Source of the DNA: a virus
Strand: one strand, 5' to 3'
Virus record (IMG/VR): IMGVR_UViG_3300045988_160259
Span: 64,001-128,000 of that record
DNA length: 64,000 nucleotides
Shown here: positions 1 through 64,000 of the stretch, piece by piece
Position numbering within the stretch: position 1 is the stretch's first letter
How the letters are laid out: every line of letters begins with the position of its first letter
Made by a program: the position numbers and the translations under genes
The notes under the pieces: generated by a model
What the model saw: the letters and a program-made list of their open reading frames with translations, nothing else
Databases searched by the model: none
Told to the model about the DNA's origin: nothing

Positions 1-47
1 TTGATTATGAAATCATTGCCCAAAAGAAAGAGTACGCACTCATCAAA

Positions 48-374
48 ATGGAAAGTACAGAAGAGTACAAGATCGTATCCGACATCTGTGCTGATGGAAG
101 CTGGGCTTACACTGTCTGCTCATGGATGTATGGAAAATATGGTAGAGAAGAATATCTTATTTTACAGGATGCTCTTGATGCATTTCGGTATAAAACGGAA
201 AGTGATTACATCCCACGGTCACGGCTGGAAGAGTTAGCAACTCAATGGAAAGACAAAATCATTCAGGATTGCTGGATGACAGAAGAAGAACAGAACGAAT
301 ACTTCATCGGTGAACAAGATATGGATGATGCAGAATTAGAATTTTTCGGATTATTAAAAGGAGATGATGAATAA
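48..374 (+). CDS. hypothetical protein (108 aa, acidic)
   Basis: ORF track; TAATG stop/start overlap with next gene. Confidence 0.55.
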   Translation: MESTEEYKIVSDICADGSWAYTVCSWMYGKYGREEYLILQDALDAFRYKTESDYIPRSRLEELATQWKDKIIQDCWMTEEEQNEYFIGEQDMDDAELEFFGLLKGDDE

Positions 375-643
375 TGTCGAGACGACGAAAGCCAAAGGAA
401 GTTCTGGATTTTGAAAGGGAATATTTATTTCCTAATGGATTCAGAGAAACAAGAGTAAACGGAAGAGATGGTACTGGATCGCATTTGCATTATTTAAACC
501 GTGCAACTCACAAGAGAATTGAAGTAAATACACGACTGAATAGAGAAGTAAAAGCAAGACTGATTAAAGAGAATAACCTTGTGTCGAATAAAAAAGTGAA
601 AGGAGCGAAAAGAATTGAGAACGCAACAATGTGCTGTATTTGA
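374..643 (+). CDS. hypothetical basic protein (89 aa)
   Basis: ORF; SD aaggag upstream of ATG. Confidence 0.55.
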   Translation: MSRRRKPKEVLDFEREYLFPNGFRETRVNGRDGTGSHLHYLNRATHKRIEVNTRLNREVKARLIKENNLVSNKKVKGAKRIENATMCCI

Positions 644-917
644 TCCAGATCATTACAACATAATTGACATAACCAATTATGAAAAATACCGTCAACACAT
701 CGAGCAACAGCGCGAAATGGAAATCCAGAAAGCGAAAGCCAAACGCAAAAGAGAACGGCAGCGAAAAAAACTTATAGCACAAAGAATCTTTTGCGTGATG
801 CTTATGTGCGTTGGGTATCTACTTATTAGATATGCAAGCGATACCTGGCCGTTAGGGGTAACGTTCATTTTATTTGGGCTGCTAGTAATCACAGAAAGGA
901 AAGCGATTTTATGGTGA
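615..917 (+). CDS. hypothetical membrane protein (about 100 aa)
   Basis: TTG start after SD aaggag; Lys/Arg-rich middle; two hydrophobic C-terminal segments; start uncertain. Confidence 0.45.
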   Translation: MRTQQCAVFDPDHYNIIDITNYEKYRQHIEQQREMEIQKAKAKRKRERQRKKLIAQRIFCVMLMCVGYLLIRYASDTWPLGVTFILFGLLVITERKAILW

Positions 918-1105
918 TTTGGATAAAAATCTTTGATCGGTACGAACCCGTACTATATGTACAGAAAGACACTTTGCGGCATATGACCGTCTTGTATGTA
1001 AGAACAAAAAATACAATGGTTGATGTATATATGAGTCTTGACGGTCGATTATTTGCAACAAGAAAATCTGTAAGAGAAGGAGGCAAGGGAATGTGTACAT
1101 TGTAG
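911..1105 (+). CDS. hypothetical protein (64 aa)
   Basis: ORF; ATG overlaps previous stop. Confidence 0.45.
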   Translation: MVIWIKIFDRYEPVLYVQKDTLRHMTVLYVRTKNTMVDVYMSLDGRLFATRKSVREGGKGMCTL

Positions 1106-1275
1106 CAAGTAATGGTGTAGAAACACAAGCCAGAAAATTAAAATCAACTGTTTCTGTTCCGAAAGCGAAAATGCTAGTAAGAAATTTACAGGATACAGAT
1201 TATCTCGGTTTAGAATACTGGTTGGAAGATGATAATGGGAATAAAATTGAAACGGATGTAATAAAACATGGTTGA
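1093..1275 (+). CDS. hypothetical protein (60 aa)
   Basis: GTG start about 9 nt after SD aggagg. Confidence 0.45.
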   Translation: MYIVASNGVETQARKLKSTVSVPKAKMLVRNLQDTDYLGLEYWLEDDNGNKIETDVIKHG

Positions 1276-1339
1276 TGTACAAACAGCAACTATTCATAAA
1301 CCAGAAAAAGTTTTTGGTTGTTTCTATGGATTCATCGGA

Positions 1340-1355
1340 TGAAAGAGAAATTTCA
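1340..1355 (+). repeat. junction hairpin TGAAA-N6-TTTCA
   Basis: TGAAAgagaaaTTTCA, 13 nt upstream of ATG 1369. Confidence 0.7.
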
Positions 1356-1368
1356 GAAAGGGAGAATA

Positions 1369-1596
1369 ATGGTTAAGTTTGATTTTTATGCAATATATGT
1401 TGAAACAAGCGAAAGAAGTGGTGAAGTTGTAGATGTGTTTTCTTCTTTCGAAGAATGCATGGGACATCGGATGGAGCACGCTAATTGGTTCCGTCCGAAG
1501 GGTGACATATGGATTTTACATATCAACAACGGAAAGAACTTTAGACCATCTGAAAAATGGTATGTAAACGCAGATGGCTCAGTTGAAAGCTACTAA
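1369..1596 (+). CDS. hypothetical protein (75 aa)
   Basis: ORF 1318-1596 trimmed to ATG preceded by gggagaata. Confidence 0.6.
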   Translation: MVKFDFYAIYVETSERSGEVVDVFSSFEECMGHRMEHANWFRPKGDIWILHINNGKNFRPSEKWYVNADGSVESY

Positions 1597-1613
1597 GATT
1601 GGAGGACTAAATC

Positions 1614-1838
1614 ATGGCAAAAGAATTTATTTACAGCAAGACAAGAGAAATTGGAACTATTGGTAAAAACACAGTAGAAATCGGACATTACACTGTTGAT
1701 GGCAAAGAAATGCCTGATAAGGTATACATGGTCACGAAGTTTTCACGGAAAGATGGAACTGAAAGCACGAAGGCAACTGCGATCTGTAGTGTGGTAGACG
1801 CAAATGAACTTGGCAAGCTGCTGATGAAGGTAAAGTAA
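1614..1838 (+). CDS. hypothetical protein (74 aa)
   Basis: ORF; SD ttggagga upstream. Confidence 0.65.
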   Translation: MAKEFIYSKTREIGTIGKNTVEIGHYTVDGKEMPDKVYMVTKFSRKDGTESTKATAICSVVDANELGKLLMKVK

Positions 1839-1851
1839 GGGGGAATACATA

Positions 1852-2073
1852 ATGGAAAACTGGATTAAGAAAATGAATGAGATGTTCGAAGCAAATGAGT
1901 ATACGGATGATAAGAGAGTGACCGTAGATTATTGTGAAAACGCAAAATGTATTCTTGTCAATGTTTGCGGAAATACGGTTGTTATCAAAGCTCTTGATAG
2001 ATTCAATGACTTCGGTTTAATGATGAAATGTATTGCAACAGTTCGGAATCTTTATGAACCTTATAATGATTAA
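1852..2073 (+). CDS. hypothetical protein (73 aa)
   Basis: ORF; SD aaggggga upstream. Confidence 0.65.
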   Translation: MENWIKKMNEMFEANEYTDDKRVTVDYCENAKCILVNVCGNTVVIKALDRFNDFGLMMKCIATVRNLYEPYND

Positions 2074-2081
2074 AATACAGT

Positions 2082-2118
2082 AAGGCAGGTAGAGAATAAT
2101 AATCTATCTGCCTTATTT
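2082..2118 (+). terminator. stem-loop, AAGGCAG...CTGCCTT family
   Basis: 12-bp stem 2082-2093 / 2103-2114 (one G-U), loop gaataataa, followed by atttaa. Confidence 0.5.
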
Positions 2119-2134
2119 AATTGGAGAAAAAAAG

Positions 2135-2374
2135 ATGACAAAACGACAGGAAGAAATTATTAAAGATAACTTGCGGTCTTATAAGGCAAACTTCGATTTT
2201 ATTGAAATTGAAGATGCTGATTATGGTAGTGGATTTTATGTTTTTACCAGCGAAGAGAGAGCAAAAAACAGAGATTGGGCGCAGTATTGTTATAACATTG
2301 ATTACTTGAATGGTTGGTTGTACGGATGTGTCCAGGCTGCAAATGGGGTTATGAAGAGAAAACAGGAGATCTAA
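2135..2374 (+). CDS. hypothetical protein (79 aa)
   Basis: ORF; SD tggag upstream. Confidence 0.65.
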   Translation: MTKRQEEIIKDNLRSYKANFDFIEIEDADYGSGFYVFTSEERAKNRDWAQYCYNIDYLNGWLYGCVQAANGVMKRKQEI

Positions 2375-2377
2375 AAA

Positions 2378-2599
2378 ATGGAAAATGTAAGAAGATTTAA
2401 AGGTGAAATGAAAGAAGCATGGGAAGCTGCTGGGTGGCGTGAAAGATTTGCCGTTGATAATGGAAATAAAAACATTGTTTATGTGAATGGTCATAAATGT
2501 TTACGGTTTACATATTCCAGGTACAAAGAATATCAGGATGCAAACGGGGCCATTTATGACACAGTAAAAAACAGTGGATCGGATAGAAAGGCAGGTTGA
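2378..2599 (+). CDS. hypothetical protein (73 aa)
   Basis: ORF; SD aggag upstream. Confidence 0.65.
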   Translation: MENVRRFKGEMKEAWEAAGWRERFAVDNGNKNIVYVNGHKCLRFTYSRYKEYQDANGAIYDTVKNSGSDRKAG

Positions 2600-2606
2600 T
2601 ATATAT

Positions 2607-4307
2607 ATGGGTAATTTGAAAAAATTCGTAGGAGATTATGCATATTCTTATATTAAAAACATTGCAGTAGATCAAGAGAAGCTTCACAAAGCATTAGTAA
2701 CGCCGCAGAATGCAAGGAATGTGTTTTCTGAATTAGACGAGTTCCAAATAAAGTCCATCTGTGCTGAAATAAGTGCAAATGATACATTTGGAACAATAAG
2801 GGAAACTACGCAGGAAGAAATCATTGAAGATTTTAAGAAGGCTGGATATGACACTGTAATTTTTGATGATGAAGAGAAAATAGCAGAATGCAAAAAGTAT
2901 TATGCAGCAAGAGAAGTAATTTGCACTTATAATAATCTTTCTGGTCGTATGAGTCAGTATCATATGTTGGTTGCAATTAAAAAGGATATTGACAAGATAC
3001 AGAGAAGTAAAACGCCACAAAGGGAAGATGAATATGGCGTATCTATTCTTAATATTCAGATAGCAAAAAACGGAAGCCATATGTCTATTAAGAATCGCTA
3101 TAATCACACCGTAAGCGAATGCGATAGTACACTTAATAATAATCTGGATTTGTTAGTTCCTGGATTACAGGCAAAGGTTCTTGGATATTATAACATAGCT
3201 TCTCTTAATAAGAATAAAACCTATTATAGAAACATTGCTAAAATAAACGGAGTTTATCTAAAATATGTCACAGAAGTTGAAAATGTGTATTTTGGCAACT
3301 TTGTTCTTGATAGTAAAAACGGAGTAAGATTTGCAGACAACGGAAGATATTATGTGAATACTGATCGTGATAATCTTTGTGTTCTTGATTTTCATGATAA
3401 AAAGGTAATCAAGCTTTTCGGTGAAAGAAATCAAATTAGTAAGGGATCTTTATTGACAAGAGCAATGAAAGAGAATTTGTTACATAGTGGTAACAAAGAG
3501 CATATAAACGAACTCAATATTGTTTTCTACAATGCTTTGAAAGAATTATTACGGTGTAGAAGAAAAGCATTGCAATTCATTGCTTGTTGTTATGGTTACG
3601 ATTTTCAAAAGCCATTCACAGTAACCGGTCTACTTGGAAAGTTTACAGCAAACAGTATTAAAAAGATAACAGGAAGTAATAGCGGAATATTATTAGTCTG
3701 CAAAGGAACGGAGGTTTGTTGTGTTGAATTAAATACAGGGAAATTTGAAGTAGAAGTACCAAGAGACAAATATAAATATTCAATTGATGATTATTATGCA
3801 AAATATAATTTTGAAGAAGATAGAAAAAGTGGAAAACTTGGAGTGTTTATCATTCAGCAAGATGCAAAATATAAAAGGGGAGTAGAAAGAACTTATAGTT
3901 CTTCTTATTATTATAGCAATAGCAGCTCAGATGAATTTGATAAAAGTGGTTATAATATCACAGAAGCAAGACAAGCGTTAAAATATCGTCTCAATAACTA
4001 TAAGGCAGATAAACGAAAAAGAGAAGTTGATTCAATTAGTTACGAAGCAGATCTGAAAGAGATTCAAGAAATGTTTCAGATATTAAAGAAAAAACTTGTT
4101 CTTAGATTAAGTGAAGCAAAAACCAGTGAAGATTATAAAAATATTCAAAGTGTATTTGGTTATAGTTTTACTTGGATGGTAAGAGATATGGAGGATTTTG
4201 AAACAAAAGTTATGCAAAATAATTTCAGCACTGTAAAAGAGGCAACTAATAGTATTACAGACTTGAAAGAGAAAATTAAAGAGAAAATAAAAATTATAAG
4301 GGAGTAA
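2607..4307 (+). CDS. hypothetical protein (566 aa; 577 aa if GTG 2574 is used)
   Basis: Long uninterrupted ORF; ATG 2607 avoids overlap with previous gene; no motif recognised. Confidence 0.75.
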   Translation: MGNLKKFVGDYAYSYIKNIAVDQEKLHKALVTPQNARNVFSELDEFQIKSICAEISANDTFGTIRETTQEEIIEDFKKAGYDTVIFDDEEKIAECKKYYAAREVICTYNNLSGRMSQYHMLVAIKKDIDKIQRSKTPQREDEYGVSILNIQIAKNGSHMSIKNRYNHTVSECDSTLNNNLDLLVPGLQAKVLGYYNIASLNKNKTYYRNIAKINGVYLKYVTEVENVYFGNFVLDSKNGVRFADNGRYYVNTDRDNLCVLDFHDKKVIKLFGERNQISKGSLLTRAMKENLLHSGNKEHINELNIVFYNALKELLRCRRKALQFIACCYGYDFQKPFTVTGLLGKFTANSIKKITGSNSGILLVCKGTEVCCVELNTGKFEVEVPRDKYKYSIDDYYAKYNFEEDRKSGKLGVFIIQQDAKYKRGVERTYSSSYYYSNSSSDEFDKSGYNITEARQALKYRLNNYKADKRKREVDSISYEADLKEIQEMFQILKKKLVLRLSEAKTSEDYKNIQSVFGYSFTWMVRDMEDFETKVMQNNFSTVKEATNSITDLKEKIKEKIKIIRE

Positions 4308-4312
4308 AAGTT

Positions 4313-4657
4313 ATGCAGATTATTGATAGAACAGTAATGGCAGATGGAACAAAAATACAGCTTGAAGATTGGCATAGTGAAAATTCAGAAAAATATCCAG
4401 ATTTACATGGATATACAATTGGTGCTTATCCGATAGCGAAAAATGCAAGTAGATTTGGTTGGATAAGAAAAGGTAAAAAGTTCAGACTTTCTATTGCCAG
4501 AAATGAATATGCAAATTACACAGATGATATGATACTTGCAGATTATGAAGCGTTGAAAAATGGAACTAAATCGTTTGCTGATTTGCGAGAACATTTTTGG
4601 AACAGAGAAAAGGATGCGTTTTACTTGGGTTTGACAGATAAAGAGTCAGAGTGGTAA
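4313..4657 (+). CDS. hypothetical protein (114 aa)
   Basis: ORF; SD aagggag upstream. Confidence 0.7.
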   Translation: MQIIDRTVMADGTKIQLEDWHSENSEKYPDLHGYTIGAYPIAKNASRFGWIRKGKKFRLSIARNEYANYTDDMILADYEALKNGTKSFADLREHFWNREKDAFYLGLTDKESEW

Positions 4658-4671
4658 AGGAAAGTGATTAT

Positions 4672-4995
4672 ATGGCAAAACAAATATATTACTTGCATAG
4701 TTGTAATGAATGGAAAGAGTATTCCAGTATGAGGCTTTTATTCATTGGCACATCTCAACAGAAGTTAAAGATGAAAATCTCGAAAGAGATTGAAGAAGGC
4801 AATATGGAATATAAACCTGTTACTACAAGATACGATTATGTTGATGGAGAATTTAAGTTAGTTGACAAAGAAAATACTCCAAAAGAGCAAGCAAAACTAT
4901 TCAGACAGGATTGGAAAACAGAAACAAGAGATGCTATTAAGTCTAAATTAAAATATGGAGATTTTGATTATACATATAATAATGAAGAAATGTAA
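4672..4995 (+). CDS. hypothetical protein (107 aa)
   Basis: ORF 4651-4995 trimmed to ATG after SD aaagga. Confidence 0.65.
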   Translation: MAKQIYYLHSCNEWKEYSSMRLLFIGTSQQKLKMKISKEIEEGNMEYKPVTTRYDYVDGEFKLVDKENTPKEQAKLFRQDWKTETRDAIKSKLKYGDFDYTYNNEEM

Positions 4996-5030
4996 TCAAA
5001 GGAAATTGTAATTTAGAAAGGAAAATTATC

Positions 5031-5225
5031 ATGTGGGTATTTGAAGCAACGTATGAAAATATGGATTGCGATAGTTCTATCAAATCGGTAAAACGGAAAA
5101 TCGAATTTGATGGTGATAACTTTTTCAATACTGGAGATGAGTGCTACCGTTATGCGTTAGAACAAGCATTGAAAATGAAACAGAAAAATGAATGTTTGGG
5201 TTGCCTAGAATTTATAGCATGTTAG
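5031..5225 (+). CDS. hypothetical protein (64 aa)
   Basis: ORF; SD agaaagga upstream. Confidence 0.6.
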   Translation: MWVFEATYENMDCDSSIKSVKRKIEFDGDNFFNTGDECYRYALEQALKMKQKNECLGCLEFIAC

Positions 5226-5241
5226 AAGGGAGAGGTGAAAA

Positions 5242-5388
5242 ATGAAGAGAAATAAACCACGGTGGAAAAATCTTGATATGTGGGAACGGTTAGCAAGAAG
5301 ATGTAAGCAGAACGGAGCTTCTGAAGATACTGTCGAACATATCAGAGAGCATGGAAAACAGAGAGAAATCGAAAAAATTAATAAATGA
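5242..5388 (+). CDS. hypothetical small protein (48 aa)
   Basis: Hand-translated MKRNKPRWKNLDMWERLARRCKQNGASEDTVEHIREHGKQREIEKINK; SD gggagaggtg upstream; below ORF-track cutoff. Confidence 0.5.
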   Translation: MKRNKPRWKNLDMWERLARRCKQNGASEDTVEHIREHGKQREIEKINK

Positions 5389-5401
5389 AATATTAGTTTC
5401 A
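5386..5401 (+). repeat. junction hairpin TGAAA-N6-TTTCA
   Basis: TGAAAtattagTTTCA; TGA is the stop of 5242-5388. Confidence 0.7.
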
Positions 5402-5415
5402 TGAGCAGAGAATAA

Positions 5416-5445
5416 TAAGGCAGATGCAGAAATGTATCTGCCTTA
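5416..5445 (+). other. stem-loop, AAGGCAG...CTGCCTT family
   Basis: taaggcagatgca / tgtatctgcctta, 13-bp stem with GAAA tetraloop; no U-run. Confidence 0.45.
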
Positions 5446-5471
5446 ACTACTAAAAAGGAGAGATATAAAAA

Positions 5472-6152
5472 ATGGGAATTATGTATAACGAAAATGTAGA
5501 AGAAAATAAATTATATAAAGCATATGGAATTACAGTTTATGGAAAAGTAAATAAATATTCGTGGTCGATTTATCCAGACAAAGCAGATGAAGATTGTATC
5601 ATCTTCTTACGGCTTGAGAAAAATGGAGAAGAGTTTTTCAGAATTCATCTCGGTAACAATTGTATCATGAAAGAGAACTTTGATCGGACAATTGACAATT
5701 TCCTTTGGCATGTAAATAAAGAAAATCCAGATCGGTTTGATCTTGAAAACGGAATTTTCAACACTTTATGTCAAGCAAATTCTTTATTTAATCATATGAT
5801 TGAGCAGCATAAGAGAAGAGAGCAGAAAGAGGTGGATGATAAACATAAAAGAGAAGAACGCGAAAAGGAAATTAAAAATATGATCAAATACATTTCTGCT
5901 GAATGCGAAAATAAAGATTGGCTGTTTTATACAAGACATTATGGTTCCTATGGTGAATGTATTGTTTTTGCGCCTAAGAATGACAAGGCAAGAGAAGCGA
6001 TTCTTAACGCTCTTGAATCTGATAACAATGAAAAGTTGAAATTTTATGTGGAGTTTAGCGACAATTATCCAGATAATAAAGATCTTGACGTAAAAGCGAA
6101 CGGACAAATTGATGAAGTTTATCAGATGTTTAAAGAAGGGAAGGTAAAATAA
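5472..6152 (+). CDS. hypothetical protein (226 aa)
   Basis: ORF; SD aaaggagag upstream. Confidence 0.75.
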   Translation: MGIMYNENVEENKLYKAYGITVYGKVNKYSWSIYPDKADEDCIIFLRLEKNGEEFFRIHLGNNCIMKENFDRTIDNFLWHVNKENPDRFDLENGIFNTLCQANSLFNHMIEQHKRREQKEVDDKHKREEREKEIKNMIKYISAECENKDWLFYTRHYGSYGECIVFAPKNDKAREAILNALESDNNEKLKFYVEFSDNYPDNKDLDVKANGQIDEVYQMFKEGKVK

Positions 6153-6153
6153 T

Positions 6154-7332
6154 ATGATGAAATTTACAATGAATGCGAAAGAACTGAAAACCATGATGGA
6201 CAAGGCAGTGACAGTAGTAAACAAAAAAGTGCCAGTCCCGAGTCTTAAAAGATTATACTTTTCGGTTGACAACAAGGGAGTTTTAAAAATTCTTAGTACA
6301 GACATTGAGCATTATATTGAAGTAAGAACACAAGATGCGTATCATACGGAACCAGGTATGTTCGGAATCGACATTGAAGATATTAAAATTATTTCAAAAA
6401 TGTCAGGAGAAATTACCATGGAAGATATTACAACCGGTGAAGAAGAGAAAATCAATATCAAGTGTGGAAAGAAAAATGTTTCTATTCCACGATTTGAAAA
6501 CACAGATGTATTTCTTCCGGTATTAGACAATGCAGAAAATATTTTGGATGTAAAAGAGAACTGGTTATCTGAAACGATTTCTAACTTGTCTGTATTCGTG
6601 TCAAATAGAGAAGAAGTCAATCAGATGATGAGTGTATTTAATTTCAACACAAAGGAAAAACGTGTAGAAGCATTATGGAAATATATGATCGGAATGCGGC
6701 AGTTGGAAGATAATACGATCCTTAAAGAAACAGAAAATCCGTTTGAAACAGTAAAACTGCATTGCAGATGCGTTCCAGTATTCAAAAAATTATTAGACAA
6801 AAAATCAGAAATGGAGGTTATCATCTCTCAAAACGATAAGTATGTAAAAGTAGAAAGTGAAAACTTTACATATATTACAAAAAGAATTGATGGTGAATAC
6901 TTCAAAGTAAATCAGATGTTGTCGGATGAATGGGATTATAAATTTACTGCAAATGCAAAAGAGCTATTAGAGGCAATGAAGTACGACGCAGACCTTTTGA
7001 AAGAATCGAAATTGCCAGTTATGTTTCATGCAGAAAATGGAAATTTATATTCATATGCAAGCACAATGAGATATGAAGCCTTTGATGAAATTGAAGTTAA
7101 AGAAAAACCTATAAAAGATTTTTATATTGGTTTTAATCCGAGTTTTCTTGTGGATGTAATGAGTATTGTAGACTCTGAATATCCAGTTTTTTATGGTACA
7201 AAAGAAGTTTGCCCATGGATTATTAAAGGAGACACATATAGTTTCTTGATTTTACCAGTCAGTATTAAAGATGAAAAACTTAAAGCAGAAGAGAAAATTG
7301 CAAAATACATTGAAATAAACAAAACAGCATAA
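6154..7332 (+). CDS. dnaN: DNA polymerase III beta sliding-clamp-like protein
   Basis: 392 aa. N-terminus MKFTMNAKELKTMMDKAVTVVNKK...PSLKRLYF...LKILSTDIEHYIEV and later RIDGEYFKVNQML resemble DnaN (MKF..., TDLE..., IDGKFPDY). Confidence 0.7.
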   Translation: MMKFTMNAKELKTMMDKAVTVVNKKVPVPSLKRLYFSVDNKGVLKILSTDIEHYIEVRTQDAYHTEPGMFGIDIEDIKIISKMSGEITMEDITTGEEEKINIKCGKKNVSIPRFENTDVFLPVLDNAENILDVKENWLSETISNLSVFVSNREEVNQMMSVFNFNTKEKRVEALWKYMIGMRQLEDNTILKETENPFETVKLHCRCVPVFKKLLDKKSEMEVIISQNDKYVKVESENFTYITKRIDGEYFKVNQMLSDEWDYKFTANAKELLEAMKYDADLLKESKLPVMFHAENGNLYSYASTMRYEAFDEIEVKEKPIKDFYIGFNPSFLVDVMSIVDSEYPVFYGTKEVCPWIIKGDTYSFLILPVSIKDEKLKAEEKIAKYIEINKTA

Positions 7333-7345
7333 TGGAGGAATAATT

Positions 7346-7573
7346 ATGATTTGTATGTTAATTAAACAAGTAGGGGCAGGATATGAAGTTGATGGTCAGT
7401 TTATGGGATATGGAAACAGGAACATTATAGAAGCATTTGCGATGGAAGGAATTGACCTTAAAAAAGAAATGAACGATATGAAAATCGGAGAAGTGAAAGT
7501 TTGGAATATTGGCTGGTATCCAAATGATCGGATTCATAGAAGATATTTACCAGGAGAATTAGCAACCTGTTAA
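7346..7573 (+). CDS. hypothetical protein (75 aa)
   Basis: ORF; SD tggagga upstream. Confidence 0.6.
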   Translation: MICMLIKQVGAGYEVDGQFMGYGNRNIIEAFAMEGIDLKKEMNDMKIGEVKVWNIGWYPNDRIHRRYLPGELATC

Positions 7574-7630
7574 AAGAACGATTTCAAGAACGGAAGATGG
7601 AGAAATATATAAATAGAAAGGAATAAAAAT

Positions 7631-7825
7631 ATGGAAGAAAAGGATATGAGAATTTGTCCAGTGTGCGGAAAAGAAGTAGAAAGAAATGATATGAATTTCA
7701 CAAGAGACTGTCATGGGATTACTTTTAGATTGGTGTGCTATAGTTGTTGGGAGAAATTAATGGAAAAAGGATATGATGGTCAATATTATAGTGAAGCAGA
7801 CGAATGTATTGATGAAGACTATTAG
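7631..7825 (+). CDS. hypothetical zinc-ribbon protein (64 aa)
   Basis: CPVCG...CYSC cysteine pairs; SD aaagga upstream. Confidence 0.6.
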   Translation: MEEKDMRICPVCGKEVERNDMNFTRDCHGITFRLVCYSCWEKLMEKGYDGQYYSEADECIDEDY

Positions 7826-7837
7826 AAGGTGAAAAAT

Positions 7838-8170
7838 ATGATTAGTACATTGGAAAGAGAAAATAGCATTGATGGAATGTTGTTTGGAAAAATGAAAGAA
7901 CTTTCAGATTGGTATGGTCTTACAGGTGTAGGATTTATATGGCATGGAGAATGGAACGATCCTGAAATTGAGTATAAAGGAAAGCAAATCAATGCAACAA
8001 TTGTTGAAGACACAATGTGGGAACGTTGGATTCGTGATGATGACGGAAGATTAATTAACGGAAGAGAAAGCGATGATGGCGGATTTAAAAAGTTCATGTT
8101 AGATAACAAGGATGAAGTTTATGAGTTGATTGAGTTAGCAATGGAAAGCGAGGAACAAATCAGAAATTGA
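7838..8170 (+). CDS. hypothetical protein (110 aa)
   Basis: ORF 7829-8170 trimmed to ATG after SD gaaggtg. Confidence 0.65.
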   Translation: MISTLERENSIDGMLFGKMKELSDWYGLTGVGFIWHGEWNDPEIEYKGKQINATIVEDTMWERWIRDDDGRLINGRESDDGGFKKFMLDNKDEVYELIELAMESEEQIRN

Positions 8171-8212
8171 TAGTGGTCTTGGATTATGTCCGAATTTAAA
8201 AAGAGAATAACA

Positions 8213-8245
8213 AAGGGACAAGAGAAATCTTGTTCCTTATTTTTT
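8213..8245 (+). terminator. intrinsic terminator
   Basis: aagggacaag / cttgttcctt stem (one G-U), loop agaaat, then T-run. Confidence 0.7.
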
Positions 8246-8261
8246 ATGAAAAGGAGAACTT

Positions 8262-8468
8262 ATGATGTTACGGTATGGAGAAAAATTAGATTTAGACAAA
8301 AATCTTTGGGACGCAATCGTCACATATATGAATGATGATATTCGAGAAGATGTGCATTTTGATCTTGCGCCATGTAGTGAAGAAGAATTCCTCGCTGCAT
8401 ACGCGAAGAGAGATCCGGAATTTGAAAAACTGCTGCATGAAGAGTTTGGAATAGAAATGGAGGAGTAA
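8262..8468 (+). CDS. hypothetical protein (68 aa)
   Basis: ORF; SD aaaggaga upstream. Confidence 0.6.
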   Translation: MMLRYGEKLDLDKNLWDAIVTYMNDDIREDVHFDLAPCSEEEFLAAYAKRDPEFEKLLHEEFGIEMEE

Positions 8469-8469
8469 G

Positions 8470-8826
8470 ATGAGAGCATACAAGCTTTTAAGAAAATTAT
8501 CAGACGGAAATCTGTATCCACTCTTTATACATAAAACGTATTCTACGCCAATCAATGAATGGATGCAGGCTGAGTGTTATCCTACAAAGGGATTTGCGGT
8601 TAGATGCGGTTGGCATTGTTGCTTTAGACCATTTGCTCCTCATTTATCAATGAAGCTTGCAAACGGAGAGCAGCGTGTATGGGTCGAATGTGAAGTAGAA
8701 GATTGGGCAAGCTATAACAGACCAGAAAGCCAGGGCGGAAGTTGGATTCTTGCACAGAAAATGAAGATAATCAGAGAGCTTACAGTGGAAGAAGTCGGTA
8801 ACATTTTGCTAGATAAGACGGCATAA
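8470..8826 (+). CDS. hypothetical protein (118 aa)
   Basis: ORF; SD tggaggag upstream. Confidence 0.7.
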   Translation: MRAYKLLRKLSDGNLYPLFIHKTYSTPINEWMQAECYPTKGFAVRCGWHCCFRPFAPHLSMKLANGEQRVWVECEVEDWASYNRPESQGGSWILAQKMKIIRELTVEEVGNILLDKTA

Positions 8827-8896
8827 TTATTTAAAATAATATAATGGACGTATAATGTAAAGAAATGCGTGTTTCATTGGAAAGGAAAGGTAAGAT

Positions 8897-9472
8897 ATGA
8901 GTAGAAAGTATGATATTAGAATTTGTAAATGTGGACGGATTCATGCTATCCCAAATGAGAGGATTGAAAAGGCATTAGATGCTGATAAAAACTTCCTTCT
9001 TATTTGTGCAGCATGTGGAAATGCAACTCTGATTGGTGCAGATATTTCGCCTGATTGGGACGATCCATCAAAAGATTGTTATGAAATGTATTCGGCAGAT
9101 TTTTCTTCATACGAAGATAAAGTAATCAATACAGATACATTTAAGGAAAATGAGAAAGAAAAGGCAGTAGAAGAAATTTTTTACAGTCACGGGATCAAAG
9201 TTCCTATGAAAACAGGTCAGTATGCAACAGACTACTTTAACGGCAGATTTTCTGATAGATGGTATCCTGATTTTTATAAAATTCAGAGAACGGATATTAC
9301 AGTAAAGGAAATCATGGACTTTATTGATGAATATATACACGACAGAACTACAGTAAATATGAATAGATTTATCAATGAAACACCCGACGATGTACTTGAC
9401 GAGTTATCCAATTATCTGATTGATGGGTTAGATTGGAAGGGAACTAAATTTGAAAAAGAGTGGCACAAGTAA
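8897..9472 (+). CDS. hypothetical protein with N-terminal CxC/CxxC cluster (191 aa)
   Basis: ORF; SD aaaggaaagg upstream. Confidence 0.7.
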   Translation: MSRKYDIRICKCGRIHAIPNERIEKALDADKNFLLICAACGNATLIGADISPDWDDPSKDCYEMYSADFSSYEDKVINTDTFKENEKEKAVEEIFYSHGIKVPMKTGQYATDYFNGRFSDRWYPDFYKIQRTDITVKEIMDFIDEYIHDRTTVNMNRFINETPDDVLDELSNYLIDGLDWKGTKFEKEWHK

Positions 9473-9511
9473 GAAATTCGCATTTCTTTAGAAGATTAGA
9501 GGAGACGATAT

Positions 9512-9796
9512 ATGTTAGGATATAAAATCTATTTCAATGGAAACGAATTTGTAGCAGATAATACTGCAATGGAAGTTCAGAATATGCCATTTGATTCAAC
9601 TACGATGTGGTTTGCGAACAAGAAATCCGCAAATGATGCCGTAGAAAAGTATAATGCAAATGATTTAAAAGATGTCAAAAAATGTAAGGAATGCGGAGAA
9701 TATTTTTGGCAAACAGATGAAGAAAGAATATGGTTTACTGATAGGAATATGAAAGCTCCTTGCAGATGTTATTCTTGCAGAAAAAAGAAACACTGA
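9512..9796 (+). CDS. hypothetical zinc-ribbon protein (94 aa)
   Basis: C-terminal CKECG...CRCYSCR; SD agaggag upstream. Confidence 0.65.
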   Translation: MLGYKIYFNGNEFVADNTAMEVQNMPFDSTTMWFANKKSANDAVEKYNANDLKDVKKCKECGEYFWQTDEERIWFTDRNMKAPCRCYSCRKKKH

Positions 9797-9808
9797 AATC
9801 GAATTTCA
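9794..9808 (+). repeat. junction hairpin variant TGAAAT-N3-ATTTCA
   Basis: TGAAATcgaATTTCA; TGA is the stop of 9512-9796. Confidence 0.7.
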
Positions 9809-9827
9809 AAGGAAAGGAAAGAAAACG

Positions 9828-9995
9828 ATGGACGAATATATTAAAGAAATTGAACAAATTGCAGCTAAATATACAGAAAGTCAGTCTGATGGATATTCAC
9901 AAATTATGAGAATTTGTGATGCAATGAAAGAAGAACAGAGATATTGTTTAGGGTATATTTCTAAAGAGGGAATTGAATCTCCGCAAATTGATTAA
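9828..9995 (+). CDS. hypothetical small protein (55 aa)
   Basis: Hand-translated MDEYIKEIEQIAAKYTESQSDGYSQIMRICDAMKEEQRYCLGYISKEGIESPQID; SD-rich aaggaaaggaaag upstream. Confidence 0.5.
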   Translation: MDEYIKEIEQIAAKYTESQSDGYSQIMRICDAMKEEQRYCLGYISKEGIESPQID

Positions 9996-10037
9996 CAATG
10001 AAACTAAGATTTCTTAGTATGATTGGAGGTAAATAAG

Positions 10038-10322
10038 ATGTTTAAAGTTGGCGATTTAGTATATGTATCTAATCCAGATACAGAATACGAAAAGGAATAT
10101 GGAGAGAGAACACATAGAAGCTTCTTTGGTACAGTAACAGATGTTACAGAATATACAGATGAAATTTGTGTAGAAGTGAAATTCCCTGCAACACCAAACG
10201 GATGTGCAATGGAATGGAGTTATGATGCAAATGAATTGTCACTTGCAAAGGAACTTAAAGATATGACTATTGAGGAGTTGAGCAATAAATTCAACCTTCA
10301 GATTTTTGCAGAGTATCTGTAA
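10038..10322 (+). CDS. hypothetical protein (94 aa)
   Basis: ORF 10023-10322 trimmed to ATG after SD ttggagg. Confidence 0.65.
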   Translation: MFKVGDLVYVSNPDTEYEKEYGERTHRSFFGTVTDVTEYTDEICVEVKFPATPNGCAMEWSYDANELSLAKELKDMTIEELSNKFNLQIFAEYL

Positions 10323-10356
10323 TGTTTAGCAACTAAACAAAATAATGCAACCGTAA

Positions 10357-10395
10357 AGGCAGTTAGGAGAATAAATACCTAGCTGCCTATTTTAT
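10357..10395 (+). terminator. stem-loop, AAGGCAG...CTGCCTT family
   Basis: 11-bp stem 10357-10367 / 10378-10388, loop agaataaata, followed by attttatt. Confidence 0.5.
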
Positions 10396-10416
10396 TACAG
10401 AGAAGGGAGAATAATT

Positions 10417-10614
10417 ATGAGAGACTTACGGCCAGGAGATAGAATTCATTGTCAGGGCATTATTTGTACAATTAAAGAGATTGCATGGCAGGAGCCGTGG
10501 GAATGGAGAGAGGCATATTACTTAGAGTTTCGTGATACAAACGGAGTTTATAGGTCGTGGAAACAGAATTACGATGGCGGATTTGCGGAGTTGATGGAGA
10601 TAGAAGCAGAATGA
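10417..10614 (+). CDS. hypothetical protein (65 aa)
   Basis: ORF; SD gggagaataatt upstream. Confidence 0.6.
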   Translation: MRDLRPGDRIHCQGIICTIKEIAWQEPWEWREAYYLEFRDTNGVYRSWKQNYDGGFAELMEIEAE

Positions 10615-10637
10615 TTGTGTGAGAGAAGGAAAATAAT

Positions 10638-10982
10638 ATGAGATATCTAACATTTTATTCAGAATATCCGATTTATGAACCAGCAGAAGGTGGTTATTAT
10701 TATGCTGGAAATGAGGTTACTAAGTCAAATCGAATGTCTAAGCGGAAATGTAGAGCTGAATTTGAAAAGATCTGGAAGGAATGCTTGAAAGAAAACAGAG
10801 AAAATGGATTTAAAGATGATCTATCAAATTATAAAGAGATCACGCAATTTTATATTTATCCATGGATTCGTTTAGGAGATACAGAAATTTGCAGAGAAGG
10901 ATATTTAATAGGTGAAGGTGAAAGTATTGTAATTGAACGGAAACTTGGAAGTCAAAGAAAAGGATGGGAGCTTTATTGTTAA
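10638..10982 (+). CDS. hypothetical protein (114 aa)
   Basis: ORF; SD gagaagga upstream. Confidence 0.7.
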   Translation: MRYLTFYSEYPIYEPAEGGYYYAGNEVTKSNRMSKRKCRAEFEKIWKECLKENRENGFKDDLSNYKEITQFYIYPWIRLGDTEICREGYLIGEGESIVIERKLGSQRKGWELYC

Positions 10983-11011
10983 AAAATAGCAATTTCAAAG
11001 GGATGTAATAC

Positions 11012-11215
11012 ATGAAAAAATATTATTCGATAGAAGAAGCAGTCAACAATGTTTCTGAAAAATTTAAGCTTGGCTTAAAAGATGCAAACGAAATGGATGA
11101 TAAGGAATTCGATAATGCGAGTGAATACATATTAAAATATGTGAGGTTCGTAAGCCATCCGGATTATATTCAGTTTGTACCGCAATCACTCGAGACTGGT
11201 GAATACATTTTATGA
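11012..11215 (+). CDS. hypothetical protein (67 aa)
   Basis: ORF; SD aaaggg upstream. Confidence 0.6.
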   Translation: MKKYYSIEEAVNNVSEKFKLGLKDANEMDDKEFDNASEYILKYVRFVSHPDYIQFVPQSLETGEYIL

Positions 11216-11247
11216 CGTAGAACGGAGAATAACATAACGAGATAGAT

Positions 11248-11276
11248 AAAAGCAGAGAACGCCATCTCTGCTTTTT
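11248..11276 (+). terminator. intrinsic terminator
   Basis: aaaagcagaga / tctctgctttt stem, loop acgcca, T-run. Confidence 0.75.
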
Positions 11277-11306
11277 CTATAAATACATACAAGGAGGTGT
11301 GTAGCT

Positions 11307-11399
11307 ATGCCGTACATGAAATACGGAAACTGGTATATCCCAGGATGCAGCATTGCTTTTCCAACTGAACAAGAAGCCTGGGAATATATCAATGAATAA
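11307..11399 (+). CDS. possible micro-protein (30 aa)
   Basis: Strong SD aaggaggtg 8 nt upstream of ATG; MPYMKYGNWYIPGCSIAFPTEQEAWEYINE. Confidence 0.35.
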   Translation: MPYMKYGNWYIPGCSIAFPTEQEAWEYINE

Positions 11400-11477
11400 C
11401 AAATGGGGCAATGGAAATTCCATGTAAGTCCCCAACTCCTTGAGTAATTATTATAACAGAAAGTGAGAGCGATGTAA

Positions 11478-11717
11478 ATGAATAAAACAGAATGTGAAAA
11501 TTGTAAAAGAGTTATGGAAGAAGGAATTCGAAATGCAAATCAGGCGATGAAAGAATTTACAGAAGCAAATGAAACCGATAGCAGAGTGCATTTTGAAATT
11601 TTACGGATGAAAGCTGAAAATCACAGAGGATATGCAGAAGGTATTCTTCAGGCACTTGTATGTATTGGTTTTAAGCATGATCGGATGAGAGAATTAGAAG
11701 ATTTGCTCGGAATTTAG
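11478..11717 (+). CDS. hypothetical protein (79 aa)
   Basis: ORF; weak SD gtgagag. Confidence 0.6.
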   Translation: MNKTECENCKRVMEEGIRNANQAMKEFTEANETDSRVHFEILRMKAENHRGYAEGILQALVCIGFKHDRMRELEDLLGI

Positions 11718-11728
11718 GAGGAACGGAA

Positions 11729-11881
11729 ATGGAACATTGGGAAAATGACCATGAAGACAAAATCTTATCATATCAGGAAAGTAAAACAGATGAATGTGAC
11801 AGCTGTGAGTATAAGCAGAATTGTAGAAGTCAATGTATGGAAATTGCTGCAACATACAATTCTAATTTAAAAGCGAGGTAA
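11729..11881 (+). CDS. hypothetical Cys-rich small protein (50 aa)
   Basis: SD taggagg upstream; MEHWENDHEDKILSYQESKTDECDSCEYKQNCRSQCMEIAATYNSNLKAR. Confidence 0.5.
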   Translation: MEHWENDHEDKILSYQESKTDECDSCEYKQNCRSQCMEIAATYNSNLKAR

Positions 11882-11930
11882 CTGAACGTGGCAAGATTTG
11901 ATATGGTAGAACCCATAAATTAATATTAGA

Positions 11931-11946
11931 TGAAACAAGATTTTCA
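11931..11946 (+). repeat. junction hairpin TGAAA-N6-TTTCA
   Basis: aTGAAAcaagatTTTCAt upstream of ATG 11972. Confidence 0.7.
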
Positions 11947-11971
11947 TTTGAAGATCGGAGGGAAAAACATT

Positions 11972-12289
11972 ATGAGGAAATATGAAGTTATTGAGGATAA
12001 TGGCGGTGGATTAACTTTAGTTGTTTTTAATAAAAATGGTAAAGTCGATTATTTACATAGCGGATATGAATATGGGAAACATGGAAGGTTAATATGTGAT
12101 TTAGAAGCATTAAAAAATGGAGATAATCCAGTTACGGATTGGGATGGTAATGAAGATAATCCACAAGCAGTATATGATAACATAGTATCTTTTGAATATG
12201 GATGGGAAATTGTGGCTGACAATGATGGCATGTACCCTGATAAAATGGGATGTGCTGCTTGTTTTGAATTTGGAATAAAAAAGGAATAG
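11972..12289 (+). CDS. hypothetical protein (105 aa)
   Basis: ORF 11930-12289 trimmed to ATG after SD cggaggg. Confidence 0.65.
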   Translation: MRKYEVIEDNGGGLTLVVFNKNGKVDYLHSGYEYGKHGRLICDLEALKNGDNPVTDWDGNEDNPQAVYDNIVSFEYGWEIVADNDGMYPDKMGCAACFEFGIKKE

Positions 12290-12291
12290 AG

Positions 12292-13149
12292 GTGTTGTAT
12301 GTGGAGAATAAAAAACAAGTAGCAATATACATACGTGTAAGCACACTCGATCAAGCCCGTGAAGGATATTCTTTAGATGCACAAGAAAAAACGCTTAGGA
12401 AATGGTGTGAGGAACGGAAATATAATATTTATGATTTGTATGCAGACAAAGGAATTTCAGGGAAGGATATTGAACATAGACCAGATATAAATAGATTATT
12501 ATATGATGCAAAAAATGGGAAATTTGATTTAGTTTTATTTTGGGCACTTAGTAGATTTACAAGAAGTGTATCGGATTTATATTCGACAATGGAAAAATTC
12601 CAACAATGGAATATATCTATGGTTTCATATACTGAAGCTTTTGATACATCTACTCCAATGGGTAGAGCAATGATTGGCATTGTTGGTGTATTCGCACAGC
12701 TAGAAAGAGAATTAACAAGTGAAAGAGTTAGTGCAGCTATGGCAGAGAGAGCTGCACAAGGAAAACGCACTTGTTCTGAAATATTGGGATATGATTTGGA
12801 TGGAAAGGATTCATTTAAAATCAATAAAAAAGAAGCAGAATATGTACGTTTTTGTTTTTCTGAGTATTTGTTAAGAAAAAATTTATCAGAAGTTGCGAAA
12901 GAAGCAAAAGAAAGAGGATTTAAAGGTAAGAGAGGCAAAATCCCAACAGCTTATAGTGTTCAAAAAATTCTTACACGAACACAATATTGTGGGTACAATA
13001 TTTTTTGTGGAGAAACTTATAAGGGAAATTTTGAGCCAATTATAGATGTTGAAACATATAATAAAACTTTATCGTTACTTAAACGACAAGGGAAAAATAT
13101 TGGTAGGAGAAGAATAAAACCATTAATAAAAATTGAGACAATGAAATGA
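12292..13149 (+). CDS. serine recombinase (resolvase/invertase catalytic domain plus recombinase domain; short form)
   Basis: VAIYIRVSTLDQ...YSLDAQ...ADKGISGKD..RP....L.......DLVLFWALSRFTRS...GVFAQLERELTSERV are the catalytic motifs. Only 285 aa, so the zinc-ribbon/coiled-coil part of large serine recombinases is absent. GTG/TTG start. Confidence 0.85.
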   Translation: MLYVENKKQVAIYIRVSTLDQAREGYSLDAQEKTLRKWCEERKYNIYDLYADKGISGKDIEHRPDINRLLYDAKNGKFDLVLFWALSRFTRSVSDLYSTMEKFQQWNISMVSYTEAFDTSTPMGRAMIGIVGVFAQLERELTSERVSAAMAERAAQGKRTCSEILGYDLDGKDSFKINKKEAEYVRFCFSEYLLRKNLSEVAKEAKERGFKGKRGKIPTAYSVQKILTRTQYCGYNIFCGETYKGNFEPIIDVETYNKTLSLLKRQGKNIGRRRIKPLIKIETMK

Positions 13150-13180
13150 GGATTTACTGTAAAAATTGGAGGAAACTATT

Positions 13181-13486
13181 ATGAAATATGAATGGAAATA
13201 TGGAGAAAATGACAATCAAAAATACTATGATGTAACAGTTGGAAAAGATTATCTTTGCGTATTTGCAAATAAATGGAATCCTAATACTTGGCTTGGTTCA
13301 TACAATAGTATTTGCATCCATAACAAGACGAAAAATGATAGAGTAAGGAAAAAACGAGGTCTTGCAAAAGGTTGTCATCCATCAGAATTAAGAGAAGATT
13401 TTATGTTGTGTAGTGCAAATCCAGAATACATGATGAAAAAGGTTGAATATTGCTATGCACATAATCTTATGGAAGTAAGTCAATAA
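13181..13486 (+). CDS. hypothetical protein (101 aa)
   Basis: ORF 13166-13486 trimmed to ATG after SD ttggagg. Confidence 0.65.
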   Translation: MKYEWKYGENDNQKYYDVTVGKDYLCVFANKWNPNTWLGSYNSICIHNKTKNDRVRKKRGLAKGCHPSELREDFMLCSANPEYMMKKVEYCYAHNLMEVSQ

Positions 13487-13506
13487 AAAGAATTGGAGAA
13501 ATTTAT

Positions 13507-13671
13507 ATGACATTTAATAATGCAAAAGGATTACATAACGAAGATGAAGTGACTATTAAAGAAACAGGTGAAGTTGTAACTGTATTACAAACTTACCAAT
13601 CGGAGAATGGAAAATATATTATTTTAGAATGTGACGATGGTAATAACTATTATAATGAAAAAGTAAAATGA
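13507..13671 (+). CDS. hypothetical small protein (54 aa)
   Basis: SD ttggaga upstream; MTFNNAKGLHNEDEVTIKETGEVVTVLQTYQSENGKYIILECDDGNNYYNEKVK; TGA stop lies in a junction hairpin. Confidence 0.5.
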   Translation: MTFNNAKGLHNEDEVTIKETGEVVTVLQTYQSENGKYIILECDDGNNYYNEKVK

Positions 13672-13684
13672 AACGATGATTTCA
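13669..13684 (+). repeat. junction hairpin TGAAA-N6-TTTCA
   Basis: TGAAAcgatgaTTTCA; TGA is the stop of 13507-13671. Confidence 0.7.
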
Positions 13685-13698
13685 GAAACGGAGTAAAA

Positions 13699-14172
13699 AT
13701 GAAGACAGTAAAAGAAATAGACAAACAGATTCAAAAGGAACATGATTATATTGTTCAGTTATATGCTCAAATTAACTCTTATGAACAGAGTGTGGAACAT
13801 TTAAAAGCAGAACGGCAAGATGCTGAAAAGAAAGAGAATGAAATGTTTATTGATAATTGGCTTAATGAACATTTTGGAATCCAGAACCAGAAAGAAGCAA
13901 GACAGAAATCAATCTTTATTGTTTTTGATAAAAATGCTAATTTTGTAAAAACTGTAACAACTGGATATGGCGAAGACTTTCGTTACGTTAGTCCTGTAGA
14001 AGATGAAGATACAATGGAATACTGGTTGAGAAAAAACAAATTGTACGCTCATAGAGCTTCGTCATTCTGCGATAGAAACAGAAATTGGTACGATTTGTCT
14101 TTTAAAGATCAGCTTGAAAATTTATGTTGGGAATTTGATAAGAATGGAAAATTAAAAAAGACACAATGGTAA
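13699..14172 (+). CDS. hypothetical protein (157 aa)
   Basis: ORF; SD acggag upstream. Confidence 0.7.
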   Translation: MKTVKEIDKQIQKEHDYIVQLYAQINSYEQSVEHLKAERQDAEKKENEMFIDNWLNEHFGIQNQKEARQKSIFIVFDKNANFVKTVTTGYGEDFRYVSPVEDEDTMEYWLRKNKLYAHRASSFCDRNRNWYDLSFKDQLENLCWEFDKNGKLKKTQW

Positions 14173-14209
14173 ACAATGAATCGGATATTTAGAAAGGTGT
14201 GAGATTGAT

Positions 14210-14485
14210 ATGATTAAATTGAACTCAGAGATTTTAGAAGTGTTATGTATGGTTTACCATTATAAACACTATAGAAGTGCAATGGCAAGATTATACCCTG
14301 AACAGAAGATAAACTGGTATGAAGATACAAGAAAATTTTATTTTGGATTAGATTTACCAGAAGGATTCAATAAAAATGAAATGGATTTTGATAGAGTGAT
14401 GCAATTTATTCCAGATTTTAAACCATATAAAGAGTGGATGGAAACAAACGAGGATGAGTTAGATAAATTCGTTTGGAAATGTTGA
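14210..14485 (+). CDS. hypothetical protein (91 aa)
   Basis: ORF; SD aaaggtgtgag upstream. Confidence 0.65.
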   Translation: MIKLNSEILEVLCMVYHYKHYRSAMARLYPEQKINWYEDTRKFYFGLDLPEGFNKNEMDFDRVMQFIPDFKPYKEWMETNEDELDKFVWKC

Positions 14486-14488
14486 TAA

Positions 14489-14504
14489 TGAAACGTAGAT
14501 TTCA
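14489..14504 (+). repeat. junction hairpin TGAAA-N6-TTTCA
   Basis: TGAAAcgtagaTTTCA, 3 nt after stop 14483-14485. Confidence 0.7.
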
Positions 14505-14522
14505 AAATTAGGAGCGATAGAA

Positions 14523-15065
14523 GTGCAATACATAGAAACTGAAAATATGCTCAATGAGATAGATTGGGACGATGGAAGAAAATTCAAATGTCATTCATAT
14601 TGGAATGATGATACTTCTTTTGCATTGGATATTGGTGATGGAGAGCTGATTGACAAAGAAGGTAATTCATATTTTATTCACTGTGAATACAATTGTGATA
14701 ATGGAATGTGGCATTACATTTTTGAAATATGGTTTGAAAATGATAGTTGTAGTATTTATGACATTCCGAAGACTAACAGAAGTAAATATCTTTCGGAAAC
14801 AGAACTTGAAGAGCTGCGAGGAATTATTTATAACTTATGCAAGGATAAAATAAACACGGAGGAAAACTACATGGATATTGAAGAAATGATGATGGATTTT
14901 ATATTACATGATGCAAACGATGAACAGATTGAACAGTTTTTCGGATATGCAGAACATGGGTTTAGCAAAGATGACATTGAAGATAATTTAAGTCAGATGC
15001 CAGATGATGTATTTGACGAACTTGTAAAAGAATTTGGACTTCCTACTGATGGAGTTAAATTATAA
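14523..15065 (+). CDS. hypothetical acidic protein (180 aa)
   Basis: GTG start after SD taggag. Confidence 0.7.
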   Translation: MQYIETENMLNEIDWDDGRKFKCHSYWNDDTSFALDIGDGELIDKEGNSYFIHCEYNCDNGMWHYIFEIWFENDSCSIYDIPKTNRSKYLSETELEELRGIIYNLCKDKINTEENYMDIEEMMMDFILHDANDEQIEQFFGYAEHGFSKDDIEDNLSQMPDDVFDELVKEFGLPTDGVKL

Positions 15066-15101
15066 ATAGAATAATTATTAATTACATGGGAGTGAATCTA
15101 T

Positions 15102-15407
15102 ATGACAAGAGAAAAAGCAACTAAAATTGTAACAGAATTTTTAAAAGACATGAATCCTGATATGTGGAATGGCAACGGAAATAAGCCAGAATCGTTTGAT
15201 GAACATGGTTGGCAGTATTCATTAACAAACGAAGTGAATCTTGAAATTACATTTGTTAATAACGAAGAAGATGGATGGTGTCATTATTGTGATTTAGTAT
15301 ATGTATCTGACAATTCTTCGTTTGATATGTTAAGTGGGTATGGAATTGATTCCGTACAGAATATTATTAATACAGTGCTGGATTTATGTAGAGATTATGA
15401 GTTGTAA
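15102..15407 (+). CDS. hypothetical protein (101 aa)
   Basis: ORF; SD gggag upstream. Confidence 0.65.
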   Translation: MTREKATKIVTEFLKDMNPDMWNGNGNKPESFDEHGWQYSLTNEVNLEITFVNNEEDGWCHYCDLVYVSDNSSFDMLSGYGIDSVQNIINTVLDLCRDYEL

Positions 15408-15435
15408 TGAAACGGAAAGCACCATGAGGAATAAT

Positions 15436-15657
15436 ATGTCAGAAAAGTTGGTAGAACATACATATGGAACTCATATTTACATGAAAATGAGATTAGACAA
15501 TAAAAGAATCGAAGAAATAGATGTGTACTTACGAAGTGATGGAGAGCATTATGTTACAAGTGCAGATCACGGAATGGAATTGTGCAGTGGAGAAAGTTTT
15601 AAACAGAAACAAAAGCTGCGACAGGAAATTATAGATGCTTTTAATGAATTGTATTAG
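15436..15657 (+). CDS. hypothetical protein (73 aa)
   Basis: ORF 15334-15657 trimmed to ATG after SD gaggaataat. Confidence 0.6.
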   Translation: MSEKLVEHTYGTHIYMKMRLDNKRIEEIDVYLRSDGEHYVTSADHGMELCSGESFKQKQKLRQEIIDAFNELY

Positions 15658-15675
15658 ATGGTGGAGGAAAGCAAT

Positions 15676-15855
15676 ATGAAAATAAAAGATTTATTAGAAG
15701 TACTAAATACTGATAGCGTTGTTCTTGCAAGAGAAAATGATATTCTTGTTGATTGTGAAACACCATATATAAATCAGGCACTTAGAGAATATATGGATGA
15801 AGAAATCGAGAGAATAACACCATTAAACAATGCAATAGAAATTATATTGAAATGA
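15676..15855 (+). CDS. hypothetical protein (59 aa)
   Basis: ORF 15658-15855 trimmed to ATG after SD ggtggagg. Confidence 0.55.
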   Translation: MKIKDLLEVLNTDSVVLARENDILVDCETPYINQALREYMDEEIERITPLNNAIEIILK

Positions 15856-15881
15856 CAGTTTAAAAAGGAGAGTAGATAAGA

Positions 15882-16208
15882 ATGGTAGCAATTAATGCAA
15901 TTACAAGAGAAAGTATGGATATGATTGTGGATGAGATTATGAACGTGATGGATTCTGATTATTTGAGTGAAGAATCGAAAGGTGCTGAGATAGAAAGAGT
16001 ATTGGTTAATAATGGATTAGCAATGGTGATTGAAGAAAATGATAATGAATGGATATCTAAAAATGATGAATTACCAAATGCATATGAAGAAGTAAAAGTT
16101 CTTTTAGATGATGGAAATATTACCAAAGATATGATTGTAAGAGGAAAATATGGAAATTTGGAATGGAGAGATCATGCCGATAGATTTGTTAAAGCATGGA
16201 GAAAATAA
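15882..16208 (+). CDS. hypothetical protein (108 aa)
   Basis: ORF; SD aaaggagag upstream. Confidence 0.65.
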   Translation: MVAINAITRESMDMIVDEIMNVMDSDYLSEESKGAEIERVLVNNGLAMVIEENDNEWISKNDELPNAYEEVKVLLDDGNITKDMIVRGKYGNLEWRDHADRFVKAWRK

Positions 16209-16215
16209 AATAGGG

Positions 16216-16398
16216 ATGAAACGGAAAGTATCAGGAGGAAAACATTTGAATAAGGAAGAAAGTTTGGCTTTTTTACAAAATTGTATAGAGAAAGTAAAAA
16301 GAGCAACAGCACAGGATATTCAATTCTATAAAGAAGTTTATGACAGAGAATATGCTTATAAAGAGAAATGTTTTGAGAACAAAGGAGATAAAAAATGA
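16216..16398 (+). CDS. hypothetical protein (60 aa; start uncertain, alternatives 16150 and 16174)
   Basis: ORF 16150-16398; first ATG that does not overlap the previous gene. Confidence 0.5.
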   Translation: MKRKVSGGKHLNKEESLAFLQNCIEKVKRATAQDIQFYKEVYDREYAYKEKCFENKGDKK

Positions 16399-16547
16399 GA
16401 GGAATTACATGTGCATTAATTAGTTTGACATGTTGGTACATGGGAAGTCATATGTCAAGAGTTAACTTGACAATTAAAGTAGCTTTAGCTCTTACATCAT
16501 TTGGTATGTTGCTGTGTGCGATTGTATTTATGGCGTTTGGAATATAA
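16395..16547 (+). CDS. hypothetical small membrane protein (50 aa)
   Basis: ATGA overlap with previous stop; SD aaaggag upstream; hydrophobic MRGITCALISLTCWY...ALALTSFGMLLCAIVFMAFGI. Confidence 0.5.
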   Translation: MRGITCALISLTCWYMGSHMSRVNLTIKVALALTSFGMLLCAIVFMAFGI

Positions 16548-16565
16548 TTGAAACGGAAATTTCAA
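16548..16565 (+). repeat. junction hairpin TTGAAA-N6-TTTCAA
   Basis: TTGAAAcggaaaTTTCAA immediately after stop 16545-16547. Confidence 0.7.
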
Positions 16566-16642
16566 TAGAAGAAAGAGAGAATAAATATTTAACTGAACGT
16601 TTTTCTTTATTGATTGTGGACATGAATTGGAGGTTGACTACT

Positions 16643-16849
16643 ATGAATGAACTTGGTAAATTATTAGTAGAAGTCGATAAAATTGAAGACGATGATAAGT
16701 GGTTAGAAGCAGAGCATGATACAGTCCAACAATATTGTGAAGATAAAAATTATGAAATGACAGAAGACGAAATGGAAACCATTCGATCGAGAGGATTGGA
16801 AGAGTCTTTTGAAAGTTGGATAGAATTTAAAGAAATGATGGAGGAATGA
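16643..16849 (+). CDS. hypothetical acidic protein (68 aa)
   Basis: ORF 16514-16849 trimmed to ATG after SD ttggagg. Confidence 0.6.
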   Translation: MNELGKLLVEVDKIEDDDKWLEAEHDTVQQYCEDKNYEMTEDEMETIRSRGLEESFESWIEFKEMMEE

Positions 16850-17019
16850 TTATAAAGAAGTACAGTGTGACATTTACAACATATAAAGAATATGAAGTAG
16901 AGGCAGAAAATGAAACTGAAGCACTTAGAATAGCGGAAGAAAAATTGGAATCTGATAGATGTATTCCAATAGCAGATACTCATTATGATGAAAGTGATGT
17001 TGAAGAAATTGAGGAGTAA
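16846..17019 (+). CDS. hypothetical small protein (57 aa)
   Basis: ATGA overlap; SD ggagga upstream; MIIKKYSVTFTTYKEYEVEAENETEALRIAEEKLESDRCIPIADTHYDESDVEEIEE. Confidence 0.5.
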   Translation: MIIKKYSVTFTTYKEYEVEAENETEALRIAEEKLESDRCIPIADTHYDESDVEEIEE

Positions 17020-17022
17020 AAT

Positions 17023-17184
17023 ATGGAAGAATATATCTTAGATGAATGCAGAAAACATATTCTAAAATTTCATAATATGTCTGATACAGAGATTTATAAT
17101 TGGATGTGTGATAATTATAAAGGATGTAGAGATTATGAAATGATACGAAGATGCAGTTTCGTAATATTTAACGAAAGCAGGTGA
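17023..17184 (+). CDS. hypothetical small protein (53 aa)
   Basis: SD gaggag upstream; MEEYILDECRKHILKFHNMSDTEIYNWMCDNYKGCRDYEMIRRCSFVIFNESR. Confidence 0.5.
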   Translation: MEEYILDECRKHILKFHNMSDTEIYNWMCDNYKGCRDYEMIRRCSFVIFNESR

Positions 17185-17206
17185 CGAAAAAGTTATCTGC
17201 TTTTTT
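17174..17206 (+). terminator. intrinsic terminator
   Basis: aaagcaggtgac / gttatctgcttt stem (two G-U), loop gaaaaa, T6 run; contains the preceding stop codon. Confidence 0.65.
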
Positions 17207-17275
17207 CGTATAGAAACGGAGAATAATAAGATAGAGTTTGACAAACTAATAAATTAAAAGATTGGAGGAATTGAA

Positions 17276-17461
17276 ATGTTTACAGAAGAATATTTTTCAA
17301 AATGGTTTGATATTATTCCAGAGCATGATGCAAGAACATTATGGAATGACGGAGATAGAAGTTTTCTCGTATTGAATATAGAAGATGGGATAGATAGATA
17401 TGCGGATTGCTTTGAAAGTTTTGAAGAAATAAAGAGAAGTTTTCCTGATGCTTTATTTTGA
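17276..17461 (+). CDS. hypothetical protein (61 aa)
   Basis: ORF; SD ttggagga upstream. Confidence 0.6.
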   Translation: MFTEEYFSKWFDIIPEHDARTLWNDGDRSFLVLNIEDGIDRYADCFESFEEIKRSFPDALF

Positions 17462-17481
17462 CTGGATAAAGCAAAATAGTA

Positions 17482-17985
17482 ATGGAGATTTCATATTTAG
17501 AATCGGAGACTGATTTTATGATTAAATTTATAGAAAAAGAAAGATATTATGATGATAGTCCATATACAGGAAGTTGCTATTATTACCCTACATATATGGT
17601 AAAAGATGGAGAAGAATTCTTTGTATTCAATCGAAGAGAACCTGACGATGAATGGAAGATAAAAGAGGACAAGGCAAGAAAGAATCAGTTGATAGAAAAC
17701 GAAGGGAAATATTTTAAATTTAACGGATTTTATAATAATCCACTAGAAATGTTGAAGGAGATTATTGAAAGAAAACATCATTTTACAACGCCAAAGGACA
17801 TGTACTATGGTAATTTAGATATACATAGATATATAGATTTCCATGGTAATAGAAATGAAGTTAGTGCAGCTTTCCATTATAGAATTTATGATATAGAGTT
17901 AGCATGTACAATTCAAAAAGTTGTCAAGCTAATCAATAGTGAAGATTGGAACATGGCAAAAGCAATATTGAATAAAAGACAATGA
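17482..17985 (+). CDS. hypothetical protein (167 aa)
   Basis: ORF; no clear SD. Confidence 0.65.
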   Translation: MEISYLESETDFMIKFIEKERYYDDSPYTGSCYYYPTYMVKDGEEFFVFNRREPDDEWKIKEDKARKNQLIENEGKYFKFNGFYNNPLEMLKEIIERKHHFTTPKDMYYGNLDIHRYIDFHGNRNEVSAAFHYRIYDIELACTIQKVVKLINSEDWNMAKAILNKRQ

Positions 17986-18013
17986 AAAGCACATTTTATT
18001 AGGAGGTAGAGTT

Positions 18014-18178
18014 ATGAATGAATTATATATAAGCGACAGTAGTATTTATTTTAAAACAAGCGAAAACACATATGATGAAGCAATGGATGAATTTCTAAGT
18101 AAATGCGCTTCTGCTGGAATTGATATTTACATTGAAAACGCAGTACTTAGAGATTCTGACGGAAACGATGGTGAATAA
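18014..18178 (+). CDS. hypothetical small protein (54 aa)
   Basis: SD taggaggt upstream; MNELYISDSSIYFKTSENTYDEAMDEFLSKCASAGIDIYIENAVLRDSDGNDGE. Confidence 0.5.
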   Translation: MNELYISDSSIYFKTSENTYDEAMDEFLSKCASAGIDIYIENAVLRDSDGNDGE

Positions 18179-18201
18179 AGTATTCAGGTTGAGGTGTTAG
18201 T

Positions 18202-18450
18202 GTGAACAAAAAGAAATTACTGCACATTATTATGAGTAGTCTTACTGAGAACTGGTGTTGCTCTGGTGTAGACGGAGATGAAAAAGCTTACGCTTGGACA
18301 GATAGTGAAATTGCAGCTGATGCATTAACAGAAATTCTTTATGATCTTGGGTGTGAAGAATTCCATGAACTGAACTCAAAGAGGCCAGATTATAGAAGAG
18401 ACAATATAGTTATAGATGGATGCTGGAGAGCAGTATTTACAGAAATGTAA
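18202..18450 (+). CDS. hypothetical protein (82 aa), paralog of 23246-23548
   Basis: GTG start after SD gaggtg; shares L..NWC.SG.D....AYA.TDSEIAA..L.E.LY..G with the 23246 product. Confidence 0.65.
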   Translation: MNKKKLLHIIMSSLTENWCCSGVDGDEKAYAWTDSEIAADALTEILYDLGCEEFHELNSKRPDYRRDNIVIDGCWRAVFTEM

Positions 18451-18463
18451 ATGAGGTGATTAA

Positions 18464-18715
18464 GTGAAACAGTATACAATATATGTTTGTGAGACATGCG
18501 GATATGAGAGCAAAGATGCTAAAGAAATTATGCAACATGAAGCAGATCATCTAGGTCTTACAGTTAAAGAAATGGAACAATATAGAGCTTTGAAGTCTTT
18601 TGCAAATTATATGGGTTCTGTTGTATCACATACAAAAAATGAAGCAACAGATAAAGCATTCGATGATGCAATTCAGAATTTATTGGATTTTGAAAAAGAG
18701 CATGGAATTAAATGA
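18464..18715 (+). CDS. hypothetical zinc-finger protein (83 aa)
   Basis: GTG start after SD gaggtg; YVCETCGYESKDAKEIMQHEADH resembles a C2H2 finger. Confidence 0.6.
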   Translation: MKQYTIYVCETCGYESKDAKEIMQHEADHLGLTVKEMEQYRALKSFANYMGSVVSHTKNEATDKAFDDAIQNLLDFEKEHGIK

Positions 18716-18742
18716 AAAATACATTTTTAGGAGATGTATCTT

Positions 18743-19063
18743 ATGGATATTATAAAGAATTGGTTTGAGGATAACGGCTATGAAGTTGATGAATATGAAA
18801 CAACACTACAAGCGAAAACAGATACAATTTTATTCCTGGTTGTAGAACCACATAGTGATACAAATGGAAAATGGTTATTGCGAGCAGCTGCATTAGCATC
18901 TTTTGACAGATGGGCAAATTCGACAGCCGTTGAGGAATTCTTTGATACGGAAATAGGATTGCGTAATTATTTAGAAAATAATCAGCTTTACATCTATAAA
19001 GATGTATTGAGAAGTTTATCAGAAGAATATGAGGAAATGTACAGAGTTAATTATGAAGATTAA
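18743..19063 (+). CDS. hypothetical protein (106 aa)
   Basis: ORF 18734-19063 trimmed to ATG with better SD (taggag) spacing. Confidence 0.6.
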   Translation: MDIIKNWFEDNGYEVDEYETTLQAKTDTILFLVVEPHSDTNGKWLLRAAALASFDRWANSTAVEEFFDTEIGLRNYLENNQLYIYKDVLRSLSEEYEEMYRVNYED

Positions 19064-19084
19064 TTATTTTGGTGAGGTGATAAT

Positions 19085-19246
19085 ATGTTGAAATGTTTAA
19101 TTGATGTTTCTGTTCCAGAAGATAGTAAATGCTCTAAATGTTGCTTTTACTGTGATGAAAAGGATAGTTGTGAATGCAGATGCGTTGGACTTGAAGAATG
19201 GAAAACAGAAGAAGAAATTGAAAATAATTGTATAGAATGTGAATAA
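19085..19246 (+). CDS. hypothetical Cys-rich small protein (53 aa)
   Basis: SD gtgaggtg upstream; MLKCLIDVSVPEDSKCSKCCFYCDEKDSCECRCVGLEEWKTEEEIENNCIECE. Confidence 0.5.
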   Translation: MLKCLIDVSVPEDSKCSKCCFYCDEKDSCECRCVGLEEWKTEEEIENNCIECE

Positions 19247-19273
19247 CAATATATTTGATCGGAGGTTGATGAT

Positions 19274-19657
19274 ATGAACAAATTACAAACCATGAGAGAT
19301 AGAATTATAGAGATTGCAGAAGAGAACGGATGGAAAGTTGATATTGAATCAAATGATGGTGACGATTTTTCTTATGAATTTTCAAAGTACAGTCCGGCAG
19401 ATCAAGATTTTAGTTTTGAAGCGGAAATGAAAGATAACAATGTACATACATTACTAAATGATATTGAAGAATATTATGATAATTATGATTGCAGCTATGA
19501 GGCATATTTGTGGCTAGATAATACGGGACATGGACTTAATGGCGCGCCATATGATATGAAAGATGTTTATGAAGATATGGAAGCGTGTAAAAAGATGGTT
19601 TATGAATTATTGAAATTGTTAAGCGAAGAGGACTGGGAGGAATATTATGAAGATTAA
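19274..19657 (+). CDS. hypothetical acidic protein (127 aa)
   Basis: ORF; SD cggaggt upstream. Confidence 0.7.
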   Translation: MNKLQTMRDRIIEIAEENGWKVDIESNDGDDFSYEFSKYSPADQDFSFEAEMKDNNVHTLLNDIEEYYDNYDCSYEAYLWLDNTGHGLNGAPYDMKDVYEDMEACKKMVYELLKLLSEEDWEEYYED

Positions 19658-19940
19658 ATATTACGAATTAAATTGCGGAGTAAAGGCAACAGAAGAAGAA
19701 ATCAAAAATGGTACAGAAAATGGATGTGAAATTAGTAGAGGTCTTATAGATACGGAGTATAGTATAGCAATCAAAGCAGACCATTATCCAACTTTTGAAG
19801 AGGCAGAAGAGTTTATAAAAGATGATTTGAAAAGATTTGGATATGATGGTGTTTATGGAATTACACCATTATCAGAAGAGGAATTACATTCGTTTTTTGA
19901 TACTGAAAATATTGATAAATGGAAAGTATTAAGTAAATGA
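19647..19940 (+). CDS. hypothetical protein (97 aa)
   Basis: ORF; SD gggagga upstream; overlaps previous gene by 11 nt. Confidence 0.65.
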   Translation: MKIKYYELNCGVKATEEEIKNGTENGCEISRGLIDTEYSIAIKADHYPTFEEAEEFIKDDLKRFGYDGVYGITPLSEEELHSFFDTENIDKWKVLSK

Positions 19941-19953
19941 AAACCGCATTTCA
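19938..19953 (+). repeat. junction hairpin TGAAA-N6-TTTCA
   Basis: TGAAAaccgcaTTTCA; TGA is the stop of 19647-19940; SD aggagg follows directly. Confidence 0.7.
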
Positions 19954-19968
19954 AGGAGGTTCTATTTT

Positions 19969-20055
19969 ATGGTTATGATAAGGCAAAGATGTAACAAATG
20001 TGAAAGACATCTTTATTCTGCAAATAACATGCGATTTTGTATATGGTGTATTTGA
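19969..20055 (+). CDS. possible micro-protein (28 aa, CxxC...CxxC)
   Basis: Strong SD aaggaggt upstream; MVMIRQRCNKCERHLYSANNMRFCIWCI. Confidence 0.35.
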   Translation: MVMIRQRCNKCERHLYSANNMRFCIWCI

Positions 20056-20076
20056 TTCATGGAAAGAGGTTTGATT

Positions 20077-20301
20077 ATGAATAATATTGACAAACAGAAG
20101 GAAAGAGCAAGTAATACAGAAGAATTATTAGATCATTTGATTGAAATCATTGAAAATAATGATAGTAGATTTTCGCTTGAATGGTCAGTAGGTGGCGAAA
20201 CAATTACAATGGAAATTTATGATAAATTAAAAGATATTGGTTATGCAGCGAAGATTTATCCGATTGAATATGATGAGAATGATGAACCAATTAACTTATA
20301 A
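20077..20301 (+). CDS. hypothetical protein (74 aa)
   Basis: ORF 20059-20301 trimmed to ATG after SD aaagagg. Confidence 0.6.
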   Translation: MNNIDKQKERASNTEELLDHLIEIIENNDSRFSLEWSVGGETITMEIYDKLKDIGYAAKIYPIEYDENDEPINL

Positions 20302-20321
20302 AATATTGCCAGAATAAAATA

Positions 20322-20370
20322 TTGACAAACGGATATACTTTGTATATACTATTATTAAAGGTATATCCGT
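20322..20370 (+). promoter_or_regulatory. sigma-70-type promoter with inverted-repeat operator upstream of mazE
   Basis: TTGACA 20322-20327, 17-nt spacer, TATACT 20345-20350. Perfect 10-bp inverted repeat ACGGATATAC 20329-20338 / GTATATCCGT 20361-20370. TGTATATAC occurs twice. Confidence 0.7.
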
Positions 20371-20398
20371 TGTATATACAACGTAGGAGGTCTAAAAA

Positions 20399-20698
20399 AT
20401 GGCAATCGCAAACAGAAAGGAAAGCATATTCATTTCACAAACAGCCATAAGAAGATGGGGCAATAGTCAAGGCATTCGCCTATCAAAAGAAATCATTAGT
20501 AGCGCAGGATTAAAAGAAAACGACAATGTAGAGATTAGTGTAGACAACGGAATTATTACCATTAAAAAGGCAAAACCAAAATATTTAAATTTAAAGGAAA
20601 GGCTTGAAGCATTCTATAATAAACCAATTGATGATATCTATGTAGAGAGCAGTCAAGAGGTTGATGTAGGTACTCATGTAGGTGACGAAGTTTGGTAA
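20399..20698 (+). CDS. mazE: MazE/AbrB-fold antitoxin
   Basis: SpoVT/AbrB-like N-terminus IRRWGNSQGIRLSKEIISSAGLKENDNVEISVDNGIITIKKA; overlaps the downstream MazF gene. Confidence 0.8.
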   Translation: MAIANRKESIFISQTAIRRWGNSQGIRLSKEIISSAGLKENDNVEISVDNGIITIKKAKPKYLNLKERLEAFYNKPIDDIYVESSQEVDVGTHVGDEVW

Positions 20699-21018
20699 CT
20701 TATACTCAAGGTGATATTATTACAATGGATTTCAATCCGCAGCAAGGACATGAACAGTCAGGAAGAAGACCAGCGCTTGTAATAAGCAATGATATTTTAA
20801 ATTATCATAGTTCCATGGCAATGGTGTGTCCAATCACAAATACAAATAAACATCATCCGTTTCATATCGAGCTGGACGACAGAACGCAGACAACGGGCGT
20901 GATATTATGCGACCAGGCAAAAATGCTTGATATTGGAGCACGTAATGGAAAATTCAAAGAAAAATGCCCAGAAGACATATGGAAAGAAGCCAGAGATTTA
21001 GTAACAAGCTTTATGTAA
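20692..21018 (+). CDS. mazF: MazF/PemK-family endoribonuclease toxin
   Basis: GDIITMDFNPQQGHEQSGRRPALVISN...VCPITN...GVILCDQAKMLD matches the MazF core; TTG start overlapping the mazE stop. Confidence 0.85.
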   Translation: MVTYTQGDIITMDFNPQQGHEQSGRRPALVISNDILNYHSSMAMVCPITNTNKHHPFHIELDDRTQTTGVILCDQAKMLDIGARNGKFKEKCPEDIWKEARDLVTSFM

Positions 21019-21042
21019 AAATGTAAATGAATATGCGAAACG

Positions 21043-21078
21043 AAGGAATCATACAGAATAGTGTATGGTTCCTTTTTT
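21043..21078 (+). terminator. intrinsic terminator
   Basis: 12-bp stem aaggaatcatac / gtatggttcctt, loop agaatagt, T6 run. Confidence 0.8.
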
Positions 21079-21100
21079 GTTGGAGAATAATAGAAAAAAA

Positions 21101-21116
21101 TGAAACAAGGATTTCA
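21101..21116 (+). repeat. junction hairpin TGAAA-N6-TTTCA
   Basis: TGAAAcaaggaTTTCA, 17 nt upstream of ATG 21134. Confidence 0.7.
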
Positions 21117-21133
21117 GAAGGGAGAATCAAAAT

Positions 21134-21589
21134 ATGAAAACAAATGAAAGAAAGTACCTGGATATTAGTACAGCACATCTGACACAGGGAACCTTTGGAA
21201 GATTGAATAGTATGCATTTGCCGTATGCTTATAATTATGACGAAGGAGTCTTTGTTACGGTTCCAAGCAAAAATGAAATTGGCGCCATAATCATGCCAGA
21301 CGATTTACAGATTGTACTCCAGTACGCATGGGATAACGATATTGATTTAATTCGTATGGATAGGGATGCGGAAGTTTGTGATAATCTTCCAGTATATGAA
21401 TGGAGTATGGAGAATTTACAGTCAGCAGAAAGAATCTGGTCATGTATCTCTGATAGATATGATGATGAAGAATATAAATTAGACACATTACCAGATATTG
21501 TTGCGGCAATTGAGGGTACTGATGCAGAAACGTTAAAAGATGTATTGAATAAACTTTGTGACCGAATTGAAGATATGGAGGGAGAATAA
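21134..21589 (+). CDS. hypothetical protein (151 aa)
   Basis: ORF; SD agggaga upstream. Confidence 0.7.
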   Translation: MKTNERKYLDISTAHLTQGTFGRLNSMHLPYAYNYDEGVFVTVPSKNEIGAIIMPDDLQIVLQYAWDNDIDLIRMDRDAEVCDNLPVYEWSMENLQSAERIWSCISDRYDDEEYKLDTLPDIVAAIEGTDAETLKDVLNKLCDRIEDMEGE

Positions 21590-21945
21590 TGATAGTTATG
21601 GTTACGTTAAAAGAAGTTTCAAGAACACGAAATTATAGAAATTACGCTCTTGTTTATAACGGTGATACATATAGATTATCTGTATATTTTGGAGAAAAAT
21701 CTCATGATAAATTATGGGAGTGTGACAAAAAAATTCCAGAAGATGTTGTATCTTTTGTGAAGAATATTATTACAAAAGAATTGACAGAATTTCAGGCAAG
21801 AGTTGAAGAAATTGTAGATGTGTTTGAAGATTGGATTATGGAAGCAAGACGAAAAGGAACTTTTCCTCCAGACTATGAATTTACAGAAAATGATATTATG
21901 GAAATTAAAAAACATGTAATTGATATGATTTATAATTACAAATAG
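21589..21945 (+). CDS. hypothetical protein (118 aa)
   Basis: ORF; TAATG overlap; SD ggaggga upstream. Confidence 0.7.
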   Translation: MIVMVTLKEVSRTRNYRNYALVYNGDTYRLSVYFGEKSHDKLWECDKKIPEDVVSFVKNIITKELTEFQARVEEIVDVFEDWIMEARRKGTFPPDYEFTENDIMEIKKHVIDMIYNYK

Positions 21946-21991
21946 AAACTATTGGAAGATAAAACAAAAAATTCAAAAGGATGGTGATTGC

Positions 21992-22243
21992 ATGGAAAAA
22001 TTATTAAAAGAGGTAGAAGAACTTAATGCTAATGTACCGGATGGTATTTTAAAAGATGCGGATACAATTCTTGTAGATATGGTTCAAGAAAATGACTTCG
22101 AGATCACAGGGATTGCGCAGGATATTTTTAATATTTGGAGAAACAGTTCGGACAAGAAAGCAGTTGAGCAGATGTTCTTTGAGTTTACAGATATGGAATT
22201 TAAAGATTTTCTTGAAAAATGCAAAAAAGAAATAACACGATGA
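21992..22243 (+). CDS. hypothetical protein (83 aa)
   Basis: ORF; SD aaagga upstream. Confidence 0.65.
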   Translation: MEKLLKEVEELNANVPDGILKDADTILVDMVQENDFEITGIAQDIFNIWRNSSDKKAVEQMFFEFTDMEFKDFLEKCKKEITR

Positions 22244-22269
22244 AAGCACATTTTGTTAGGAGGTAAATT

Positions 22270-22473
22270 ATGGCAGACTTAATACATTTATTTAAGGTAA
22301 AACAAAAAGTTAAGTATCATGATCCAGACACAGGTAAATGGCATAATGGAGAAATAAAAGAAACACACTCAGATCATGTAATTGTAGATATTCCGGATAT
22401 TTCAGATCATTGCTGGTTCGAGGAAGATTTAAATTTGGAATATCTTTATCCAGAATATAATTTTGATATGTAG
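22270..22473 (+). CDS. hypothetical protein (67 aa)
   Basis: ORF; SD taggaggt upstream. Confidence 0.65.
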   Translation: MADLIHLFKVKQKVKYHDPDTGKWHNGEIKETHSDHVIVDIPDISDHCWFEEDLNLEYLYPEYNFDM

Positions 22474-22500
22474 CAGATGACAATATGTTGTCTGTTTTTT
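22474..22500 (+). terminator. intrinsic terminator
   Basis: cagatgaca / tgttgtctg stem (two G-U) followed by a T6 run. Confidence 0.65.
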
Positions 22501-22524
22501 AATTGCAGAAAAGGAGAATAGATT

Positions 22525-22743
22525 ATGAGACAGTCAGATTATACAAAACATAGAGCGTTATTACGACATGAAAGTTATGTAAAACAAAAAGCAAAGTGGA
22601 GAGATAAAGCAATTGAATGGCAAGCAGATATGTACAATCAGAATTATTCGATCGAAGAATTATCTAATTGGAACGATTTTTTTGAAAAGAAAGGACGGAT
22701 GTATGGGTTACTTGTAGAATTTAGAGAAAACGGAATTTGTTAA
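22525..22743 (+). CDS. hypothetical protein (72 aa)
   Basis: ORF; SD aaaggaga upstream. Confidence 0.65.
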   Translation: MRQSDYTKHRALLRHESYVKQKAKWRDKAIEWQADMYNQNYSIEELSNWNDFFEKKGRMYGLLVEFRENGIC

Positions 22744-22789
22744 ACATAAATTATATTCTTATCAAAGAACGTGAAAGGATGAAGATAAA

Positions 22790-23218
22790 ATGACATTTGA
22801 AGAAGCAAAACAGAGAAATGATTACAAATACATATTGAACGGAATTGAAAATTGTATTGAAAATATAAGAAATAATTGGATGGATAATATGTATGAAAAT
22901 GGAGATCCACAGAGAGGTATTGCCGTACTGATAATTGGATATGTTGATGTTGAAGTGAATTTATTCACAGAGGAACAGATTTCCCGTTACGATGATCAAA
23001 TAGGAAATAAGACACCAGTTATTGATTATTTCGTTTGTATAAAATACGGAGAGAACGATGATGAATGGGAATCGGATAATTACTTAGACTATCAATTACA
23101 AGTAAACTGGAATGCAGATAATTGGGCAGAACAACTTGAAAAAGATATGTTTACTGCGCTTGATGAGTATGTAAACAAAAAGGGATATAGTTATGATCGC
23201 GTAAATGTGATCAAATAA
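22790..23218 (+). CDS. hypothetical protein (142 aa)
   Basis: ORF; SD gaaagga upstream. Confidence 0.7.
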   Translation: MTFEEAKQRNDYKYILNGIENCIENIRNNWMDNMYENGDPQRGIAVLIIGYVDVEVNLFTEEQISRYDDQIGNKTPVIDYFVCIKYGENDDEWESDNYLDYQLQVNWNADNWAEQLEKDMFTALDEYVNKKGYSYDRVNVIK

Positions 23219-23245
23219 AAGTCGAATTTGATTGGAGGATTATAA

Positions 23246-23548
23246 ATGAATGAAAAGCAAAGAATGTTAAAATACATTTTAACACATTTAGGTGATAATT
23301 TTTGCGGATCTGGTATTGATTCTTATGGACGAGCATATGCATTCACAGATAGTGAAATTGCAGCCAATAGTTTAGAAGAAACTTTATATAATATGGGGTA
23401 TGAAGCCAGCAAATCATCAAAAGAAAATTTAAAATCTGATTATGTAATCCAAGAAGGCATTCAAAATGGAGGATGGTATAAAAGGTTTGTCCAACGATGT
23501 GCCGAAAAATATTCATCAAATGGAGGTAAAGAATATGAGAACAGATAA
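23246..23548 (+). CDS. hypothetical protein (100 aa), paralog of 18202-18450
   Basis: ORF; SD ttggagga upstream; shared N-terminal motif block with the 18202 product. Confidence 0.65.
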   Translation: MNEKQRMLKYILTHLGDNFCGSGIDSYGRAYAFTDSEIAANSLEETLYNMGYEASKSSKENLKSDYVIQEGIQNGGWYKRFVQRCAEKYSSNGGKEYENR

Positions 23549-24014
23549 AAAGTACATGATGATTGTAACAGAAGAAGATGACAGATACGATGCAGAAGAT
23601 GGTTATGATTGTGATTTTTATGCAGATCATCCATGGGAAGGGAATTTAATTGATATTGTATATGGCAACAACATTGATGAGTTACGGGGTAATGGCGAAA
23701 ATGAAGGAATGTTTTATATGTTATATTTAGCTGAAAACGGAGAGAGAATTGGTTATGGGTGTGTTGATTTTGACACTATCGAAGAAACGATTTCGAGATA
23801 TGAACTAGAAAAATGTAAAGATATGAACACTACATGGACAAAAGATGATATTATAAATGCATTGGTCGAAGATGGTATAGAACCAACCAATGCAAATATT
23901 GTAAAAGTTATTACAGCGGAGTTTGTTCAAAATTTCAAGGATAGAATTATTGAGCTTGGAAATGAGATGATTTCGTGGCAGGTCAGTGATGTTTTTAAAA
24001 AGAAGGGAGAATAA
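23535..24014 (+). CDS. hypothetical acidic protein (159 aa)
   Basis: ORF 23466-24014 trimmed to ATG after SD tggaggt. Confidence 0.65.
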   Translation: MRTDKKYMMIVTEEDDRYDAEDGYDCDFYADHPWEGNLIDIVYGNNIDELRGNGENEGMFYMLYLAENGERIGYGCVDFDTIEETISRYELEKCKDMNTTWTKDDIINALVEDGIEPTNANIVKVITAEFVQNFKDRIIELGNEMISWQVSDVFKKKGE

Positions 24015-24016
24015 TT

Positions 24017-24280
24017 ATGGTAAACAAATATGATAACATACAGGACACAACAGATAAAATCTATGAATTTTGCAAAGACTACATTTTTGAGCATGGTTAT
24101 GCTCCGTCTTATGACGAGATTGGAAAAGGTGTTGGAATTAAAAGCAAAGGCACTATCCATTGTAATATGCATAAATTATTGAAAGAAGGTAGAATTGCAA
24201 CAGATTTAAAAGAACTTGCGTCCAGAGGGTTCCGTATTTCTGGTTATATTATTATGCCGATAGGAGTGGATAAAAGATGA
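24017..24280 (+). CDS. LexA-type winged-helix DNA-binding protein (no peptidase domain)
   Basis: 87 aa; IYEFCKDYIFEHGYAPSYDEIGKGVGIKSKGTIHCNMHKLLKEGRI resembles the LexA N-terminal domain (..G.PP...EI......S.......L..L..KG.I). Confidence 0.5.
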   Translation: MVNKYDNIQDTTDKIYEFCKDYIFEHGYAPSYDEIGKGVGIKSKGTIHCNMHKLLKEGRIATDLKELASRGFRISGYIIMPIGVDKR

Positions 24281-24462
24281 GTAAGACAAGAGAAACACCA
24301 TGTTTATACTATATTTGCGCAGGACAATGTAGTAAGGGGAGAGAAGCAGATCACAATCATTATTGTCAACATTGTGATAAGTATAAACCACGAGCAAAAG
24401 TACGACACATCAATCAAAAGAAAGAAAAATTGAACAAAATCAGAAAAGAGGAACGTTATTAA
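24277..24462 (+). CDS. hypothetical basic Cys/His-rich protein (61 aa)
   Basis: ORF; ATGA overlap; SD aggag upstream. Confidence 0.55.
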   Translation: MSKTRETPCLYYICAGQCSKGREADHNHYCQHCDKYKPRAKVRHINQKKEKLNKIRKEERY

Positions 24463-24488
24463 CCGGTACAGAAATGTGCCGGTTTTTT
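24462..24488 (+). terminator. intrinsic terminator
   Basis: accggtac / gtgccggt stem (one G-U), loop agaaat, T6 run. Confidence 0.75.
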
Positions 24489-24570
24489 ATTTATTGTATG
24501 AAATTATATAAAAGAATAATTGATGAAGTAGTTATTGCGTGATATTATAAAACAAAAAAGGAGAAATTAT

Positions 24571-25161
24571 ATGTTTGGTTTTATTTATTGGATTGCGTAT
24601 TTTATATCTTGGTTCAAAGATCATCAGATGGTTGAAAGAAGCAAAGAAAAAAATAAAAGAGAAATGTTGAAACATGGACGCAGAGATTATTGGGATTGTC
24701 ATGGACAAGAATATTTCGAAGACGAACCATGTTTTAGATCAAATAGAAATGGACATGATGTTTTAGTATCAGCAAAAACATTAAAAACAATATATGATTA
24801 TACAGAAATGGAGGAGAAGAAAAAAGAAGAAAAGATCAAAAAGCAAATTGAAGAAAATAAAGAAAAAGGTATTCCATTTTGGACTGATCCATCCAATTGG
24901 GTAAAATTCGAGATTGCTACGAAAAGACCATATGAAGTTGTAGCAAGAGGGCAGAAATATTATAAACATTATTTAAAACCATGTGGTCAAAACAAATACG
25001 TTTATATACCAGGACAATGTGAAGAAAAAGAAATTTCTTATAGAGATTTCTTTTATTGGTGTTCTGATATGTCAGAATATAATGAATCTGAAAGGTTCAA
25101 AGCAGAAATCAGAGAAAAGGCAAAAAAACTAGAGGAGGAACGGCAGAATGCAAATAAATGA
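24571..25161 (+). CDS. hypothetical protein with N-terminal transmembrane segment (196 aa)
   Basis: ORF 24535-25161 trimmed to ATG after SD aaaggaga; N-terminus MFGFIYWIAYFISWF. Confidence 0.65.
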   Translation: MFGFIYWIAYFISWFKDHQMVERSKEKNKREMLKHGRRDYWDCHGQEYFEDEPCFRSNRNGHDVLVSAKTLKTIYDYTEMEEKKKEEKIKKQIEENKEKGIPFWTDPSNWVKFEIATKRPYEVVARGQKYYKHYLKPCGQNKYVYIPGQCEEKEISYRDFFYWCSDMSEYNESERFKAEIREKAKKLEEERQNANK

Positions 25162-25612
25162 ATATAGATTAGTGCAAAATAAATATAATCATCCGAGTTT
25201 GGATCTTTTGAGTGTACATTCATGTAGGATAAATAATTTAAGATCATACGATAATATTTTTCGATTTTTTAAATTATGTTTAAAGATGGATAAATTGTCA
25301 GAAGAGTATTTATATGTGATATCGTATGACGCTATATTAAATCCGTTGGGCGTTTATCAAATATCACATGGTTCATCTACTCATGCAGAAATGTATGAGA
25401 AAAATTTGTTTGAGTTTTTATTATTAACAGGGGCAGATCAATTTGTTTTAATCCATAATCATGTTAATGGAACTTTAGAAATAAGTAATAATGATATAAA
25501 AACGACAATTGACATATTGGCGCTTGCGTCAAAATTAAAAATTGAATTTATAGAACACATGATTATTAGTAAAAATGGATACAAATTGATAAGGGAAACA
25601 GAAAATTATTAA
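25148..25612 (+). CDS. radC: RadC-like JAB/MPN-domain protein
   Basis: LIHNHVNGTLEISNNDIKTTIDILALASKLKIEFIEHMII matches the RadC core HNHPSG.p.pS..D...T..l......l.i...DH.ii. Confidence 0.7.
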   Translation: MQINEYRLVQNKYNHPSLDLLSVHSCRINNLRSYDNIFRFFKLCLKMDKLSEEYLYVISYDAILNPLGVYQISHGSSTHAEMYEKNLFEFLLLTGADQFVLIHNHVNGTLEISNNDIKTTIDILALASKLKIEFIEHMIISKNGYKLIRETENY

Positions 25613-25627
25613 GGATGGTGAATAATA

Positions 25628-26653
25628 ATGAATGGCAGACTTGAGAACAAATTAAAAATTGAAAGAAGAATACAAATTATGCTTTCTGGAATGCCTTATG
25701 AAGTTACAGAGTTTTATTATAACATCTCAACTCATACCGAGGCTACAACATGTTTGGAATATATAAAAAAAATCAAAAGGTTTTTATTATATTTATACGC
25801 AGAAACTGGACAAATAGATTTTTCATCTGTTACAGATACAACAATAACAAAATTTTTAAAAACAATAGAAATAAAAGAAGAAAATGGGAAGGTACGTAGT
25901 ACATCTTTTTCAACGTGGAAACAATTTCGCGCAGCATTAAATACTTTTTTTCAATATTTATATGAAAAAAATAAAATTAGCAATAATCCAGTAGTATTGG
26001 TGAAACCACCAAAACAGAAGGATAATGTCAAAAGAAAATTTCTTTCAGAAAAAGATTTATATCTTACATTAAGAGCGGTTGAATGGGGCGCTGGAAATGA
26101 GCTGTGTGTTAATAGACAAAACGAATGGAAAGATAGAGATAGAGCCATTTTATTAATGTTTATAACAACCGGTATGCGTGAAAGTGCCTTATGCGATATG
26201 AATGTTTCGGATTTAGACTTTCAAAATAATGAATTAGTAGTAATTGATAAAGGATATAAAAAGAATACTTATACTATGACGCCTGAATTAAAAAAGGCGC
26301 TTTTTTTATGGTTAAAAAAACGAAATGATTTGTTGGGAGATCAAAAAGATATTGATGCGTTATTTATCTCAAACAGAAGAACACGAATGACAACTCGTGC
26401 AGTAAGTTATTTAGTAAATAAATATACAAAAGAAGGAATAGGGCAAGAAGTATCTCCTCATCGTTTGAGAGCAGCATATGGTAATATTCTATTACAGAAA
26501 ACAAATGGAGACCTTCATTTCGTTAAAAACGCAATGAAGCATGAAAACATTGCTACAACAGAAATATACATGGAGAATAAAGAAAAAGAAACAAACGATA
26601 GAGCTGCAAAACTTATTTCTATGTCAGTAACAAAGCTAGATTCATGGGAATAA
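25628..26653 (+). CDS. tyrosine recombinase / phage integrase family
   Basis: 341 aa; C-terminal HRLRAAYGNILL...GDLHFVKNAMKHENIATTEIY (H-x-x-R ... H ... Y catalytic pattern); earlier TGMRESAL box (Arg I). Confidence 0.85.
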   Translation: MNGRLENKLKIERRIQIMLSGMPYEVTEFYYNISTHTEATTCLEYIKKIKRFLLYLYAETGQIDFSSVTDTTITKFLKTIEIKEENGKVRSTSFSTWKQFRAALNTFFQYLYEKNKISNNPVVLVKPPKQKDNVKRKFLSEKDLYLTLRAVEWGAGNELCVNRQNEWKDRDRAILLMFITTGMRESALCDMNVSDLDFQNNELVVIDKGYKKNTYTMTPELKKALFLWLKKRNDLLGDQKDIDALFISNRRTRMTTRAVSYLVNKYTKEGIGQEVSPHRLRAAYGNILLQKTNGDLHFVKNAMKHENIATTEIYMENKEKETNDRAAKLISMSVTKLDSWE

Positions 26654-26725
26654 AACATATAATTTAATAATTTTGCAATACGGTAAATAGAGAATATATT
26701 AATAAATAAAAGAGAGGTGTTGTCT

Positions 26726-26821
26726 ATGACATTAGAATATGCAGTAGGATATTTTGGAGTTTGGATTTTTGTTGCAGTGATTATTATTGCAATAGTTTCT
26801 TCTTGGATTGACAAAAAATAA
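26726..26821 (+). CDS. possible small membrane protein (31 aa)
   Basis: SD agagaggtg upstream; MTLEYAVGYFGVWIFVAVIIIAIVSSWIDKK. Confidence 0.35.
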   Translation: MTLEYAVGYFGVWIFVAVIIIAIVSSWIDKK

Positions 26822-26904
26822 TTTATAAAAAATATTATTAAAAAATGAATGAGGTGGGGCGGTATACTTCCTGTTTGCCGTCTCATATAAGAAAGGAAAT
26901 TATT

Positions 26905-27870
26905 ATGGTACAAATTTTAGAATTATTTGGTGGAATCGGAAGCCCACGGTGCGCATTACGGAATATTGGTATTCCTGTTAAATCAATTGATTATGTTGAA
27001 ATTGACGAAGCAGCAGTCAGATCATATAATGCAATGTTCGCAAAAGATCTTCCGTATAAAACGCAAACAGTGGTCGGATACAATCTTCGTCCAGATATTC
27101 TGATACATGGTTCTCCCTGCCAGGACATGTCTGTTGCTGGACATCAAGGCACAGCCACCGGAAATGGAAGGACAAATCATGGAGCTGGCGCAGAAGAAGG
27201 GTCTGGGACAAGATCGAGTCTTATGTGGGAAACAATTAATATTATTAAACAGATGGGAGAATGGAAACCCAAATATGTGATTTGGGAAAATGTTAAAAAT
27301 GTCAGAAGTAAATATATGGTACATAATCACGACAGATATATGGAAGAATTAAGTAAACTTGGATATACAAGTACATATGAACTATTAGACGCAAGAGAGT
27401 TTGGTATTCCGCAAGCAAGAGAACGCTATTTCACTGTAAGCTGTTTAAAAGGAAAGAAATTTGATTTTTCTGATCTGATTAGAACGCCAATGAAAAACAT
27501 TCATGAGTTTTTGGAACAAAAAGTTGATCCAGTATATGAGGTAACACAACCGAGCATTCTGGAATGTATTGGCGCATCCGGAATTAGAAGAGCAACTGTA
27601 ATTGACCAATATGCTTATACAATCACGACTCGCCAGGATCGGACACCTGCACAGGTAATCGACTTACATAATGGAAAGTATAGATATCTTACGGAACGGG
27701 AATGTTGGAGACTTATGGGTTATACGGATCAGGATTATGAAGCAGCCGCATCTGTACAACAGAAACGAGGAAGATATAGAATGGCATTATATAAACAGGC
27801 TGGCAATAGTATTTGTGTTCCAATTTTTGAAAGCCTGTTCAGAAAAATTTTGTTGGGCGAAACTGCATAG
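26905..27870 (+). CDS. dcm: DNA (cytosine-5)-methyltransferase
   Basis: Motif I LELFGGIGS, motif IV HGSPCQDMS, motif VI WENVKNV, motif VIII QARERYF, motif X GNSICVP. Start moved to ATG after SD aaagga. No adjacent restriction gene recognised. Confidence 0.9.
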   Translation: MVQILELFGGIGSPRCALRNIGIPVKSIDYVEIDEAAVRSYNAMFAKDLPYKTQTVVGYNLRPDILIHGSPCQDMSVAGHQGTATGNGRTNHGAGAEEGSGTRSSLMWETINIIKQMGEWKPKYVIWENVKNVRSKYMVHNHDRYMEELSKLGYTSTYELLDAREFGIPQARERYFTVSCLKGKKFDFSDLIRTPMKNIHEFLEQKVDPVYEVTQPSILECIGASGIRRATVIDQYAYTITTRQDRTPAQVIDLHNGKYRYLTERECWRLMGYTDQDYEAAASVQQKRGRYRMALYKQAGNSICVPIFESLFRKILLGETA

Positions 27871-27939
27871 AAAAACTATGTTATTGCTGAGGAATATGAT
27901 ATAATATAAATAATTATATAAAAGTTGGAGGAAAATAGA

Positions 27940-28248
27940 ATGGGAGAATATTATAATACAATTATTTTACGACATGCTGAAGGATCTTATACGAAAAAGC
28001 AATTCAAAAATTACTCTGAAGGAGATTGTATTTATGGACCAAATACTGATCCAGAAGAATTAAAACGATGGGCATACGATCAGCTCAATGAAGCAAAAGC
28101 AGAATTGGCAAAATATAAATGTACATATGACGAGCATTCTGATTGCGTTGATGTAGAAGAATATGCACTTGAATATTGTGACACAAATACAGATGGAGAA
28201 TTTGTGAATGGTTCAGATTACGATTTAGCGGAAAGAGAGGAAGTGTAA
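27940..28248 (+). CDS. hypothetical protein (102 aa)
   Basis: ORF 27925-28248 trimmed to ATG after SD ttggagga. Confidence 0.65.
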   Translation: MGEYYNTIILRHAEGSYTKKQFKNYSEGDCIYGPNTDPEELKRWAYDQLNEAKAELAKYKCTYDEHSDCVDVEEYALEYCDTNTDGEFVNGSDYDLAEREEV

Positions 28249-28296
28249 TATGTCAAAACCTATGAGTTATTGTTCTGAATTGTGGAGGTGATTAAA

Positions 28297-28887
28297 ATGG
28301 ACATAAAAGAAATAGTAGAGTTCATAAAACTGATTCCATCAGTCGTAAAAATGATTAAAAAGGGTAGAGAATATAATTACAACATGTATATACAAAAAGT
28401 ATATAACGAGACAAGAGATATCGTAAATAATTATTTTAAAATATTAAATGATACAAAACATTTCTTGGAAGATCGTCAGAAAACTTTAGACGAAATAATA
28501 ATATTCTTAGAAAACAAAAGAGTTGATTTTCGGACAATTAGATGCGAAGTTAGAACAATTGTTAGTATGGATAATTTTTATTTAAAGAATGAAGATTATT
28601 CTAATTTTATGAGAGGAGTATTAGGAGTACTACAGGGTGGTTTAGAAAGTAATATATTAACAGATAGAGGAGTTGAGAATGTATACCATAATCATACTAT
28701 AAATGATATTATTGAAGAATGTAAAAGAAAAAAAGAATACGAAAATGATTCAAATTTGATTAAATTAAATTTGGAATTAAATGATGCCATAGAGGAACAA
28801 GAAATAGAACTTCAAAAATCTTGGAATTTGGTATGCGAAAGTTATATCAAAATTAGTCGAAAATTACCAAATAGATTAAATAATTAA
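28297..28887 (+). CDS. hypothetical protein (196 aa)
   Basis: ORF 28282-28887 trimmed to ATG after SD tggaggtg. Confidence 0.7.
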   Translation: MDIKEIVEFIKLIPSVVKMIKKGREYNYNMYIQKVYNETRDIVNNYFKILNDTKHFLEDRQKTLDEIIIFLENKRVDFRTIRCEVRTIVSMDNFYLKNEDYSNFMRGVLGVLQGGLESNILTDRGVENVYHNHTINDIIEECKRKKEYENDSNLIKLNLELNDAIEEQEIELQKSWNLVCESYIKISRKLPNRLNN

Positions 28888-28903
28888 AAGTTAAGAGAAT
28901 TTA

Positions 28904-28950
28904 ATATGTAGAAACTAATACAATAATGTGTACAGTTTCTACATATTTTT
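28904..28950 (+). terminator. intrinsic terminator
   Basis: Perfect 13-bp stem ATATGTAGAAACT 28904-28916 / AGTTTCTACATAT 28934-28946 followed by TTTT. Confidence 0.8.
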
Positions 28951-28966
28951 GATTAGAGGTGATACA

Positions 28967-29572
28967 ATGTTAGATGCAATAGAGTTTAAAGCCGATAGGT
29001 TTAAAAAAAGAAGATAATTATAATCTGATTGAATTTACCGAAAACACAGTTATTTTGTGTAGTGATTACAAACTTATGGATACACTAACGAAAGAAATAA
29101 TCAATACAGTGAATGGTAAAGCAGAATATAACGATTATTACTGTGATGATGAAGACGAGGGGGAAAGCAAAATTAGATTTATGTTTTGGTTTACAGCGAA
29201 TAATTGATATAAATGGACAGAAGATTACAATTGGTCTGGAGCCAGCAATCATTTACAAAGCAAATAAACCAGAAGACATATGGCTTTTTTACTTAGCAAG
29301 GATGTGATGAGATTGAATCATTTCCTAAATATGAAGAATATATTTACCCTATGTTGATATTTAAAGGTAGTAAAAGTACATGGAACGATGGCAAGGATGC
29401 TGTATACCAAACTATATGTAATGGAAGATATGGTTGTTATAATGGAAAATGGATTGATTTTGCCGAAAAATTATTTTACGAAGAAACAGCGAAAAGATTT
29501 TTCGATCAGATGAATATAAATTCTAATGAAACCAAGTTTTCATGTGGAGTGGAAAGGAGAATATATAAATGA
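28967..29572 (+). pseudogene. gene interrupted by successive +1 frame changes (intact-looking 3' part is ORF 29351-29572)
   Basis: ATG 28967 with SD agaggtg stops at 29015 just after an A7 run (29003-29009). Protein-like sequence continues in the +1 frame to 29207, again +1 to 29307, and again +1 into ORF 29351-29572, which has no SD of its own. Confidence 0.35.
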
Positions 29573-29775
29573 GAATTATTAATGCATATGGATACGATGT
29601 GACAGGCTCAGAAGATATTTTAAATGAAATAGAGACTGATTTAAAAAATAAACAAGTGACGATTAATTGGAGCAATTTTAAGAATGGAGATGTTCTTTGG
29701 AATCATAATGGAAATACAAAATTCTTTGTTGCAATAGATCATGAAAACAAAATGGTTGTATTGGATGAGAAGTAG
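29569..29775 (+). CDS. hypothetical protein (68 aa)
   Basis: ORF; ATGA overlap; SD aaaggaga upstream. Confidence 0.6.
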   Translation: MRIINAYGYDVTGSEDILNEIETDLKNKQVTINWSNFKNGDVLWNHNGNTKFFVAIDHENKMVVLDEK

Positions 29776-29817
29776 AATAAGAAATCTAAGTTTCAAGACA
29801 AGAAAGGAAATTATGAG

Positions 29818-30006
29818 ATGAGTACAGCAACATGTATTAAGGACTATGATGGTGTTGGATTTTTAAAAGAAAATAAAGACGGACACGAAGAAATTCATAT
29901 CAAAAAAGGTGATATAATTGAATGGGATAATCAAGGATATCTTTGGTTTGATAACGTATGTTTCGGACATATGGATGCTTATCCTGGTCAATATTTTAAA
30001 TTTTAA
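29818..30006 (+). CDS. hypothetical protein (62 aa)
   Basis: ORF; SD gaaagga upstream. Confidence 0.6.
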   Translation: MSTATCIKDYDGVGFLKENKDGHEEIHIKKGDIIEWDNQGYLWFDNVCFGHMDAYPGQYFKF

Positions 30007-30041
30007 AAACTAAGTAAATTTAACTTTCAAATGGTGATAAT

Positions 30042-30275
30042 ATGGAAAAATTGAAATTGTACAAAGTGACAAAGGCAAGTTCAGATGGTACATTTAATAT
30101 TGGTGATATAATTTGGCTTTCTAATAATGAAGATTTAAATAGTTGCAAAGGCCTCGGATTTCTTTCGAAAAGTGAGTGGGATAATCCTGGAAGTAATGAT
30201 TTTGAAGTTGAAGAATGTACCGATTATTATTTAGACGTGACCGATCGGAGTGAAAAAGTAAGGAGAAAAGTTTAG
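30042..30275 (+). CDS. hypothetical protein (77 aa)
   Basis: ORF; weak SD tggtga. Confidence 0.6.
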   Translation: MEKLKLYKVTKASSDGTFNIGDIIWLSNNEDLNSCKGLGFLSKSEWDNPGSNDFEVEECTDYYLDVTDRSEKVRRKV

Positions 30276-30491
30276 ATGATATATCTGATTGCATACAAGA
30301 AAAAAGATGGAAACGATTTTATGGGTCAGCCTTATATTCTAGGAGATTTTAATAATCTTGATGAATGTAAAGCGAACGCACAGCAGCTTATTGGAGATGG
30401 GTATTGCTATGTTACGGTATTCGAATGCGAAGAGAATGCGCCAGAAGAAATCTCGTGGGATTATGTAAAAAGAAACAAAATGGAATTTTGA
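30276..30491 (+). CDS. hypothetical protein (71 aa)
   Basis: ORF abutting previous stop; SD aaggaga upstream. Confidence 0.6.
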   Translation: MIYLIAYKKKDGNDFMGQPYILGDFNNLDECKANAQQLIGDGYCYVTVFECEENAPEEISWDYVKRNKMEF

Positions 30492-30534
30492 ATATGAAGT
30501 ATAAAATGACAATTTATTTGAATTGGAGGAAATT

Positions 30535-30711
30535 ATGAAATTTAAAGCAGGAGATAGAGTATTTCATAAAAATTTAAGATTATTTGGTACATTTGTTGGA
30601 TATGCATGGGAATCGGATAAAGAAGCAGATGTGGATTTTGAAATGGAAGATGGATATATAGAACAGAGACATGTTTCCATTAATCAATTAGAAAAAATTA
30701 ATAATGATTAA
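30535..30711 (+). CDS. hypothetical protein (58 aa)
   Basis: ORF 30523-30711 trimmed to ATG after SD ttggagga. Confidence 0.55.
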   Translation: MKFKAGDRVFHKNLRLFGTFVGYAWESDKEADVDFEMEDGYIEQRHVSINQLEKINND

Positions 30712-30733
30712 ATAAATGAAAGATGTGATATAA

Positions 30734-30925
30734 GTGAGAAAAGCTATTATCTATATGGAAGTTGCTTGTGGTCACTGCGGAGGTATTATAAATCGAAATT
30801 ATAAGAATAGTACAAGTGTAAAATGGTTAAAAAATGCCACGAGTGATTGGAGATATACAAAAGAGTATGGAAATGTTTGCCCAGATTGCTTAAGAGAACT
30901 AAATCTAGAAAAAGCGCATGAATAA
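30734..30925 (+). CDS. hypothetical zinc-ribbon protein (63 aa)
   Basis: CGHCGG...CPDC; GTG start, alternative ATG 30755. Confidence 0.55.
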   Translation: MRKAIIYMEVACGHCGGIINRNYKNSTSVKWLKNATSDWRYTKEYGNVCPDCLRELNLEKAHE

Positions 30926-30969
30926 AAACAGAATAATTATATGTTATGATGTGGAGGAGTGTAAAGTAA

Positions 30970-31248
30970 ATGACTGTAAAAGATATATTAACAATAACAA
31001 GTGGAAATACTAAATTCTACATTCAGGGAACAACTGAAAGCGACGAAATCGTACAATTGGCACATGGAAAAGTAAATGATATTAAATTTCCATTAGTCCC
31101 ATATGGAAAATATAAAGTGAAACATATTTCTGTAGATGAAAATTATTTATATATTGTATTAGATAGTAATTTAAATTTTGCTAAGATCAATTTAAGTTTT
31201 ACAGATATTACATGTTCTGGATTTTCAGGATATATAGAAAATGATTGA
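30970..31248 (+). CDS. hypothetical protein (92 aa)
   Basis: ORF; SD gtggaggag upstream. Confidence 0.65.
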   Translation: MTVKDILTITSGNTKFYIQGTTESDEIVQLAHGKVNDIKFPLVPYGKYKVKHISVDENYLYIVLDSNLNFAKINLSFTDITCSGFSGYIEND

Positions 31249-31258
31249 GGTGATATAA

Positions 31259-31476
31259 ATGGAAATTCCTAAATACATACAAAACAAAATAAAACAACAG
31301 ATTGATGCTTGTGATAAAGCAAGAAAATTAGAAAAAGAAACAGATAATTGGTGTTGCCTTTCTGGATTTGATCCTTATAGCAAAGATTATAAGGAAACAA
31401 AAGGAAGCTCGCAGATGCAGTAGCACCTTTAAACGCAGATAAAATTAGAGAAATAGCAGACAAGATAAAATTATGA
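31259..31476 (+). pseudogene. small gene with a -1 frame break at an A4 run (54-aa ORF 31259-31423 plus continuation to 31476)
   Basis: SD tgaggtg upstream. One extra A at 31399-31402 would read ...DYKETKRKLADAVAPLNADKIREIADKIKL-stop. Confidence 0.4.
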
Positions 31477-31528
31477 TTTCTTCCTACTTTAAACGGAGAA
31501 TAATCTAATAGAAAGTGAGGCAACATAT

Positions 31529-32221
31529 ATGGAAAACGAATATAAAGTAGAAGAAACAAAATTTGGAACAAAAACAAGTCATCCGGCATATGGAACGATC
31601 ATGTTTAATAGAGTTAACGGTTATAAAAGAAGTTTGTTTGGAAGTAGTATTGAACATAGTAACGTGATTACAATGGAAGTAAAACATGCTGATATAGAAC
31701 GTGGATTAAATAGAGATTGGGTTTATGGTAAAAGTCCTATTGTAGAAATAGAGATGAGTTATTCACAGTTTGCAGAAGCAATTACATCTTTTGGTCAAGG
31801 GAATGGAATACCTTGTACTATTAGATATACAGAAAAAGATGGCAAAATTCCTGAATGTGATTTTATCAGCAAAAGGAAACAGTTCGCTGATGAATTCAAA
31901 AGTAAAACAGAAGATACAATGAATGAATCACAGCAGTTAATCCAAGATGTAACCGATTTATTTTCTCAGAAAAAAGCACTAACAAAGGCAGATAAAGAAT
32001 CTATAATATCTAAGCTTAGAAAATTAAGCATGGATATTGGATGTAATATGGATTTTATAGCTGATTCGTTTAATGAACAGATGGATAAAACTGTAATGGA
32101 AGCAAAAGGAGAAATCGAATCATTCTGTCAGAACAAGATTAATGCTATTACAAGTGCAGCGTTGGTAGAACACAGGGATGAGATTTTGAAACTTGAAAAT
32201 CCTGTAGATTTTAAAGAATAG
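31529..32221 (+). CDS. hypothetical protein (230 aa)
   Basis: ORF; SD gtgagg upstream. Confidence 0.75.
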   Translation: MENEYKVEETKFGTKTSHPAYGTIMFNRVNGYKRSLFGSSIEHSNVITMEVKHADIERGLNRDWVYGKSPIVEIEMSYSQFAEAITSFGQGNGIPCTIRYTEKDGKIPECDFISKRKQFADEFKSKTEDTMNESQQLIQDVTDLFSQKKALTKADKESIISKLRKLSMDIGCNMDFIADSFNEQMDKTVMEAKGEIESFCQNKINAITSAALVEHRDEILKLENPVDFKE

Positions 32222-32269
32222 AATGAGGTAAATGAAAAATTGCTTTCATGGGAAAAGAAGGATGAAAAT

Positions 32270-32524
32270 ATGAATAAAATTGAAACACCAACGCTGGATA
32301 TAATGATTGAAATTCAGGAACAATCACAGCTTTGTGGAGAATTTCTTGATTGGCTCTTAAGAAAATATACCATGTTTGACAGAAAACAAAAGAGAGAAAG
32401 TCCATTTGCCAATGTTATGGGTAACGGAGACTATATCAATAAAGAAAAGTTACTTGCTGAATTTTTTGATATTGATTTAGTAGAAGCTGAAAAAGAACGA
32501 CAAGCTATTCTGGATGCTATGTAA
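32270..32524 (+). CDS. hypothetical protein (84 aa)
   Basis: ORF 32240-32524 trimmed to ATG after SD gaagga. Confidence 0.6.
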   Translation: MNKIETPTLDIMIEIQEQSQLCGEFLDWLLRKYTMFDRKQKRESPFANVMGNGDYINKEKLLAEFFDIDLVEAEKERQAILDAM

Positions 32525-32527
32525 CGA

Positions 32528-32543
32528 TGAAAGATTGTTTTCA
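32528..32543 (+). repeat. junction hairpin TGAAA-N6-TTTCA
   Basis: TGAAAgattgtTTTCA, 3 nt after stop 32522-32524. Confidence 0.7.
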
Positions 32544-32561
32544 GAAGGCAGGTGAAATGTT

Positions 32562-32813
32562 GTGACTGAAGCAGATATTAACAAATATGTTGTCGAAGAA
32601 ATGGGATATGCAGAAGAACAAGAAGATCAAATTGCCATTAGGCTTTATTTATCAAATGGAGAACTTGTAGAAATCTGGTTTGACGAATATAATGATTGTT
32701 ATACCTGGAGCAATGCCTCCTATGGATACGAAGATACTTATGCAGTAGTACAAGATATTTGCGAATGGTTAAAAAATGATTCACTGAAAATAATAGGTGT
32801 AGAAACAATATAA
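32562..32813 (+). CDS. hypothetical protein (83 aa)
   Basis: GTG start after SD aggtga. Confidence 0.6.
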   Translation: MTEADINKYVVEEMGYAEEQEDQIAIRLYLSNGELVEIWFDEYNDCYTWSNASYGYEDTYAVVQDICEWLKNDSLKIIGVETI

Positions 32814-32846
32814 TTATTACACCAAACAAAGAAAATAAGGTTTGCA

Positions 32847-33020
32847 ATGAAGAAAATTTTATTGAATAAAATTTGCTGCAAGAAATGCGGCGACATTATA
32901 GAAAACAAAACACGGCATAGTTTTGTAGTATGTAAATGCGGAGCTGTGGCTGTAGATGGCGGACATGATTATTTGAAGCGAGTTGGTAATCGAGAAGATT
33001 TGAGTGAGTTTAGTGAATAA
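32847..33020 (+). CDS. hypothetical zinc-ribbon small protein (57 aa)
   Basis: MKKILLNKICCKKCGDIIENKTRHSFVVCKCGAVAVDGGHDYLKRVGNREDLSEFSE; CxxC...CxC pattern; below ORF-track cutoff. Confidence 0.5.
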   Translation: MKKILLNKICCKKCGDIIENKTRHSFVVCKCGAVAVDGGHDYLKRVGNREDLSEFSE

Positions 33021-33035
33021 AGTGGAGGATTGTAG

Positions 33036-33371
33036 ATGATAAAAGTATACGGAGAGAAGGAAAAATCGTGTATTGCGAATGCAATTCATCAATATAATGG
33101 AGCTTTAATCTATTCATATGAAGAGCGTTATTCTGGTATTCCAGAATGTTATAGTGTAAATAGTAATGTGTGCAGTGTCAAAGATTTTTGTCAATTCGTT
33201 TATGATGATCTTGAAAGGAAAGTGTTGGAAAATGAAAATTTTCCGATACATAAAATGTGTGTTATTTACACAAATTTAGAAAAGAAAAATGAAATTGAAA
33301 TGCTGGAAAATTATGCAAGAGAAATAGAAAAAATGGGATATGTTGGTAACGTGATTATTATGTTTAAATAA
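33036..33371 (+). CDS. hypothetical protein (111 aa)
   Basis: ORF; SD gtggagga upstream. Confidence 0.7.
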   Translation: MIKVYGEKEKSCIANAIHQYNGALIYSYEERYSGIPECYSVNSNVCSVKDFCQFVYDDLERKVLENENFPIHKMCVIYTNLEKKNEIEMLENYAREIEKMGYVGNVIIMFK

Positions 33372-33405
33372 AAATTTACTTTTATATAGAAACGAGATGT
33401 ATTAG

Positions 33406-33765
33406 ATGAACAGAAACTACAAATGGCAAGATCTTCCTTATAAATACGATAGTTTTGGATTTGTTTTTGGATATGATTATCATATTCATAAGTGGGTTTA
33501 TGATGTCAAATATTATCTAAACGGTGATGATTGGTGCCTTGATCCAGAAGGAATAACGATTCTTCGAAAGATAAATGAACTGGAACTAGGATGGATAGAA
33601 AAATATAAAGATCTTATTGAAGAGCGTGAAAGAGAAAATGTTGCGTGGATCAATCAAAAACAGTGTAGGAGAAGAAGCTGCGTTTGCAAGAGATGTGAAA
33701 AATATTGTCATTGTTATGAATGTGTAGAGAGAATTAGTGAATGTGATAATAAAACAGAAGAATGA
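33406..33765 (+). CDS. hypothetical protein with Cys-rich C-terminus (119 aa)
   Basis: ORF; CRRRSCVCKRCEKYCHCYECVERISEC. Confidence 0.65.
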   Translation: MNRNYKWQDLPYKYDSFGFVFGYDYHIHKWVYDVKYYLNGDDWCLDPEGITILRKINELELGWIEKYKDLIEERERENVAWINQKQCRRRSCVCKRCEKYCHCYECVERISECDNKTEE

Positions 33766-33802
33766 AAATAATTGTCAAATGGAAGATTGGAGAAAATATA
33801 AA

Positions 33803-33997
33803 ATGGAAAAGAATAATTGTGAGTTGTGTGGTGGAAGTTATGATTTTAGAATGGTACAAATTAACGAGTGTGTGAATATAGTTGGTATTGCATTATCAGG
33901 AAGTCTAAAGCAAGTAAATAATGGTAATCGTTTCAAATATTGCCCTAAATGCGGAAGAAAATTAACGAAAGAGAATTTTGGTGGTATTAGCTTTTAA
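33803..33997 (+). CDS. hypothetical zinc-ribbon protein (64 aa; alternative starts 33737 and 33779)
   Basis: CELCGG...CPKCG; ATG after SD ttggaga. Confidence 0.55.
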   Translation: MEKNNCELCGGSYDFRMVQINECVNIVGIALSGSLKQVNNGNRFKYCPKCGRKLTKENFGGISF

Positions 33998-34051
33998 AAT
34001 AAATTAAACGTATAATAGATGAAAGATTGTTTTATAGGAGAGAATAGAAAT

Positions 34052-34306
34052 ATGAACGAAACAGTTTATATGCTTGGGGTCTCATTATTTACATATGATG
34101 GTTATGCAGACGTAATGGATGATGGAACACAATACCAAGCGCTTGAATGGAAACTGATAGACATGGAAAAATATAACGGGAAATATGTCGTAATCGGTTT
34201 TGATGGATCGTTGAGAATTTATGAAACTGAAGGTGAAAAGTTATTTGACGGTTCGTTGCTTGATTCAAAAGATTTTTGTTGGCATCTACAGAATAAGATT
34301 AAATAA
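34052..34306 (+). CDS. hypothetical protein (84 aa)
   Basis: ORF 34019-34306 trimmed to ATG after SD taggagag. Confidence 0.6.
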
Positions 34307-34320
34307 AAGGAAGTATAAGC

Positions 34321-34863
34321 ATGAACTTAGAAAATATTAGTAAATACATTTGTTTGATTCTCAGGCATAAACCAGAAACAATTGGCATTACTTTGGATGA
34401 ACATGGATGGGCTAATGTCGATGAGCTGGTTAGCGGAATCGAAAAAGACAATCCTGGATTCGATCTGGATCATCTGTACGAGATCGTAGAAACAGATTCG
34501 AAGGGAAGATACTCTTTTAATGAAGATAAAACACTGATTAGATGCAACCAAGGACATTCGATTCCTGTAGACGTAGAGTTAGAAGAGAAACAACCACCAG
34601 AATTTTTATATCATGGAACTGGTGAAAAATACGTAGCGTCAATTGATGATATTGGATTAATTCCAAAAAGCCGGTTATATGTTCATCTTTCAAGTGACGT
34701 TGATACTGCAGAACAGGTTGGTAAAAGACACGGAAAAGAAGTTGTGTATCAGGTAGCATCTGGCCAGATGCATAGAGATGGATATAAATTCTATTTGTCT
34801 GTGAATAATGTTTGGTTAACTAAAGAAGTACCAATAAAATATTTAGAAAGGAAAAGTGATTGA
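34321..34863 (+). CDS. kptA: RNA 2'-phosphotransferase Tpt1/KptA family
   Basis: 180 aa; [32 protein letters not shown]...[12 protein letters not shown]...LYHGT...VHLS...GKRHG...[13 protein letters not shown] matches KptA along the full length. Confidence 0.85.
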
Positions 34864-34864
34864 T

Positions 34865-35107
34865 ATGAAAAATGTAAAAGCAATTACAATGAGCTTTGGA
34901 GAATTTAAAGACTATGTTGGAATGGTTTCAAATGGTGAAGCTGATGTAGAATTTGAATCTGAAGAGTGGTTCTATATATCCACAGAACAATACAACGCAG
35001 ATAATATCGAAAAAGATTTGTCAGATTATTTGCATGTTAATGTAAAATATGTACTTATTGATATGAGCGCTTATGATAAAGATAATGTCGTTTTAATCTT
35101 GGACTAG
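34865..35107 (+). CDS. hypothetical protein (80 aa)
   Basis: ORF 34856-35107 trimmed to ATG after SD aaagga. Confidence 0.6.
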   Translation: MKNVKAITMSFGEFKDYVGMVSNGEADVEFESEEWFYISTEQYNADNIEKDLSDYLHVNVKYVLIDMSAYDKDNVVLILD

Positions 35108-35138
35108 ATAAAACAGACATTTCAGAAAGGAAATAAGA

Positions 35139-35303
35139 ATGGAAAACTATATGAATGCGCCAGTCCAGTTAGAATGGACTGACAAAGACATTTTAGAAGA
35201 TTTCGAGAAATACAAAGATAAGAAAGCAGTATCCAGAAGGTTTTGTATCCCTGTATCTCAGGTTACAGAAATTTTAAAACGAAACAACGTAAAAGAGAAA
35301 TAA
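35139..35303 (+). CDS. hypothetical small protein (54 aa)
   Basis: SD gaaagga upstream; MENYMNAPVQLEWTDKDILEDFEKYKDKKAVSRRFCIPVSQVTEILKRNNVKEK (C-terminus looks HTH-like). Confidence 0.5.
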   Translation: MENYMNAPVQLEWTDKDILEDFEKYKDKKAVSRRFCIPVSQVTEILKRNNVKEK

Positions 35304-35329
35304 AATGAAAATTAAATATAAACAGTAAG

Positions 35330-35362
35330 AAAGCGATGGCTGATTTAGTCATCGCTTTTCTT
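35330..35362. terminator. bidirectional stem-loop between convergent genes
   Basis: aaagcgatggct / agtcatcgcttt stem (one G-U); overlaps the 3' end of the minus-strand HTH gene. Confidence 0.6.
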
Positions 35363-35674
35363 ATGACATACTGCAGTTCTATAACGGAAATTTGCATCCT
35401 GAATTTCTTGCGAGATATGCTCCATTCGATCGATATATTCTGTAACATGTGATGGAATTTTTATATCCCATTCATTTTTATCAGAAGTGAGTAGATCATT
35501 TGGGGTACATTCTAACGCTTCACAAATTTTTTCAAGAGTTTCAAAGCGAATGCTTGCCATATTGCCAGAACAAATTTTTGATACAGATGGTAAAGATAGA
35601 TCGGTAGCTTCTGCAAATGCAGCTTGACTTTTGTATTTAGTCAATATTAAATGTTGAATATCCAATTTAATCAT
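35345..35674 (-). CDS. XRE-family helix-turn-helix transcriptional regulator
   Basis: The only convincing minus-strand gene. N-terminal HTH LILTKYKSQAAFAEATDLSLPSVSKICSGNMASIRFETLEKICEALECTPNDLL; SD GGAGGTG (reverse complement at 35679-35685). Confidence 0.8.
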   Translation of the reverse strand: MIKLDIQHLILTKYKSQAAFAEATDLSLPSVSKICSGNMASIRFETLEKICEALECTPNDLLTSDKNEWDIKIPSHVTEYIDRMEHISQEIQDANFRYRTAVCHKKSDD

Positions 35675-35695
35675 ATTGCACCTCCGTGTGAAATG

Positions 35696-35829
35696 ATTAT
35701 ACCATAATCAAACAAGAAAAGCCATAAATATAAGTTTATGAAAATAAAGACATAATACAAAATAACACGAAAAATAATAAAGATATGTTTATAAAAAGTG
35801 TTGACATAATAAAGATATGTTGATATAAT
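35696..35829. promoter_or_regulatory. divergent promoter region (XRE regulator leftward, MazF-like toxin rightward)
   Basis: Rightward: consensus TTGACA 35801-35806, 17 nt, TATAAT 35824-35829. A 16-nt direct repeat ATAATAAAGATATGTT at 35774-35789 and 35806-35821 overlaps it. Leftward: extended -10 TGGTATAAT (reverse complement of 35696-35704). Confidence 0.7.
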
Positions 35830-35871
35830 GAGTTCAACGTAAGAAAACAAGAGAGAAAGGAGGAACCGGGT

Positions 35872-36243
35872 ATGGATGTACATTGTGGCGAAGTTAAACG
35901 TGGTGAAATCTATTGGGTAGATTTCGGAAAAACAAAAGGATCTGAACAAGGGGGAAAACGACCAGCTCTTGTCGTCCAAAATAATATTGGAAATAAACAT
36001 TCTCCAACAACCATAGTCGTGACAATCACATCAAAAAGGAAGCCCAATCTTCCTACTCATGTCATTTTAGAAAAAGATGCGTTGAATGGATTAAGTTCCG
36101 ATTCGTTAGTAACATGTGAACAAATTAAAACAATAGATAAAGCTAGATTGTTGGATAAGATCGGAGAGATTAGTCCCAAAAAGCAAAAAGAAGTGAACAG
36201 AGCAATGCAGATTAGTTTGCAGACATTATTAATGGAGGGATGA
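35872..36243 (+). CDS. mazF: MazF/PemK/EndoA-family endoribonuclease toxin (second copy)
   Basis: GEIYWVDFGKTKGSEQGGKRPALVVQNNIGNKHSPTTIVVTITS...LPTHV...SLVTCEQIKTIDKARL...AMQISL is close to Bacillus EndoA/NdoA. Confidence 0.85.
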   Translation: MDVHCGEVKRGEIYWVDFGKTKGSEQGGKRPALVVQNNIGNKHSPTTIVVTITSKRKPNLPTHVILEKDALNGLSSDSLVTCEQIKTIDKARLLDKIGEISPKKQKEVNRAMQISLQTLLMEG

Positions 36244-36247
36244 CAAG

Positions 36248-36550
36248 ATGATAGAAGCATATGAATACTCTGATTACAACCAAGCGATGCAGAAAATGAA
36301 AGAACTTGAAAAAAAGAACAAGAAGTACAAAATTCTTATTTATACAATTGATTATGATCAAAATGAAGAAAGTAAAAAAATAACTACACCTGCAGAAGGG
36401 TGTAAATTAATTAAAAAAGCAAAAACTATTTTCCTTAACAGAGATGAAATAATCGAACATATGCAATTATATTCTACGATACAAGATATCGAACACATCA
36501 ATCGAGAAGGTATTATGCATGACATTATTTTACCACATTTAAAGGAATAA
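36248..36550 (+). CDS. hypothetical protein (100 aa), candidate cognate partner of the upstream MazF
   Basis: Starts 4 nt after the MazF stop; SD ggaggga upstream; no AbrB/RHH motif recognised. Confidence 0.6.
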   Translation: MIEAYEYSDYNQAMQKMKELEKKNKKYKILIYTIDYDQNEESKKITTPAEGCKLIKKAKTIFLNRDEIIEHMQLYSTIQDIEHINREGIMHDIILPHLKE

Positions 36551-36652
36551 AATGGAAATATTTACCTCTAGAATATACATGTCAAGAGGTATAAAATGGA
36601 AATATAAGGAAAAACAAAATTATAGTAGTACAAACAAATGTTCGAAAACATA

Positions 36653-36681
36653 TTGACAAGAACATTAGTTCGATGTATTAT
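36653..36681 (+). promoter_or_regulatory. sigma-70-type promoter in a non-coding gap
   Basis: TTGACA 36653-36658, 17-nt spacer, TATTAT 36676-36681. Confidence 0.5.
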
Positions 36682-36703
36682 AATTTTGTCGAACAAAATA
36701 AAA

Positions 36704-36750
36704 GAAGGGAATCATACCTGCGTTGGAGCGCATACGGTATGAATCCCTTC
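36704..36750 (+). ncRNA. long imperfect hairpin downstream of the 36653 promoter (candidate small RNA or leader element)
   Basis: gaagggaatcatacctgcg - ttggag - cgca(tac)ggtatgaatcccttc; about 18 paired positions with one bulge and one mismatch. Confidence 0.35.
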
Positions 36751-37028
36751 CTGTACATAACAAGCAAAACAAGCAATATTCATATATGTTTAAGGTGTTG
36801 GAGCAGCTTAAACGAATAATGGCAATGTCCTGCTTAAGTATCATTATACATATTAATTTGCAATTCTGCAAGTCTATCTTGAGCAGTTCGCTATTATTTC
36901 ACAATTTCATTAAAAGAGAATAGGAGAATAACAAATACGAAAAGGTACTTATTATTTCAAATGAAAATAAGAACCTGTATTAAAGTTACCTATTTTTGAA
37001 AACTAAATAAAAAAGGAGTGATTGGAAA

Positions 37029-37712
37029 ATGCAGTACACTATCACAAACGGAAAATGCTGGGTAATCGAAAATCCAATGCGTCCAGGGGAGTATATGGCA
37101 TCAACTATGTCATCTAGAGCAAAATACTTCACGTTCAAACAGGCCAAAAGCTTACTAAACTCACGGAACAAAAAGATGAGTTGGATTCGTCATGGATACT
37201 CAATGGTTGGAGAAGATGGTAAGGCGCCATCTGTTTCTCCGAAAGCAAAAGGTAACGGTGGTGCTTTTCTAGCAGAGAATGATGTATTCGTTGATTTTAC
37301 ATTACTCGATCAGATTGAGGATGAAACAGAAAAATACTTAAGCCTAGCCGGTTGGGATGAATCCGAACTGAGTAATATGTCAGAATCGCTTAATACATAC
37401 TTGTCAAAACTTGACTCTGAAGAGAGCGATATTAAACATGCTTTGGTTATTTACGCACATAATCACAATGGGAAAATGCCACAGGCTCACAAAATTGCAA
37501 AAGTTGGTTATATGTTTTTACATATTTTAATTGATCGAGCGCATGTCAAGGCATGTATGAGAAAAGTAACTATTATGAAGAATGCTCTTACATGCTCATA
37601 CTCCATTGGAAAATTACAGCATGAATTAAGCAAAAGTGAGAATGGAGAATATAGCGAATATAAACCAAGAACTGCGAAATTCGAAGAAACGATGAAAATA
37701 TTAGAAGGGTAA
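37029..37712 (+). CDS. hypothetical protein (227 aa)
   Basis: ORF; SD aaaggag upstream. Confidence 0.75.
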   Translation: MQYTITNGKCWVIENPMRPGEYMASTMSSRAKYFTFKQAKSLLNSRNKKMSWIRHGYSMVGEDGKAPSVSPKAKGNGGAFLAENDVFVDFTLLDQIEDETEKYLSLAGWDESELSNMSESLNTYLSKLDSEESDIKHALVIYAHNHNGKMPQAHKIAKVGYMFLHILIDRAHVKACMRKVTIMKNALTCSYSIGKLQHELSKSENGEYSEYKPRTAKFEETMKILEG

Positions 37713-37722
37713 GGTGGAAATT

Positions 37723-38433
37723 ATGAGATACAAGTATTTAACAGAGACTCAAATAGAGAAATTAGAATCTCTTACGCCAGAAGAAGCAGAAAAAATTCAG
37801 CAAACGTATTTAGATGATGATATGCGTGAGCTTAAAAAAATCTGCAAAACTTTGATTTACAAAAAGAAAAAATCATCGCAGGATTTACCGACACTTCATG
37901 ATGCAGAACTTGAAAGCCTAGCAGTAGAAGTTTTTCTGTCAAGTTTACTCAAATATAATTCGGATGTCAAATGCACTTTTAAAACGTATTTATATGGAAA
38001 TATTTGGAGAAAATATTGGACATATACAAGAGATATCGAACGTAAAAAACGCTGTGTTTTTGTTCCAGATATTGATGAAGAAACTGGCAAGCAAAAAGTT
38101 GACAAAGAAGGAAATCCTAAAGAGAAGCCTGTATTTGATATCTCCATATATTCTCAAATCGATGAAAATGGAATGCAACTCTGGGAAACATTTGTATCTG
38201 GAAAAACCGTGGAAGATGTCGTCTTTCAAAATGATCAAGAAATGTCATCTGCGATGAGAGAATATACTAATAAGTTATCAAGAGTACAGAGTGTAATTTT
38301 ACATATGCTTGCAGATGGATTTAATGAAGAAGAAATTCTTCAGAATTTACATATTTCTAAGTCACTCTATAACGATAGCTTAAAAGCTATCCGGAACAAC
38401 TCAAATACAAGAATACTTAGGAGGGATTATTAA
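37723..38433 (+). CDS. sigma-70-family (ECF-like) RNA polymerase sigma factor
   Basis: Region-2-like LESLAVEVFLSSLLKYNSDVKCTFKTYLYGNIWRKYWTYTRD and region-4 HTH LSRVQSVILHMLADGFNEEEILQNLHISKSLYNDSLKAIRNN. Start moved from GTG 37714 to ATG after SD aaggtgg. Confidence 0.6.
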   Translation: MRYKYLTETQIEKLESLTPEEAEKIQQTYLDDDMRELKKICKTLIYKKKKSSQDLPTLHDAELESLAVEVFLSSLLKYNSDVKCTFKTYLYGNIWRKYWTYTRDIERKKRCVFVPDIDEETGKQKVDKEGNPKEKPVFDISIYSQIDENGMQLWETFVSGKTVEDVVFQNDQEMSSAMREYTNKLSRVQSVILHMLADGFNEEEILQNLHISKSLYNDSLKAIRNNSNTRILRRDY

Positions 38434-39935
38434 TGTTAGATGAATACAGAATCGAACAGATGGGCGTAGGAGCTTATGTTGATAGTATTGATGAGGAAGT
38501 TATTACTGTTGATCAGGCAGTCCAGAGAGCGTTTTGTTGGTCAAATGAAATGATCAATAATTTGATTTATAGTACTGTATCTCCAAAACGGATTTACATT
38601 CCAAACATTATTCTTGCAGAAGAAAAAAGAGAAGATGGGCTTACTACTACATACGTAGTGGACGGTGGTCAGAGAACCGAAGCGCTCAGACGTTTTGTAT
38701 TTGATGGGCATAAGATCTCTAAATCAATCCGGAATAGATATGTGACTTATCAAGGAAATAAACTGGATAAAAATGGAAAACCTATGAGAGATGAAAATGG
38801 AAAACTGATCAAAGAAATCAAAACATTTGATCTGGTTAATAAAACTTATAATGATTTTCCACCAGAACTGAAAAAGAGAATGAGATCATGTCAGTTGTCT
38901 GCTGCAATTTATCAGGAATGTACTCCAGAAGATACCTGCGATCTTGTCATGTTATATAACTCTACTATTCCAATGAATGTAAGCCAGAAGGCGTTTACTT
39001 ACATTGGTACATTTGCGGATAAAATTAAACGGATTAAAGATAATAATCGTTTTCTTAAAGATTGTACGATGCTGAATGAGTTAGACAAGAAAAAAGGCAT
39101 CTGGGAAAGAGTGATCATCGAATGCGTTATGGCGATGTTTCATTTAGAAGAATGGAAAAAGGCGCCAAGGGATATCTGCAAGTATCTTAATGAGAACGGA
39201 ACAGAAGAAGAATTTGATACACTGAACAAATACTTTAATATGTTAATTCCTTACGCAGATAAACTCGATCATACAGAAGTAGCTGAATTATTTGTGTCAA
39301 AAGATTTTATGGTATGGATGACTCTTATGAAAAGAGCCTTAGATGAAGGAGTTTCACCAGAAAATTTTGGAAAATTCCTGATTGCATTTAATGACATGAA
39401 AGAAATCAAAGTCAATGATACTGATTGGATTGAAATAGAACAGGATAAACACACAAAGGACAAGAAAGTAATTCAGCAGAAAATTGATTATTTACATACT
39501 TTATTAGTGGATTTTTTACATATTAAAGAGAATAAACATAATGAAGATGCAGAGAGCGAAAGTATCAAAGACTCATCAGAAAATTCAGAGGGTGAAGAAT
39601 CTGCAATCATTGGTGTTGATGATCGTATTGATCAGAATGATATTGATTTTGTACATACTCATGTAAATGAGAAAGTAGATCCAGACGACATCGAATTTTA
39701 CAACGAGTGTCTGCAGGATACAAAAGTGTCTGCAAATGTTTATCAGCAGTGTAAAACAGCGTTAATTGCATTGATGGTTTATGCAGCGCAGAATAATCAG
39801 GATCAGGAATTTGAACAGTGGATTGGAGAATATCAGAATGCAGATGATGAATATAGTTCCAATCAGGGTATTAATTTCAGATTCATGAAACGAGATTTTG
39901 AGAATTATCTTGTTAAAAATGGAAATGCAGCGTAA
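38433..39935 (+). CDS. DUF262 / DGQHR-like (ParB-superfamily) domain protein
   Basis: 500 aa; N-terminal VDQAVQRAFCWSNEMINNLI...YVVDGGQRTEALRRF resembles the DUF262 QR..W...DGQQR motifs. No C-terminal His-Me finger recognised; acidic C-terminal third. Confidence 0.55.
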   Translation: MLDEYRIEQMGVGAYVDSIDEEVITVDQAVQRAFCWSNEMINNLIYSTVSPKRIYIPNIILAEEKREDGLTTTYVVDGGQRTEALRRFVFDGHKISKSIRNRYVTYQGNKLDKNGKPMRDENGKLIKEIKTFDLVNKTYNDFPPELKKRMRSCQLSAAIYQECTPEDTCDLVMLYNSTIPMNVSQKAFTYIGTFADKIKRIKDNNRFLKDCTMLNELDKKKGIWERVIIECVMAMFHLEEWKKAPRDICKYLNENGTEEEFDTLNKYFNMLIPYADKLDHTEVAELFVSKDFMVWMTLMKRALDEGVSPENFGKFLIAFNDMKEIKVNDTDWIEIEQDKHTKDKKVIQQKIDYLHTLLVDFLHIKENKHNEDAESESIKDSSENSEGEESAIIGVDDRIDQNDIDFVHTHVNEKVDPDDIEFYNECLQDTKVSANVYQQCKTALIALMVYAAQNNQDQEFEQWIGEYQNADDEYSSNQGINFRFMKRDFENYLVKNGNAA

Positions 39936-39953
39936 AGAAAGGAAAATAATATT

Positions 39954-40436
39954 ATGCAGATGAACATTGAAGATATCAAAATTTCAGATCAGTTTCTTGC
40001 TTCTCATCCATCTTCAGAAAAGATGGAAAGATTCGAGAAATATTGGTTGCTGACGAATCATCAAGATAAGCCAATTGTTCTGGATAAGAATGGTTATCTT
40101 GTAGATGGATATATCCGTTATCTTATCATGAAAAGAAATGGTGCTAAGACAGTTCATACTGTGTATAAAGGCCAGCCTGTTGCACTGATTAATGGAGTAC
40201 ATATTCACGCTAATGGTACAACAAGCCAGGAATATACTTGGGAGATTCGTAGAAATAAGAACTGGAAATCTTTCCTTGGAAATCTCAAAGTTGGCGATTT
40301 AGTAATGTGTGCAACCAAATATGGATATAGTCCAGTGAAAGTTACAAGGATTCAAACAGAGAATATTGAAGGGGAAGTAAAACATAAAAAAGTACTTCTG
40401 AACAAAAGAGTGAATATCAAAACAGAAACCAAATAA
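39954..40436 (+). CDS. ParB-N/sulfiredoxin-like domain protein
   Basis: 160 aa; IKISDQF...KPIVLDKNGYLVDGYIRYLIMKRNG follows the ParB-N pattern (PI.v...g..l.DGhhR..a....G). Confidence 0.45.
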   Translation: MQMNIEDIKISDQFLASHPSSEKMERFEKYWLLTNHQDKPIVLDKNGYLVDGYIRYLIMKRNGAKTVHTVYKGQPVALINGVHIHANGTTSQEYTWEIRRNKNWKSFLGNLKVGDLVMCATKYGYSPVKVTRIQTENIEGEVKHKKVLLNKRVNIKTETK

Positions 40437-40452
40437 GAAAGAGGTGAGACGA

Positions 40453-40644
40453 ATGAAAAGGTTAGGAAAATATTCTGGAAAGGTTTACGAAGAACATGAG
40501 ATCCAGAATATGGATGAATGTGGAACAGTAATTACAGACGAACAGGCTGCAGATAAGGACTTTATTAAAAAACATCACATGTGTGATTTGGTACGGTGTG
40601 TATCATGCTTTGGTGTCCGACATCGAAGAGTTTCTTCTGAATGA
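40453..40644 (+). CDS. hypothetical protein (63 aa)
   Basis: ORF 40444-40644 trimmed to ATG after SD agaggtg. Confidence 0.55.
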   Translation: MKRLGKYSGKVYEEHEIQNMDECGTVITDEQAADKDFIKKHHMCDLVRCVSCFGVRHRRVSSE

Positions 40645-40657
40645 AAGACTGATTTCA
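40642..40657 (+). repeat. junction hairpin TGAAA-N6-TTTCA
   Basis: aTGAAAgactgaTTTCAt; TGA is the stop of 40453-40644, the last gene before the CRISPR locus. Confidence 0.7.
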
Positions 40658-40668
40658 TAGGAAAATAA

Positions 40669-40716
40669 ATACTATATATAGTGGTCGAGCAAAAATAAAA
40701 CCACTATATATAGTAT
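40669..40716. repeat. perfect 17-bp inverted repeat (hairpin/palindrome) upstream of the CRISPR array
   Basis: AATACTATATATAGTGG 40669-40685 pairs with CCACTATATATAGTATT 40700-40716; 14-nt loop tcgagcaaaaataa; no U-run after it. Confidence 0.8.
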
Positions 40717-40790
40717 ACATGGAAGAGCATTATGAGAAAGTTTGGCGACCAGATCATGATGATCTTCAAAAAGAGAAATTAATAGGTTGA

Positions 40791-40958
40791 GTTTTAGAGG
40801 AATGTAATTTTATATGGTTGCAAATCGATACTTTTCGCATTCTGTCCGTTGATGTCGTTTTAGAGGAATGTAATTTTATAGGGTTGCAAAACCGAAAAGA
40901 AAAGCAGAGGAGCAGTAGACTAGTTTTAGAGGAATGTAATTTTATAGGGTTGCAAAAC
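40791..40958 (+). CRISPR. mini CRISPR array, type-II-like repeats (3 repeats, 2 spacers)
   Basis: 36-nt repeat GTTTTAGAGGAATGTAATTTTATAGGGTTGCAAAAC at 40857-40892 and 40923-40958. The copy at 40791-40826 has 2 mismatches (positions 25 and 35). 30-nt spacers: GATACTTTTCGCATTCTGTCCGTTGATGTC (40827-40856) and CGAAAAGAAAAGCAGAGGAGCAGTAGACTA (40893-40922). Confidence 0.9.
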
Positions 40959-41201
40959 CTCAAAATAAAATAACTCTATAAAATTAAGACGTTAAATAAA
41001 AATAGACTTAGATTTAATCTACGTTATTACAAGAAAATATATTGATATATAACTCTAGTATCAAATTATATCGTTTAAATTTAAACATGCGTTACGTCTA
41101 ACTTTCTTGTCGCAAGTGATTTAAACATTGTGAACTTGTAATAACATTGTCAAAGAGTATTACCGACTATAAGTCGAGTTATTAATTAAAAGGAGAAAAT
41201 T
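40959..41201 (+). ncRNA. candidate tracrRNA / omega-RNA scaffold (anti-repeat plus structured region) between the array and iscB
   Basis: TAACTCTATAAAATTA (40971-40986) is complementary to repeat positions 15-30 (14 Watson-Crick + 2 G-U). The 243-nt non-coding stretch contains many short hairpins/palindromes, e.g. TAGATttaATCTA 41009-41021, GTTTAAATTTAAAC 41073-41086 and CGACTataAGTCG 41164-41176. Exact ends unknown. Confidence 0.6.
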
Positions 41202-42749
41202 ATGAAATATTTAGATTTTACTTTAATGGTAGATAAAAATAATAAACCATGTGTACCGATTTTAAACGGTAGAGCTGGTTATTTGCTTAGAAATAATAAA
41301 GCAAAAATTATTAATCATGATCCATTAGTAATAAAACGAATAGACGATTATAAGAGTGATTTTGAAAATAGGGATATTTTCGAGTTAAAAATTGATAGTG
41401 GATATTTGAACATAGGATTTTCTGTCAGTGATAATTATCATGAGTATTTAGCTGGACAAGTCGAATTATTAAAAGGAATGTCGGATAGATTAACAAATCG
41501 AAATGGATATCGAAGAACACGAAGATCCAGAATTAGGTACAGGAAAAATAAAAATGTTGATTACAAAACCATACATAATCAAACATATAAAAATGGAAAT
41601 GAAGAAGGATGGTTTGCTCCATCAATACAACATAAAATTGATTCACATATTCGTTTAATAGATAAAATTGCGTCATGGGTTCCAGTAGATAAGGTAATTG
41701 TAGAAGTTGCTAAATTTGATATCCAGATGATAAAAGCTTTAGCTGACGGGAAAGAAATATCAGGAAAAGATTATCAAAATGGAGAAATGAAAGGATATGA
41801 AAATGCAGCAGCTTATGTTAGAGATAGAGATAAACATACATGTCGGTTGTGTGGCGCAAATAAAAATGTTGTGATTGAAGTTCATCATATCCAACCGCGT
41901 TCAAAGGGAGGAACCGATAAACCAAGTAATCTAATATCTTTATGTCATAGTTGTCATCGGAAGGTGCATTCCAATAATAACGACAATAAATATTTTGAGA
42001 AAGTCAAGAGTATGAAGTTATCGGATACATACAAAGACAGTACTTATATGAATATGGTTCGTTGGGAACTTTTTGAAAGGCTTTCTGGCAAATATGACGT
42101 CAAAGTTGGGTATGGATATCAAACAAAAATTAATAGAAGGAATGCCGGTTTAAGAAAATTTCATTATACGGATGCTGTTTGTATTAATGATTACAAGGAT
42201 GTGACACTGACGGAGAATATCTATATTGTAGATCAAAAACGATGCAATGACAGGAGTATGGAGACATTTAGTGATGCAAAATACATAGATGTACGTGATG
42301 GAAAAGAAAAAAGTGGTAATACATTATATAAAGAAAGGCTTCCAAATGCTCCGTCTAAACGAGTCACACAAAAAGAATATATAAACAATATGAGACAATT
42401 TCGTGGTAAGAAAATTAAACCTGGTAAACGCACTTTTGTTTGTAATTCATATTGTTTGAAATGTGGAGATTTAATTTACATAAGTAGTGGAACGCATAAA
42501 GGAAATATCGCAGAAGTAGAATCCATGCAAAAACTACCTAATGGCAATTTCAAAATACGATTTACATATAAAGCACAAACAGTCAAATACCCTTCTATAA
42601 GTATAAAACCAGAAGAATATGAATTATTAAAGAGCAATTTATTAGACAAAGTAAAAATTGTAAGAACAAGGCGCGGAATGATTTGGAGAAAATATAATCG
42701 TCTAGAGTACGAAGCGACCCATACGGATCAAGAAGGAATGGCTGTATAA
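41202..42749 (+). CDS. iscB: IscB-like RNA-guided RuvC/HNH nuclease (CRISPR-associated, Cas9-ancestor architecture)
   Basis: 515 aa. PLMP-type N-terminus VDKNNKPCVPILNGRAGYLLRNNKAKII; RuvC-I LKIDSGYLNIGFSV (D65); Arg-rich bridge helix RNGYRRTRRSRIRYRKNK; GWFAPSIQHKIDSHIRLI...KVIVEVAKFD (RuvC-II E168); HNH CRLCG..EVHHIQPRSKGGTDKPSNLISLCHSCHRKVH; RuvC-III RKFHYTDAVC. Only about 45 aa separate the bridge helix from RuvC-II, so there is no REC lobe. SD aaaggaga upstream. Confidence 0.85.
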   Translation: MKYLDFTLMVDKNNKPCVPILNGRAGYLLRNNKAKIINHDPLVIKRIDDYKSDFENRDIFELKIDSGYLNIGFSVSDNYHEYLAGQVELLKGMSDRLTNRNGYRRTRRSRIRYRKNKNVDYKTIHNQTYKNGNEEGWFAPSIQHKIDSHIRLIDKIASWVPVDKVIVEVAKFDIQMIKALADGKEISGKDYQNGEMKGYENAAAYVRDRDKHTCRLCGANKNVVIEVHHIQPRSKGGTDKPSNLISLCHSCHRKVHSNNNDNKYFEKVKSMKLSDTYKDSTYMNMVRWELFERLSGKYDVKVGYGYQTKINRRNAGLRKFHYTDAVCINDYKDVTLTENIYIVDQKRCNDRSMETFSDAKYIDVRDGKEKSGNTLYKERLPNAPSKRVTQKEYINNMRQFRGKKIKPGKRTFVCNSYCLKCGDLIYISSGTHKGNIAEVESMQKLPNGNFKIRFTYKAQTVKYPSISIKPEEYELLKSNLLDKVKIVRTRRGMIWRKYNRLEYEATHTDQEGMAV

Positions 42750-42769
42750 ATAAGAAAAGAGGTGAAAAT

Positions 42770-42925
42770 ATGCTACTTACAATTTTAAGAATCATTCTAA
42801 TTATCTTCGCCTGGTTAAATCTAATTGAAGAGAAGCCAGAACGAAAAAGTGAAAAGGCTTTATGGATCACTATTATTGTAACTACTGTGGTTGAGCTAGT
42901 GTATAGCTTTTTCGGAATATACTAA
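42770..42925 (+). CDS. hypothetical small membrane protein (51 aa)
   Basis: SD aaagaggtg upstream; MLLTILRIILIIFAWLNLIEEKPERKSEKALWITIIVTTVVELVYSFFGIY (two hydrophobic helices). Confidence 0.5.
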   Translation: MLLTILRIILIIFAWLNLIEEKPERKSEKALWITIIVTTVVELVYSFFGIY

Positions 42926-42938
42926 CGGAGAATAGTAG

Positions 42939-43059
42939 GTCATGCGATTTAACATGCTTAAAAATGAGGTCGGAAATGGTTCCCGACGCACTCTGCAAAG
43001 AGTACCTGAGATGATGGATACGCCGCCCATCCATTTTTAGGCATTTCAAATCGCATGAC
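42939..43059 (+). ncRNA. structured non-coding element (multi-stem RNA or attenuator) downstream of the iscB locus
   Basis: Closing 12-bp helix GTCATGCGATTT 42939-42950 / AAATCGCATGAC 43048-43059. Inner hairpins: GTCGG..CCGAC, ACTCT-GCAA-AGAGT (GNRA loop), and ATGGAT-acgccgccc-ATCCAT followed by TTTTT. An alternative pairing of TAAAAATG 42959-42966 with CATTTTTA 43032-43039 competes with the terminator-like hairpin. Confidence 0.45.
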
Positions 43060-43127
43060 TGAAATATAAAACGCGATGAAAGGCACATTTCTTTAGAGAA
43101 TATATAAACAGAAAGAAGGAGTAAAAC

Positions 43128-43580
43128 ATGGCAAAAGAATTAACAGGCTATATAGCCGTAGCAGGAATTAATCTTATGGGGAAGGAAGAATATTTTGCAA
43201 TTTATAACGATGGCTATAAATACGAAAAAGGAGATAAAGTATTAGTTACTGGCCATCGTAGAGGTCAAATTTTAACAATTCAAAATATTCTTACGTTGGA
43301 TGATATGACGCATGTTCATGAAAATGAAAAAATCACACAGGAAATTGTTTGTAAAATCAACCCAAGCGCCATTGATATGACGGCCTACGAAGATCGAGAG
43401 AAAAGACGAAAAGAATTAGCAAAAATACAATATAAAAAACATCAGTTAAGACAAATGATGGATAATATTATTCAGTCAACAAAAGATGATAAAAAAGATG
43501 AGATTTTTGCAGAAACGAATCCAAGATTTGCAAAGCTTCTGGAAGAGTATAAAGAATTATCAAAAGAAGTGGAGGAGTGA
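43128..43580 (+). CDS. hypothetical protein (150 aa)
   Basis: ORF; SD gaaggag upstream. Confidence 0.7.
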   Translation: MAKELTGYIAVAGINLMGKEEYFAIYNDGYKYEKGDKVLVTGHRRGQILTIQNILTLDDMTHVHENEKITQEIVCKINPSAIDMTAYEDREKRRKELAKIQYKKHQLRQMMDNIIQSTKDDKKDEIFAETNPRFAKLLEEYKELSKEVEE

Positions 43581-43586
43581 TGAAAT

Positions 43587-44627
43587 ATGAGTTTCAAAGT
43601 AGGAGATATTGTAAGAGTTAAGGATTATAAAGACATTGATTGTTCTACTTTTGTGCCAAGTATGAAATGTTACTGTGGGCATAAATATATCATAACTGAA
43701 ATAACATTGTATTTTGATGGTAGTGCATATAAGTTAAATTGCGGTGCGGATTTTATATTTGAAGAAAAGTGTCTTGAAAAAGTTGTTGCAAACTTTGACT
43801 CAGGAAATAAAAATGATACATTTACATTCAACGCTAAAAAGGAGAACAAAGAAATGAGAAAACAGGAAGTAGGATTAACACAGAGGGAACGTATTGAAAA
43901 CAAAATGGAAGAGTATATCTATAAGTCTGGTGTATGCTCTGTCAATATCATCGTACCAAATCGAGTGGTGGAAGTGAATTTCGATGGTGATTTTTGGAAG
44001 AAAGTAAAAACAGTATGCGACAAAAATGATATCTTCTCTCTTGAAAGAGCATTATACATCGCATACGCAAAACGACAATATAATGACGTGTATACGACAG
44101 AAGGTATTGAGAAGCAAGCTGATGAGTTTAAATATAGAAAAATTTATGTATCTAAAGTCAAGAACGCTCTGAAAGTATATGAATGTCAGCAGAAGCTCGC
44201 TGCATTAGATAAAGAAGAGGAAGAAATTAAACTTCGTCAGAAACAGAAACGTCATGAGAGAAATGAACGACGTCGTGCAAGAAGAGCAGAAGAAGCAACT
44301 AAAAAAGAAGAAGAGAGAAGAAATGAACAGATTGCAATTCAGAAAGAAGCATATCTTCAGGCAATGATGGCGTTTGAAGAAGGAAAAAAGAAACTCGAAT
44401 CTAAAAAAGAAGAGGAAGAAAAACAGACCAAATCAACAAAAGAAATCGTAAAAAAGGTTGAAAAACTGATTTCTGATGCAGAGAATACTACAGAAGATAC
44501 AAAGGAAAATAAAGAACCAGAAAAAGCAGATGTAGTTGGTGAAAATAATAAAGAAGAAAGTTCGGAGAATAATGTAAAAGAAGAAACAACCAATAAGATG
44601 AAGAAAACAGAGAGCAAAGTAGAGTAA
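43587..44627 (+). CDS. hypothetical protein with Lys/Glu-rich C-terminal half (346 aa)
   Basis: ORF; SD gtggaggag upstream; the C-terminal 150 aa are low-complexity, charged and coiled-coil-like. Confidence 0.75.
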   Translation: MSFKVGDIVRVKDYKDIDCSTFVPSMKCYCGHKYIITEITLYFDGSAYKLNCGADFIFEEKCLEKVVANFDSGNKNDTFTFNAKKENKEMRKQEVGLTQRERIENKMEEYIYKSGVCSVNIIVPNRVVEVNFDGDFWKKVKTVCDKNDIFSLERALYIAYAKRQYNDVYTTEGIEKQADEFKYRKIYVSKVKNALKVYECQQKLAALDKEEEEIKLRQKQKRHERNERRRARRAEEATKKEEERRNEQIAIQKEAYLQAMMAFEEGKKKLESKKEEEEKQTKSTKEIVKKVEKLISDAENTTEDTKENKEPEKADVVGENNKEESSENNVKEETTNKMKKTESKVE

Positions 44628-44671
44628 AAGATAACAAAATAGAAGAAAAACATAAAGAAGGAGAAAATATC

Positions 44672-46735
44672 ATGTTAGATCAGTTCGTAATTTTTAAGGA
44701 GAAGCTTCAGAAACATTTCAATAAAATGTCCGCAAATGCAGATAAGTTATTCGAAGTGGACGTAGACAAGGAGCTGCTGTGGGATACATATCTCGATAGC
44801 TTTGCGCCAGGAACGAACAATATTTTTAGAGAGAGAAGAGAACATGACTGTACCTGCTGCCGCCAGTTCATTCGTACAATCGGCGCTGTGGTTGTAATCA
44901 AGGATAATAAAATGGAGAGCATCTGGGATGTTGATATGTCTGGAACAATCTATGATCCAGTAGTTAGAGCACTTTCAACACTCATTCACGAATCGAAAGT
45001 TGTTGATGTATTTGTAAGCTATTTCAAGAATATTGGCACAGATAAGAACTTTGAAATGATCAACGGAAAATCGCATCAGTGGGATCATTTCTATATGGAA
45101 CTTCCTACGAAATTTGTTTTTGATTCTTATAGATCTGTTGGAGAGATTCAAGGTGAATATAGGGATATCCGGAATGTGTTCAAACGTTCTCTTGACGAGA
45201 TTACTATTGATTCTGTAGAGACAGTTTTAGAGTTGATCAATTCTAATACCCTGTATCGTGGAACAGAATGGAAAGTTCCACTTGTAGAATTCAAGAAGTA
45301 TAAAACAGAATATGATAAACTTCCAGAAGAAGAAAAAGATTTGTATGTTTGGGAGAAATCTCTGAAAGCAGGAGCTGTTATTGGCAAAATCAGAAACCAT
45401 TCTATTGGAACACTACTTGTAAATGTAAGTGAAGGAATGGATCTTGATACTGCAGTTAAAAAATATGAGCAGATCGTAGCACCCAGCAACTATAAAAGAA
45501 GTAAACCAATTTATACTCAGAGAATGCTGGACGATGCAAAGAAAACTCTGACAGAACTTGGGTATATGGATTCTCTGAAGCGTCGCTTTGCAAATCTGGA
45601 TGATATCACAGTAAATAATATTCTATTTTCTAATAAAGATGCAGCGAAGAGAATTTCTGGTGGAGAAGACATTTTTACAGAGATGTCAAAATCTGTAGCA
45701 GTTAATCCAAAGAAATTCTCTAGAGTAGAAGAAGTGACTGCACAGGATTTCGTAGAAAAGGTTCTTCCGACTGCGAAAGAGGTTGAAGTATTTGTAGAGA
45801 ATAAACATGAAAAGAATTTTGTTTCTTTAATTGCGCCAGAAGATCCTGGTTCTAAGACGATGTTTAAATGGAGCAATGGTCTAAGCTGGGCTTATACAGG
45901 TAATATTACTGATTCTGACATTAGACAGAATGTAAAGAACGCTGGTGGAAATGTAGATGGAGTGCTTAGATTCTCTATTATGTGGAACGAGGAACAGAAT
46001 GACAACAGTGATCTTGACGCTCACTGTATTGAACCAAATGGTCATGAAATCTATTTTGGTAGTGATAGAAAACCATCTATGTCGAAACTTGGTGGTCAGC
46101 TTGATATTGATGTGATTCAGCCATATAGAGATATGCCAGGGAAGCCAGCAGTGGAAAATATTACATGGCAGGACAAATCGAGAATGATTCCTGGCGCATA
46201 CAGATTCTTTGTAAATCAGTATACCAACCGAGGAAGTAAAGGATTTAAAGCAGAAATTGAATTCGATGGCGAGATCTATTCGTTTGAATACAATAACCCA
46301 GTGCGTGGAGACGTAGACGTCGCAGAAGTAATTATGGATAAGAACGGAAACTTTACCATCAAAGAAAAACTTTTTGGTCACTCGGCTACTTCTAGTAGAG
46401 AAGTATGGGGAGTACAGACAAATCAGTTTACACCTGTATCTGTAATCAGTTACAGCCCGAACTATTTTGATGAGCAGAATGGAATCGGGAATAAACATCT
46501 TTTCTTCTTCCTGAATGGATGCGTAAATTCAGAACAGCCGAATGGTTTCTTTGTGGAATATCTTAAGAATGAATTAATTCCACATCGTAAAGTATTTGAG
46601 GCACTTGGCGCAAAGTGTAGTGTAACAGACGTCGATGATCAGCTCTCTGGAGTTGGATTCAGTCTAACGCAGCGTAATGAGCTTATCGTTAAAGTAAAAG
46701 GTGCAACAGAAAGAATCATTAAAATTAAATTTTAA
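44672..46735 (+). CDS. hypothetical protein (687 aa), largest ORF in the window
   Basis: ORF; SD gaaggaga upstream; no family recognised with confidence. Confidence 0.8.
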   Translation: MLDQFVIFKEKLQKHFNKMSANADKLFEVDVDKELLWDTYLDSFAPGTNNIFRERREHDCTCCRQFIRTIGAVVVIKDNKMESIWDVDMSGTIYDPVVRALSTLIHESKVVDVFVSYFKNIGTDKNFEMINGKSHQWDHFYMELPTKFVFDSYRSVGEIQGEYRDIRNVFKRSLDEITIDSVETVLELINSNTLYRGTEWKVPLVEFKKYKTEYDKLPEEEKDLYVWEKSLKAGAVIGKIRNHSIGTLLVNVSEGMDLDTAVKKYEQIVAPSNYKRSKPIYTQRMLDDAKKTLTELGYMDSLKRRFANLDDITVNNILFSNKDAAKRISGGEDIFTEMSKSVAVNPKKFSRVEEVTAQDFVEKVLPTAKEVEVFVENKHEKNFVSLIAPEDPGSKTMFKWSNGLSWAYTGNITDSDIRQNVKNAGGNVDGVLRFSIMWNEEQNDNSDLDAHCIEPNGHEIYFGSDRKPSMSKLGGQLDIDVIQPYRDMPGKPAVENITWQDKSRMIPGAYRFFVNQYTNRGSKGFKAEIEFDGEIYSFEYNNPVRGDVDVAEVIMDKNGNFTIKEKLFGHSATSSREVWGVQTNQFTPVSVISYSPNYFDEQNGIGNKHLFFFLNGCVNSEQPNGFFVEYLKNELIPHRKVFEALGAKCSVTDVDDQLSGVGFSLTQRNELIVKVKGATERIIKIKF

Positions 46736-46752
46736 TAAAGGAGAATAAAATT

Positions 46753-47133
46753 ATGAGTGACATGTTTGAAAAAGCAGTAAAAGGTAAATATCGTTTCCCG
46801 TATAAAGGACAGATTACAGTAGAAGACTTGTATGATCTTCCGCTGGGATCGCTGGATACAGTGTTTAAGACGCTGAATGCAGAAGTAAAGAAGACGGATG
46901 AAGAAAGTCTGCTTCAGACCAAATCCGCGGAAGATGATATTCTTGCGACAAAGATTGAGATTGTAAAATATATCTTTAATGAGAAACTCGAAGAAAAGAA
47001 AAATCAGCAGGAAGCTGCAGAACGTAAAGAGAAGAAACAGAAGATTATGCAGATTATTGCTACAAAACAGGATGAAGCACTTCGAAACGCTTCCGTAGAA
47101 GATCTGCAGAAAATGCTTGATGAATTAGATTAA
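46753..47133 (+). CDS. hypothetical coiled-coil protein (126 aa)
   Basis: ORF; SD aaaggaga upstream. Confidence 0.7.
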   Translation: MSDMFEKAVKGKYRFPYKGQITVEDLYDLPLGSLDTVFKTLNAEVKKTDEESLLQTKSAEDDILATKIEIVKYIFNEKLEEKKNQQEAAERKEKKQKIMQIIATKQDEALRNASVEDLQKMLDELD

Positions 47134-47186
47134 AAAAATGGCTGGCTGGTATAAAACTGGTCAGCCAAACTTATAAGGTGATTATT

Positions 47187-47423
47187 ATGACGCAAGAAGA
47201 ACACGATCGAAAAATTCTTATTGAACGAGCAGCTGTAGAAGAACTTTTACTAAAAGAACATATTAGTGTTCCTACAGCGTATGAACGGGCCAGAGAATTG
47301 GAATACGAGAGAAAGAAATCTCTCTATTGGATGTGTCGATGCGATGGCACAGTAGCAGACGATGTATCGTTTGATGATTGGATAAAGAAATTTGATCAAG
47401 TAAGAGAGGAGAATAAACTGTGA
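47187..47423 (+). CDS. hypothetical protein (78 aa)
   Basis: ORF 47178-47423 trimmed to ATG after SD aaggtg. Confidence 0.6.
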   Translation: MTQEEHDRKILIERAAVEELLLKEHISVPTAYERARELEYERKKSLYWMCRCDGTVADDVSFDDWIKKFDQVREENKL

Positions 47424-47932
47424 AAACATTAATTGTTGTAGATGTACAGAATGATTTCGTAAATGGGAGCCTTGGATCGGAAGAAGCACAGGCGATCATT
47501 CCGAATGTAAAAAAGAAAATTGAGGAGTATTACAATCGTGGAGATCAAATTATCTTTACAAGAGATACGCATTATGACGATTACTTAAATACTCCGGAGG
47601 GAAGAAAACTTCCAGTAAAACATTGTATTTTTGGAACAAATGGATGGAAGGTTGTGAGCGACCTTGTGGTTCCTAACTGCAGATATGTAAACAAAAGTAC
47701 TTTTGGAATTTTGCAGTGGAGAAATATGACATGGATTGGAGATGGTGGTATCGATCTGGTCGGTTTGTGTACGGATATATGTGTAATTTCAAATGCATTA
47801 GTACTTAAAGCTATGTTTCCAAATACGGAAATTACAGTAGACGCAGGCTGTTGCGCGGGATCTACACCAGAGAGACATAAGGCAGCACTCGAAGTTATGA
47901 AAAGTTGCCAGATTAATGTGATTGGAGAATAG
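47420..47932 (+). CDS. pncA: isochorismatase-family hydrolase, probable nicotinamidase (PncA-like)
   Basis: KTLIVVDVQNDFVNGSLG (catalytic Asp), NKSTFG (Lys), VGLCTDICV (Cys); GTG start overlapping the previous stop. Confidence 0.7.
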   Translation: MKTLIVVDVQNDFVNGSLGSEEAQAIIPNVKKKIEEYYNRGDQIIFTRDTHYDDYLNTPEGRKLPVKHCIFGTNGWKVVSDLVVPNCRYVNKSTFGILQWRNMTWIGDGGIDLVGLCTDICVISNALVLKAMFPNTEITVDAGCCAGSTPERHKAALEVMKSCQINVIGE

Positions 47933-47936
47933 AGAT

Positions 47937-48752
47937 ATGATTACTTTAAATAGTAAAGAAGTAAAAGTAGAACACTTTCCAGATGGAACACAGAGAATCG
48001 TACTAGATGATTGTTTTTATCAGAAATATAACAACATTACATGGAAGTATGAAAAAGAAGAAGAACTTTCAACGCTGATTTATATTACAAAACATTTAAA
48101 AAATTTTCCATATATTAAATCAATTGATCTTACAATGTTTTATCTTCCGAATGCCAGAATGGACAGAATCTATGATCATGGCGAGGTTTTTACATTAAAA
48201 GGGTTCGCTGATGTTATTAATTGGCTCGAATTTGATAGAGTAGAGGTACTTGATGTTCATAGTAATGTTGGAGCAGCGCTTTTGAATAGAGTATATGTCT
48301 TTAATCCAAGAGAATATATTGATGAAGTAATTGAGCAGATTAGTAAAGAAAATCTTATTCTTTATTTTCCGGATGCCGGTAGTTCGAAAAGATATTCTGG
48401 ATTGTTTTCTGACATTCCGTATTGCTATGGTGAGAAAAATCGAGATTGGAATACAGGAAAAATTCTTGGACTCAAAATCAGAGATAACGGTATTGATCTT
48501 AAGGGTAAAAAAGTTTTGATGATTGATGACATCATTTCATATGGCGGTTCTTTATATTATAGTGCAAAAGCGTTGAAAGAACGTGGCATAGATAGAATTT
48601 ATGCTTATGCATCACATACCGAAAATTCAGTTCTTGATAGAGAAAAAGGAACATTAATCAAATCACTTGATGATGGAACAGTTGAAAGATTATTTACGAC
48701 AAATAGTCTTTTTACAGGAAAACATGAAAAGATCACAGTTATGGAGGTCTAA
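47937..48752 (+). CDS. ribose-phosphate pyrophosphokinase (Prs)-like protein; candidate ADPR-pyrophosphate synthetase (Adps) of NARP1
   Basis: N-terminal FPDGT..I and C-terminal GKKVLMIDDIISYGGSLYYSAKALKERGIDRIYAYASHT (PRTase/Prs nucleotide-binding loop). Start moved to ATG after SD ggagaata. Confidence 0.65.
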   Translation: MITLNSKEVKVEHFPDGTQRIVLDDCFYQKYNNITWKYEKEEELSTLIYITKHLKNFPYIKSIDLTMFYLPNARMDRIYDHGEVFTLKGFADVINWLEFDRVEVLDVHSNVGAALLNRVYVFNPREYIDEVIEQISKENLILYFPDAGSSKRYSGLFSDIPYCYGEKNRDWNTGKILGLKIRDNGIDLKGKKVLMIDDIISYGGSLYYSAKALKERGIDRIYAYASHTENSVLDREKGTLIKSLDDGTVERLFTTNSLFTGKHEKITVMEV

Positions 48753-48753
48753 T

Positions 48754-50226
48754 ATGAGAAACATTTCTTTTATGCTGATGGCAGACACATATAAAAATAC
48801 AAATCCAGATGCTCTTCCGGCAGGTCTTACAAAATTAACTTCCTATATTACTCCAAGAAAGTCAATGTTTAAAAATCTGAATGAAGTAGTGTTCTTTGGA
48901 TTACAGGGCTTTATTAAGGAATATATGATTGAATTAGCAAACGAAACGTTCTTCAAAAGACCAAAAGAAGAGGTTGTTGCTGAGTACAAAAAATACTTAG
49001 ATAATCAGATCGGTTCCCAGAGCTATGATCTTGGACGTATCGAAAAATTATGGGATCTGCAGTATTTACCTGTAGAGATCAAAGCTCTTCCAGAAGGATC
49101 TGTTGTAACAATGGGAGTCCCGTGTATCGAGATGAGTAACGCACATCCGGATTTCGCATGGACGGTACAATGGCTGGAATGCATTATGCAGTCTTTTATT
49201 TTTGGGACATGCAACTGGGCAACTGTAGGTCATAAATATAAAACACTTGCAAATGAATTTTACGAGAAAACTACAGATGGTGCTAATCCTGCAATGGCTA
49301 TGGCGGATTTTGGATTCAGAGGACTCGGCATTGAGAACGGAGTTCATGCAAGTTCTTCATGGCTGCTATCTTTCAATAAAACTTCTACAATTCCTGCAAC
49401 TCAGTATATTGATAAAATGTACGATGCGGATTGTGTTAAGAACCATATTGGTATTGGAGCAGTTAGCCTGGAACATGCAACCGTATGCAGTAATCTGGCT
49501 GTATGCGAGACAGAAGAAAATCTGTTAAGAAGATTACTGATTGATACATATAAGAATACATCTTTCAGTTATGTCTCTGATACATTTGATTACTGGAACC
49601 TTATTGACGAAACACTTCCAAAACTGAGAAAAGAAATTGAAGAGCATAATGGTAAATTCCTTGTACGTCCTGATAGCGGCGATATCGTTGAGATTTCAGT
49701 AAAAACTGTTCAGAAATTATATCAGCTTTTTGGTGGAACTGTAAACTCAAAAGGTTATAAGGAGTTAAATCCAAAAATTGGAATCATTTACGGAGATGGT
49801 TGTCAGTACAGTAAGATCAAAGAGATTTGGACACAGCTTGAAGGATTAGGATTTGCAGCAGATACGATTCTTTTTGGAGTAGGTGCGTTTTCTTTCTCTG
49901 CAATGTGTACGCCAGAAGATGGAATGGTTTGCTTAACAAGAGATACTTTTGGATTTGCAATGAAGAGCACCTATTGTGTAATTGATGGCAAAGAATATAC
50001 CATTCAGAAGAATCCAAAAACAGATAAAAATAATTTAAAGAAATCACATAAAGGTCTTTGCCGTGTTGTGAAAGAAGGTAATAATTTTGTATGCCATGAT
50101 GGATATACAGAAGATACGATTCCAGAAGAAAATGAATTAAAACTTATCTTTAAAAATGGAGAATTAGTAAAAGAGCAGACATTTGGAGAAATCAGAGAAA
50201 GACTGAATGGAGAAAGCTATGATTGA
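48754..50226 (+). CDS. nicotinamide phosphoribosyltransferase (NAMPT/NadV)-family protein; candidate Namat of NARP1
   Basis: LMADTYK, MADFGFRG, LVRPDSGD, IIYGDG and LFGVG are NAMPT-family motifs. Start moved to ATG after SD tggaggt (ORF track 48667). Confidence 0.75.
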   Translation: MRNISFMLMADTYKNTNPDALPAGLTKLTSYITPRKSMFKNLNEVVFFGLQGFIKEYMIELANETFFKRPKEEVVAEYKKYLDNQIGSQSYDLGRIEKLWDLQYLPVEIKALPEGSVVTMGVPCIEMSNAHPDFAWTVQWLECIMQSFIFGTCNWATVGHKYKTLANEFYEKTTDGANPAMAMADFGFRGLGIENGVHASSSWLLSFNKTSTIPATQYIDKMYDADCVKNHIGIGAVSLEHATVCSNLAVCETEENLLRRLLIDTYKNTSFSYVSDTFDYWNLIDETLPKLRKEIEEHNGKFLVRPDSGDIVEISVKTVQKLYQLFGGTVNSKGYKELNPKIGIIYGDGCQYSKIKEIWTQLEGLGFAADTILFGVGAFSFSAMCTPEDGMVCLTRDTFGFAMKSTYCVIDGKEYTIQKNPKTDKNNLKKSHKGLCRVVKEGNNFVCHDGYTEDTIPEENELKLIFKNGELVKEQTFGEIRERLNGESYD

Positions 50227-50725
50227 GATTATTGAAGGAAATTTATTTGATACAGATGCAAAATTTATTTGTCATCAGGTAAATTGTATGGGAAAGATGG
50301 GATCTGGCGTGGCTTTGCAGGTCAGACAGCGATTTCCACATGTATACGAAGAATATAAAAAGGTAGCATCATCGGATATGCTAGGGAAAGTACAAATTGT
50401 ACCAGTCAAGCCAAAATATATTGGATACGACTGTGGATCGATTGCGATTCCAAGTAATGAACAGTGGATTTGTAATTTCTTTGCACAAGATAACTATGGA
50501 TATGACGGAAAACAATATACTTCTCTGGAAGCATTAGAAAAGTGTTTTAGAACTATGTGTTGGAAAGCACATGAAAAGAACAATAATTTTAGTGCAACAA
50601 TTGCTATGCCATATAAGATCGGCTGTGATCGTGGTGGAGCAGATTGGGACGAAGTATATTCAATGATGCAGAAGATTTTTAATGAACTTGATACTCATGT
50701 TGAACTGTGGAAATTAAATCAGTAG
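50219..50725 (+). CDS. macro-domain (ADP-ribose binding/processing) protein
   Basis: IEIIEGNLFDTDAKFICHQVNCMGKMGSGVALQVRQRFP follows the macro-domain N-terminal pattern (G.l......ai.h..N..g.mG.GvA); alternative start 50207. Confidence 0.65.
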   Translation: MIEIIEGNLFDTDAKFICHQVNCMGKMGSGVALQVRQRFPHVYEEYKKVASSDMLGKVQIVPVKPKYIGYDCGSIAIPSNEQWICNFFAQDNYGYDGKQYTSLEALEKCFRTMCWKAHEKNNNFSATIAMPYKIGCDRGGADWDEVYSMMQKIFNELDTHVELWKLNQ

Positions 50726-50742
50726 AGGAGAGGAGAATAGAT

Positions 50743-51501
50743 ATGTATACTTTTGATGCAAAAGAAACAAAAAATAAGATTGTCGAGTGGATTAAAATGT
50801 TCTTTGAGCAGAATGGGAAAGATTGTATTGCCACAGTAGGTCTTTCAGGGGGTAAAGATTCAAGCATTGTTGCGGCTCTCTGTGTGGAAGCTCTTGGAAA
50901 GAATAGAGTTTTAGGTGTGCTCATGCCAGACGGAGAACAGACAGATATTGAAGATGCCTATGAAGTTGCTAAACATTTAGGTATTGAATACTGTACTGTA
51001 GATATTCATCCAGCAATTCTTGCGCTAAAGCACGAAATCAGACCACAAATTGGTGATCATTGGTCAAAACAGACATCAATTAATCTGCCTCCTCGAATCA
51101 GAATGGCAACACTTTATGCAATTTCACAGAGTATGAATGGACGAGTCGCTAATACATGCAATCTTTCGGAAACACTCTTATCTTGGGAAACTCGCTGGGG
51201 CGATGCAGTAGGAGACTTTGCACCATTAAAGGATTTCACAGTACAGGAAGTAAAAGCTATTGGATATGAGACGATTCTACTGAAAAAGATGGTTGACAAA
51301 ACGCCGTCAGACGGATTATGTGGATCTTCTGATGAAAGCGCTCTTGGATTTAAATATTCTGTATTCGATCGGTATGCAAGAACAGGTGAAATTGATGATT
51401 CTGCAGTAAAAGCTATTATCGATGCAAGGGTTGAAAAATACAGATTCAAGAGAAGACCAATTCCATATTTTGAAAGTGGTCTGAAATCATATTTAGACTG
51501 A
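50743..51501 (+). CDS. nadE: NH3-dependent NAD+ synthetase
   Basis: PP-loop VGLSGGKDSSIVAAL, RIRMATLYAISQ, NLSE...WGD..GDFAPL, and C-terminal KYRFKRRPIPYF as in NadE. Start moved to ATG after SD gaggagagga. Confidence 0.8.
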   Translation: MYTFDAKETKNKIVEWIKMFFEQNGKDCIATVGLSGGKDSSIVAALCVEALGKNRVLGVLMPDGEQTDIEDAYEVAKHLGIEYCTVDIHPAILALKHEIRPQIGDHWSKQTSINLPPRIRMATLYAISQSMNGRVANTCNLSETLLSWETRWGDAVGDFAPLKDFTVQEVKAIGYETILLKKMVDKTPSDGLCGSSDESALGFKYSVFDRYARTGEIDDSAVKAIIDARVEKYRFKRRPIPYFESGLKSYLD

Positions 51502-51539
51502 TTTGCATTCTAAAATAACCACAACAATTCACCATCATG

Positions 51540-51595
51540 AGCGTTCTACAATCAATTCTAACCTATTAAGAATATAAATTGTAGAACGCTTTTTA
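51540..51595 (+). terminator. intrinsic terminator after the NAD island
   Basis: 13-bp stem AGCGTTCTACAAT 51540-51552 / ATTGTAGAACGCT 51578-51590, inner ATTCT/AGAAT pairing, T5 run. Confidence 0.8.
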
Positions 51596-51666
51596 TAAAC
51601 GGATCATAGGAGAATAATCTTACATAGAAACATATAACTATTTACATAAAGAGAGGACAAAAACCA

Positions 51667-51945
51667 ATGCCGATTAAAGATGTATTAGATGATATCGACT
51701 GCATGATCAACACACTTTGCCTTGCAAAACGGGAACTAGGCTATGCAGTAGTATATGAAAGTGAAAGAAACATTCTAAACGAAGATCAGTGGATCGGATT
51801 TATCAAAGATCATCAGCAGCCAAGCGGAACAATTATCAGAGAGGGATTAAAGCAGGTTAGTCGTATTTCTCGAAAACTGGCCGATGAAGTTGTGTACGGT
51901 AAAGAAAATGCTAATAAAATTTGTAGAGGAGATATGGATGAATAA
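51667..51945 (+). CDS. hypothetical protein (92 aa)
   Basis: ORF; SD agagagga upstream. Confidence 0.65.
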   Translation: MPIKDVLDDIDCMINTLCLAKRELGYAVVYESERNILNEDQWIGFIKDHQQPSGTIIREGLKQVSRISRKLADEVVYGKENANKICRGDMDE

Positions 51946-52195
51946 GATTATCGAGGAAGATTTCGAATGTCTTGATGGACATATAACAAAAGCGTTGACA
52001 TTCGATAAAGACAATGTATATAAAATTTCGGACTTTATCGAACTACTACAGAAAGCGATGGAGAAATATGGTGATAAAGAAATTGCTATACATGATATGA
52101 ATTTTGACGTTATTTCAGGGATTTCATGGCCCTATATTTATTTTGATGAGACTTCAGGTGTCGATAATAATGGTATGATTTGTATTTTTGAATAG
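51938..52195 (+). CDS. hypothetical protein (85 aa)
   Basis: ORF 51884-52195 trimmed to ATG after SD gaggag. Confidence 0.6.
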   Translation: MNKIIEEDFECLDGHITKALTFDKDNVYKISDFIELLQKAMEKYGDKEIAIHDMNFDVISGISWPYIYFDETSGVDNNGMICIFE

Positions 52196-52208
52196 GAGAA
52201 AAGAAAAT

Positions 52209-52934
52209 ATGAAAACTCAAATTAGAATGGGTGTGTTTGAATCAAATTCATCAAGTATGCATTCGCTTTGCGTGATAAAAAATGAAGGTAAATATACTCC
52301 ACAAGAAATTACTCATGATATGTGGTTATGGGATGATTCAAAAACAGGAGAGAAAAATTGTATTTGGATACCATATGAGGAAGATTTATATTTTGGAAGA
52401 TCTCCATTTAGGGCATTAGCAAGTTTTTCTGATAAATGGCTATATGCTTGTGCTTCGTTGGTTGAAGAATATAATGATGATACATATAAAGAATTATTAC
52501 GAATTGTTAAGAAATATGTGCCGACATTAAAGAAAATTGAACTTCCAAAAAAATGTAAATATATTCCGAATAAAGATAACGAAGAATATAATGCAGACAA
52601 TTATTACCAGGAAGGAATGACGGAAGAAGAGTTAAACAAGTTTCTTTCTGACAAAGAAGAACAATATGGAATTGAAATTAATTATTGGACTGATTCAGAA
52701 AATGAATCCTGGAGATTCAATATTCCAGATACTGGTTCTGTGGATGAAGATATCCTTAGTGGATTTTTAAAAAAAGAGAATATCACATTAGAAGAGTTTA
52801 TTTCTAACAAAAAATATGTAGTAATTCAGGATGGAGATGAAACATGCTATTTTTCTGGAATGAAAGAAGCAGGTTTAATCAATATGAATGCAATTGATCA
52901 TGAATATCCAGAAGGGGAATGGTGGGAAAGATGA
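52209..52934 (+). CDS. hypothetical protein (241 aa), paralog A with MKTQIR.G.FE.NSSS.HSL N-terminus
   Basis: ORF 52188-52934 trimmed to ATG after SD taggaga; N-terminus MKTQIRMGVFESNSSSMHSLCV. Confidence 0.7.
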   Translation: MKTQIRMGVFESNSSSMHSLCVIKNEGKYTPQEITHDMWLWDDSKTGEKNCIWIPYEEDLYFGRSPFRALASFSDKWLYACASLVEEYNDDTYKELLRIVKKYVPTLKKIELPKKCKYIPNKDNEEYNADNYYQEGMTEEELNKFLSDKEEQYGIEINYWTDSENESWRFNIPDTGSVDEDILSGFLKKENITLEEFISNKKYVVIQDGDETCYFSGMKEAGLINMNAIDHEYPEGEWWER

Positions 52935-53329
52935 AAACACAAATTAGAAAAGGAACATTTGAAACAAATAGTAGCTCGGTTCACTCGCTCGTGATGTGTA
53001 ATAAAAGCGATTATGATAAATGGGAACAAGGAAAAGTATTTCTATTTAGAGGAAGTGGCTATGCTTATCCAGATGGCAACAAACCTCAAGTAAATCATTT
53101 TTATACAAAAGAAGAAGCAATCACCTTTGAAAAATCTAGCAAGTATCATCCAAATTTTACATACGACACAGAAGGAGATCTTTTGGATTTTCTTCATGAA
53201 AATGAATGGTATGATTATGATTATTTTTGGAATGAATGGTGCGAAGATTGGGAAACTTTTGAAGAATCGTTCACAACAGAGAATGGGGACACTGTTATCG
53301 CGTTCGGTTATGACGGTTATGATGGCTGA
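52931..53329 (+). CDS. hypothetical protein (132 aa), paralog B with MKTQIR.G.FE.NSSS.HSL N-terminus
   Basis: ORF 52919-53329 trimmed to ATG (ATGA overlap); N-terminus MKTQIRKGTFETNSSSVHSLVM. Confidence 0.7.
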   Translation: MKTQIRKGTFETNSSSVHSLVMCNKSDYDKWEQGKVFLFRGSGYAYPDGNKPQVNHFYTKEEAITFEKSSKYHPNFTYDTEGDLLDFLHENEWYDYDYFWNEWCEDWETFEESFTTENGDTVIAFGYDGYDG

Positions 53330-53353
53330 TAAAATTTAGGAGGAATTGTGAGA

Positions 53354-54250
53354 ATGGAATTATTAGGAGCATATAGAAATGGAAATTATCGTACTCTTAT
53401 AATGGATGACGGAACAAAAATCAGAAGGACAAACGATGACGATTTTATTCCTGATTTTGCGGAAAATATTGATATCAAAATAACTAATAAATGTAACATG
53501 AATTGTCCTATGTGCCATGAAGGAAGTACGGAAAATGGCAGACATGGAGATATTATGAATGAAAAATTTATCGATACTCTACATCCATATCAAGAAGTCG
53601 CAATCGGCGGAGGTGATATTACCACGCATCCTGATTTAATTCCATTCCTACAAAAACTTAAAGAACGAAAAGTAATTGCGAATATTACTGTAAATCAGAT
53701 TCATTTTGAACAAAAACAGGATCTGATCAAAAGATTAGTTGATGGAAAACTGATCTATGGTCTTGGTATATCTCTTGTAAATCCAACAGAAAAATTCATC
53801 TCCTTGGTAAAGCAGTATCCAAATGCAGTAATCCATGTTATTAATGGAATTTTAAAACCATCTGATATTGAAGCATTAGGGAATAATAATCTGAAGATGC
53901 TGATCTTGGGCTATAAGCAGCTTCGTAGAGGGACTGATTGGTATACAGAAGATCATGAAAATATTGTAGTAAGACAGATGTGGTCGAAAGAGAACATCTG
54001 TAACATTTACGACAAATTCAAAGTTGTGTCCTTTGACAATCTAGCCATCGAACAGCTTAATATGCGATGTTTCTTTACGGACAAAGAATGGGAAGAATTT
54101 TACATGGGCGATGATGGAAATTTTACTTACTATATTGACATGGTAGAAAGAAAATTTGCAAAAAGTTCAACAGCGCCAATGGATAAAAGATATGATCTGA
54201 TAGATTCTACAGATGAGATGTTTAGGCGAATTGTGACAGAGAATAAATGA
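53354..54250 (+). CDS. radical SAM enzyme
   Basis: CNMNCPMC (CxxxCxxC 4Fe-4S motif) in KITNKCNMNCPMCHEG near the N-terminus; alternative GTG start 53348 after SD taggagg. Confidence 0.7.
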   Translation: MELLGAYRNGNYRTLIMDDGTKIRRTNDDDFIPDFAENIDIKITNKCNMNCPMCHEGSTENGRHGDIMNEKFIDTLHPYQEVAIGGGDITTHPDLIPFLQKLKERKVIANITVNQIHFEQKQDLIKRLVDGKLIYGLGISLVNPTEKFISLVKQYPNAVIHVINGILKPSDIEALGNNNLKMLILGYKQLRRGTDWYTEDHENIVVRQMWSKENICNIYDKFKVVSFDNLAIEQLNMRCFFTDKEWEEFYMGDDGNFTYYIDMVERKFAKSSTAPMDKRYDLIDSTDEMFRRIVTENK

Positions 54251-54263
54251 AATCGAAATTTCA
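54248..54263 (+). repeat. junction hairpin TGAAA-N6-TTTCA
   Basis: aTGAAAtcgaaaTTTCAt; TGA is the stop of the radical SAM gene. Confidence 0.7.
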
Positions 54264-54277
54264 TCTGGTGAAAAATT

Positions 54278-54448
54278 ATGGAAAAAGTTATAAATGGTTA
54301 CAAAATCGAAGAAATTGCCTTAAATCCAACATATTTAACAGATGATGATCTAAAAAGCCTTAAAAATCAAGGATTTAGAGTACGCTGGATGAGAGAAAAC
54401 GAAGATGGCGATAAAAATATATTTATGATAACGGTTGACAAAAACTAA
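54278..54448 (+). CDS. hypothetical small protein (56 aa)
   Basis: MEKVINGYKIEEIALNPTYLTDDDLKSLKNQGFRVRWMRENEDGDKNIFMITVDKN; SD ggtga upstream; below ORF-track cutoff. Confidence 0.5.
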   Translation: MEKVINGYKIEEIALNPTYLTDDDLKSLKNQGFRVRWMRENEDGDKNIFMITVDKN

Positions 54449-54464
54449 TGAAATGTTGTTTTCA
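54449..54464 (+). repeat. junction hairpin TGAAA-N6-TTTCA
   Basis: aTGAAAtgttgtTTTCAt directly after stop 54446-54448. Confidence 0.7.
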
Positions 54465-54512
54465 TCGACAGAGAATAATATAAAAAGAACAAAATTTTAG
54501 GAGGGAAGAAAT

Positions 54513-55124
54513 ATGATGAACAATTTTTTAAATGGAATGTTTGGTAAGGTAGGAAACGGAATGTGCAGATTATCTATGAATGGTGATATTGCTGTTAAGA
54601 CAAGCACTGGATACAAAACCTATAACGTAAAGACAGGAAAACTTACAAATTGTAACAACTTTGTATTCGACATCGGAGAAGAGTTTTTCTTTGTTATTCC
54701 AACTAACAAAGTTGAAAAAGGGGATATCATTCTTGTTAATGGTAAACCAAAGTGTGTCATCGAAGCGGATAAAAATAAAATTACAGTCGTTAATTATGAA
54801 GATTCTGCGGTAGATATGATTCTTCCAGAACGTCATGTATTTATGGGTAATACATATTTTTATGGAAAAATTGTTTCCATGTTTGGAAACGATATGTTTA
54901 AGAGTAAAAAAGGAACAAATAACATTTTTAAATATATGATGCTTTCTCAGATGATGAATGGTAACGATGGGACAAATGGTTCTATGGCATTTGGTAATAT
55001 GAGCGCAATGCTTCCTTTTATGATGATGGGTGGCGGAAACGGCATGTCTGAAATGTTTGATGGAATGTTTGATTTTGATATGAGTGACGAAGATGATACA
55101 GATGAAGCAGAGGAGGAAGAATAA
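54513..55124 (+). CDS. hypothetical protein with Met/Gly-rich and acidic C-terminus (203 aa)
   Basis: ORF; SD taggaggg upstream. Confidence 0.7.
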   Translation: MMNNFLNGMFGKVGNGMCRLSMNGDIAVKTSTGYKTYNVKTGKLTNCNNFVFDIGEEFFFVIPTNKVEKGDIILVNGKPKCVIEADKNKITVVNYEDSAVDMILPERHVFMGNTYFYGKIVSMFGNDMFKSKKGTNNIFKYMMLSQMMNGNDGTNGSMAFGNMSAMLPFMMMGGGNGMSEMFDGMFDFDMSDEDDTDEAEEEE

Positions 55125-55126
55125 TT

Positions 55127-56008
55127 ATGGGATGCGGAAGTTGGAAGTCAGATGATTTTGTAAGTTATTCAGCAACGAAAGGTCTTGATGTATCAGACGA
55201 TGGTAAAATTAAAGGTTTATATTCTAACCAGGATATGTTTAAGGCAGTAACGCTTGATCATGCTTTAGATCCTAAGAATGTAATTAGAGAGTGCTGTGAT
55301 TCTGAAGAACACCCAAATACTTTACCTGTTATCTTGGCGCTAGACGTTACGGGTAGTATGGGCGACGCAGCAGTTGAAGTATCTAAAACGTTAAATGAAG
55401 TAATGACAAAGCTGTATGAGAAAATTGCAGATGTTGAGTTTATGATTATGGGTATTGGAGATTTAGCTTATGATAGATATCCGATCCAGGCATCTCAATT
55501 TGAGTCTGACATTAGAATTGCAGAGCAGCTTGATAAACTGTATTTTGAATTTGGCGGTGGCGGAAATAGATTTGAATCCTATACTGCTGCATGGTATTTT
55601 GGATCACGTCATACCAAGCTTGATTGTCTGAAACGTGGTAGAAAAGGAATTATCATTACCATGGGAGATGAAATGCTTAATCCATATCTTCCTTTAGAAG
55701 GCCTTAGATGCAGTATGAAAAGTATTACAGGGGATAGTTTACAGGCAGATGTAGAGACAAGAGATTTGCATAAAGAAACATCGGAAAAATTCAATCTCTA
55801 TCATCTTAATGTTGAACATGGCGGATATAATTATCGGCAGGAGTCAATTGAAAATTCGTTCAAAGAATATATGGATGATAAACATTTTAGAAATGTAAAT
55901 ATGAATAATATCGCAGATGCTATTGTTGATATTATTGTTGGTGAAGTAGAAAATAATGAGACAAATACGAATGTAATGACTTCTACTTCTGGAGAAATCG
56001 TTTGGTAG
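55127..56008 (+). CDS. von Willebrand factor type A (vWA) domain protein
   Basis: LPVILALDVTGSMGD (MIDAS D-x-T-x-S) followed by an alternating beta/alpha pattern; SD gaggagga upstream. Confidence 0.6.
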   Translation: MGCGSWKSDDFVSYSATKGLDVSDDGKIKGLYSNQDMFKAVTLDHALDPKNVIRECCDSEEHPNTLPVILALDVTGSMGDAAVEVSKTLNEVMTKLYEKIADVEFMIMGIGDLAYDRYPIQASQFESDIRIAEQLDKLYFEFGGGGNRFESYTAAWYFGSRHTKLDCLKRGRKGIIITMGDEMLNPYLPLEGLRCSMKSITGDSLQADVETRDLHKETSEKFNLYHLNVEHGGYNYRQESIENSFKEYMDDKHFRNVNMNNIADAIVDIIVGEVENNETNTNVMTSTSGEIVW

Positions 56009-56021
56009 AATAGGAGACAAA

Positions 56022-57122
56022 ATGATGAAAGACATTAAGATTGTGATTGGTGGATCGTTTGGCGACGAGGGAAAAGGGTTGATAACAAATTATTTTTCTC
56101 AAAAGAAAAATAATATTGTTATATGTTCTAATGGTGGAGCGCAACGAGGGCATACGGTTACGTCACCAGATGGCATTCGACATGTCTTTCATCATTTTGG
56201 ATCTGGCACGTTTAATGGGGCAGCTACATATCTGCCAGAAGATTTTATTTTAAATCCTATTATTTTCAAACAGGAATATGATGAGTTGACCAATCTAGGA
56301 TATCGACCAGAAGTTTATATCAACAAAAACTGTATGATTACGACACCTTGGGATATGATGGCGAATCAGATCATTGAAGAAAGCCGTGGAAAGGACAAGC
56401 ATGGTAGCTGTGGGCTTGGAATTTTTGAGACGATAAAAAGATATAAAGCTGGTGTAATAAATGTTAATTTTTCTATCAGAGACTATTATATAAAGCAGTT
56501 TGAAAAAGAGAAGATATCATTGTCTTATAAGTGGGAAAAGTTATTTCTTGACGATGGAATTTTTCATCATTTTTTGAACGACTTGGATTTTATGAACATT
56601 CATAGTGTTGAAATGGAAACAAATGATTTTTTAAATGTTTTCGATAATATTATCTTTGAAGCAGCACAAGGGCTTCTTTTGGATCAGAATAATACAGATT
56701 ATTTTCCACATCTTACACCATCAAATACTGGTATCAAAAATCCAAAGAAAATTATTGAAAATACTAACTGGGCTGATGATATCAATATTGAAACCTGTTA
56801 TGTATCCCGTACATATTTAACAAGACATGGAGCAGGAAAATTTCCTAGCGAATGCGACAAATATTTAATCAATCCGTACATGTTTGATAAAACAAATATT
56901 CCAAATCCGCATCAGGATACATTAAGATATGGAATGTTAGACTTAAAAGAATTATACGATAGATGTGAAAAAGATGTTGGAACATTCGGAGATAAGAAAT
57001 CAATTGCTATCACACACGGTAATGAATATTCGGTTGATATGAAATTGTTAGAAGAATTATTTGACGAATGGAATATTTATTATTCTGACGGTGAAACAAG
57101 AAATGATATTTATGAATTATAA
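56022..57122 (+). CDS. adenylosuccinate synthetase (PurA)-family enzyme, short PurZ-like form
   Basis: 366 aa; IVIGGSFGDEGKG (P-loop, PurA GxQWGDEGKG), NGGAQRGHTV (PurA GGHNAGHT), FEAAQGLLLDQNNTDYFPHLTPSNT (PurA FEGAQG.LLDiDhGTYP.VTSSN), LTRHGAGKFPSE (PurA TRVG.GPFPTE). Confidence 0.7.
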   Translation: MMKDIKIVIGGSFGDEGKGLITNYFSQKKNNIVICSNGGAQRGHTVTSPDGIRHVFHHFGSGTFNGAATYLPEDFILNPIIFKQEYDELTNLGYRPEVYINKNCMITTPWDMMANQIIEESRGKDKHGSCGLGIFETIKRYKAGVINVNFSIRDYYIKQFEKEKISLSYKWEKLFLDDGIFHHFLNDLDFMNIHSVEMETNDFLNVFDNIIFEAAQGLLLDQNNTDYFPHLTPSNTGIKNPKKIIENTNWADDINIETCYVSRTYLTRHGAGKFPSECDKYLINPYMFDKTNIPNPHQDTLRYGMLDLKELYDRCEKDVGTFGDKKSIAITHGNEYSVDMKLLEELFDEWNIYYSDGETRNDIYEL

Positions 57123-57135
57123 TTGGAGAAAATAT

Positions 57136-57642
57136 ATGAGAGTAGCATTAACAGGACATAGACCTGAAAGACTTGGACTTCCAGAAAACGAAGCGGATGA
57201 TGCTTGGGAAAAGATTGAAGAATGGATTGTAAAACAGCTCTTTAAAATGTATGAAGTTTGTTATTTGGAGAGAGAGAATTTAGATACCTATTGTGGTATG
57301 GCTTCAGGAAGCGATTTTGCATTTGGAACAGTAGCTATGTTAGTGAAGGTGTACGAAATCATTCCGTTGCGATTGCATTGTGTTCTACCATGTAAAGATT
57401 ATAATTCGTCACATGCATTATATGATGACATGAAAAAATATGCAGACGAATGGATTGAATTATCTGATGAATTTTACAAAGGCTGCGACAATGTAAGAGA
57501 TCAATATATGGTCGACCACTGTGATGTATTGTTGGCAATTTGGGATGGTAAAAAATCTGGTGGTGTATGGTCTACGATTCGCAAAGCGCAAAAGGCTGGT
57601 AAACAGATTGTGTATTGTCCTAAAGAAGTATTAGAGGGTTAA
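57136..57642 (+). CDS. DUF1273 / YpsA-like SLOG-family protein
   Basis: MRVALTGHRPERL...CGMASGSDFAFG...DVLLAIWDGKKSGGVWSTIRKAQKAGKQIV (Rossmann-like SLOG pattern). Start moved to ATG after SD ttggaga. Confidence 0.55.
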   Translation: MRVALTGHRPERLGLPENEADDAWEKIEEWIVKQLFKMYEVCYLERENLDTYCGMASGSDFAFGTVAMLVKVYEIIPLRLHCVLPCKDYNSSHALYDDMKKYADEWIELSDEFYKGCDNVRDQYMVDHCDVLLAIWDGKKSGGVWSTIRKAQKAGKQIVYCPKEVLEG

Positions 57643-57646
57643 TTAT

Positions 57647-57949
57647 ATGTTAAAAACGGTCGCAAATAAAGAAGAATTAGAAAATTTGATAATTAAAGAT
57701 ATAGATAAAATTGTATTATACACAACTATAAAAGACGTTAAAACAGGTGAAGAAAGTGAAATACAAATTGATATTACAAATTGTCATGATGCAGCAATTA
57801 CTATAGATAAATGGGAAGAATTGAATATCAAAAAAATGAGGAATGAAATGAAAAAGAAAATATCTATTGAATGTTTAAATTATAATATGGAATTTAAAAA
57901 AGATGATAATAAGAATAATTTTCTTACATATATGTGGGAAAATAAGTAA
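57647..57949 (+). CDS. hypothetical protein (100 aa)
   Basis: ORF; SD agaggg upstream. Confidence 0.65.
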   Translation: MLKTVANKEELENLIIKDIDKIVLYTTIKDVKTGEESEIQIDITNCHDAAITIDKWEELNIKKMRNEMKKKISIECLNYNMEFKKDDNKNNFLTYMWENK

Positions 57950-57961
57950 ATAGGTATAAAG

Positions 57962-58333
57962 ATGTCAGTAGGATTTAATTGGTTCAAATCGTACAAAATA
58001 CATATCCATAAAGGAACCACGATGTTTGACTATGATGATTCAGACATCGAATATATTGGCGGAGGCAGCACATCACATTCTGGATATAATATTGGCTTGG
58101 TACAAGATTTGATCGAAAAATATAGTGGAAAGAGAATACCTGCTATACAAGGAGAATGGCTTGAATCAGAAGATCAGGACTTACATTTGATTGATCCAAA
58201 AGAAATGACTGAGATTTGCCAGAGAATTTTAGATGGAAGCGAGATAGATAAGGTCGATATGAGATCTCGCATTGAATGGTTTAAAAAGCTATCTGATCAA
58301 GGATATTATTTATCTTATGAATGTGTATATTAA
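57962..58333 (+). CDS. hypothetical protein (123 aa; alternative start 58022)
   Basis: ORF; weak SD at 57962, better aaagga before ATG 58022. Confidence 0.6.
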   Translation: MSVGFNWFKSYKIHIHKGTTMFDYDDSDIEYIGGGSTSHSGYNIGLVQDLIEKYSGKRIPAIQGEWLESEDQDLHLIDPKEMTEICQRILDGSEIDKVDMRSRIEWFKKLSDQGYYLSYECVY

Positions 58334-58353
58334 ATTGAAAGAATTAATGCAGC

Positions 58354-58629
58354 GTGGAAATTAAAGAAGAAAAAGTTACTCAAACAATCAAGACTTATAC
58401 TTTTACAGAAGACGAATATCACGAACTAATTTATAACCAGAGAAAATATGGGTACGACAAAGCATTAGAATATATTGGATTCTGCGTAGGAAACTATAAA
58501 TACAAGGTTAGTACTCTTGGAGGAATAACACAATTCATTAAAGATTTATTGGATTATCTTAAAAATGGATACAGGATGAATAATATGTATGATTTAAGCT
58601 TTAACGAATGGATTAAAAAGAATAGATAA
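58354..58629 (+). CDS. hypothetical protein (91 aa)
   Basis: GTG start, weak SD. Confidence 0.55.
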   Translation: MEIKEEKVTQTIKTYTFTEDEYHELIYNQRKYGYDKALEYIGFCVGNYKYKVSTLGGITQFIKDLLDYLKNGYRMNNMYDLSFNEWIKKNR

Positions 58630-58646
58630 TATTTTCAGGAGAGAAT

Positions 58647-58844
58647 ATATTTTTAGAACGAAAGCTCAATAATTATATCTACAATCATGTAGAATATGAT
58701 GATGCTACGATTTCAGAAATGCGTGAGTACGCAGAAAAGAAAAATACAAGATTAAAAGAAAAATATGAGGATGACGTATCTAAGGGTTATCATCCTGAAG
58801 AACCGGTATATATCGATATGACTGTGTTCGGAGCAGTCGGATGA
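58647..58844 (+). CDS. hypothetical protein with no canonical start codon (frame open 58626-58844)
   Basis: SD AGGAGAG 58637-58643, but no in-frame ATG/GTG/TTG follows until 58734. Translation ...LERKLNNYIYNHVEYDDATISEMREYAEKKNTRLKEKYEDDVSKGYHPEEPVYIDMTVFGAVG is protein-like. Confidence 0.35.
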   Translation: MFLERKLNNYIYNHVEYDDATISEMREYAEKKNTRLKEKYEDDVSKGYHPEEPVYIDMTVFGAVG

Positions 58845-58860
58845 AGAGGAGGAAATGATT

Positions 58861-59460
58861 ATGCCTATAGTAGGAGAAGGAAAAGATGTTCATGTAGAAT
58901 ATTACATGCCAGAAAACATTAAGAAGCTTGTCACAGATGAATTTTTAAAAGAATTCCGTAATCAGCTCTTTAGAATTCATGAATACTATAAACTTGATAC
59001 ATTTGCAGACTATAGTGTTCCAATGAATACAGGAACATGTGGTTATTCAGCAGCATTCTTTAAGGCTTGTATGCTAACAGGATCTGAGGAACTTTATAAT
59101 TATAGGAGAACATTACCATGGTATGATGTAGATTTATTTGACGGTGAAATCACAGATATGCTTATTGAAAAGCATTTTATTTTAGGGTATTTTGCTGACA
59201 TCATCGAACAACAACTTGGTATTAAGTATGAAGATATTGTTACGTGCTGTGATTGCAATAGATTATGCACAAAAGATATGGTAGTAGAGTTGTATGATGC
59301 AGGAGATCTTGAAGAACATGAACGTTACAGATGTTTGTATTGTAATGATTTGAAAAACAGTAAAGATCAAAGTTTAAAATCGACGGATTACTATAGAGAA
59401 TGTTTAAAGAAGCAGGATGAATATAATAAGGCGCATCTTGTTGTTACAAACATAGAATAA
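58861..59460 (+). CDS. hypothetical protein (199 aa)
   Basis: ORF 58855-59460; second ATG has better spacing to SD gaggagg. Confidence 0.7.
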   Translation: MPIVGEGKDVHVEYYMPENIKKLVTDEFLKEFRNQLFRIHEYYKLDTFADYSVPMNTGTCGYSAAFFKACMLTGSEELYNYRRTLPWYDVDLFDGEITDMLIEKHFILGYFADIIEQQLGIKYEDIVTCCDCNRLCTKDMVVELYDAGDLEEHERYRCLYCNDLKNSKDQSLKSTDYYRECLKKQDEYNKAHLVVTNIE

Positions 59461-59489
59461 AATGCGTCTTTCATGATGGAGGTAATCTA

Positions 59490-59768
59490 ATGACAGAAAC
59501 AATAAATTATAAAGACTCGTTTGTTAATGTGTATCATTTTAAAAAGTTACCAATGTATTTAAATTCACGAAAATGCTATTGTTGTAATAAAAATATAGGA
59601 TTTGACGAAAAAGTTATTTTGATGATTAATAATCATAAATATATTCCAAAGATGCTTCTACATGAGGCCTGTTATAAGTCATTTAATAACAAAGAAAACT
59701 TTATAGGAAATATTGAAAAAGACTATAGAGAATATAAAGATAAGAATGAAATTTTTGGAAACATCTAA
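59490..59768 (+). CDS. hypothetical protein (92 aa)
   Basis: ORF; SD tggaggt upstream. Confidence 0.65.
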   Translation: MTETINYKDSFVNVYHFKKLPMYLNSRKCYCCNKNIGFDEKVILMINNHKYIPKMLLHEACYKSFNNKENFIGNIEKDYREYKDKNEIFGNI

Positions 59769-59785
59769 GATGAGGAGGTCGTAAT

Positions 59786-59965
59786 TTGAATCCAATTTTG
59801 ATTTTTGGAGCAGTATTAGTTACAGTAATTTTATGGTTTCTGTTGACTTTTCTGTTCCAGCCATTAGGAAAATTCCTACTTCGTATCATAGACGATACGA
59901 TAGAAGCAATGGAAGACGATGAAAAACATAAAGAAAAGGAGAAGAAGAAAAATGAAAAACGGTAA
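59786..59965 (+). CDS. small membrane protein (59 aa), possible partner of the SPFH protein
   Basis: TTG start 7 nt after strong SD gaggagg; LNPILIFGAVLVTVILWFLLTFLFQPLGKFLL... hydrophobic N-terminus and charged tail; overlaps the SPFH start. Confidence 0.45.
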   Translation: MNPILIFGAVLVTVILWFLLTFLFQPLGKFLLRIIDDTIEAMEDDEKHKEKEKKKNEKR

Positions 59966-60878
59966 ATTAGGCGGAATGGTTTTAGGAGTAGTATTGGCTG
60001 CAGGACTAATCGTAGGCATCAAATGTATGGAGAGAGTGCCAGCAGGATACGTAGGAGTTGTGTATAATTTCTCTAATGGTATTTCTGATCAGGTTCTGAC
60101 ACAGGGATGGCATTTTGTATCTCCTACGAAAAAAGTAACTACATATTCTATTGGAATTGAGCAGTCTTATCTTACTTCTGAAGATAAGGGTGATTCTCCA
60201 AAAGATGAGAGCTTTTCTACACCAACATCTGATGGTAAATCTCTTACTGTAAATTTGGAATTTTCTTACAAATTCGATCCAGACAGAATCACAAAGACAT
60301 TCACAATGTTTAAAGGCCAGTCTGGTGAGACAGTAAAGAATACATTTATCAAACCCAAAATGAGAGCCTGGACGCAGGAAGTTACAGCTAAATTCCCTGT
60401 AACAGATGTATTTGGCGATAAACGTCAGGAACTCAATGAAGCACTTGATATTTATTTAAAAGAAAAATTTGAGCCATACGGTATCATTATTGACACAGCA
60501 AATTTTACCAATATTGTAACCGATTCTGAAACATCAGCAGCGATTCAGAGAAAAGTAACTGCACAGCAGGAACTTGAACTTGCTAACATTGAAGCGAAGA
60601 CTGCAAAAGTACAGGCTGATAAGGATAAGGAAGTAGCGCTTATTGCAGCAGAACAGGAAAAAGAAAAAGCCACAATTGAAGCCGAACAGAAGAAGATCCA
60701 GGCTGAAGGTGAAGCAGAAGCAACAAGGATTAAAGCAGAGGCGGAAGCCGAAGCGAATAAAAAGATTGCAGAGTCTCTTACACCAGAGCTTATCGAAAAG
60801 CAGAAGATTGAAAAGTGGAGCGGCGAGGTTCCGCAGGTACAGGGAAGTAATACTCCTATCGTAAGTATTGGAGAATAA
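59952..60878 (+). CDS. SPFH/Band-7 (prohibitin/HflK-C-like) domain membrane protein
   Basis: N-terminal TM (GGMVLGVVLAAGLIVGI), GYVGVVYNFSNGISDQVLTQGWHFVSP SPFH core, C-terminal Ala/Glu/Lys coiled coil. Start moved to ATG 59952. Confidence 0.75.
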   Translation: MKNGKLGGMVLGVVLAAGLIVGIKCMERVPAGYVGVVYNFSNGISDQVLTQGWHFVSPTKKVTTYSIGIEQSYLTSEDKGDSPKDESFSTPTSDGKSLTVNLEFSYKFDPDRITKTFTMFKGQSGETVKNTFIKPKMRAWTQEVTAKFPVTDVFGDKRQELNEALDIYLKEKFEPYGIIIDTANFTNIVTDSETSAAIQRKVTAQQELELANIEAKTAKVQADKDKEVALIAAEQEKEKATIEAEQKKIQAEGEAEATRIKAEAEAEANKKIAESLTPELIEKQKIEKWSGEVPQVQGSNTPIVSIGE

Positions 60879-60944
60879 TATTTTGTTATCCGTGGTGTCA
60901 TAGCTACGGATGACATTTATAAAAATATAAAGGAGAAAATACAT

Positions 60945-61277
60945 ATGAAGAAAAAATTAGTGGCAGGAATTCTAATGGCGGCACTTGCGGTATCATGTCT
61001 TACTGGATGTGAAGGGTTGAATAGCGAAGTAAACGATCTAAATGGGTCTATTACGGGTAATACATATAATGCTTCATTTTATACGAATGAGGGTGAAAAA
61101 TTTATGGATATGAGTGGGCAGAAAATTGACTTGGACTCAAATATCGTAGAAGAAGAAACGTATTCGGACGGTAACTGGGGTTATACGAAAAAATTATCCA
61201 GCGTAGTTACGGTCACAATTGATGGCAAGGAAGTGGAGAACTGCGGTACTACAATGATCTTTGCGGAAAAGGACTAA
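60945..61277 (+). CDS. lipoprotein (110 aa)
   Basis: Signal peptide MKKKLVAGILMAALAVSCLTGC with lipobox L-T-G-C; SD aaaggaga upstream. Confidence 0.7.
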   Translation: MKKKLVAGILMAALAVSCLTGCEGLNSEVNDLNGSITGNTYNASFYTNEGEKFMDMSGQKIDLDSNIVEEETYSDGNWGYTKKLSSVVTVTIDGKEVENCGTTMIFAEKD

Positions 61278-61285
61278 ATCCGGAT

Positions 61286-61573
61286 GTGGATTTTCAAAGT
61301 CTAGAAGTAATTAATAGTAAAACTGATGGTAGTCTTGGAGAGAATGTTATTATTGCAAGCGTTGTCAATAGATTTAGGAATTATTTTGGAAAGGCTCGTG
61401 TAGTCGTCATCCAATCTCAGCTTGGTGATCCGATTTGTGCTTATTCTGGCGATAGCGTGTATTATGAGGTATGTGAAGATCTGCCGAAAACGACAAAATT
61501 AATGGTCGACGGAAAAGCATTATATATTCACAGAGCTAATTTCCAGATTATTGACAAAGAATTATTGAATTGA
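61286..61573 (+). CDS. hypothetical protein (95 aa), possibly the displaced C-terminal part of the lipoprotein gene
   Basis: GTG start, weak SD. The frame is open back to 61223 and would fuse to the lipoprotein ORF if the A4 run 61267-61270 were A5. Confidence 0.5.
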   Translation: MDFQSLEVINSKTDGSLGENVIIASVVNRFRNYFGKARVVVIQSQLGDPICAYSGDSVYYEVCEDLPKTTKLMVDGKALYIHRANFQIIDKELLN

Positions 61574-61586
61574 GGGAGAACATAAT

Positions 61587-61886
61587 ATGGATAAATCAGT
61601 ATTAGTCATGGATACACCTAAAACATGTTTAGACTGTATGTTTTGTTTCGAATTCGAATTAGATGAAGGAATTGAAGCTTTCTGTTCTGTGACAGCAGAC
61701 GAGGAAGATAAAAGTTTATGTAAAGACATTATCTGTGAAAATGGTTATTGTAACAATAAACCAGATTGGTGTCCATTAAAGGAGCTACCAAAAGAAGAAA
61801 ACGGAGATGAAGATCTATGTAGTTTCGATCGTGGTTGGACAGCAGGTTTTAATACATGTTTGCAAAGAATTAATGGAGAACAGTAA
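61587..61886 (+). CDS. hypothetical Cys-rich protein (99 aa)
   Basis: ORF; SD gagggaga upstream. Confidence 0.65.
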   Translation: MDKSVLVMDTPKTCLDCMFCFEFELDEGIEAFCSVTADEEDKSLCKDIICENGYCNNKPDWCPLKELPKEENGDEDLCSFDRGWTAGFNTCLQRINGEQ

Positions 61887-61888
61887 AC

Positions 61889-62315
61889 ATGATCAGTGCA
61901 AAGAAAATGAAGAAATATTTTGACGAAAATACTGCAAAAATGATTATTGGCAAAATGAAAGATCATATTAAATATGGAGGCATCGATCCATCGTTCGTAG
62001 GAAGGGTGGTACAAGGGACTTTCTGATGGAACGATTAAAATTATTATGAATAAAGGATATGTAATAAGAAAAAGTGCGGAACATTGTGACGAAGTAGCTG
62101 TTCTTTTTCAAGATACGAATGTTGGATTACCATATGAAAGCGATATTTCAATGGAAGAATAACAATGGTATGGAAGAATTGTTCCGCTGGATGGAGATAG
62201 CTATAGTCTCGAAGAAGAGGTTATAGAATCTTATGAGTGGAATGATCCAGAACAAGAAATTGAAAATGGATTTCTGGTAGTAGTTAGTGTAGACGTGATA
62301 GAGGATGAAGTATAA
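61889..62315 (+). pseudogene. disrupted gene (frameshift near 62000 and in-frame TAA at 62160-62162)
   Basis: 45-aa ORF 61889-62026; +1 frame open from 62001 reads EGWYKGLSDGTIKIIMNKGYVIRKSAEHCDEVAVLFQDTNVGLPYESDISMEE-TAA-QWYGRIVPLDGDSYSLEEEVIESYEWNDPEQEIENGFLVVVSVDVIEDEV-stop (62313-62315). Confidence 0.4.
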
Positions 62316-62327
62316 GAGGTGAAGAAA

Positions 62328-62744
62328 ATGCTAAATAAAGAAAAATATAAAGATAAGATTTTTGAGATCGCTGTTAATCATGATACATGTGGAGTCAAAA
62401 ATGGAGAAGTGCGTTCATGTGGAGAATTAAATTGTTATGAATGTGATTTTTATAGTTCAGATCATTGCGATATGGATTTTCAAAAATGGGCAAATTCTGG
62501 ATATAAGGAACCAGAAATTGACTGGAGCATGGTACCTGTAGATACGCCCGTGTTGGTAAGAAATGACAAAAATGATCTATGGATTCGAAGATATTTTTGT
62601 AAATATTGTAATTTAGCTAATGATTATAAATTCGAAGTTTTTTCTGAAGGTAGAACATCTTGGTCTTCTAAAGGAGACAGTTATTGTTATTCATATTGTA
62701 AATTTGCGAGAGAAGAAGACATTGAAAAATACAGAAAGGTATAA
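62328..62744 (+). CDS. hypothetical Cys-rich protein (138 aa)
   Basis: ORF 62319-62744 trimmed to ATG after SD aagaggtg. Confidence 0.65.
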   Translation: MLNKEKYKDKIFEIAVNHDTCGVKNGEVRSCGELNCYECDFYSSDHCDMDFQKWANSGYKEPEIDWSMVPVDTPVLVRNDKNDLWIRRYFCKYCNLANDYKFEVFSEGRTSWSSKGDSYCYSYCKFAREEDIEKYRKV

Positions 62745-62804
62745 ATATGAATCAAAAAAATATGAATACGTTATAGTGTTTAATAATTGATAGGAGTGAT
62801 AAAC

Positions 62805-63026
62805 ATGATTAATATCAAAGAAAAAGAATTAAAACCATGCCCGTTCTGCGGGTGGACTAAATTAAGAATTGGTCAAAAGACAAGATCTTCGAAAGTTGCA
62901 TATTTTGTGATTTGCAATAAGTGTCATGCTAGAGGCGGAACGTGTAGTGTAGATACTTATAGAAAAGAAGAGGAACACGATAAAACAAAATGCGAAGCAA
63001 TTCGAAAATGGAATGGGAGAATATAA
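62805..63026 (+). CDS. lar: Lar-family restriction alleviation protein
   Basis: LKPCPFCGWTKLRI......YFVICNKCHARGG.......EAIRKWNGR matches the Lar pattern (LKPCPFCG...C..C.a.g....eAi.aWN.R). Start moved to ATG after SD taggag. Confidence 0.7.
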   Translation: MINIKEKELKPCPFCGWTKLRIGQKTRSSKVAYFVICNKCHARGGTCSVDTYRKEEEHDKTKCEAIRKWNGRI

Positions 63027-63028
63027 TT

Positions 63029-63472
63029 ATGAATCAATTGGAAGAGGCATTGAGAGAGCAAATTGATTATTGTGTAAAGATGGAACATTTCCATAGTGCA
63101 GTTTTCTGTTCTACACGGGAGAAAAAAATAATTGTAGAAAAATTATTAGATAAGATTTTAGAAAACATTCCAAAAGAATCACATTTACTTCTTTCTCGGC
63201 GTGATAACACATCTGTTTTATTCTTTTCAAATTCAAATGTCTTGAGAGTTTTCAATTTGTCGGATTTAAAAACTAATCGAGGTTATAAGTGCAATGGATG
63301 CATCATCGATAAAGAAATGCCACAGGAATTAAAAGAAGTTTTGGTGTATGCTAAAATAATTCCTAGGACATTTACTATGAACGGAGAATATGACTACGAG
63401 ACATGGGACGCTGTTAAAGAGAGGGTTGAAGAAGTATGGTGGCCAGATACGATAGATGAATTAAGTTGTTAG
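63029..63472 (+). CDS. hypothetical protein (147 aa)
   Basis: ORF 62990-63472 trimmed to the first ATG after the Lar stop. Confidence 0.6.
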   Translation: MNQLEEALREQIDYCVKMEHFHSAVFCSTREKKIIVEKLLDKILENIPKESHLLLSRRDNTSVLFFSNSNVLRVFNLSDLKTNRGYKCNGCIIDKEMPQELKEVLVYAKIIPRTFTMNGEYDYETWDAVKERVEEVWWPDTIDELSC

Positions 63473-63882
63473 AAGAAAACGGATATGTTATTTTGTCGTA
63501 TATCCAAATAAATGGTGTAGATATGGAATTTGAAAGACATTATCATAAGAGTGAGAAATTTTATATTGAATATTTAAATGTATATGGAACCGTGCATTTT
63601 GATTGTAATGAGTGTTTCTGTGGTAGACCATGGGTTCTTCTGACGGCAAGTAAAGGCGATGATTGGCATAAGCCATATACCATTGCTGTGACTATTTGTG
63701 ATCAGGATGACTATGATATTGGACAAATTTATTATTGTAGTGAAGAAAATTTTATACAGGTTCTAAGGAAATTGATCAACTGGATGAATGATTTGGAACA
63801 CGGAATGTGTTTTTACGATGAATTAATTGTAGATGTAGAAAACTTCTTTCCAGATTGTGGTTGTAGAAAAGAGTGGAGGTAA
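63466..63882 (+). CDS. hypothetical protein (138 aa; TTG start, alternative ATG 63523)
   Basis: ORF track; no clear SD. Confidence 0.5.
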   Translation: MLEENGYVILSYIQINGVDMEFERHYHKSEKFYIEYLNVYGTVHFDCNECFCGRPWVLLTASKGDDWHKPYTIAVTICDQDDYDIGQIYYCSEENFIQVLRKLINWMNDLEHGMCFYDELIVDVENFFPDCGCRKEWR

Positions 63883-63884
63883 TT

Positions 63885-64000
63885 ATGGAACATATAGTTC
63901 AGTTTGGGATCAGTATTGATGATGATCAAATTAAGAAAACGATAGAGAACAATGTTAGATCTCAAGTTGTAGCGGAAATTAAAAAAGATTGTATGGAACA
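63885..64000 (+). CDS. hypothetical protein, 5' fragment running off the window
   Basis: ATG 63885 after SD gtggaggt; open to the end of the window. Confidence 0.5.
   Translation, partial: MEHIVQFGISIDDDQIKKTIENNVRSQVVAEIKKDCME

Follow-up and report, generated by a model that had tools for sequence, protein, structure and literature searches.

Within the 64,000-nucleotide stretch of viral DNA analysed in this study (positions 64,001 to 128,000 of IMG/VR record IMGVR_UViG_3300045988_160259; the 'window'), we describe a locus that is very probably the guide-RNA gene of a CRISPR-associated IscB nuclease from a gut jumbo phage of approximately 209 kb. A CRISPR array lies directly 5' of an omega-RNA-like scaffold and of iscB, on the same strand, and the terminal repeat of the array and a same-strand anti-repeat constitute a conserved, co-varying helix.

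The mechanism proposed for this locus, in which as a whole we place considerable confidence, would begin with a plus-strand transcript comprising a type II-A-like array, a 12-nt linker, the anti-repeat and a HEARO-type scaffold of about 180 nt ending just before iscB. The terminal repeat would fold onto the anti-repeat, rebuilding the first stem of an omega-RNA with its lower stem, internal loop and upper stem, and spacer 2 would thereby be linked covalently to the scaffold, giving a natural single guide. The older spacer-repeat units upstream would be usable only in trans, by way of the anti-repeat of another scaffold molecule and probably after cleavage of the duplex. Spacer gain at the omega-RNA-proximal repeat would keep the newest spacer always in the cis position, and the IscB protein, its RuvC and HNH sites intact, would cut spacer-matching DNA of other phages.

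Organization of the locus

Only one array and one anti-repeat are present within the 64-kb window, in a region of approximately 25% G+C. The features of the locus are the following.

40791-40958, plus strand: repeat array of three 36-nt repeats and two 30-nt spacers
40791-40826, plus strand: repeat 1, the 5'-most 'extra' repeat, with two mismatches (T25, T35) and no spacer 5' of it
40827-40856, plus strand: spacer 1, GATACTTTTCGCATTCTGTCCGTTGATGTC, with a perfect protospacer in viral contig L035
40857-40892, plus strand: repeat 2, of consensus sequence GTTTTAGAGGAATGTAATTTTATAGGGTTGCAAAAC
40893-40922, plus strand: spacer 2, the predicted cis (single-guide) spacer, newest by inferred polarity
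40923-40958, plus strand: terminal repeat, 5' strand of the P1-equivalent helix (nt 2-6 lower stem, 8-14 internal loop, 15-30 upper stem)
40959-40970, plus strand: loop, CTCAAAATAAAA, whose first 6-7 nt, CTCAAA[T/G/A], are conserved in the clade
40971-40986, plus strand: anti-repeat, TAACTCTATAAAATTA, 3' strand of the upper stem by complementarity and covariation
40987-40996, plus strand: 3' side of the internal loop or bulge, AGACGTTAAA
40997-41001, plus strand: TAAAA, which pairs with repeat nt 2-6 as the 3' strand of the lower stem
41003-41163, plus strand: HEARO-type omega-RNA scaffold, with nexus hairpin, CUACGUUAU, long-range helix and CUCUAG hairpin
41164-41185, plus strand: 3' hairpin CGACT-ATA-AGTCG with U-rich tail, a conserved terminator-like match
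41202-42749, plus strand: iscB, 515 aa, with PLMP/RRXRR-RuvC, HNH insert and divergent C-terminal region

The 3' side of the internal loop (40987-40996) seems similar to the bulge and lower-stem region of Cas9 tracrRNAs, as represented in the SpCas9 sgRNA.

A repeat:anti-repeat helix with compensatory changes

A first-pass annotation of this DNA had given coordinates and sequences for the anti-repeat and the repeats that proved exact. When the sequence was re-checked, the anti-repeat (40971-40986) was again found to pair with repeat nt 15-30 through 14 Watson-Crick and two G-U pairs, on the same strand and 12 nt past the last of three repeats, such that the hairpin closes over an 18-nt loop. 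With up to two mismatches allowed, this 16-mer occurs three times in 64 kb against 0.32 expected, the three occurrences being the anti-repeat itself and two perfect repeats on the opposite strand. Folding of 40893-41201, a check that the annotation had called for, returned the hairpin in both the minimum free energy and the centroid structures. The z-score for this whole region is only -1.8, for which reason folding energy alone is weak evidence, and it is the comparative data that we regard as decisive for the predicted hairpin.

In 23 distinct homologous loci, the energy of the duplex between each repeat and its cognate tail lies between -11 and -24 kcal/mol, compared with about -8 for the means of shuffled sequences. 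Summed over ten lineages, the cognate energy is -178.7 compared with -95.3 +/- 12.5 for permuted partners, a value reached by none of 20000 permutations. The covariance analysis across homologous loci, also suggested at the outset, found compensatory changes at 10 of the 17 upper-stem pairs in an ungapped alignment of P1, and none of 500 shuffles attained the covariation score. In this alignment 90% of upper-helix cells are paired (89% overall) against 32-57% in slid controls, percentages that are inflated by the choice of the best ungapped register for each sequence; the compensatory counts are not inflated by that choice relative to the slid controls. The upper stem measures 16-21 bp, and in every lineage a single anti-repeat per locus is tethered 12-30 nt from the terminal repeat.

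The arrangement of lower stem, internal loop and upper stem originally put forward is borne out, with a different lower-stem partner. Pairing of GTTAAAT (40991-40997) with the repeat's 5' end, GTTTTAG, had been suggested; comparison across lineages replaces it with 40997-41001, as the partner of repeat nt 2-6(7) is the segment of 5-6 nt directly 5' of a conserved AUAGA, which in the window comprises those five positions. In a fixed-register comparison across lineages, the A6:U pair of the lower stem is changed to G6:C in two loci (L027 and L031).

Relation of the scaffold to the canonical omega-RNA

The region downstream of the helix matches the HEARO model of Rfam (RF02033) with 47.8 bits and E = 1.1e-7, under the gathering score of 83. 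Model positions 53-211 align from 41003 on, and the first 52 are missing. A canonical IscB locus, which scores 140.9 bits on the same model, reveals what these 52 positions represent: they are the P1 stem, GUCAACUA...UAGUUGAC, located directly before cAGcc. The lower-stem strand at 40997-41001 stands where HEARO P1 has its 3' strand, and the data thus support placing the repeat/anti-repeat helix in the exact position of P1 of the canonical IscB omega-RNA. From a conserved helix at this position, a covalent RNA uniting spacer 2 and the scaffold follows as a sound prediction.

RNAalifold analysis of the scaffold from 20 loci yielded 34 predicted pairs, with compensatory changes in 21 of them. 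The scaffold is found directly upstream of iscB on the same strand, and its end lies 17-40 nt before the start codon. In the 3' hairpin, a 4-bp core co-varies (alignment columns 306-319), and the guide RNA probably has its 3' end at 41164-41185, immediately ahead of the iscB ribosome-binding site. A 'second anti-repeat copy', ATAACTCTAgtatcAAATTA, had been reported at 41049-41068. The letters are present, but they belong to a hairpin of the scaffold, as its apical loop and 3' strand; the CUCUAG core shows no variation in any of the 20 aligned loci, irrespective of the repeat that each carries.

A scan for sigma-70 promoters performed at chance level (four sites against 4.6 expected) and provided no convincing promoter for a separate tracr-like transcript and no repeat-embedded promoters. 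No terminator-like site is found between the array and the scaffold. The motif GTTTGGCGAC, considered as a repeated phage promoter element, was rejected on the basis of only two occurrences in the window.

The IscB protein

The 515-aa protein has the architecture of an IscB: PLMP/RRXRR, a split RuvC domain with inserted HNH, and no REC lobe. Pfam models identify RRXRR (8e-34, residues 9-194) and HNH (1.7e-12, residues 214-257) and no Cas9 families. The best sequence matches in the PDB are HfmIscB (1.4e-29) and OgeuIscB (1.3e-24), and residues 6-352 align with these and other solved IscBs; YnpsCas9 is a marginal match (5e-6). Across 17 clade members, residues D65, E168, H228/H229, H321 and D324 do not vary; their alignment with the IscB motifs GIDPG, E, HH and HYxD assigns them, by homology, presumptive catalytic roles in RuvC and HNH. 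The closest relatives outside the clade are ordinary IscBs of 430-455 aa with approximately 40% identity, and L042, the one examined among these, combines a full-length HEARO omega-RNA with a neighbouring Y1 transposase gene. Public databases label the clade proteins 'hypothetical' or 'NinG recombination protein'.

A phage-borne clade

The same layout is found at 28 IMG/VR loci and at further loci from ENA, Logan and metagenomes, which together provide 35 distinct arrays of one to at least eight repeats. These related arrays reside mostly on viral contigs of 80-220 kb from gut samples; the clade is phage-borne. Three loci with an intact iscB (L007, L081, L086) have a single repeat, single-repeat and multi-repeat states both occur among 98%-identical loci, and spacer turnover is seen among near-identical phages.

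Among the called genes across the window, there is no match to Y1_Tnp, and no Pfam match for cas1, cas2, csn2 or cas4 occurs among the called genes of the window together with approximately 4 kb on its 5' side and 3 kb on its 3' side. Searches of the INPHARED phages by megablast with positions 38000-46000, and by blastn with nine concatenated spacers, returned no match.

One guide RNA or two

The strongest competing explanation holds that a dual RNA, as in Cas9 systems, is the working form: anti-repeat and scaffold would act as a tracrRNA, pairing in trans with every repeat of the pre-crRNA, the duplexes would be processed by a host RNase, for example RNase III, and the cis hairpin would be a by-product of adjacency or a site of processing or insulation. 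We consider this a serious possibility, with a probability well short of even. The existence of arrays with at least eight repeats, together with internal repeats kept near the consensus (0.73 mismatches), suggests that the trans mode matters too; the perfect target belongs to spacer 1, which is not terminal, and an upper stem of 16-21 bp is duplex-like in the manner of Cas9 systems. Each locus nevertheless has a single anti-repeat, which in every lineage is held within 12-30 nt of the terminal repeat, and pairing inside the same molecule should therefore prevail. The lack of a detectable separate promoter and the three single-repeat loci with intact iscB likewise argue against an exclusively dual arrangement, as does DelIscB, which functions with one fused RNA (PMC12660989). 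The dual-RNA mode and the cis-guide mechanism that we favour are not mutually exclusive.

Origin of the repeats and polarity of spacer acquisition

The repeats are type II-A-like in their 36/30-nt repeat/spacer geometry and in their ends, GTTTTAGAG...CAAAAC, and 28 of 36 positions are identical to the repeat of L050, a bona fide cas9-cas1-cas2-csn2 locus. A near-exact search with the window repeat in 185,579 species genomes gave no match; the degenerate clade-wide repeat pattern alone retrieved related II-A arrays. The tail that follows the terminal repeat begins with CTCAAA[T/G/A] in 27 of the 35 distinct arrays. In the window, the loop begins with CTCAAAT, the reverse complement of the type II-A leader-end motif ATTTGAG (PMC5382924), and does so at the 3' end of the array, whereas in bona fide II-A loci with similar repeats ATTTGAG abuts GTTTT at the array 5' end.

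Related arrays reveal a polarity. In four pairs of loci (L022/L026, L030/L032, L016/L078 and L018/L083), the shared spacers are always 5' and the unique ones adjoin the terminal repeat, and the spacer order in L011/L071 is compatible with the same polarity. Across 18 related arrays, mean mismatches to the array consensus are 4.3 for the first repeat, 0.73 for internal repeats and 0.44 for the terminal repeat. Spacer gain thus takes place at the repeat next to the omega-RNA, which puts the newest spacer in the cis position.

The first-pass annotation had interpreted the repeats as duplications of an omega-RNA stem and the locus as a possible record of the birth of a CRISPR array. This proposal is weakened by the II-A-like repeats and the inverted II-A leader motif, and birth de novo is no more likely than capture of, or co-evolution with, a type II module. 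In its full form, as a primordial intermediate in which the first stem of the omega-RNA gave rise to the repeats by tandem duplication of its guide-proximal strand, we judge it improbable. The repeat does sit where the 5' strand of HEARO P1 would be, loci that are 98% identical include both single-repeat (omega-RNA-like) and multi-repeat forms, and the same idea is put forward for DelIscB (PMC12660989). Yet the repeat sequence, the 36/30 geometry and the ATTTGAG-type flank match derived type II-A systems of Firmicutes, and the repeats are unlike the canonical P1 strand and resemble L050 instead. Furthermore, the nearest relatives outside the clade are ordinary IscBs, L042 among them with its HEARO RNA and Y1 transposase, and array collapse is a simpler account of the single-repeat loci.

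A more speculative extension, which we hold to be possible and on balance unlikely, is that the loop doubles as a leader: its conserved CTCAAAT would serve as an inverted II-A leader-anchoring motif, by which Cas1-Cas2 acting in trans would insert each new spacer at the omega-RNA-proximal repeat, such that an adaptation-free anti-phage IscB weapon of a jumbo phage would parasitise host adaptation. As no Cas1-Cas2 is encoded nearby, a host type II system would be its likeliest source. If this leader reading were true, each newest spacer would automatically give a natural single guide by its covalent fusion to the scaffold. A functional inverted II-A leader motif would provide a mechanistic link between IscB arrays and host type II adaptation and a new explanation for prioritising the newest spacer.

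Targets of the spacers

Spacer 1 has a perfect protospacer (30/30) in an unrelated viral contig (L035; IMGVR_UViG_3300029578_000169), at positions 1242-1271 on the minus strand, inside a 2740-aa tape-measure-like ORF. Spacers from two sister phages match the same ORF, with 30/30 and 28/30 identities, and for another sister spacer there are 31/31 matches in three other viral contigs. In IMG/VR, no exact target was found for the 3' 21 nt of spacer 2, and two spacers of L011 match their own array only. These targets suggest that the IscB, guided by such spacers, cuts the DNA of other phages. The 3' flanks of four protospacers of the window lineage (TACGTCT, CGCATCT, AACAACT, GAAAATT) are without a consistent TAM; the pattern NNC..CT is apparent in the first three and broken by the fourth.

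Matches to foreign phage DNA also bear on the reading of the hairpin as a regulatory element outside the guide RNA, whether it acted as attenuator or terminator or insulated the translation of iscB. A strong stem-loop directly 5' of a structured leader and the iscB start would suit such a role, but no U-tract follows the hairpin, which co-varies specifically with the repeat sequence and runs on into a lower stem with exactly the placement of omega-RNA P1, and in view of the foreign targets of the array we consider a purely regulatory function highly improbable. Chance complementarity in AT-rich DNA, or a decaying, non-functional relic of an array, might be entertained given a G+C content near 25% and the modest folding z-score of the whole region, but is refuted by the covariation and permutation tests and is contradicted by spacer turnover in near-identical phages, perfect protospacers and invariant catalytic residues, leaving it next to no probability.

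Comparison with known systems

A CRISPR-associated IscB architecture of this kind was reportedly published already in 2021, in the Science study of Altae-Tran et al. (374:57), and the present locus is for that reason a further case of a described kind. DelIscB (Zhang et al. 2025, PMC12660989) is a CRISPR-associated IscB which is active in vitro and in vivo and whose ncRNA consists of a DR/anti-repeat hairpin followed by an omega-RNA-like scaffold. Its authors consider it a possible intermediate between IscB and Cas9, so that neither the notion of an omega-RNA to crRNA:tracrRNA intermediate, which had accompanied the initial description of the same-strand hairpin, nor the DR/anti-repeat hairpin as such is new. 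As here, a small IscB (457 aa in that text, 515 aa in the window) is encoded 3' of a repeat/spacer/anti-repeat ncRNA on the same strand. DelIscB is described as coming from an estuarine metagenome, whereas the clade reported here resides on gut viral contigs of 80-220 kb; the main text of PMC12660989 makes no mention of a II-A-like repeat, an inverted ATTTGAG loop motif, spacer polarity or anti-phage targets.

The locus extends the short list of described CRISPR-associated IscBs by a well-populated natural clade that spans dozens of phage genomes, and the comparative data provide covariation at the level of base pairs for helix and scaffold, which was out of reach with the single characterised example. 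Three questions raised in the DelIscB report are now experimentally approachable, namely whether the RNA acts in one piece or two, how upstream spacers are used with one anti-repeat and how spacers are gained without Cas1-Cas2. In practical terms, the clade offers compact predicted nucleases of 515 aa with defined natural sgRNA-like scaffolds.

Canonical IscB/omega-RNA systems (HEARO, IS200/IS605) share with this locus the protein architecture, the catalytic residues and a guide 5' of the scaffold, and the 3' 160 nt of the RNA align and co-vary. In contrast to canonical HEARO RNAs, P1 (model positions 1-52) is replaced here by repeat, loop and anti-repeat; the Y1 transposase and transposon context of L042 was not found in the window, and several exchangeable CRISPR spacers take the place of one flank-derived guide.

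Type II-A Cas9 systems likewise have 36-nt repeats, 30-nt spacers, the same repeat ends, spacer-repeat crRNA polarity, a lower stem/bulge/upper stem geometry in the crRNA:tracrRNA and an ATTTGAG/GTTT junction motif. The differences are that the effector here is an IscB without a REC lobe or Cas9 Pfam domains, that no cas1, cas2 or csn2 is found in the window, that the anti-repeat lies in cis directly after the array, and that the leader-end motif is inverted and placed at the array 3' end. The long tracrRNA of Streptococcus pyogenes, 'tracr-L', also contains repeat-like and anti-repeat segments that fold into an sgRNA-like molecule, and it uses a guide that is short and fixed to repress the cas promoter; the cis guide here, by contrast, is an acquired spacer.

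Type II-C arrays acquire spacers through the last repeat and have a mutated first 'extra' repeat (PMC12080349). Spacer entry at the transcription-distal repeat and an oldest, most mutated first repeat are shared with the present arrays, which differ in having repeats of a II-A-like family without evident embedded promoters, and an IscB as the effector. Virus-borne mini-CRISPR arrays implicated in inter-viral conflict are short, have no adaptation genes nearby and contain spacers matching other viruses (PMC11656645). The word IscB has no occurrences in that review, and the phage described here, unlike the carriers of such mini-arrays, brings its own effector and tracr-like scaffold.

Organization of the locus

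The window encodes a new, phage-borne system of a known kind, a CRISPR-associated IscB, whose features of interest are an apparently type II-A-like array, an inverted leader motif in a hairpin loop, spacer acquisition at the scaffold-proximal end and likely anti-phage targets. In total, the window holds one array and one anti-repeat.

Features of the array, scaffold and iscB (window positions)
40791-40826, + strand, direct repeat 1, 36 nt, two mismatches to consensus
40857-40892, + strand, direct repeat 2, 36 nt, consensus GTTTTAGAGGAATGTAATTTTATAGGGTTGCAAAAC
40923-40958, + strand, terminal repeat, 36 nt, consensus GTTTTAGAGGAATGTAATTTTATAGGGTTGCAAAAC
40971-40986, same strand as the array, anti-repeat TAACTCTATAAAATTA
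41003-41163, + strand, HEARO (IscB omega-RNA) match to the Rfam model, 47.8 bits, E = 1.1e-7, below gathering score and with model positions 1-52 absent
41164-41185, + strand, conserved hairpin and U-rich tail, likely RNA 3' end
41202-42749, + strand, iscB ORF, 515 aa, with RRXRR (8e-34) and HNH (1.7e-12) domains, alignable to solved IscB structures

Two spacers of 30 nt each separate the three repeats. Exactly as the first-pass annotation had described it, the 16-nt anti-repeat lies 12 nt past the last repeat and is the reverse complement of repeat positions 15-30, two G-U positions excepted. At no more than two mismatches, the 16-mer occurs three times in the 64-kb window versus 0.32 expected, the copies being the anti-repeat itself and two perfect repeats on the opposite strand.

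The clade comprises IscBs of 513-580 aa with at least 42% mutual identity, across which the RuvC and HNH catalytic residues are invariant; ordinary IscBs have 430-455 aa and are about 40% identical to clade members. Related loci were drawn from ENA and Logan assemblies, from IMG/VR (28 loci, contigs of 6-222 kb) and, by means of a scaffold pattern, from metagenomes (23 loci). A common order (array, terminal repeat, short linker starting CTCAAA, anti-repeat, conserved scaffold, iscB) holds for all loci in which DNA upstream of the scaffold is available.

Between the terminator-like site of the upstream gene (40608-40628) and the array lies a perfect 17-bp inverted repeat (ATACTATATATAGTGGT / ACCACTATATATAGTAT, 14-nt loop, 40669-40716), reminiscent of type II-C arrays, upstream of which hairpins and terminators have been described (PMC12080349). 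A hairpin at 40722-40768, also upstream of the array, displays the conserved motif (A)GTTTGGCGAC in its loop; hairpins with this loop motif, on differing stems, occur 20-300 nt upstream of arrays in several lineages (L003 2429-2470, L016, L020) and may represent an array-linked regulatory or insulating element. With two occurrences only in the window, the motif was ruled out as a general phage promoter. Even where IscB is 97-98% identical, the array insertion point is polymorphic (compare window about 40600-40790 with L008-L013). The L008 group has repeat 1 right behind ...CATGCTTTGGGTGTCC, the sequence that closes the 3' end of window ORF 40444-40644, and the ~170 nt palindrome and hairpin region found in the window and in L007 is missing. 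The iscB stop is followed, after approximately 210 nt, by a full-length skipping-rope RNA (42959-43039, + strand; Rfam RF02924, 74.9 bits, E about 1e-16). It is the sole Rfam family above gathering score in the window, in which no tRNAs were found.

The repeat/anti-repeat helix

The proposed fold-back of the last repeat onto the anti-repeat was recovered by RNAfold of 40893-41201, which places both in one hairpin in the MFE and centroid structures alike. The z-score of the whole region is merely -1.8, and so thermodynamics alone proves little. Comparison between lineages is more telling, as the anti-repeat changes along with the repeat (TAATTTCAGAGGG with TCTTCTGAAATTA; AAATTTATAGGTATCT with AGATACCTATAAATTT; TAAATTCATAAGAT with ATCTTATGAATTTA). 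Cognate repeat/tail duplexes reach -11 to -24 kcal/mol, whereas shuffles average about -8. Summed over ten lineages, the cognate energy is -178.7, which none of 20000 permutations of partners attained (mean -95.3, sd 12.5); the cognate tail is the best partner in seven lineages and, in the other three, whose repeats are nearly identical, ranks second or third.

In an ungapped alignment of the helix equivalent to P1, the first stem of the canonical omega-RNA, for which the best register was chosen per sequence, 10 of the 17 upper-stem pairs exhibit compensatory double changes and 90% of cells are paired. When the partner is slid by 1-3 columns, 32-57% of cells pair and the covariation score falls from 0.38 to 0.06-0.10; the observed score was matched by 0/500 shuffles. 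The scaffold itself has 34 consensus pairs, 21 with compensatory changes. By these covariation and permutation results, both the helix and the omega-RNA are real and under selection, and the original observation is confirmed and statistically robust.

The structural interpretation of the first-pass annotation is supported, with two corrections. A lower stem, internal loop and upper stem do occur, but the lower-stem partner is TAAAA (40997-41001) and not GTTAAAT (40991-40997), which is part of the internal loop. The 5-6 nt directly 5' of a conserved AUAGA are, across lineages, the pairing partner of repeat nt 2-6(7), and position 6 switches from A:U to G:C where repeats start GTTTTGG. The canonical P1 reads GUCAACUA...UAGUUGAC, then directly cAGcc; the latter aligns to UAGAC of the window, placing the lower-stem 3' strand where the P1 3' strand lies. 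The supposed second, interrupted anti-repeat (41049-41068) is not an anti-repeat, because it is constant in lineages with quite different repeats; it consists of the apical loop, with its invariant CUCUAG, and the 3' strand of a scaffold hairpin that co-varies.

In the lineage of L025 and L027, the tail that follows the terminal repeat (about 2240-2296) contains a tandem of anti-repeat-like segments, ACACTTAAAAGTT and CCACTTAAAATTTAGG, the second being the one used in the MFE fold. In an 84%-identical locus (L001), the middle repeat is a 20-nt remnant (2669-2688) lacking exactly the upper-stem segment; there, within 2711-2776, the final spacer closes with 9 nt (AGGCTGTAA) that are complementary to the linker and the beginning of the anti-repeat (TTACAGCCT), which would offer an alternative pairing.

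A proposed guide RNA

We propose that one + strand precursor spans array and scaffold, since no terminator-like site was found between them, the window has a single array and anti-repeat, and the likely 3' end follows the scaffold. If the terminal repeat and the anti-repeat pair in cis, this would rebuild P1 and make the adjoining spacer a covalent guide. Upstream spacers would require an anti-repeat in trans; the two modes may coexist. The same cis arrangement is in experimental use for DelIscB, a published CRISPR-associated IscB whose ncRNA has spacers, repeats and anti-repeat and which functions with a truncated DR/anti-repeat hairpin; use of its upstream spacers in trans has likewise been raised as a question (PMC12660989).

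Type II-A-like repeats and spacer gain

Searching with a degenerate clade-wide repeat pattern led to true type II-A loci in gut Firmicutes MAGs, and the window repeats appear to be type II-A-like. One bacterial locus (L050) encodes cas9-cas1-cas2-csn2 followed by an array whose repeat is identical to the window repeat at 28/36 positions, in the same orientation. Its leader ends ...ATTTGAG|GTTTT, ATTTGAG being the conserved group-1 II-A leader end required for spacer integration (PMC5382924). The phage arrays carry the reverse complement of this motif, CTCAAA[T/G/A], directly 3' of the terminal repeat, within the hairpin loop (27/35 distinct arrays).

Two independent lines of evidence show that spacers enter at the omega-RNA-proximal end. 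Array pairs L022/L026 and L030/L032 have the 5'-most spacer in common and differ in all spacers nearer the scaffold; in L016/L078 and L018/L083 one member has an extra proximal spacer, L011/L071 is compatible with proximal gain, and no pair contradicts it. Repeat decay is greatest in the first repeat, at 4.3 mismatches, and least in the terminal one, at 0.44, with gradients seen in long arrays. Such polarity is not unprecedented, as type II-C systems are known to acquire through the last repeat and to have a mutated first "extra" repeat (PMC12080349). Its specific consequence here would be that the scaffold is joined in cis to the most recently gained spacer. That a host type II integrase might act on the inverted motif to insert spacers is an attractive idea. 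Spacer orientation relative to the motif is that of type II-C, not II-A, which is at odds with a simple II-A hijack.

Origin of the array

The locus resembles a transitional form, part omega-RNA and part crRNA:tracrRNA pair, a reading already in the literature for DelIscB (PMC12660989); the evolutionary interpretation of the first-pass annotation is to that extent not new. Its further suggestion, that an array was here born from an omega-RNA, is weakened. The repeat family, geometry and leader motif match those of a derived Cas9 subtype, whereas the canonical P1 is unrelated in sequence to the window repeats. By protein, the nearest relatives outside the clade are ordinary 430-455-aa IscBs, and the one such locus examined (L042) combines a full-length HEARO omega-RNA with an adjoining Y1 transposase gene. 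We consider it more likely that an IscB scaffold secondarily recruited a module of type II array and anti-repeat than that an array was born there de novo. Single-repeat loci (L007, L081, L086) are most simply collapsed arrays.

Orphan mini-arrays were observed in bacterial MAG contigs (L056, from an Oscillospiraceae MAG, about 1040-1250, minus strand; L051, 360-480 and about 4043; L058). They end with the CTCAAAAT motif of the phage arrays, then an inverted partial repeat, and no HEARO scaffold or IscB gene was found near them; a module of terminal repeat, inverted leader motif and anti-repeat may exist independently of IscB. In L051, two mini-array units flank a 958-aa ORF.

Phage context and spacer targets

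The window belongs to a ~209-kb Caudoviricetes genome from human gut metagenomes, and the same IscB is present on a 208,682-bp ENA contig; for a near-identical cluster member, an NCBI copy bears the label "NinG recombination protein". Neighbouring genes match phage families of unknown function. Numerous small ORFs fill the surrounding ~70 kb, along with toxin-antitoxin pairs, methylases, an NAD+ salvage cluster and genes for a GmrSD_N and an AcrIC5-like protein; no Cas1, Cas2, Csn2, Cas4 or Y1 transposase is encoded there. This gene content is rich in conflict and accessory functions (38433-39935, 35872-36243, about 8262-8468 and 47420-51501). The GmrSD_N (DUF262) gene lies ~1.3 kb upstream, with two small ORFs between it and the array; a PemK toxin with HTH partner, the AcrIC5-like ORF, DNA methylases and Lar are also present. 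The NAD+ salvage cluster, of a type common in gut jumbo phages, comprises isochorismatase, NAPRTase/NAMPT, Macro and NAD synthase.

Spacer content is diverse even between loci whose IscBs share 97-98% identity, which carry 0, 1, 2, 3 or 4 spacers with hardly any overlap. Window spacer 1 has a 30/30 match in an unrelated viral contig (L035, IMGVR_UViG_3300029578_000169; 39.6% G+C), within a tape-measure-like ORF of 2740 aa; beyond these 30 nt, the contig has no blastn or tblastx similarity to the window. The same ORF is matched by an L008-group spacer (30/30) and by the newest spacer of L071 (28/30), another spacer of which has 31/31 matches in three further viral contigs. A spacer of L018, which belongs to a second lineage, has a 27/30 match in a sister phage. 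Interference with competing phages is the most likely biological role.

Certain spacer pairs are variants of one protospacer with few differences, often at every third position (L031 spacers 3/4, 1880-1975; L034 spacers 2/3; L014 versus L017), which suggests that diverged alleles of a single target gene were sampled more than once. Spacer 1 of L032, in the L030/L032 lineage, matches 21/23 nt within a window-type iscB (L011 3920-3942), which may reflect chance (E = 0.004, small database) or targeting of a rival's IscB.
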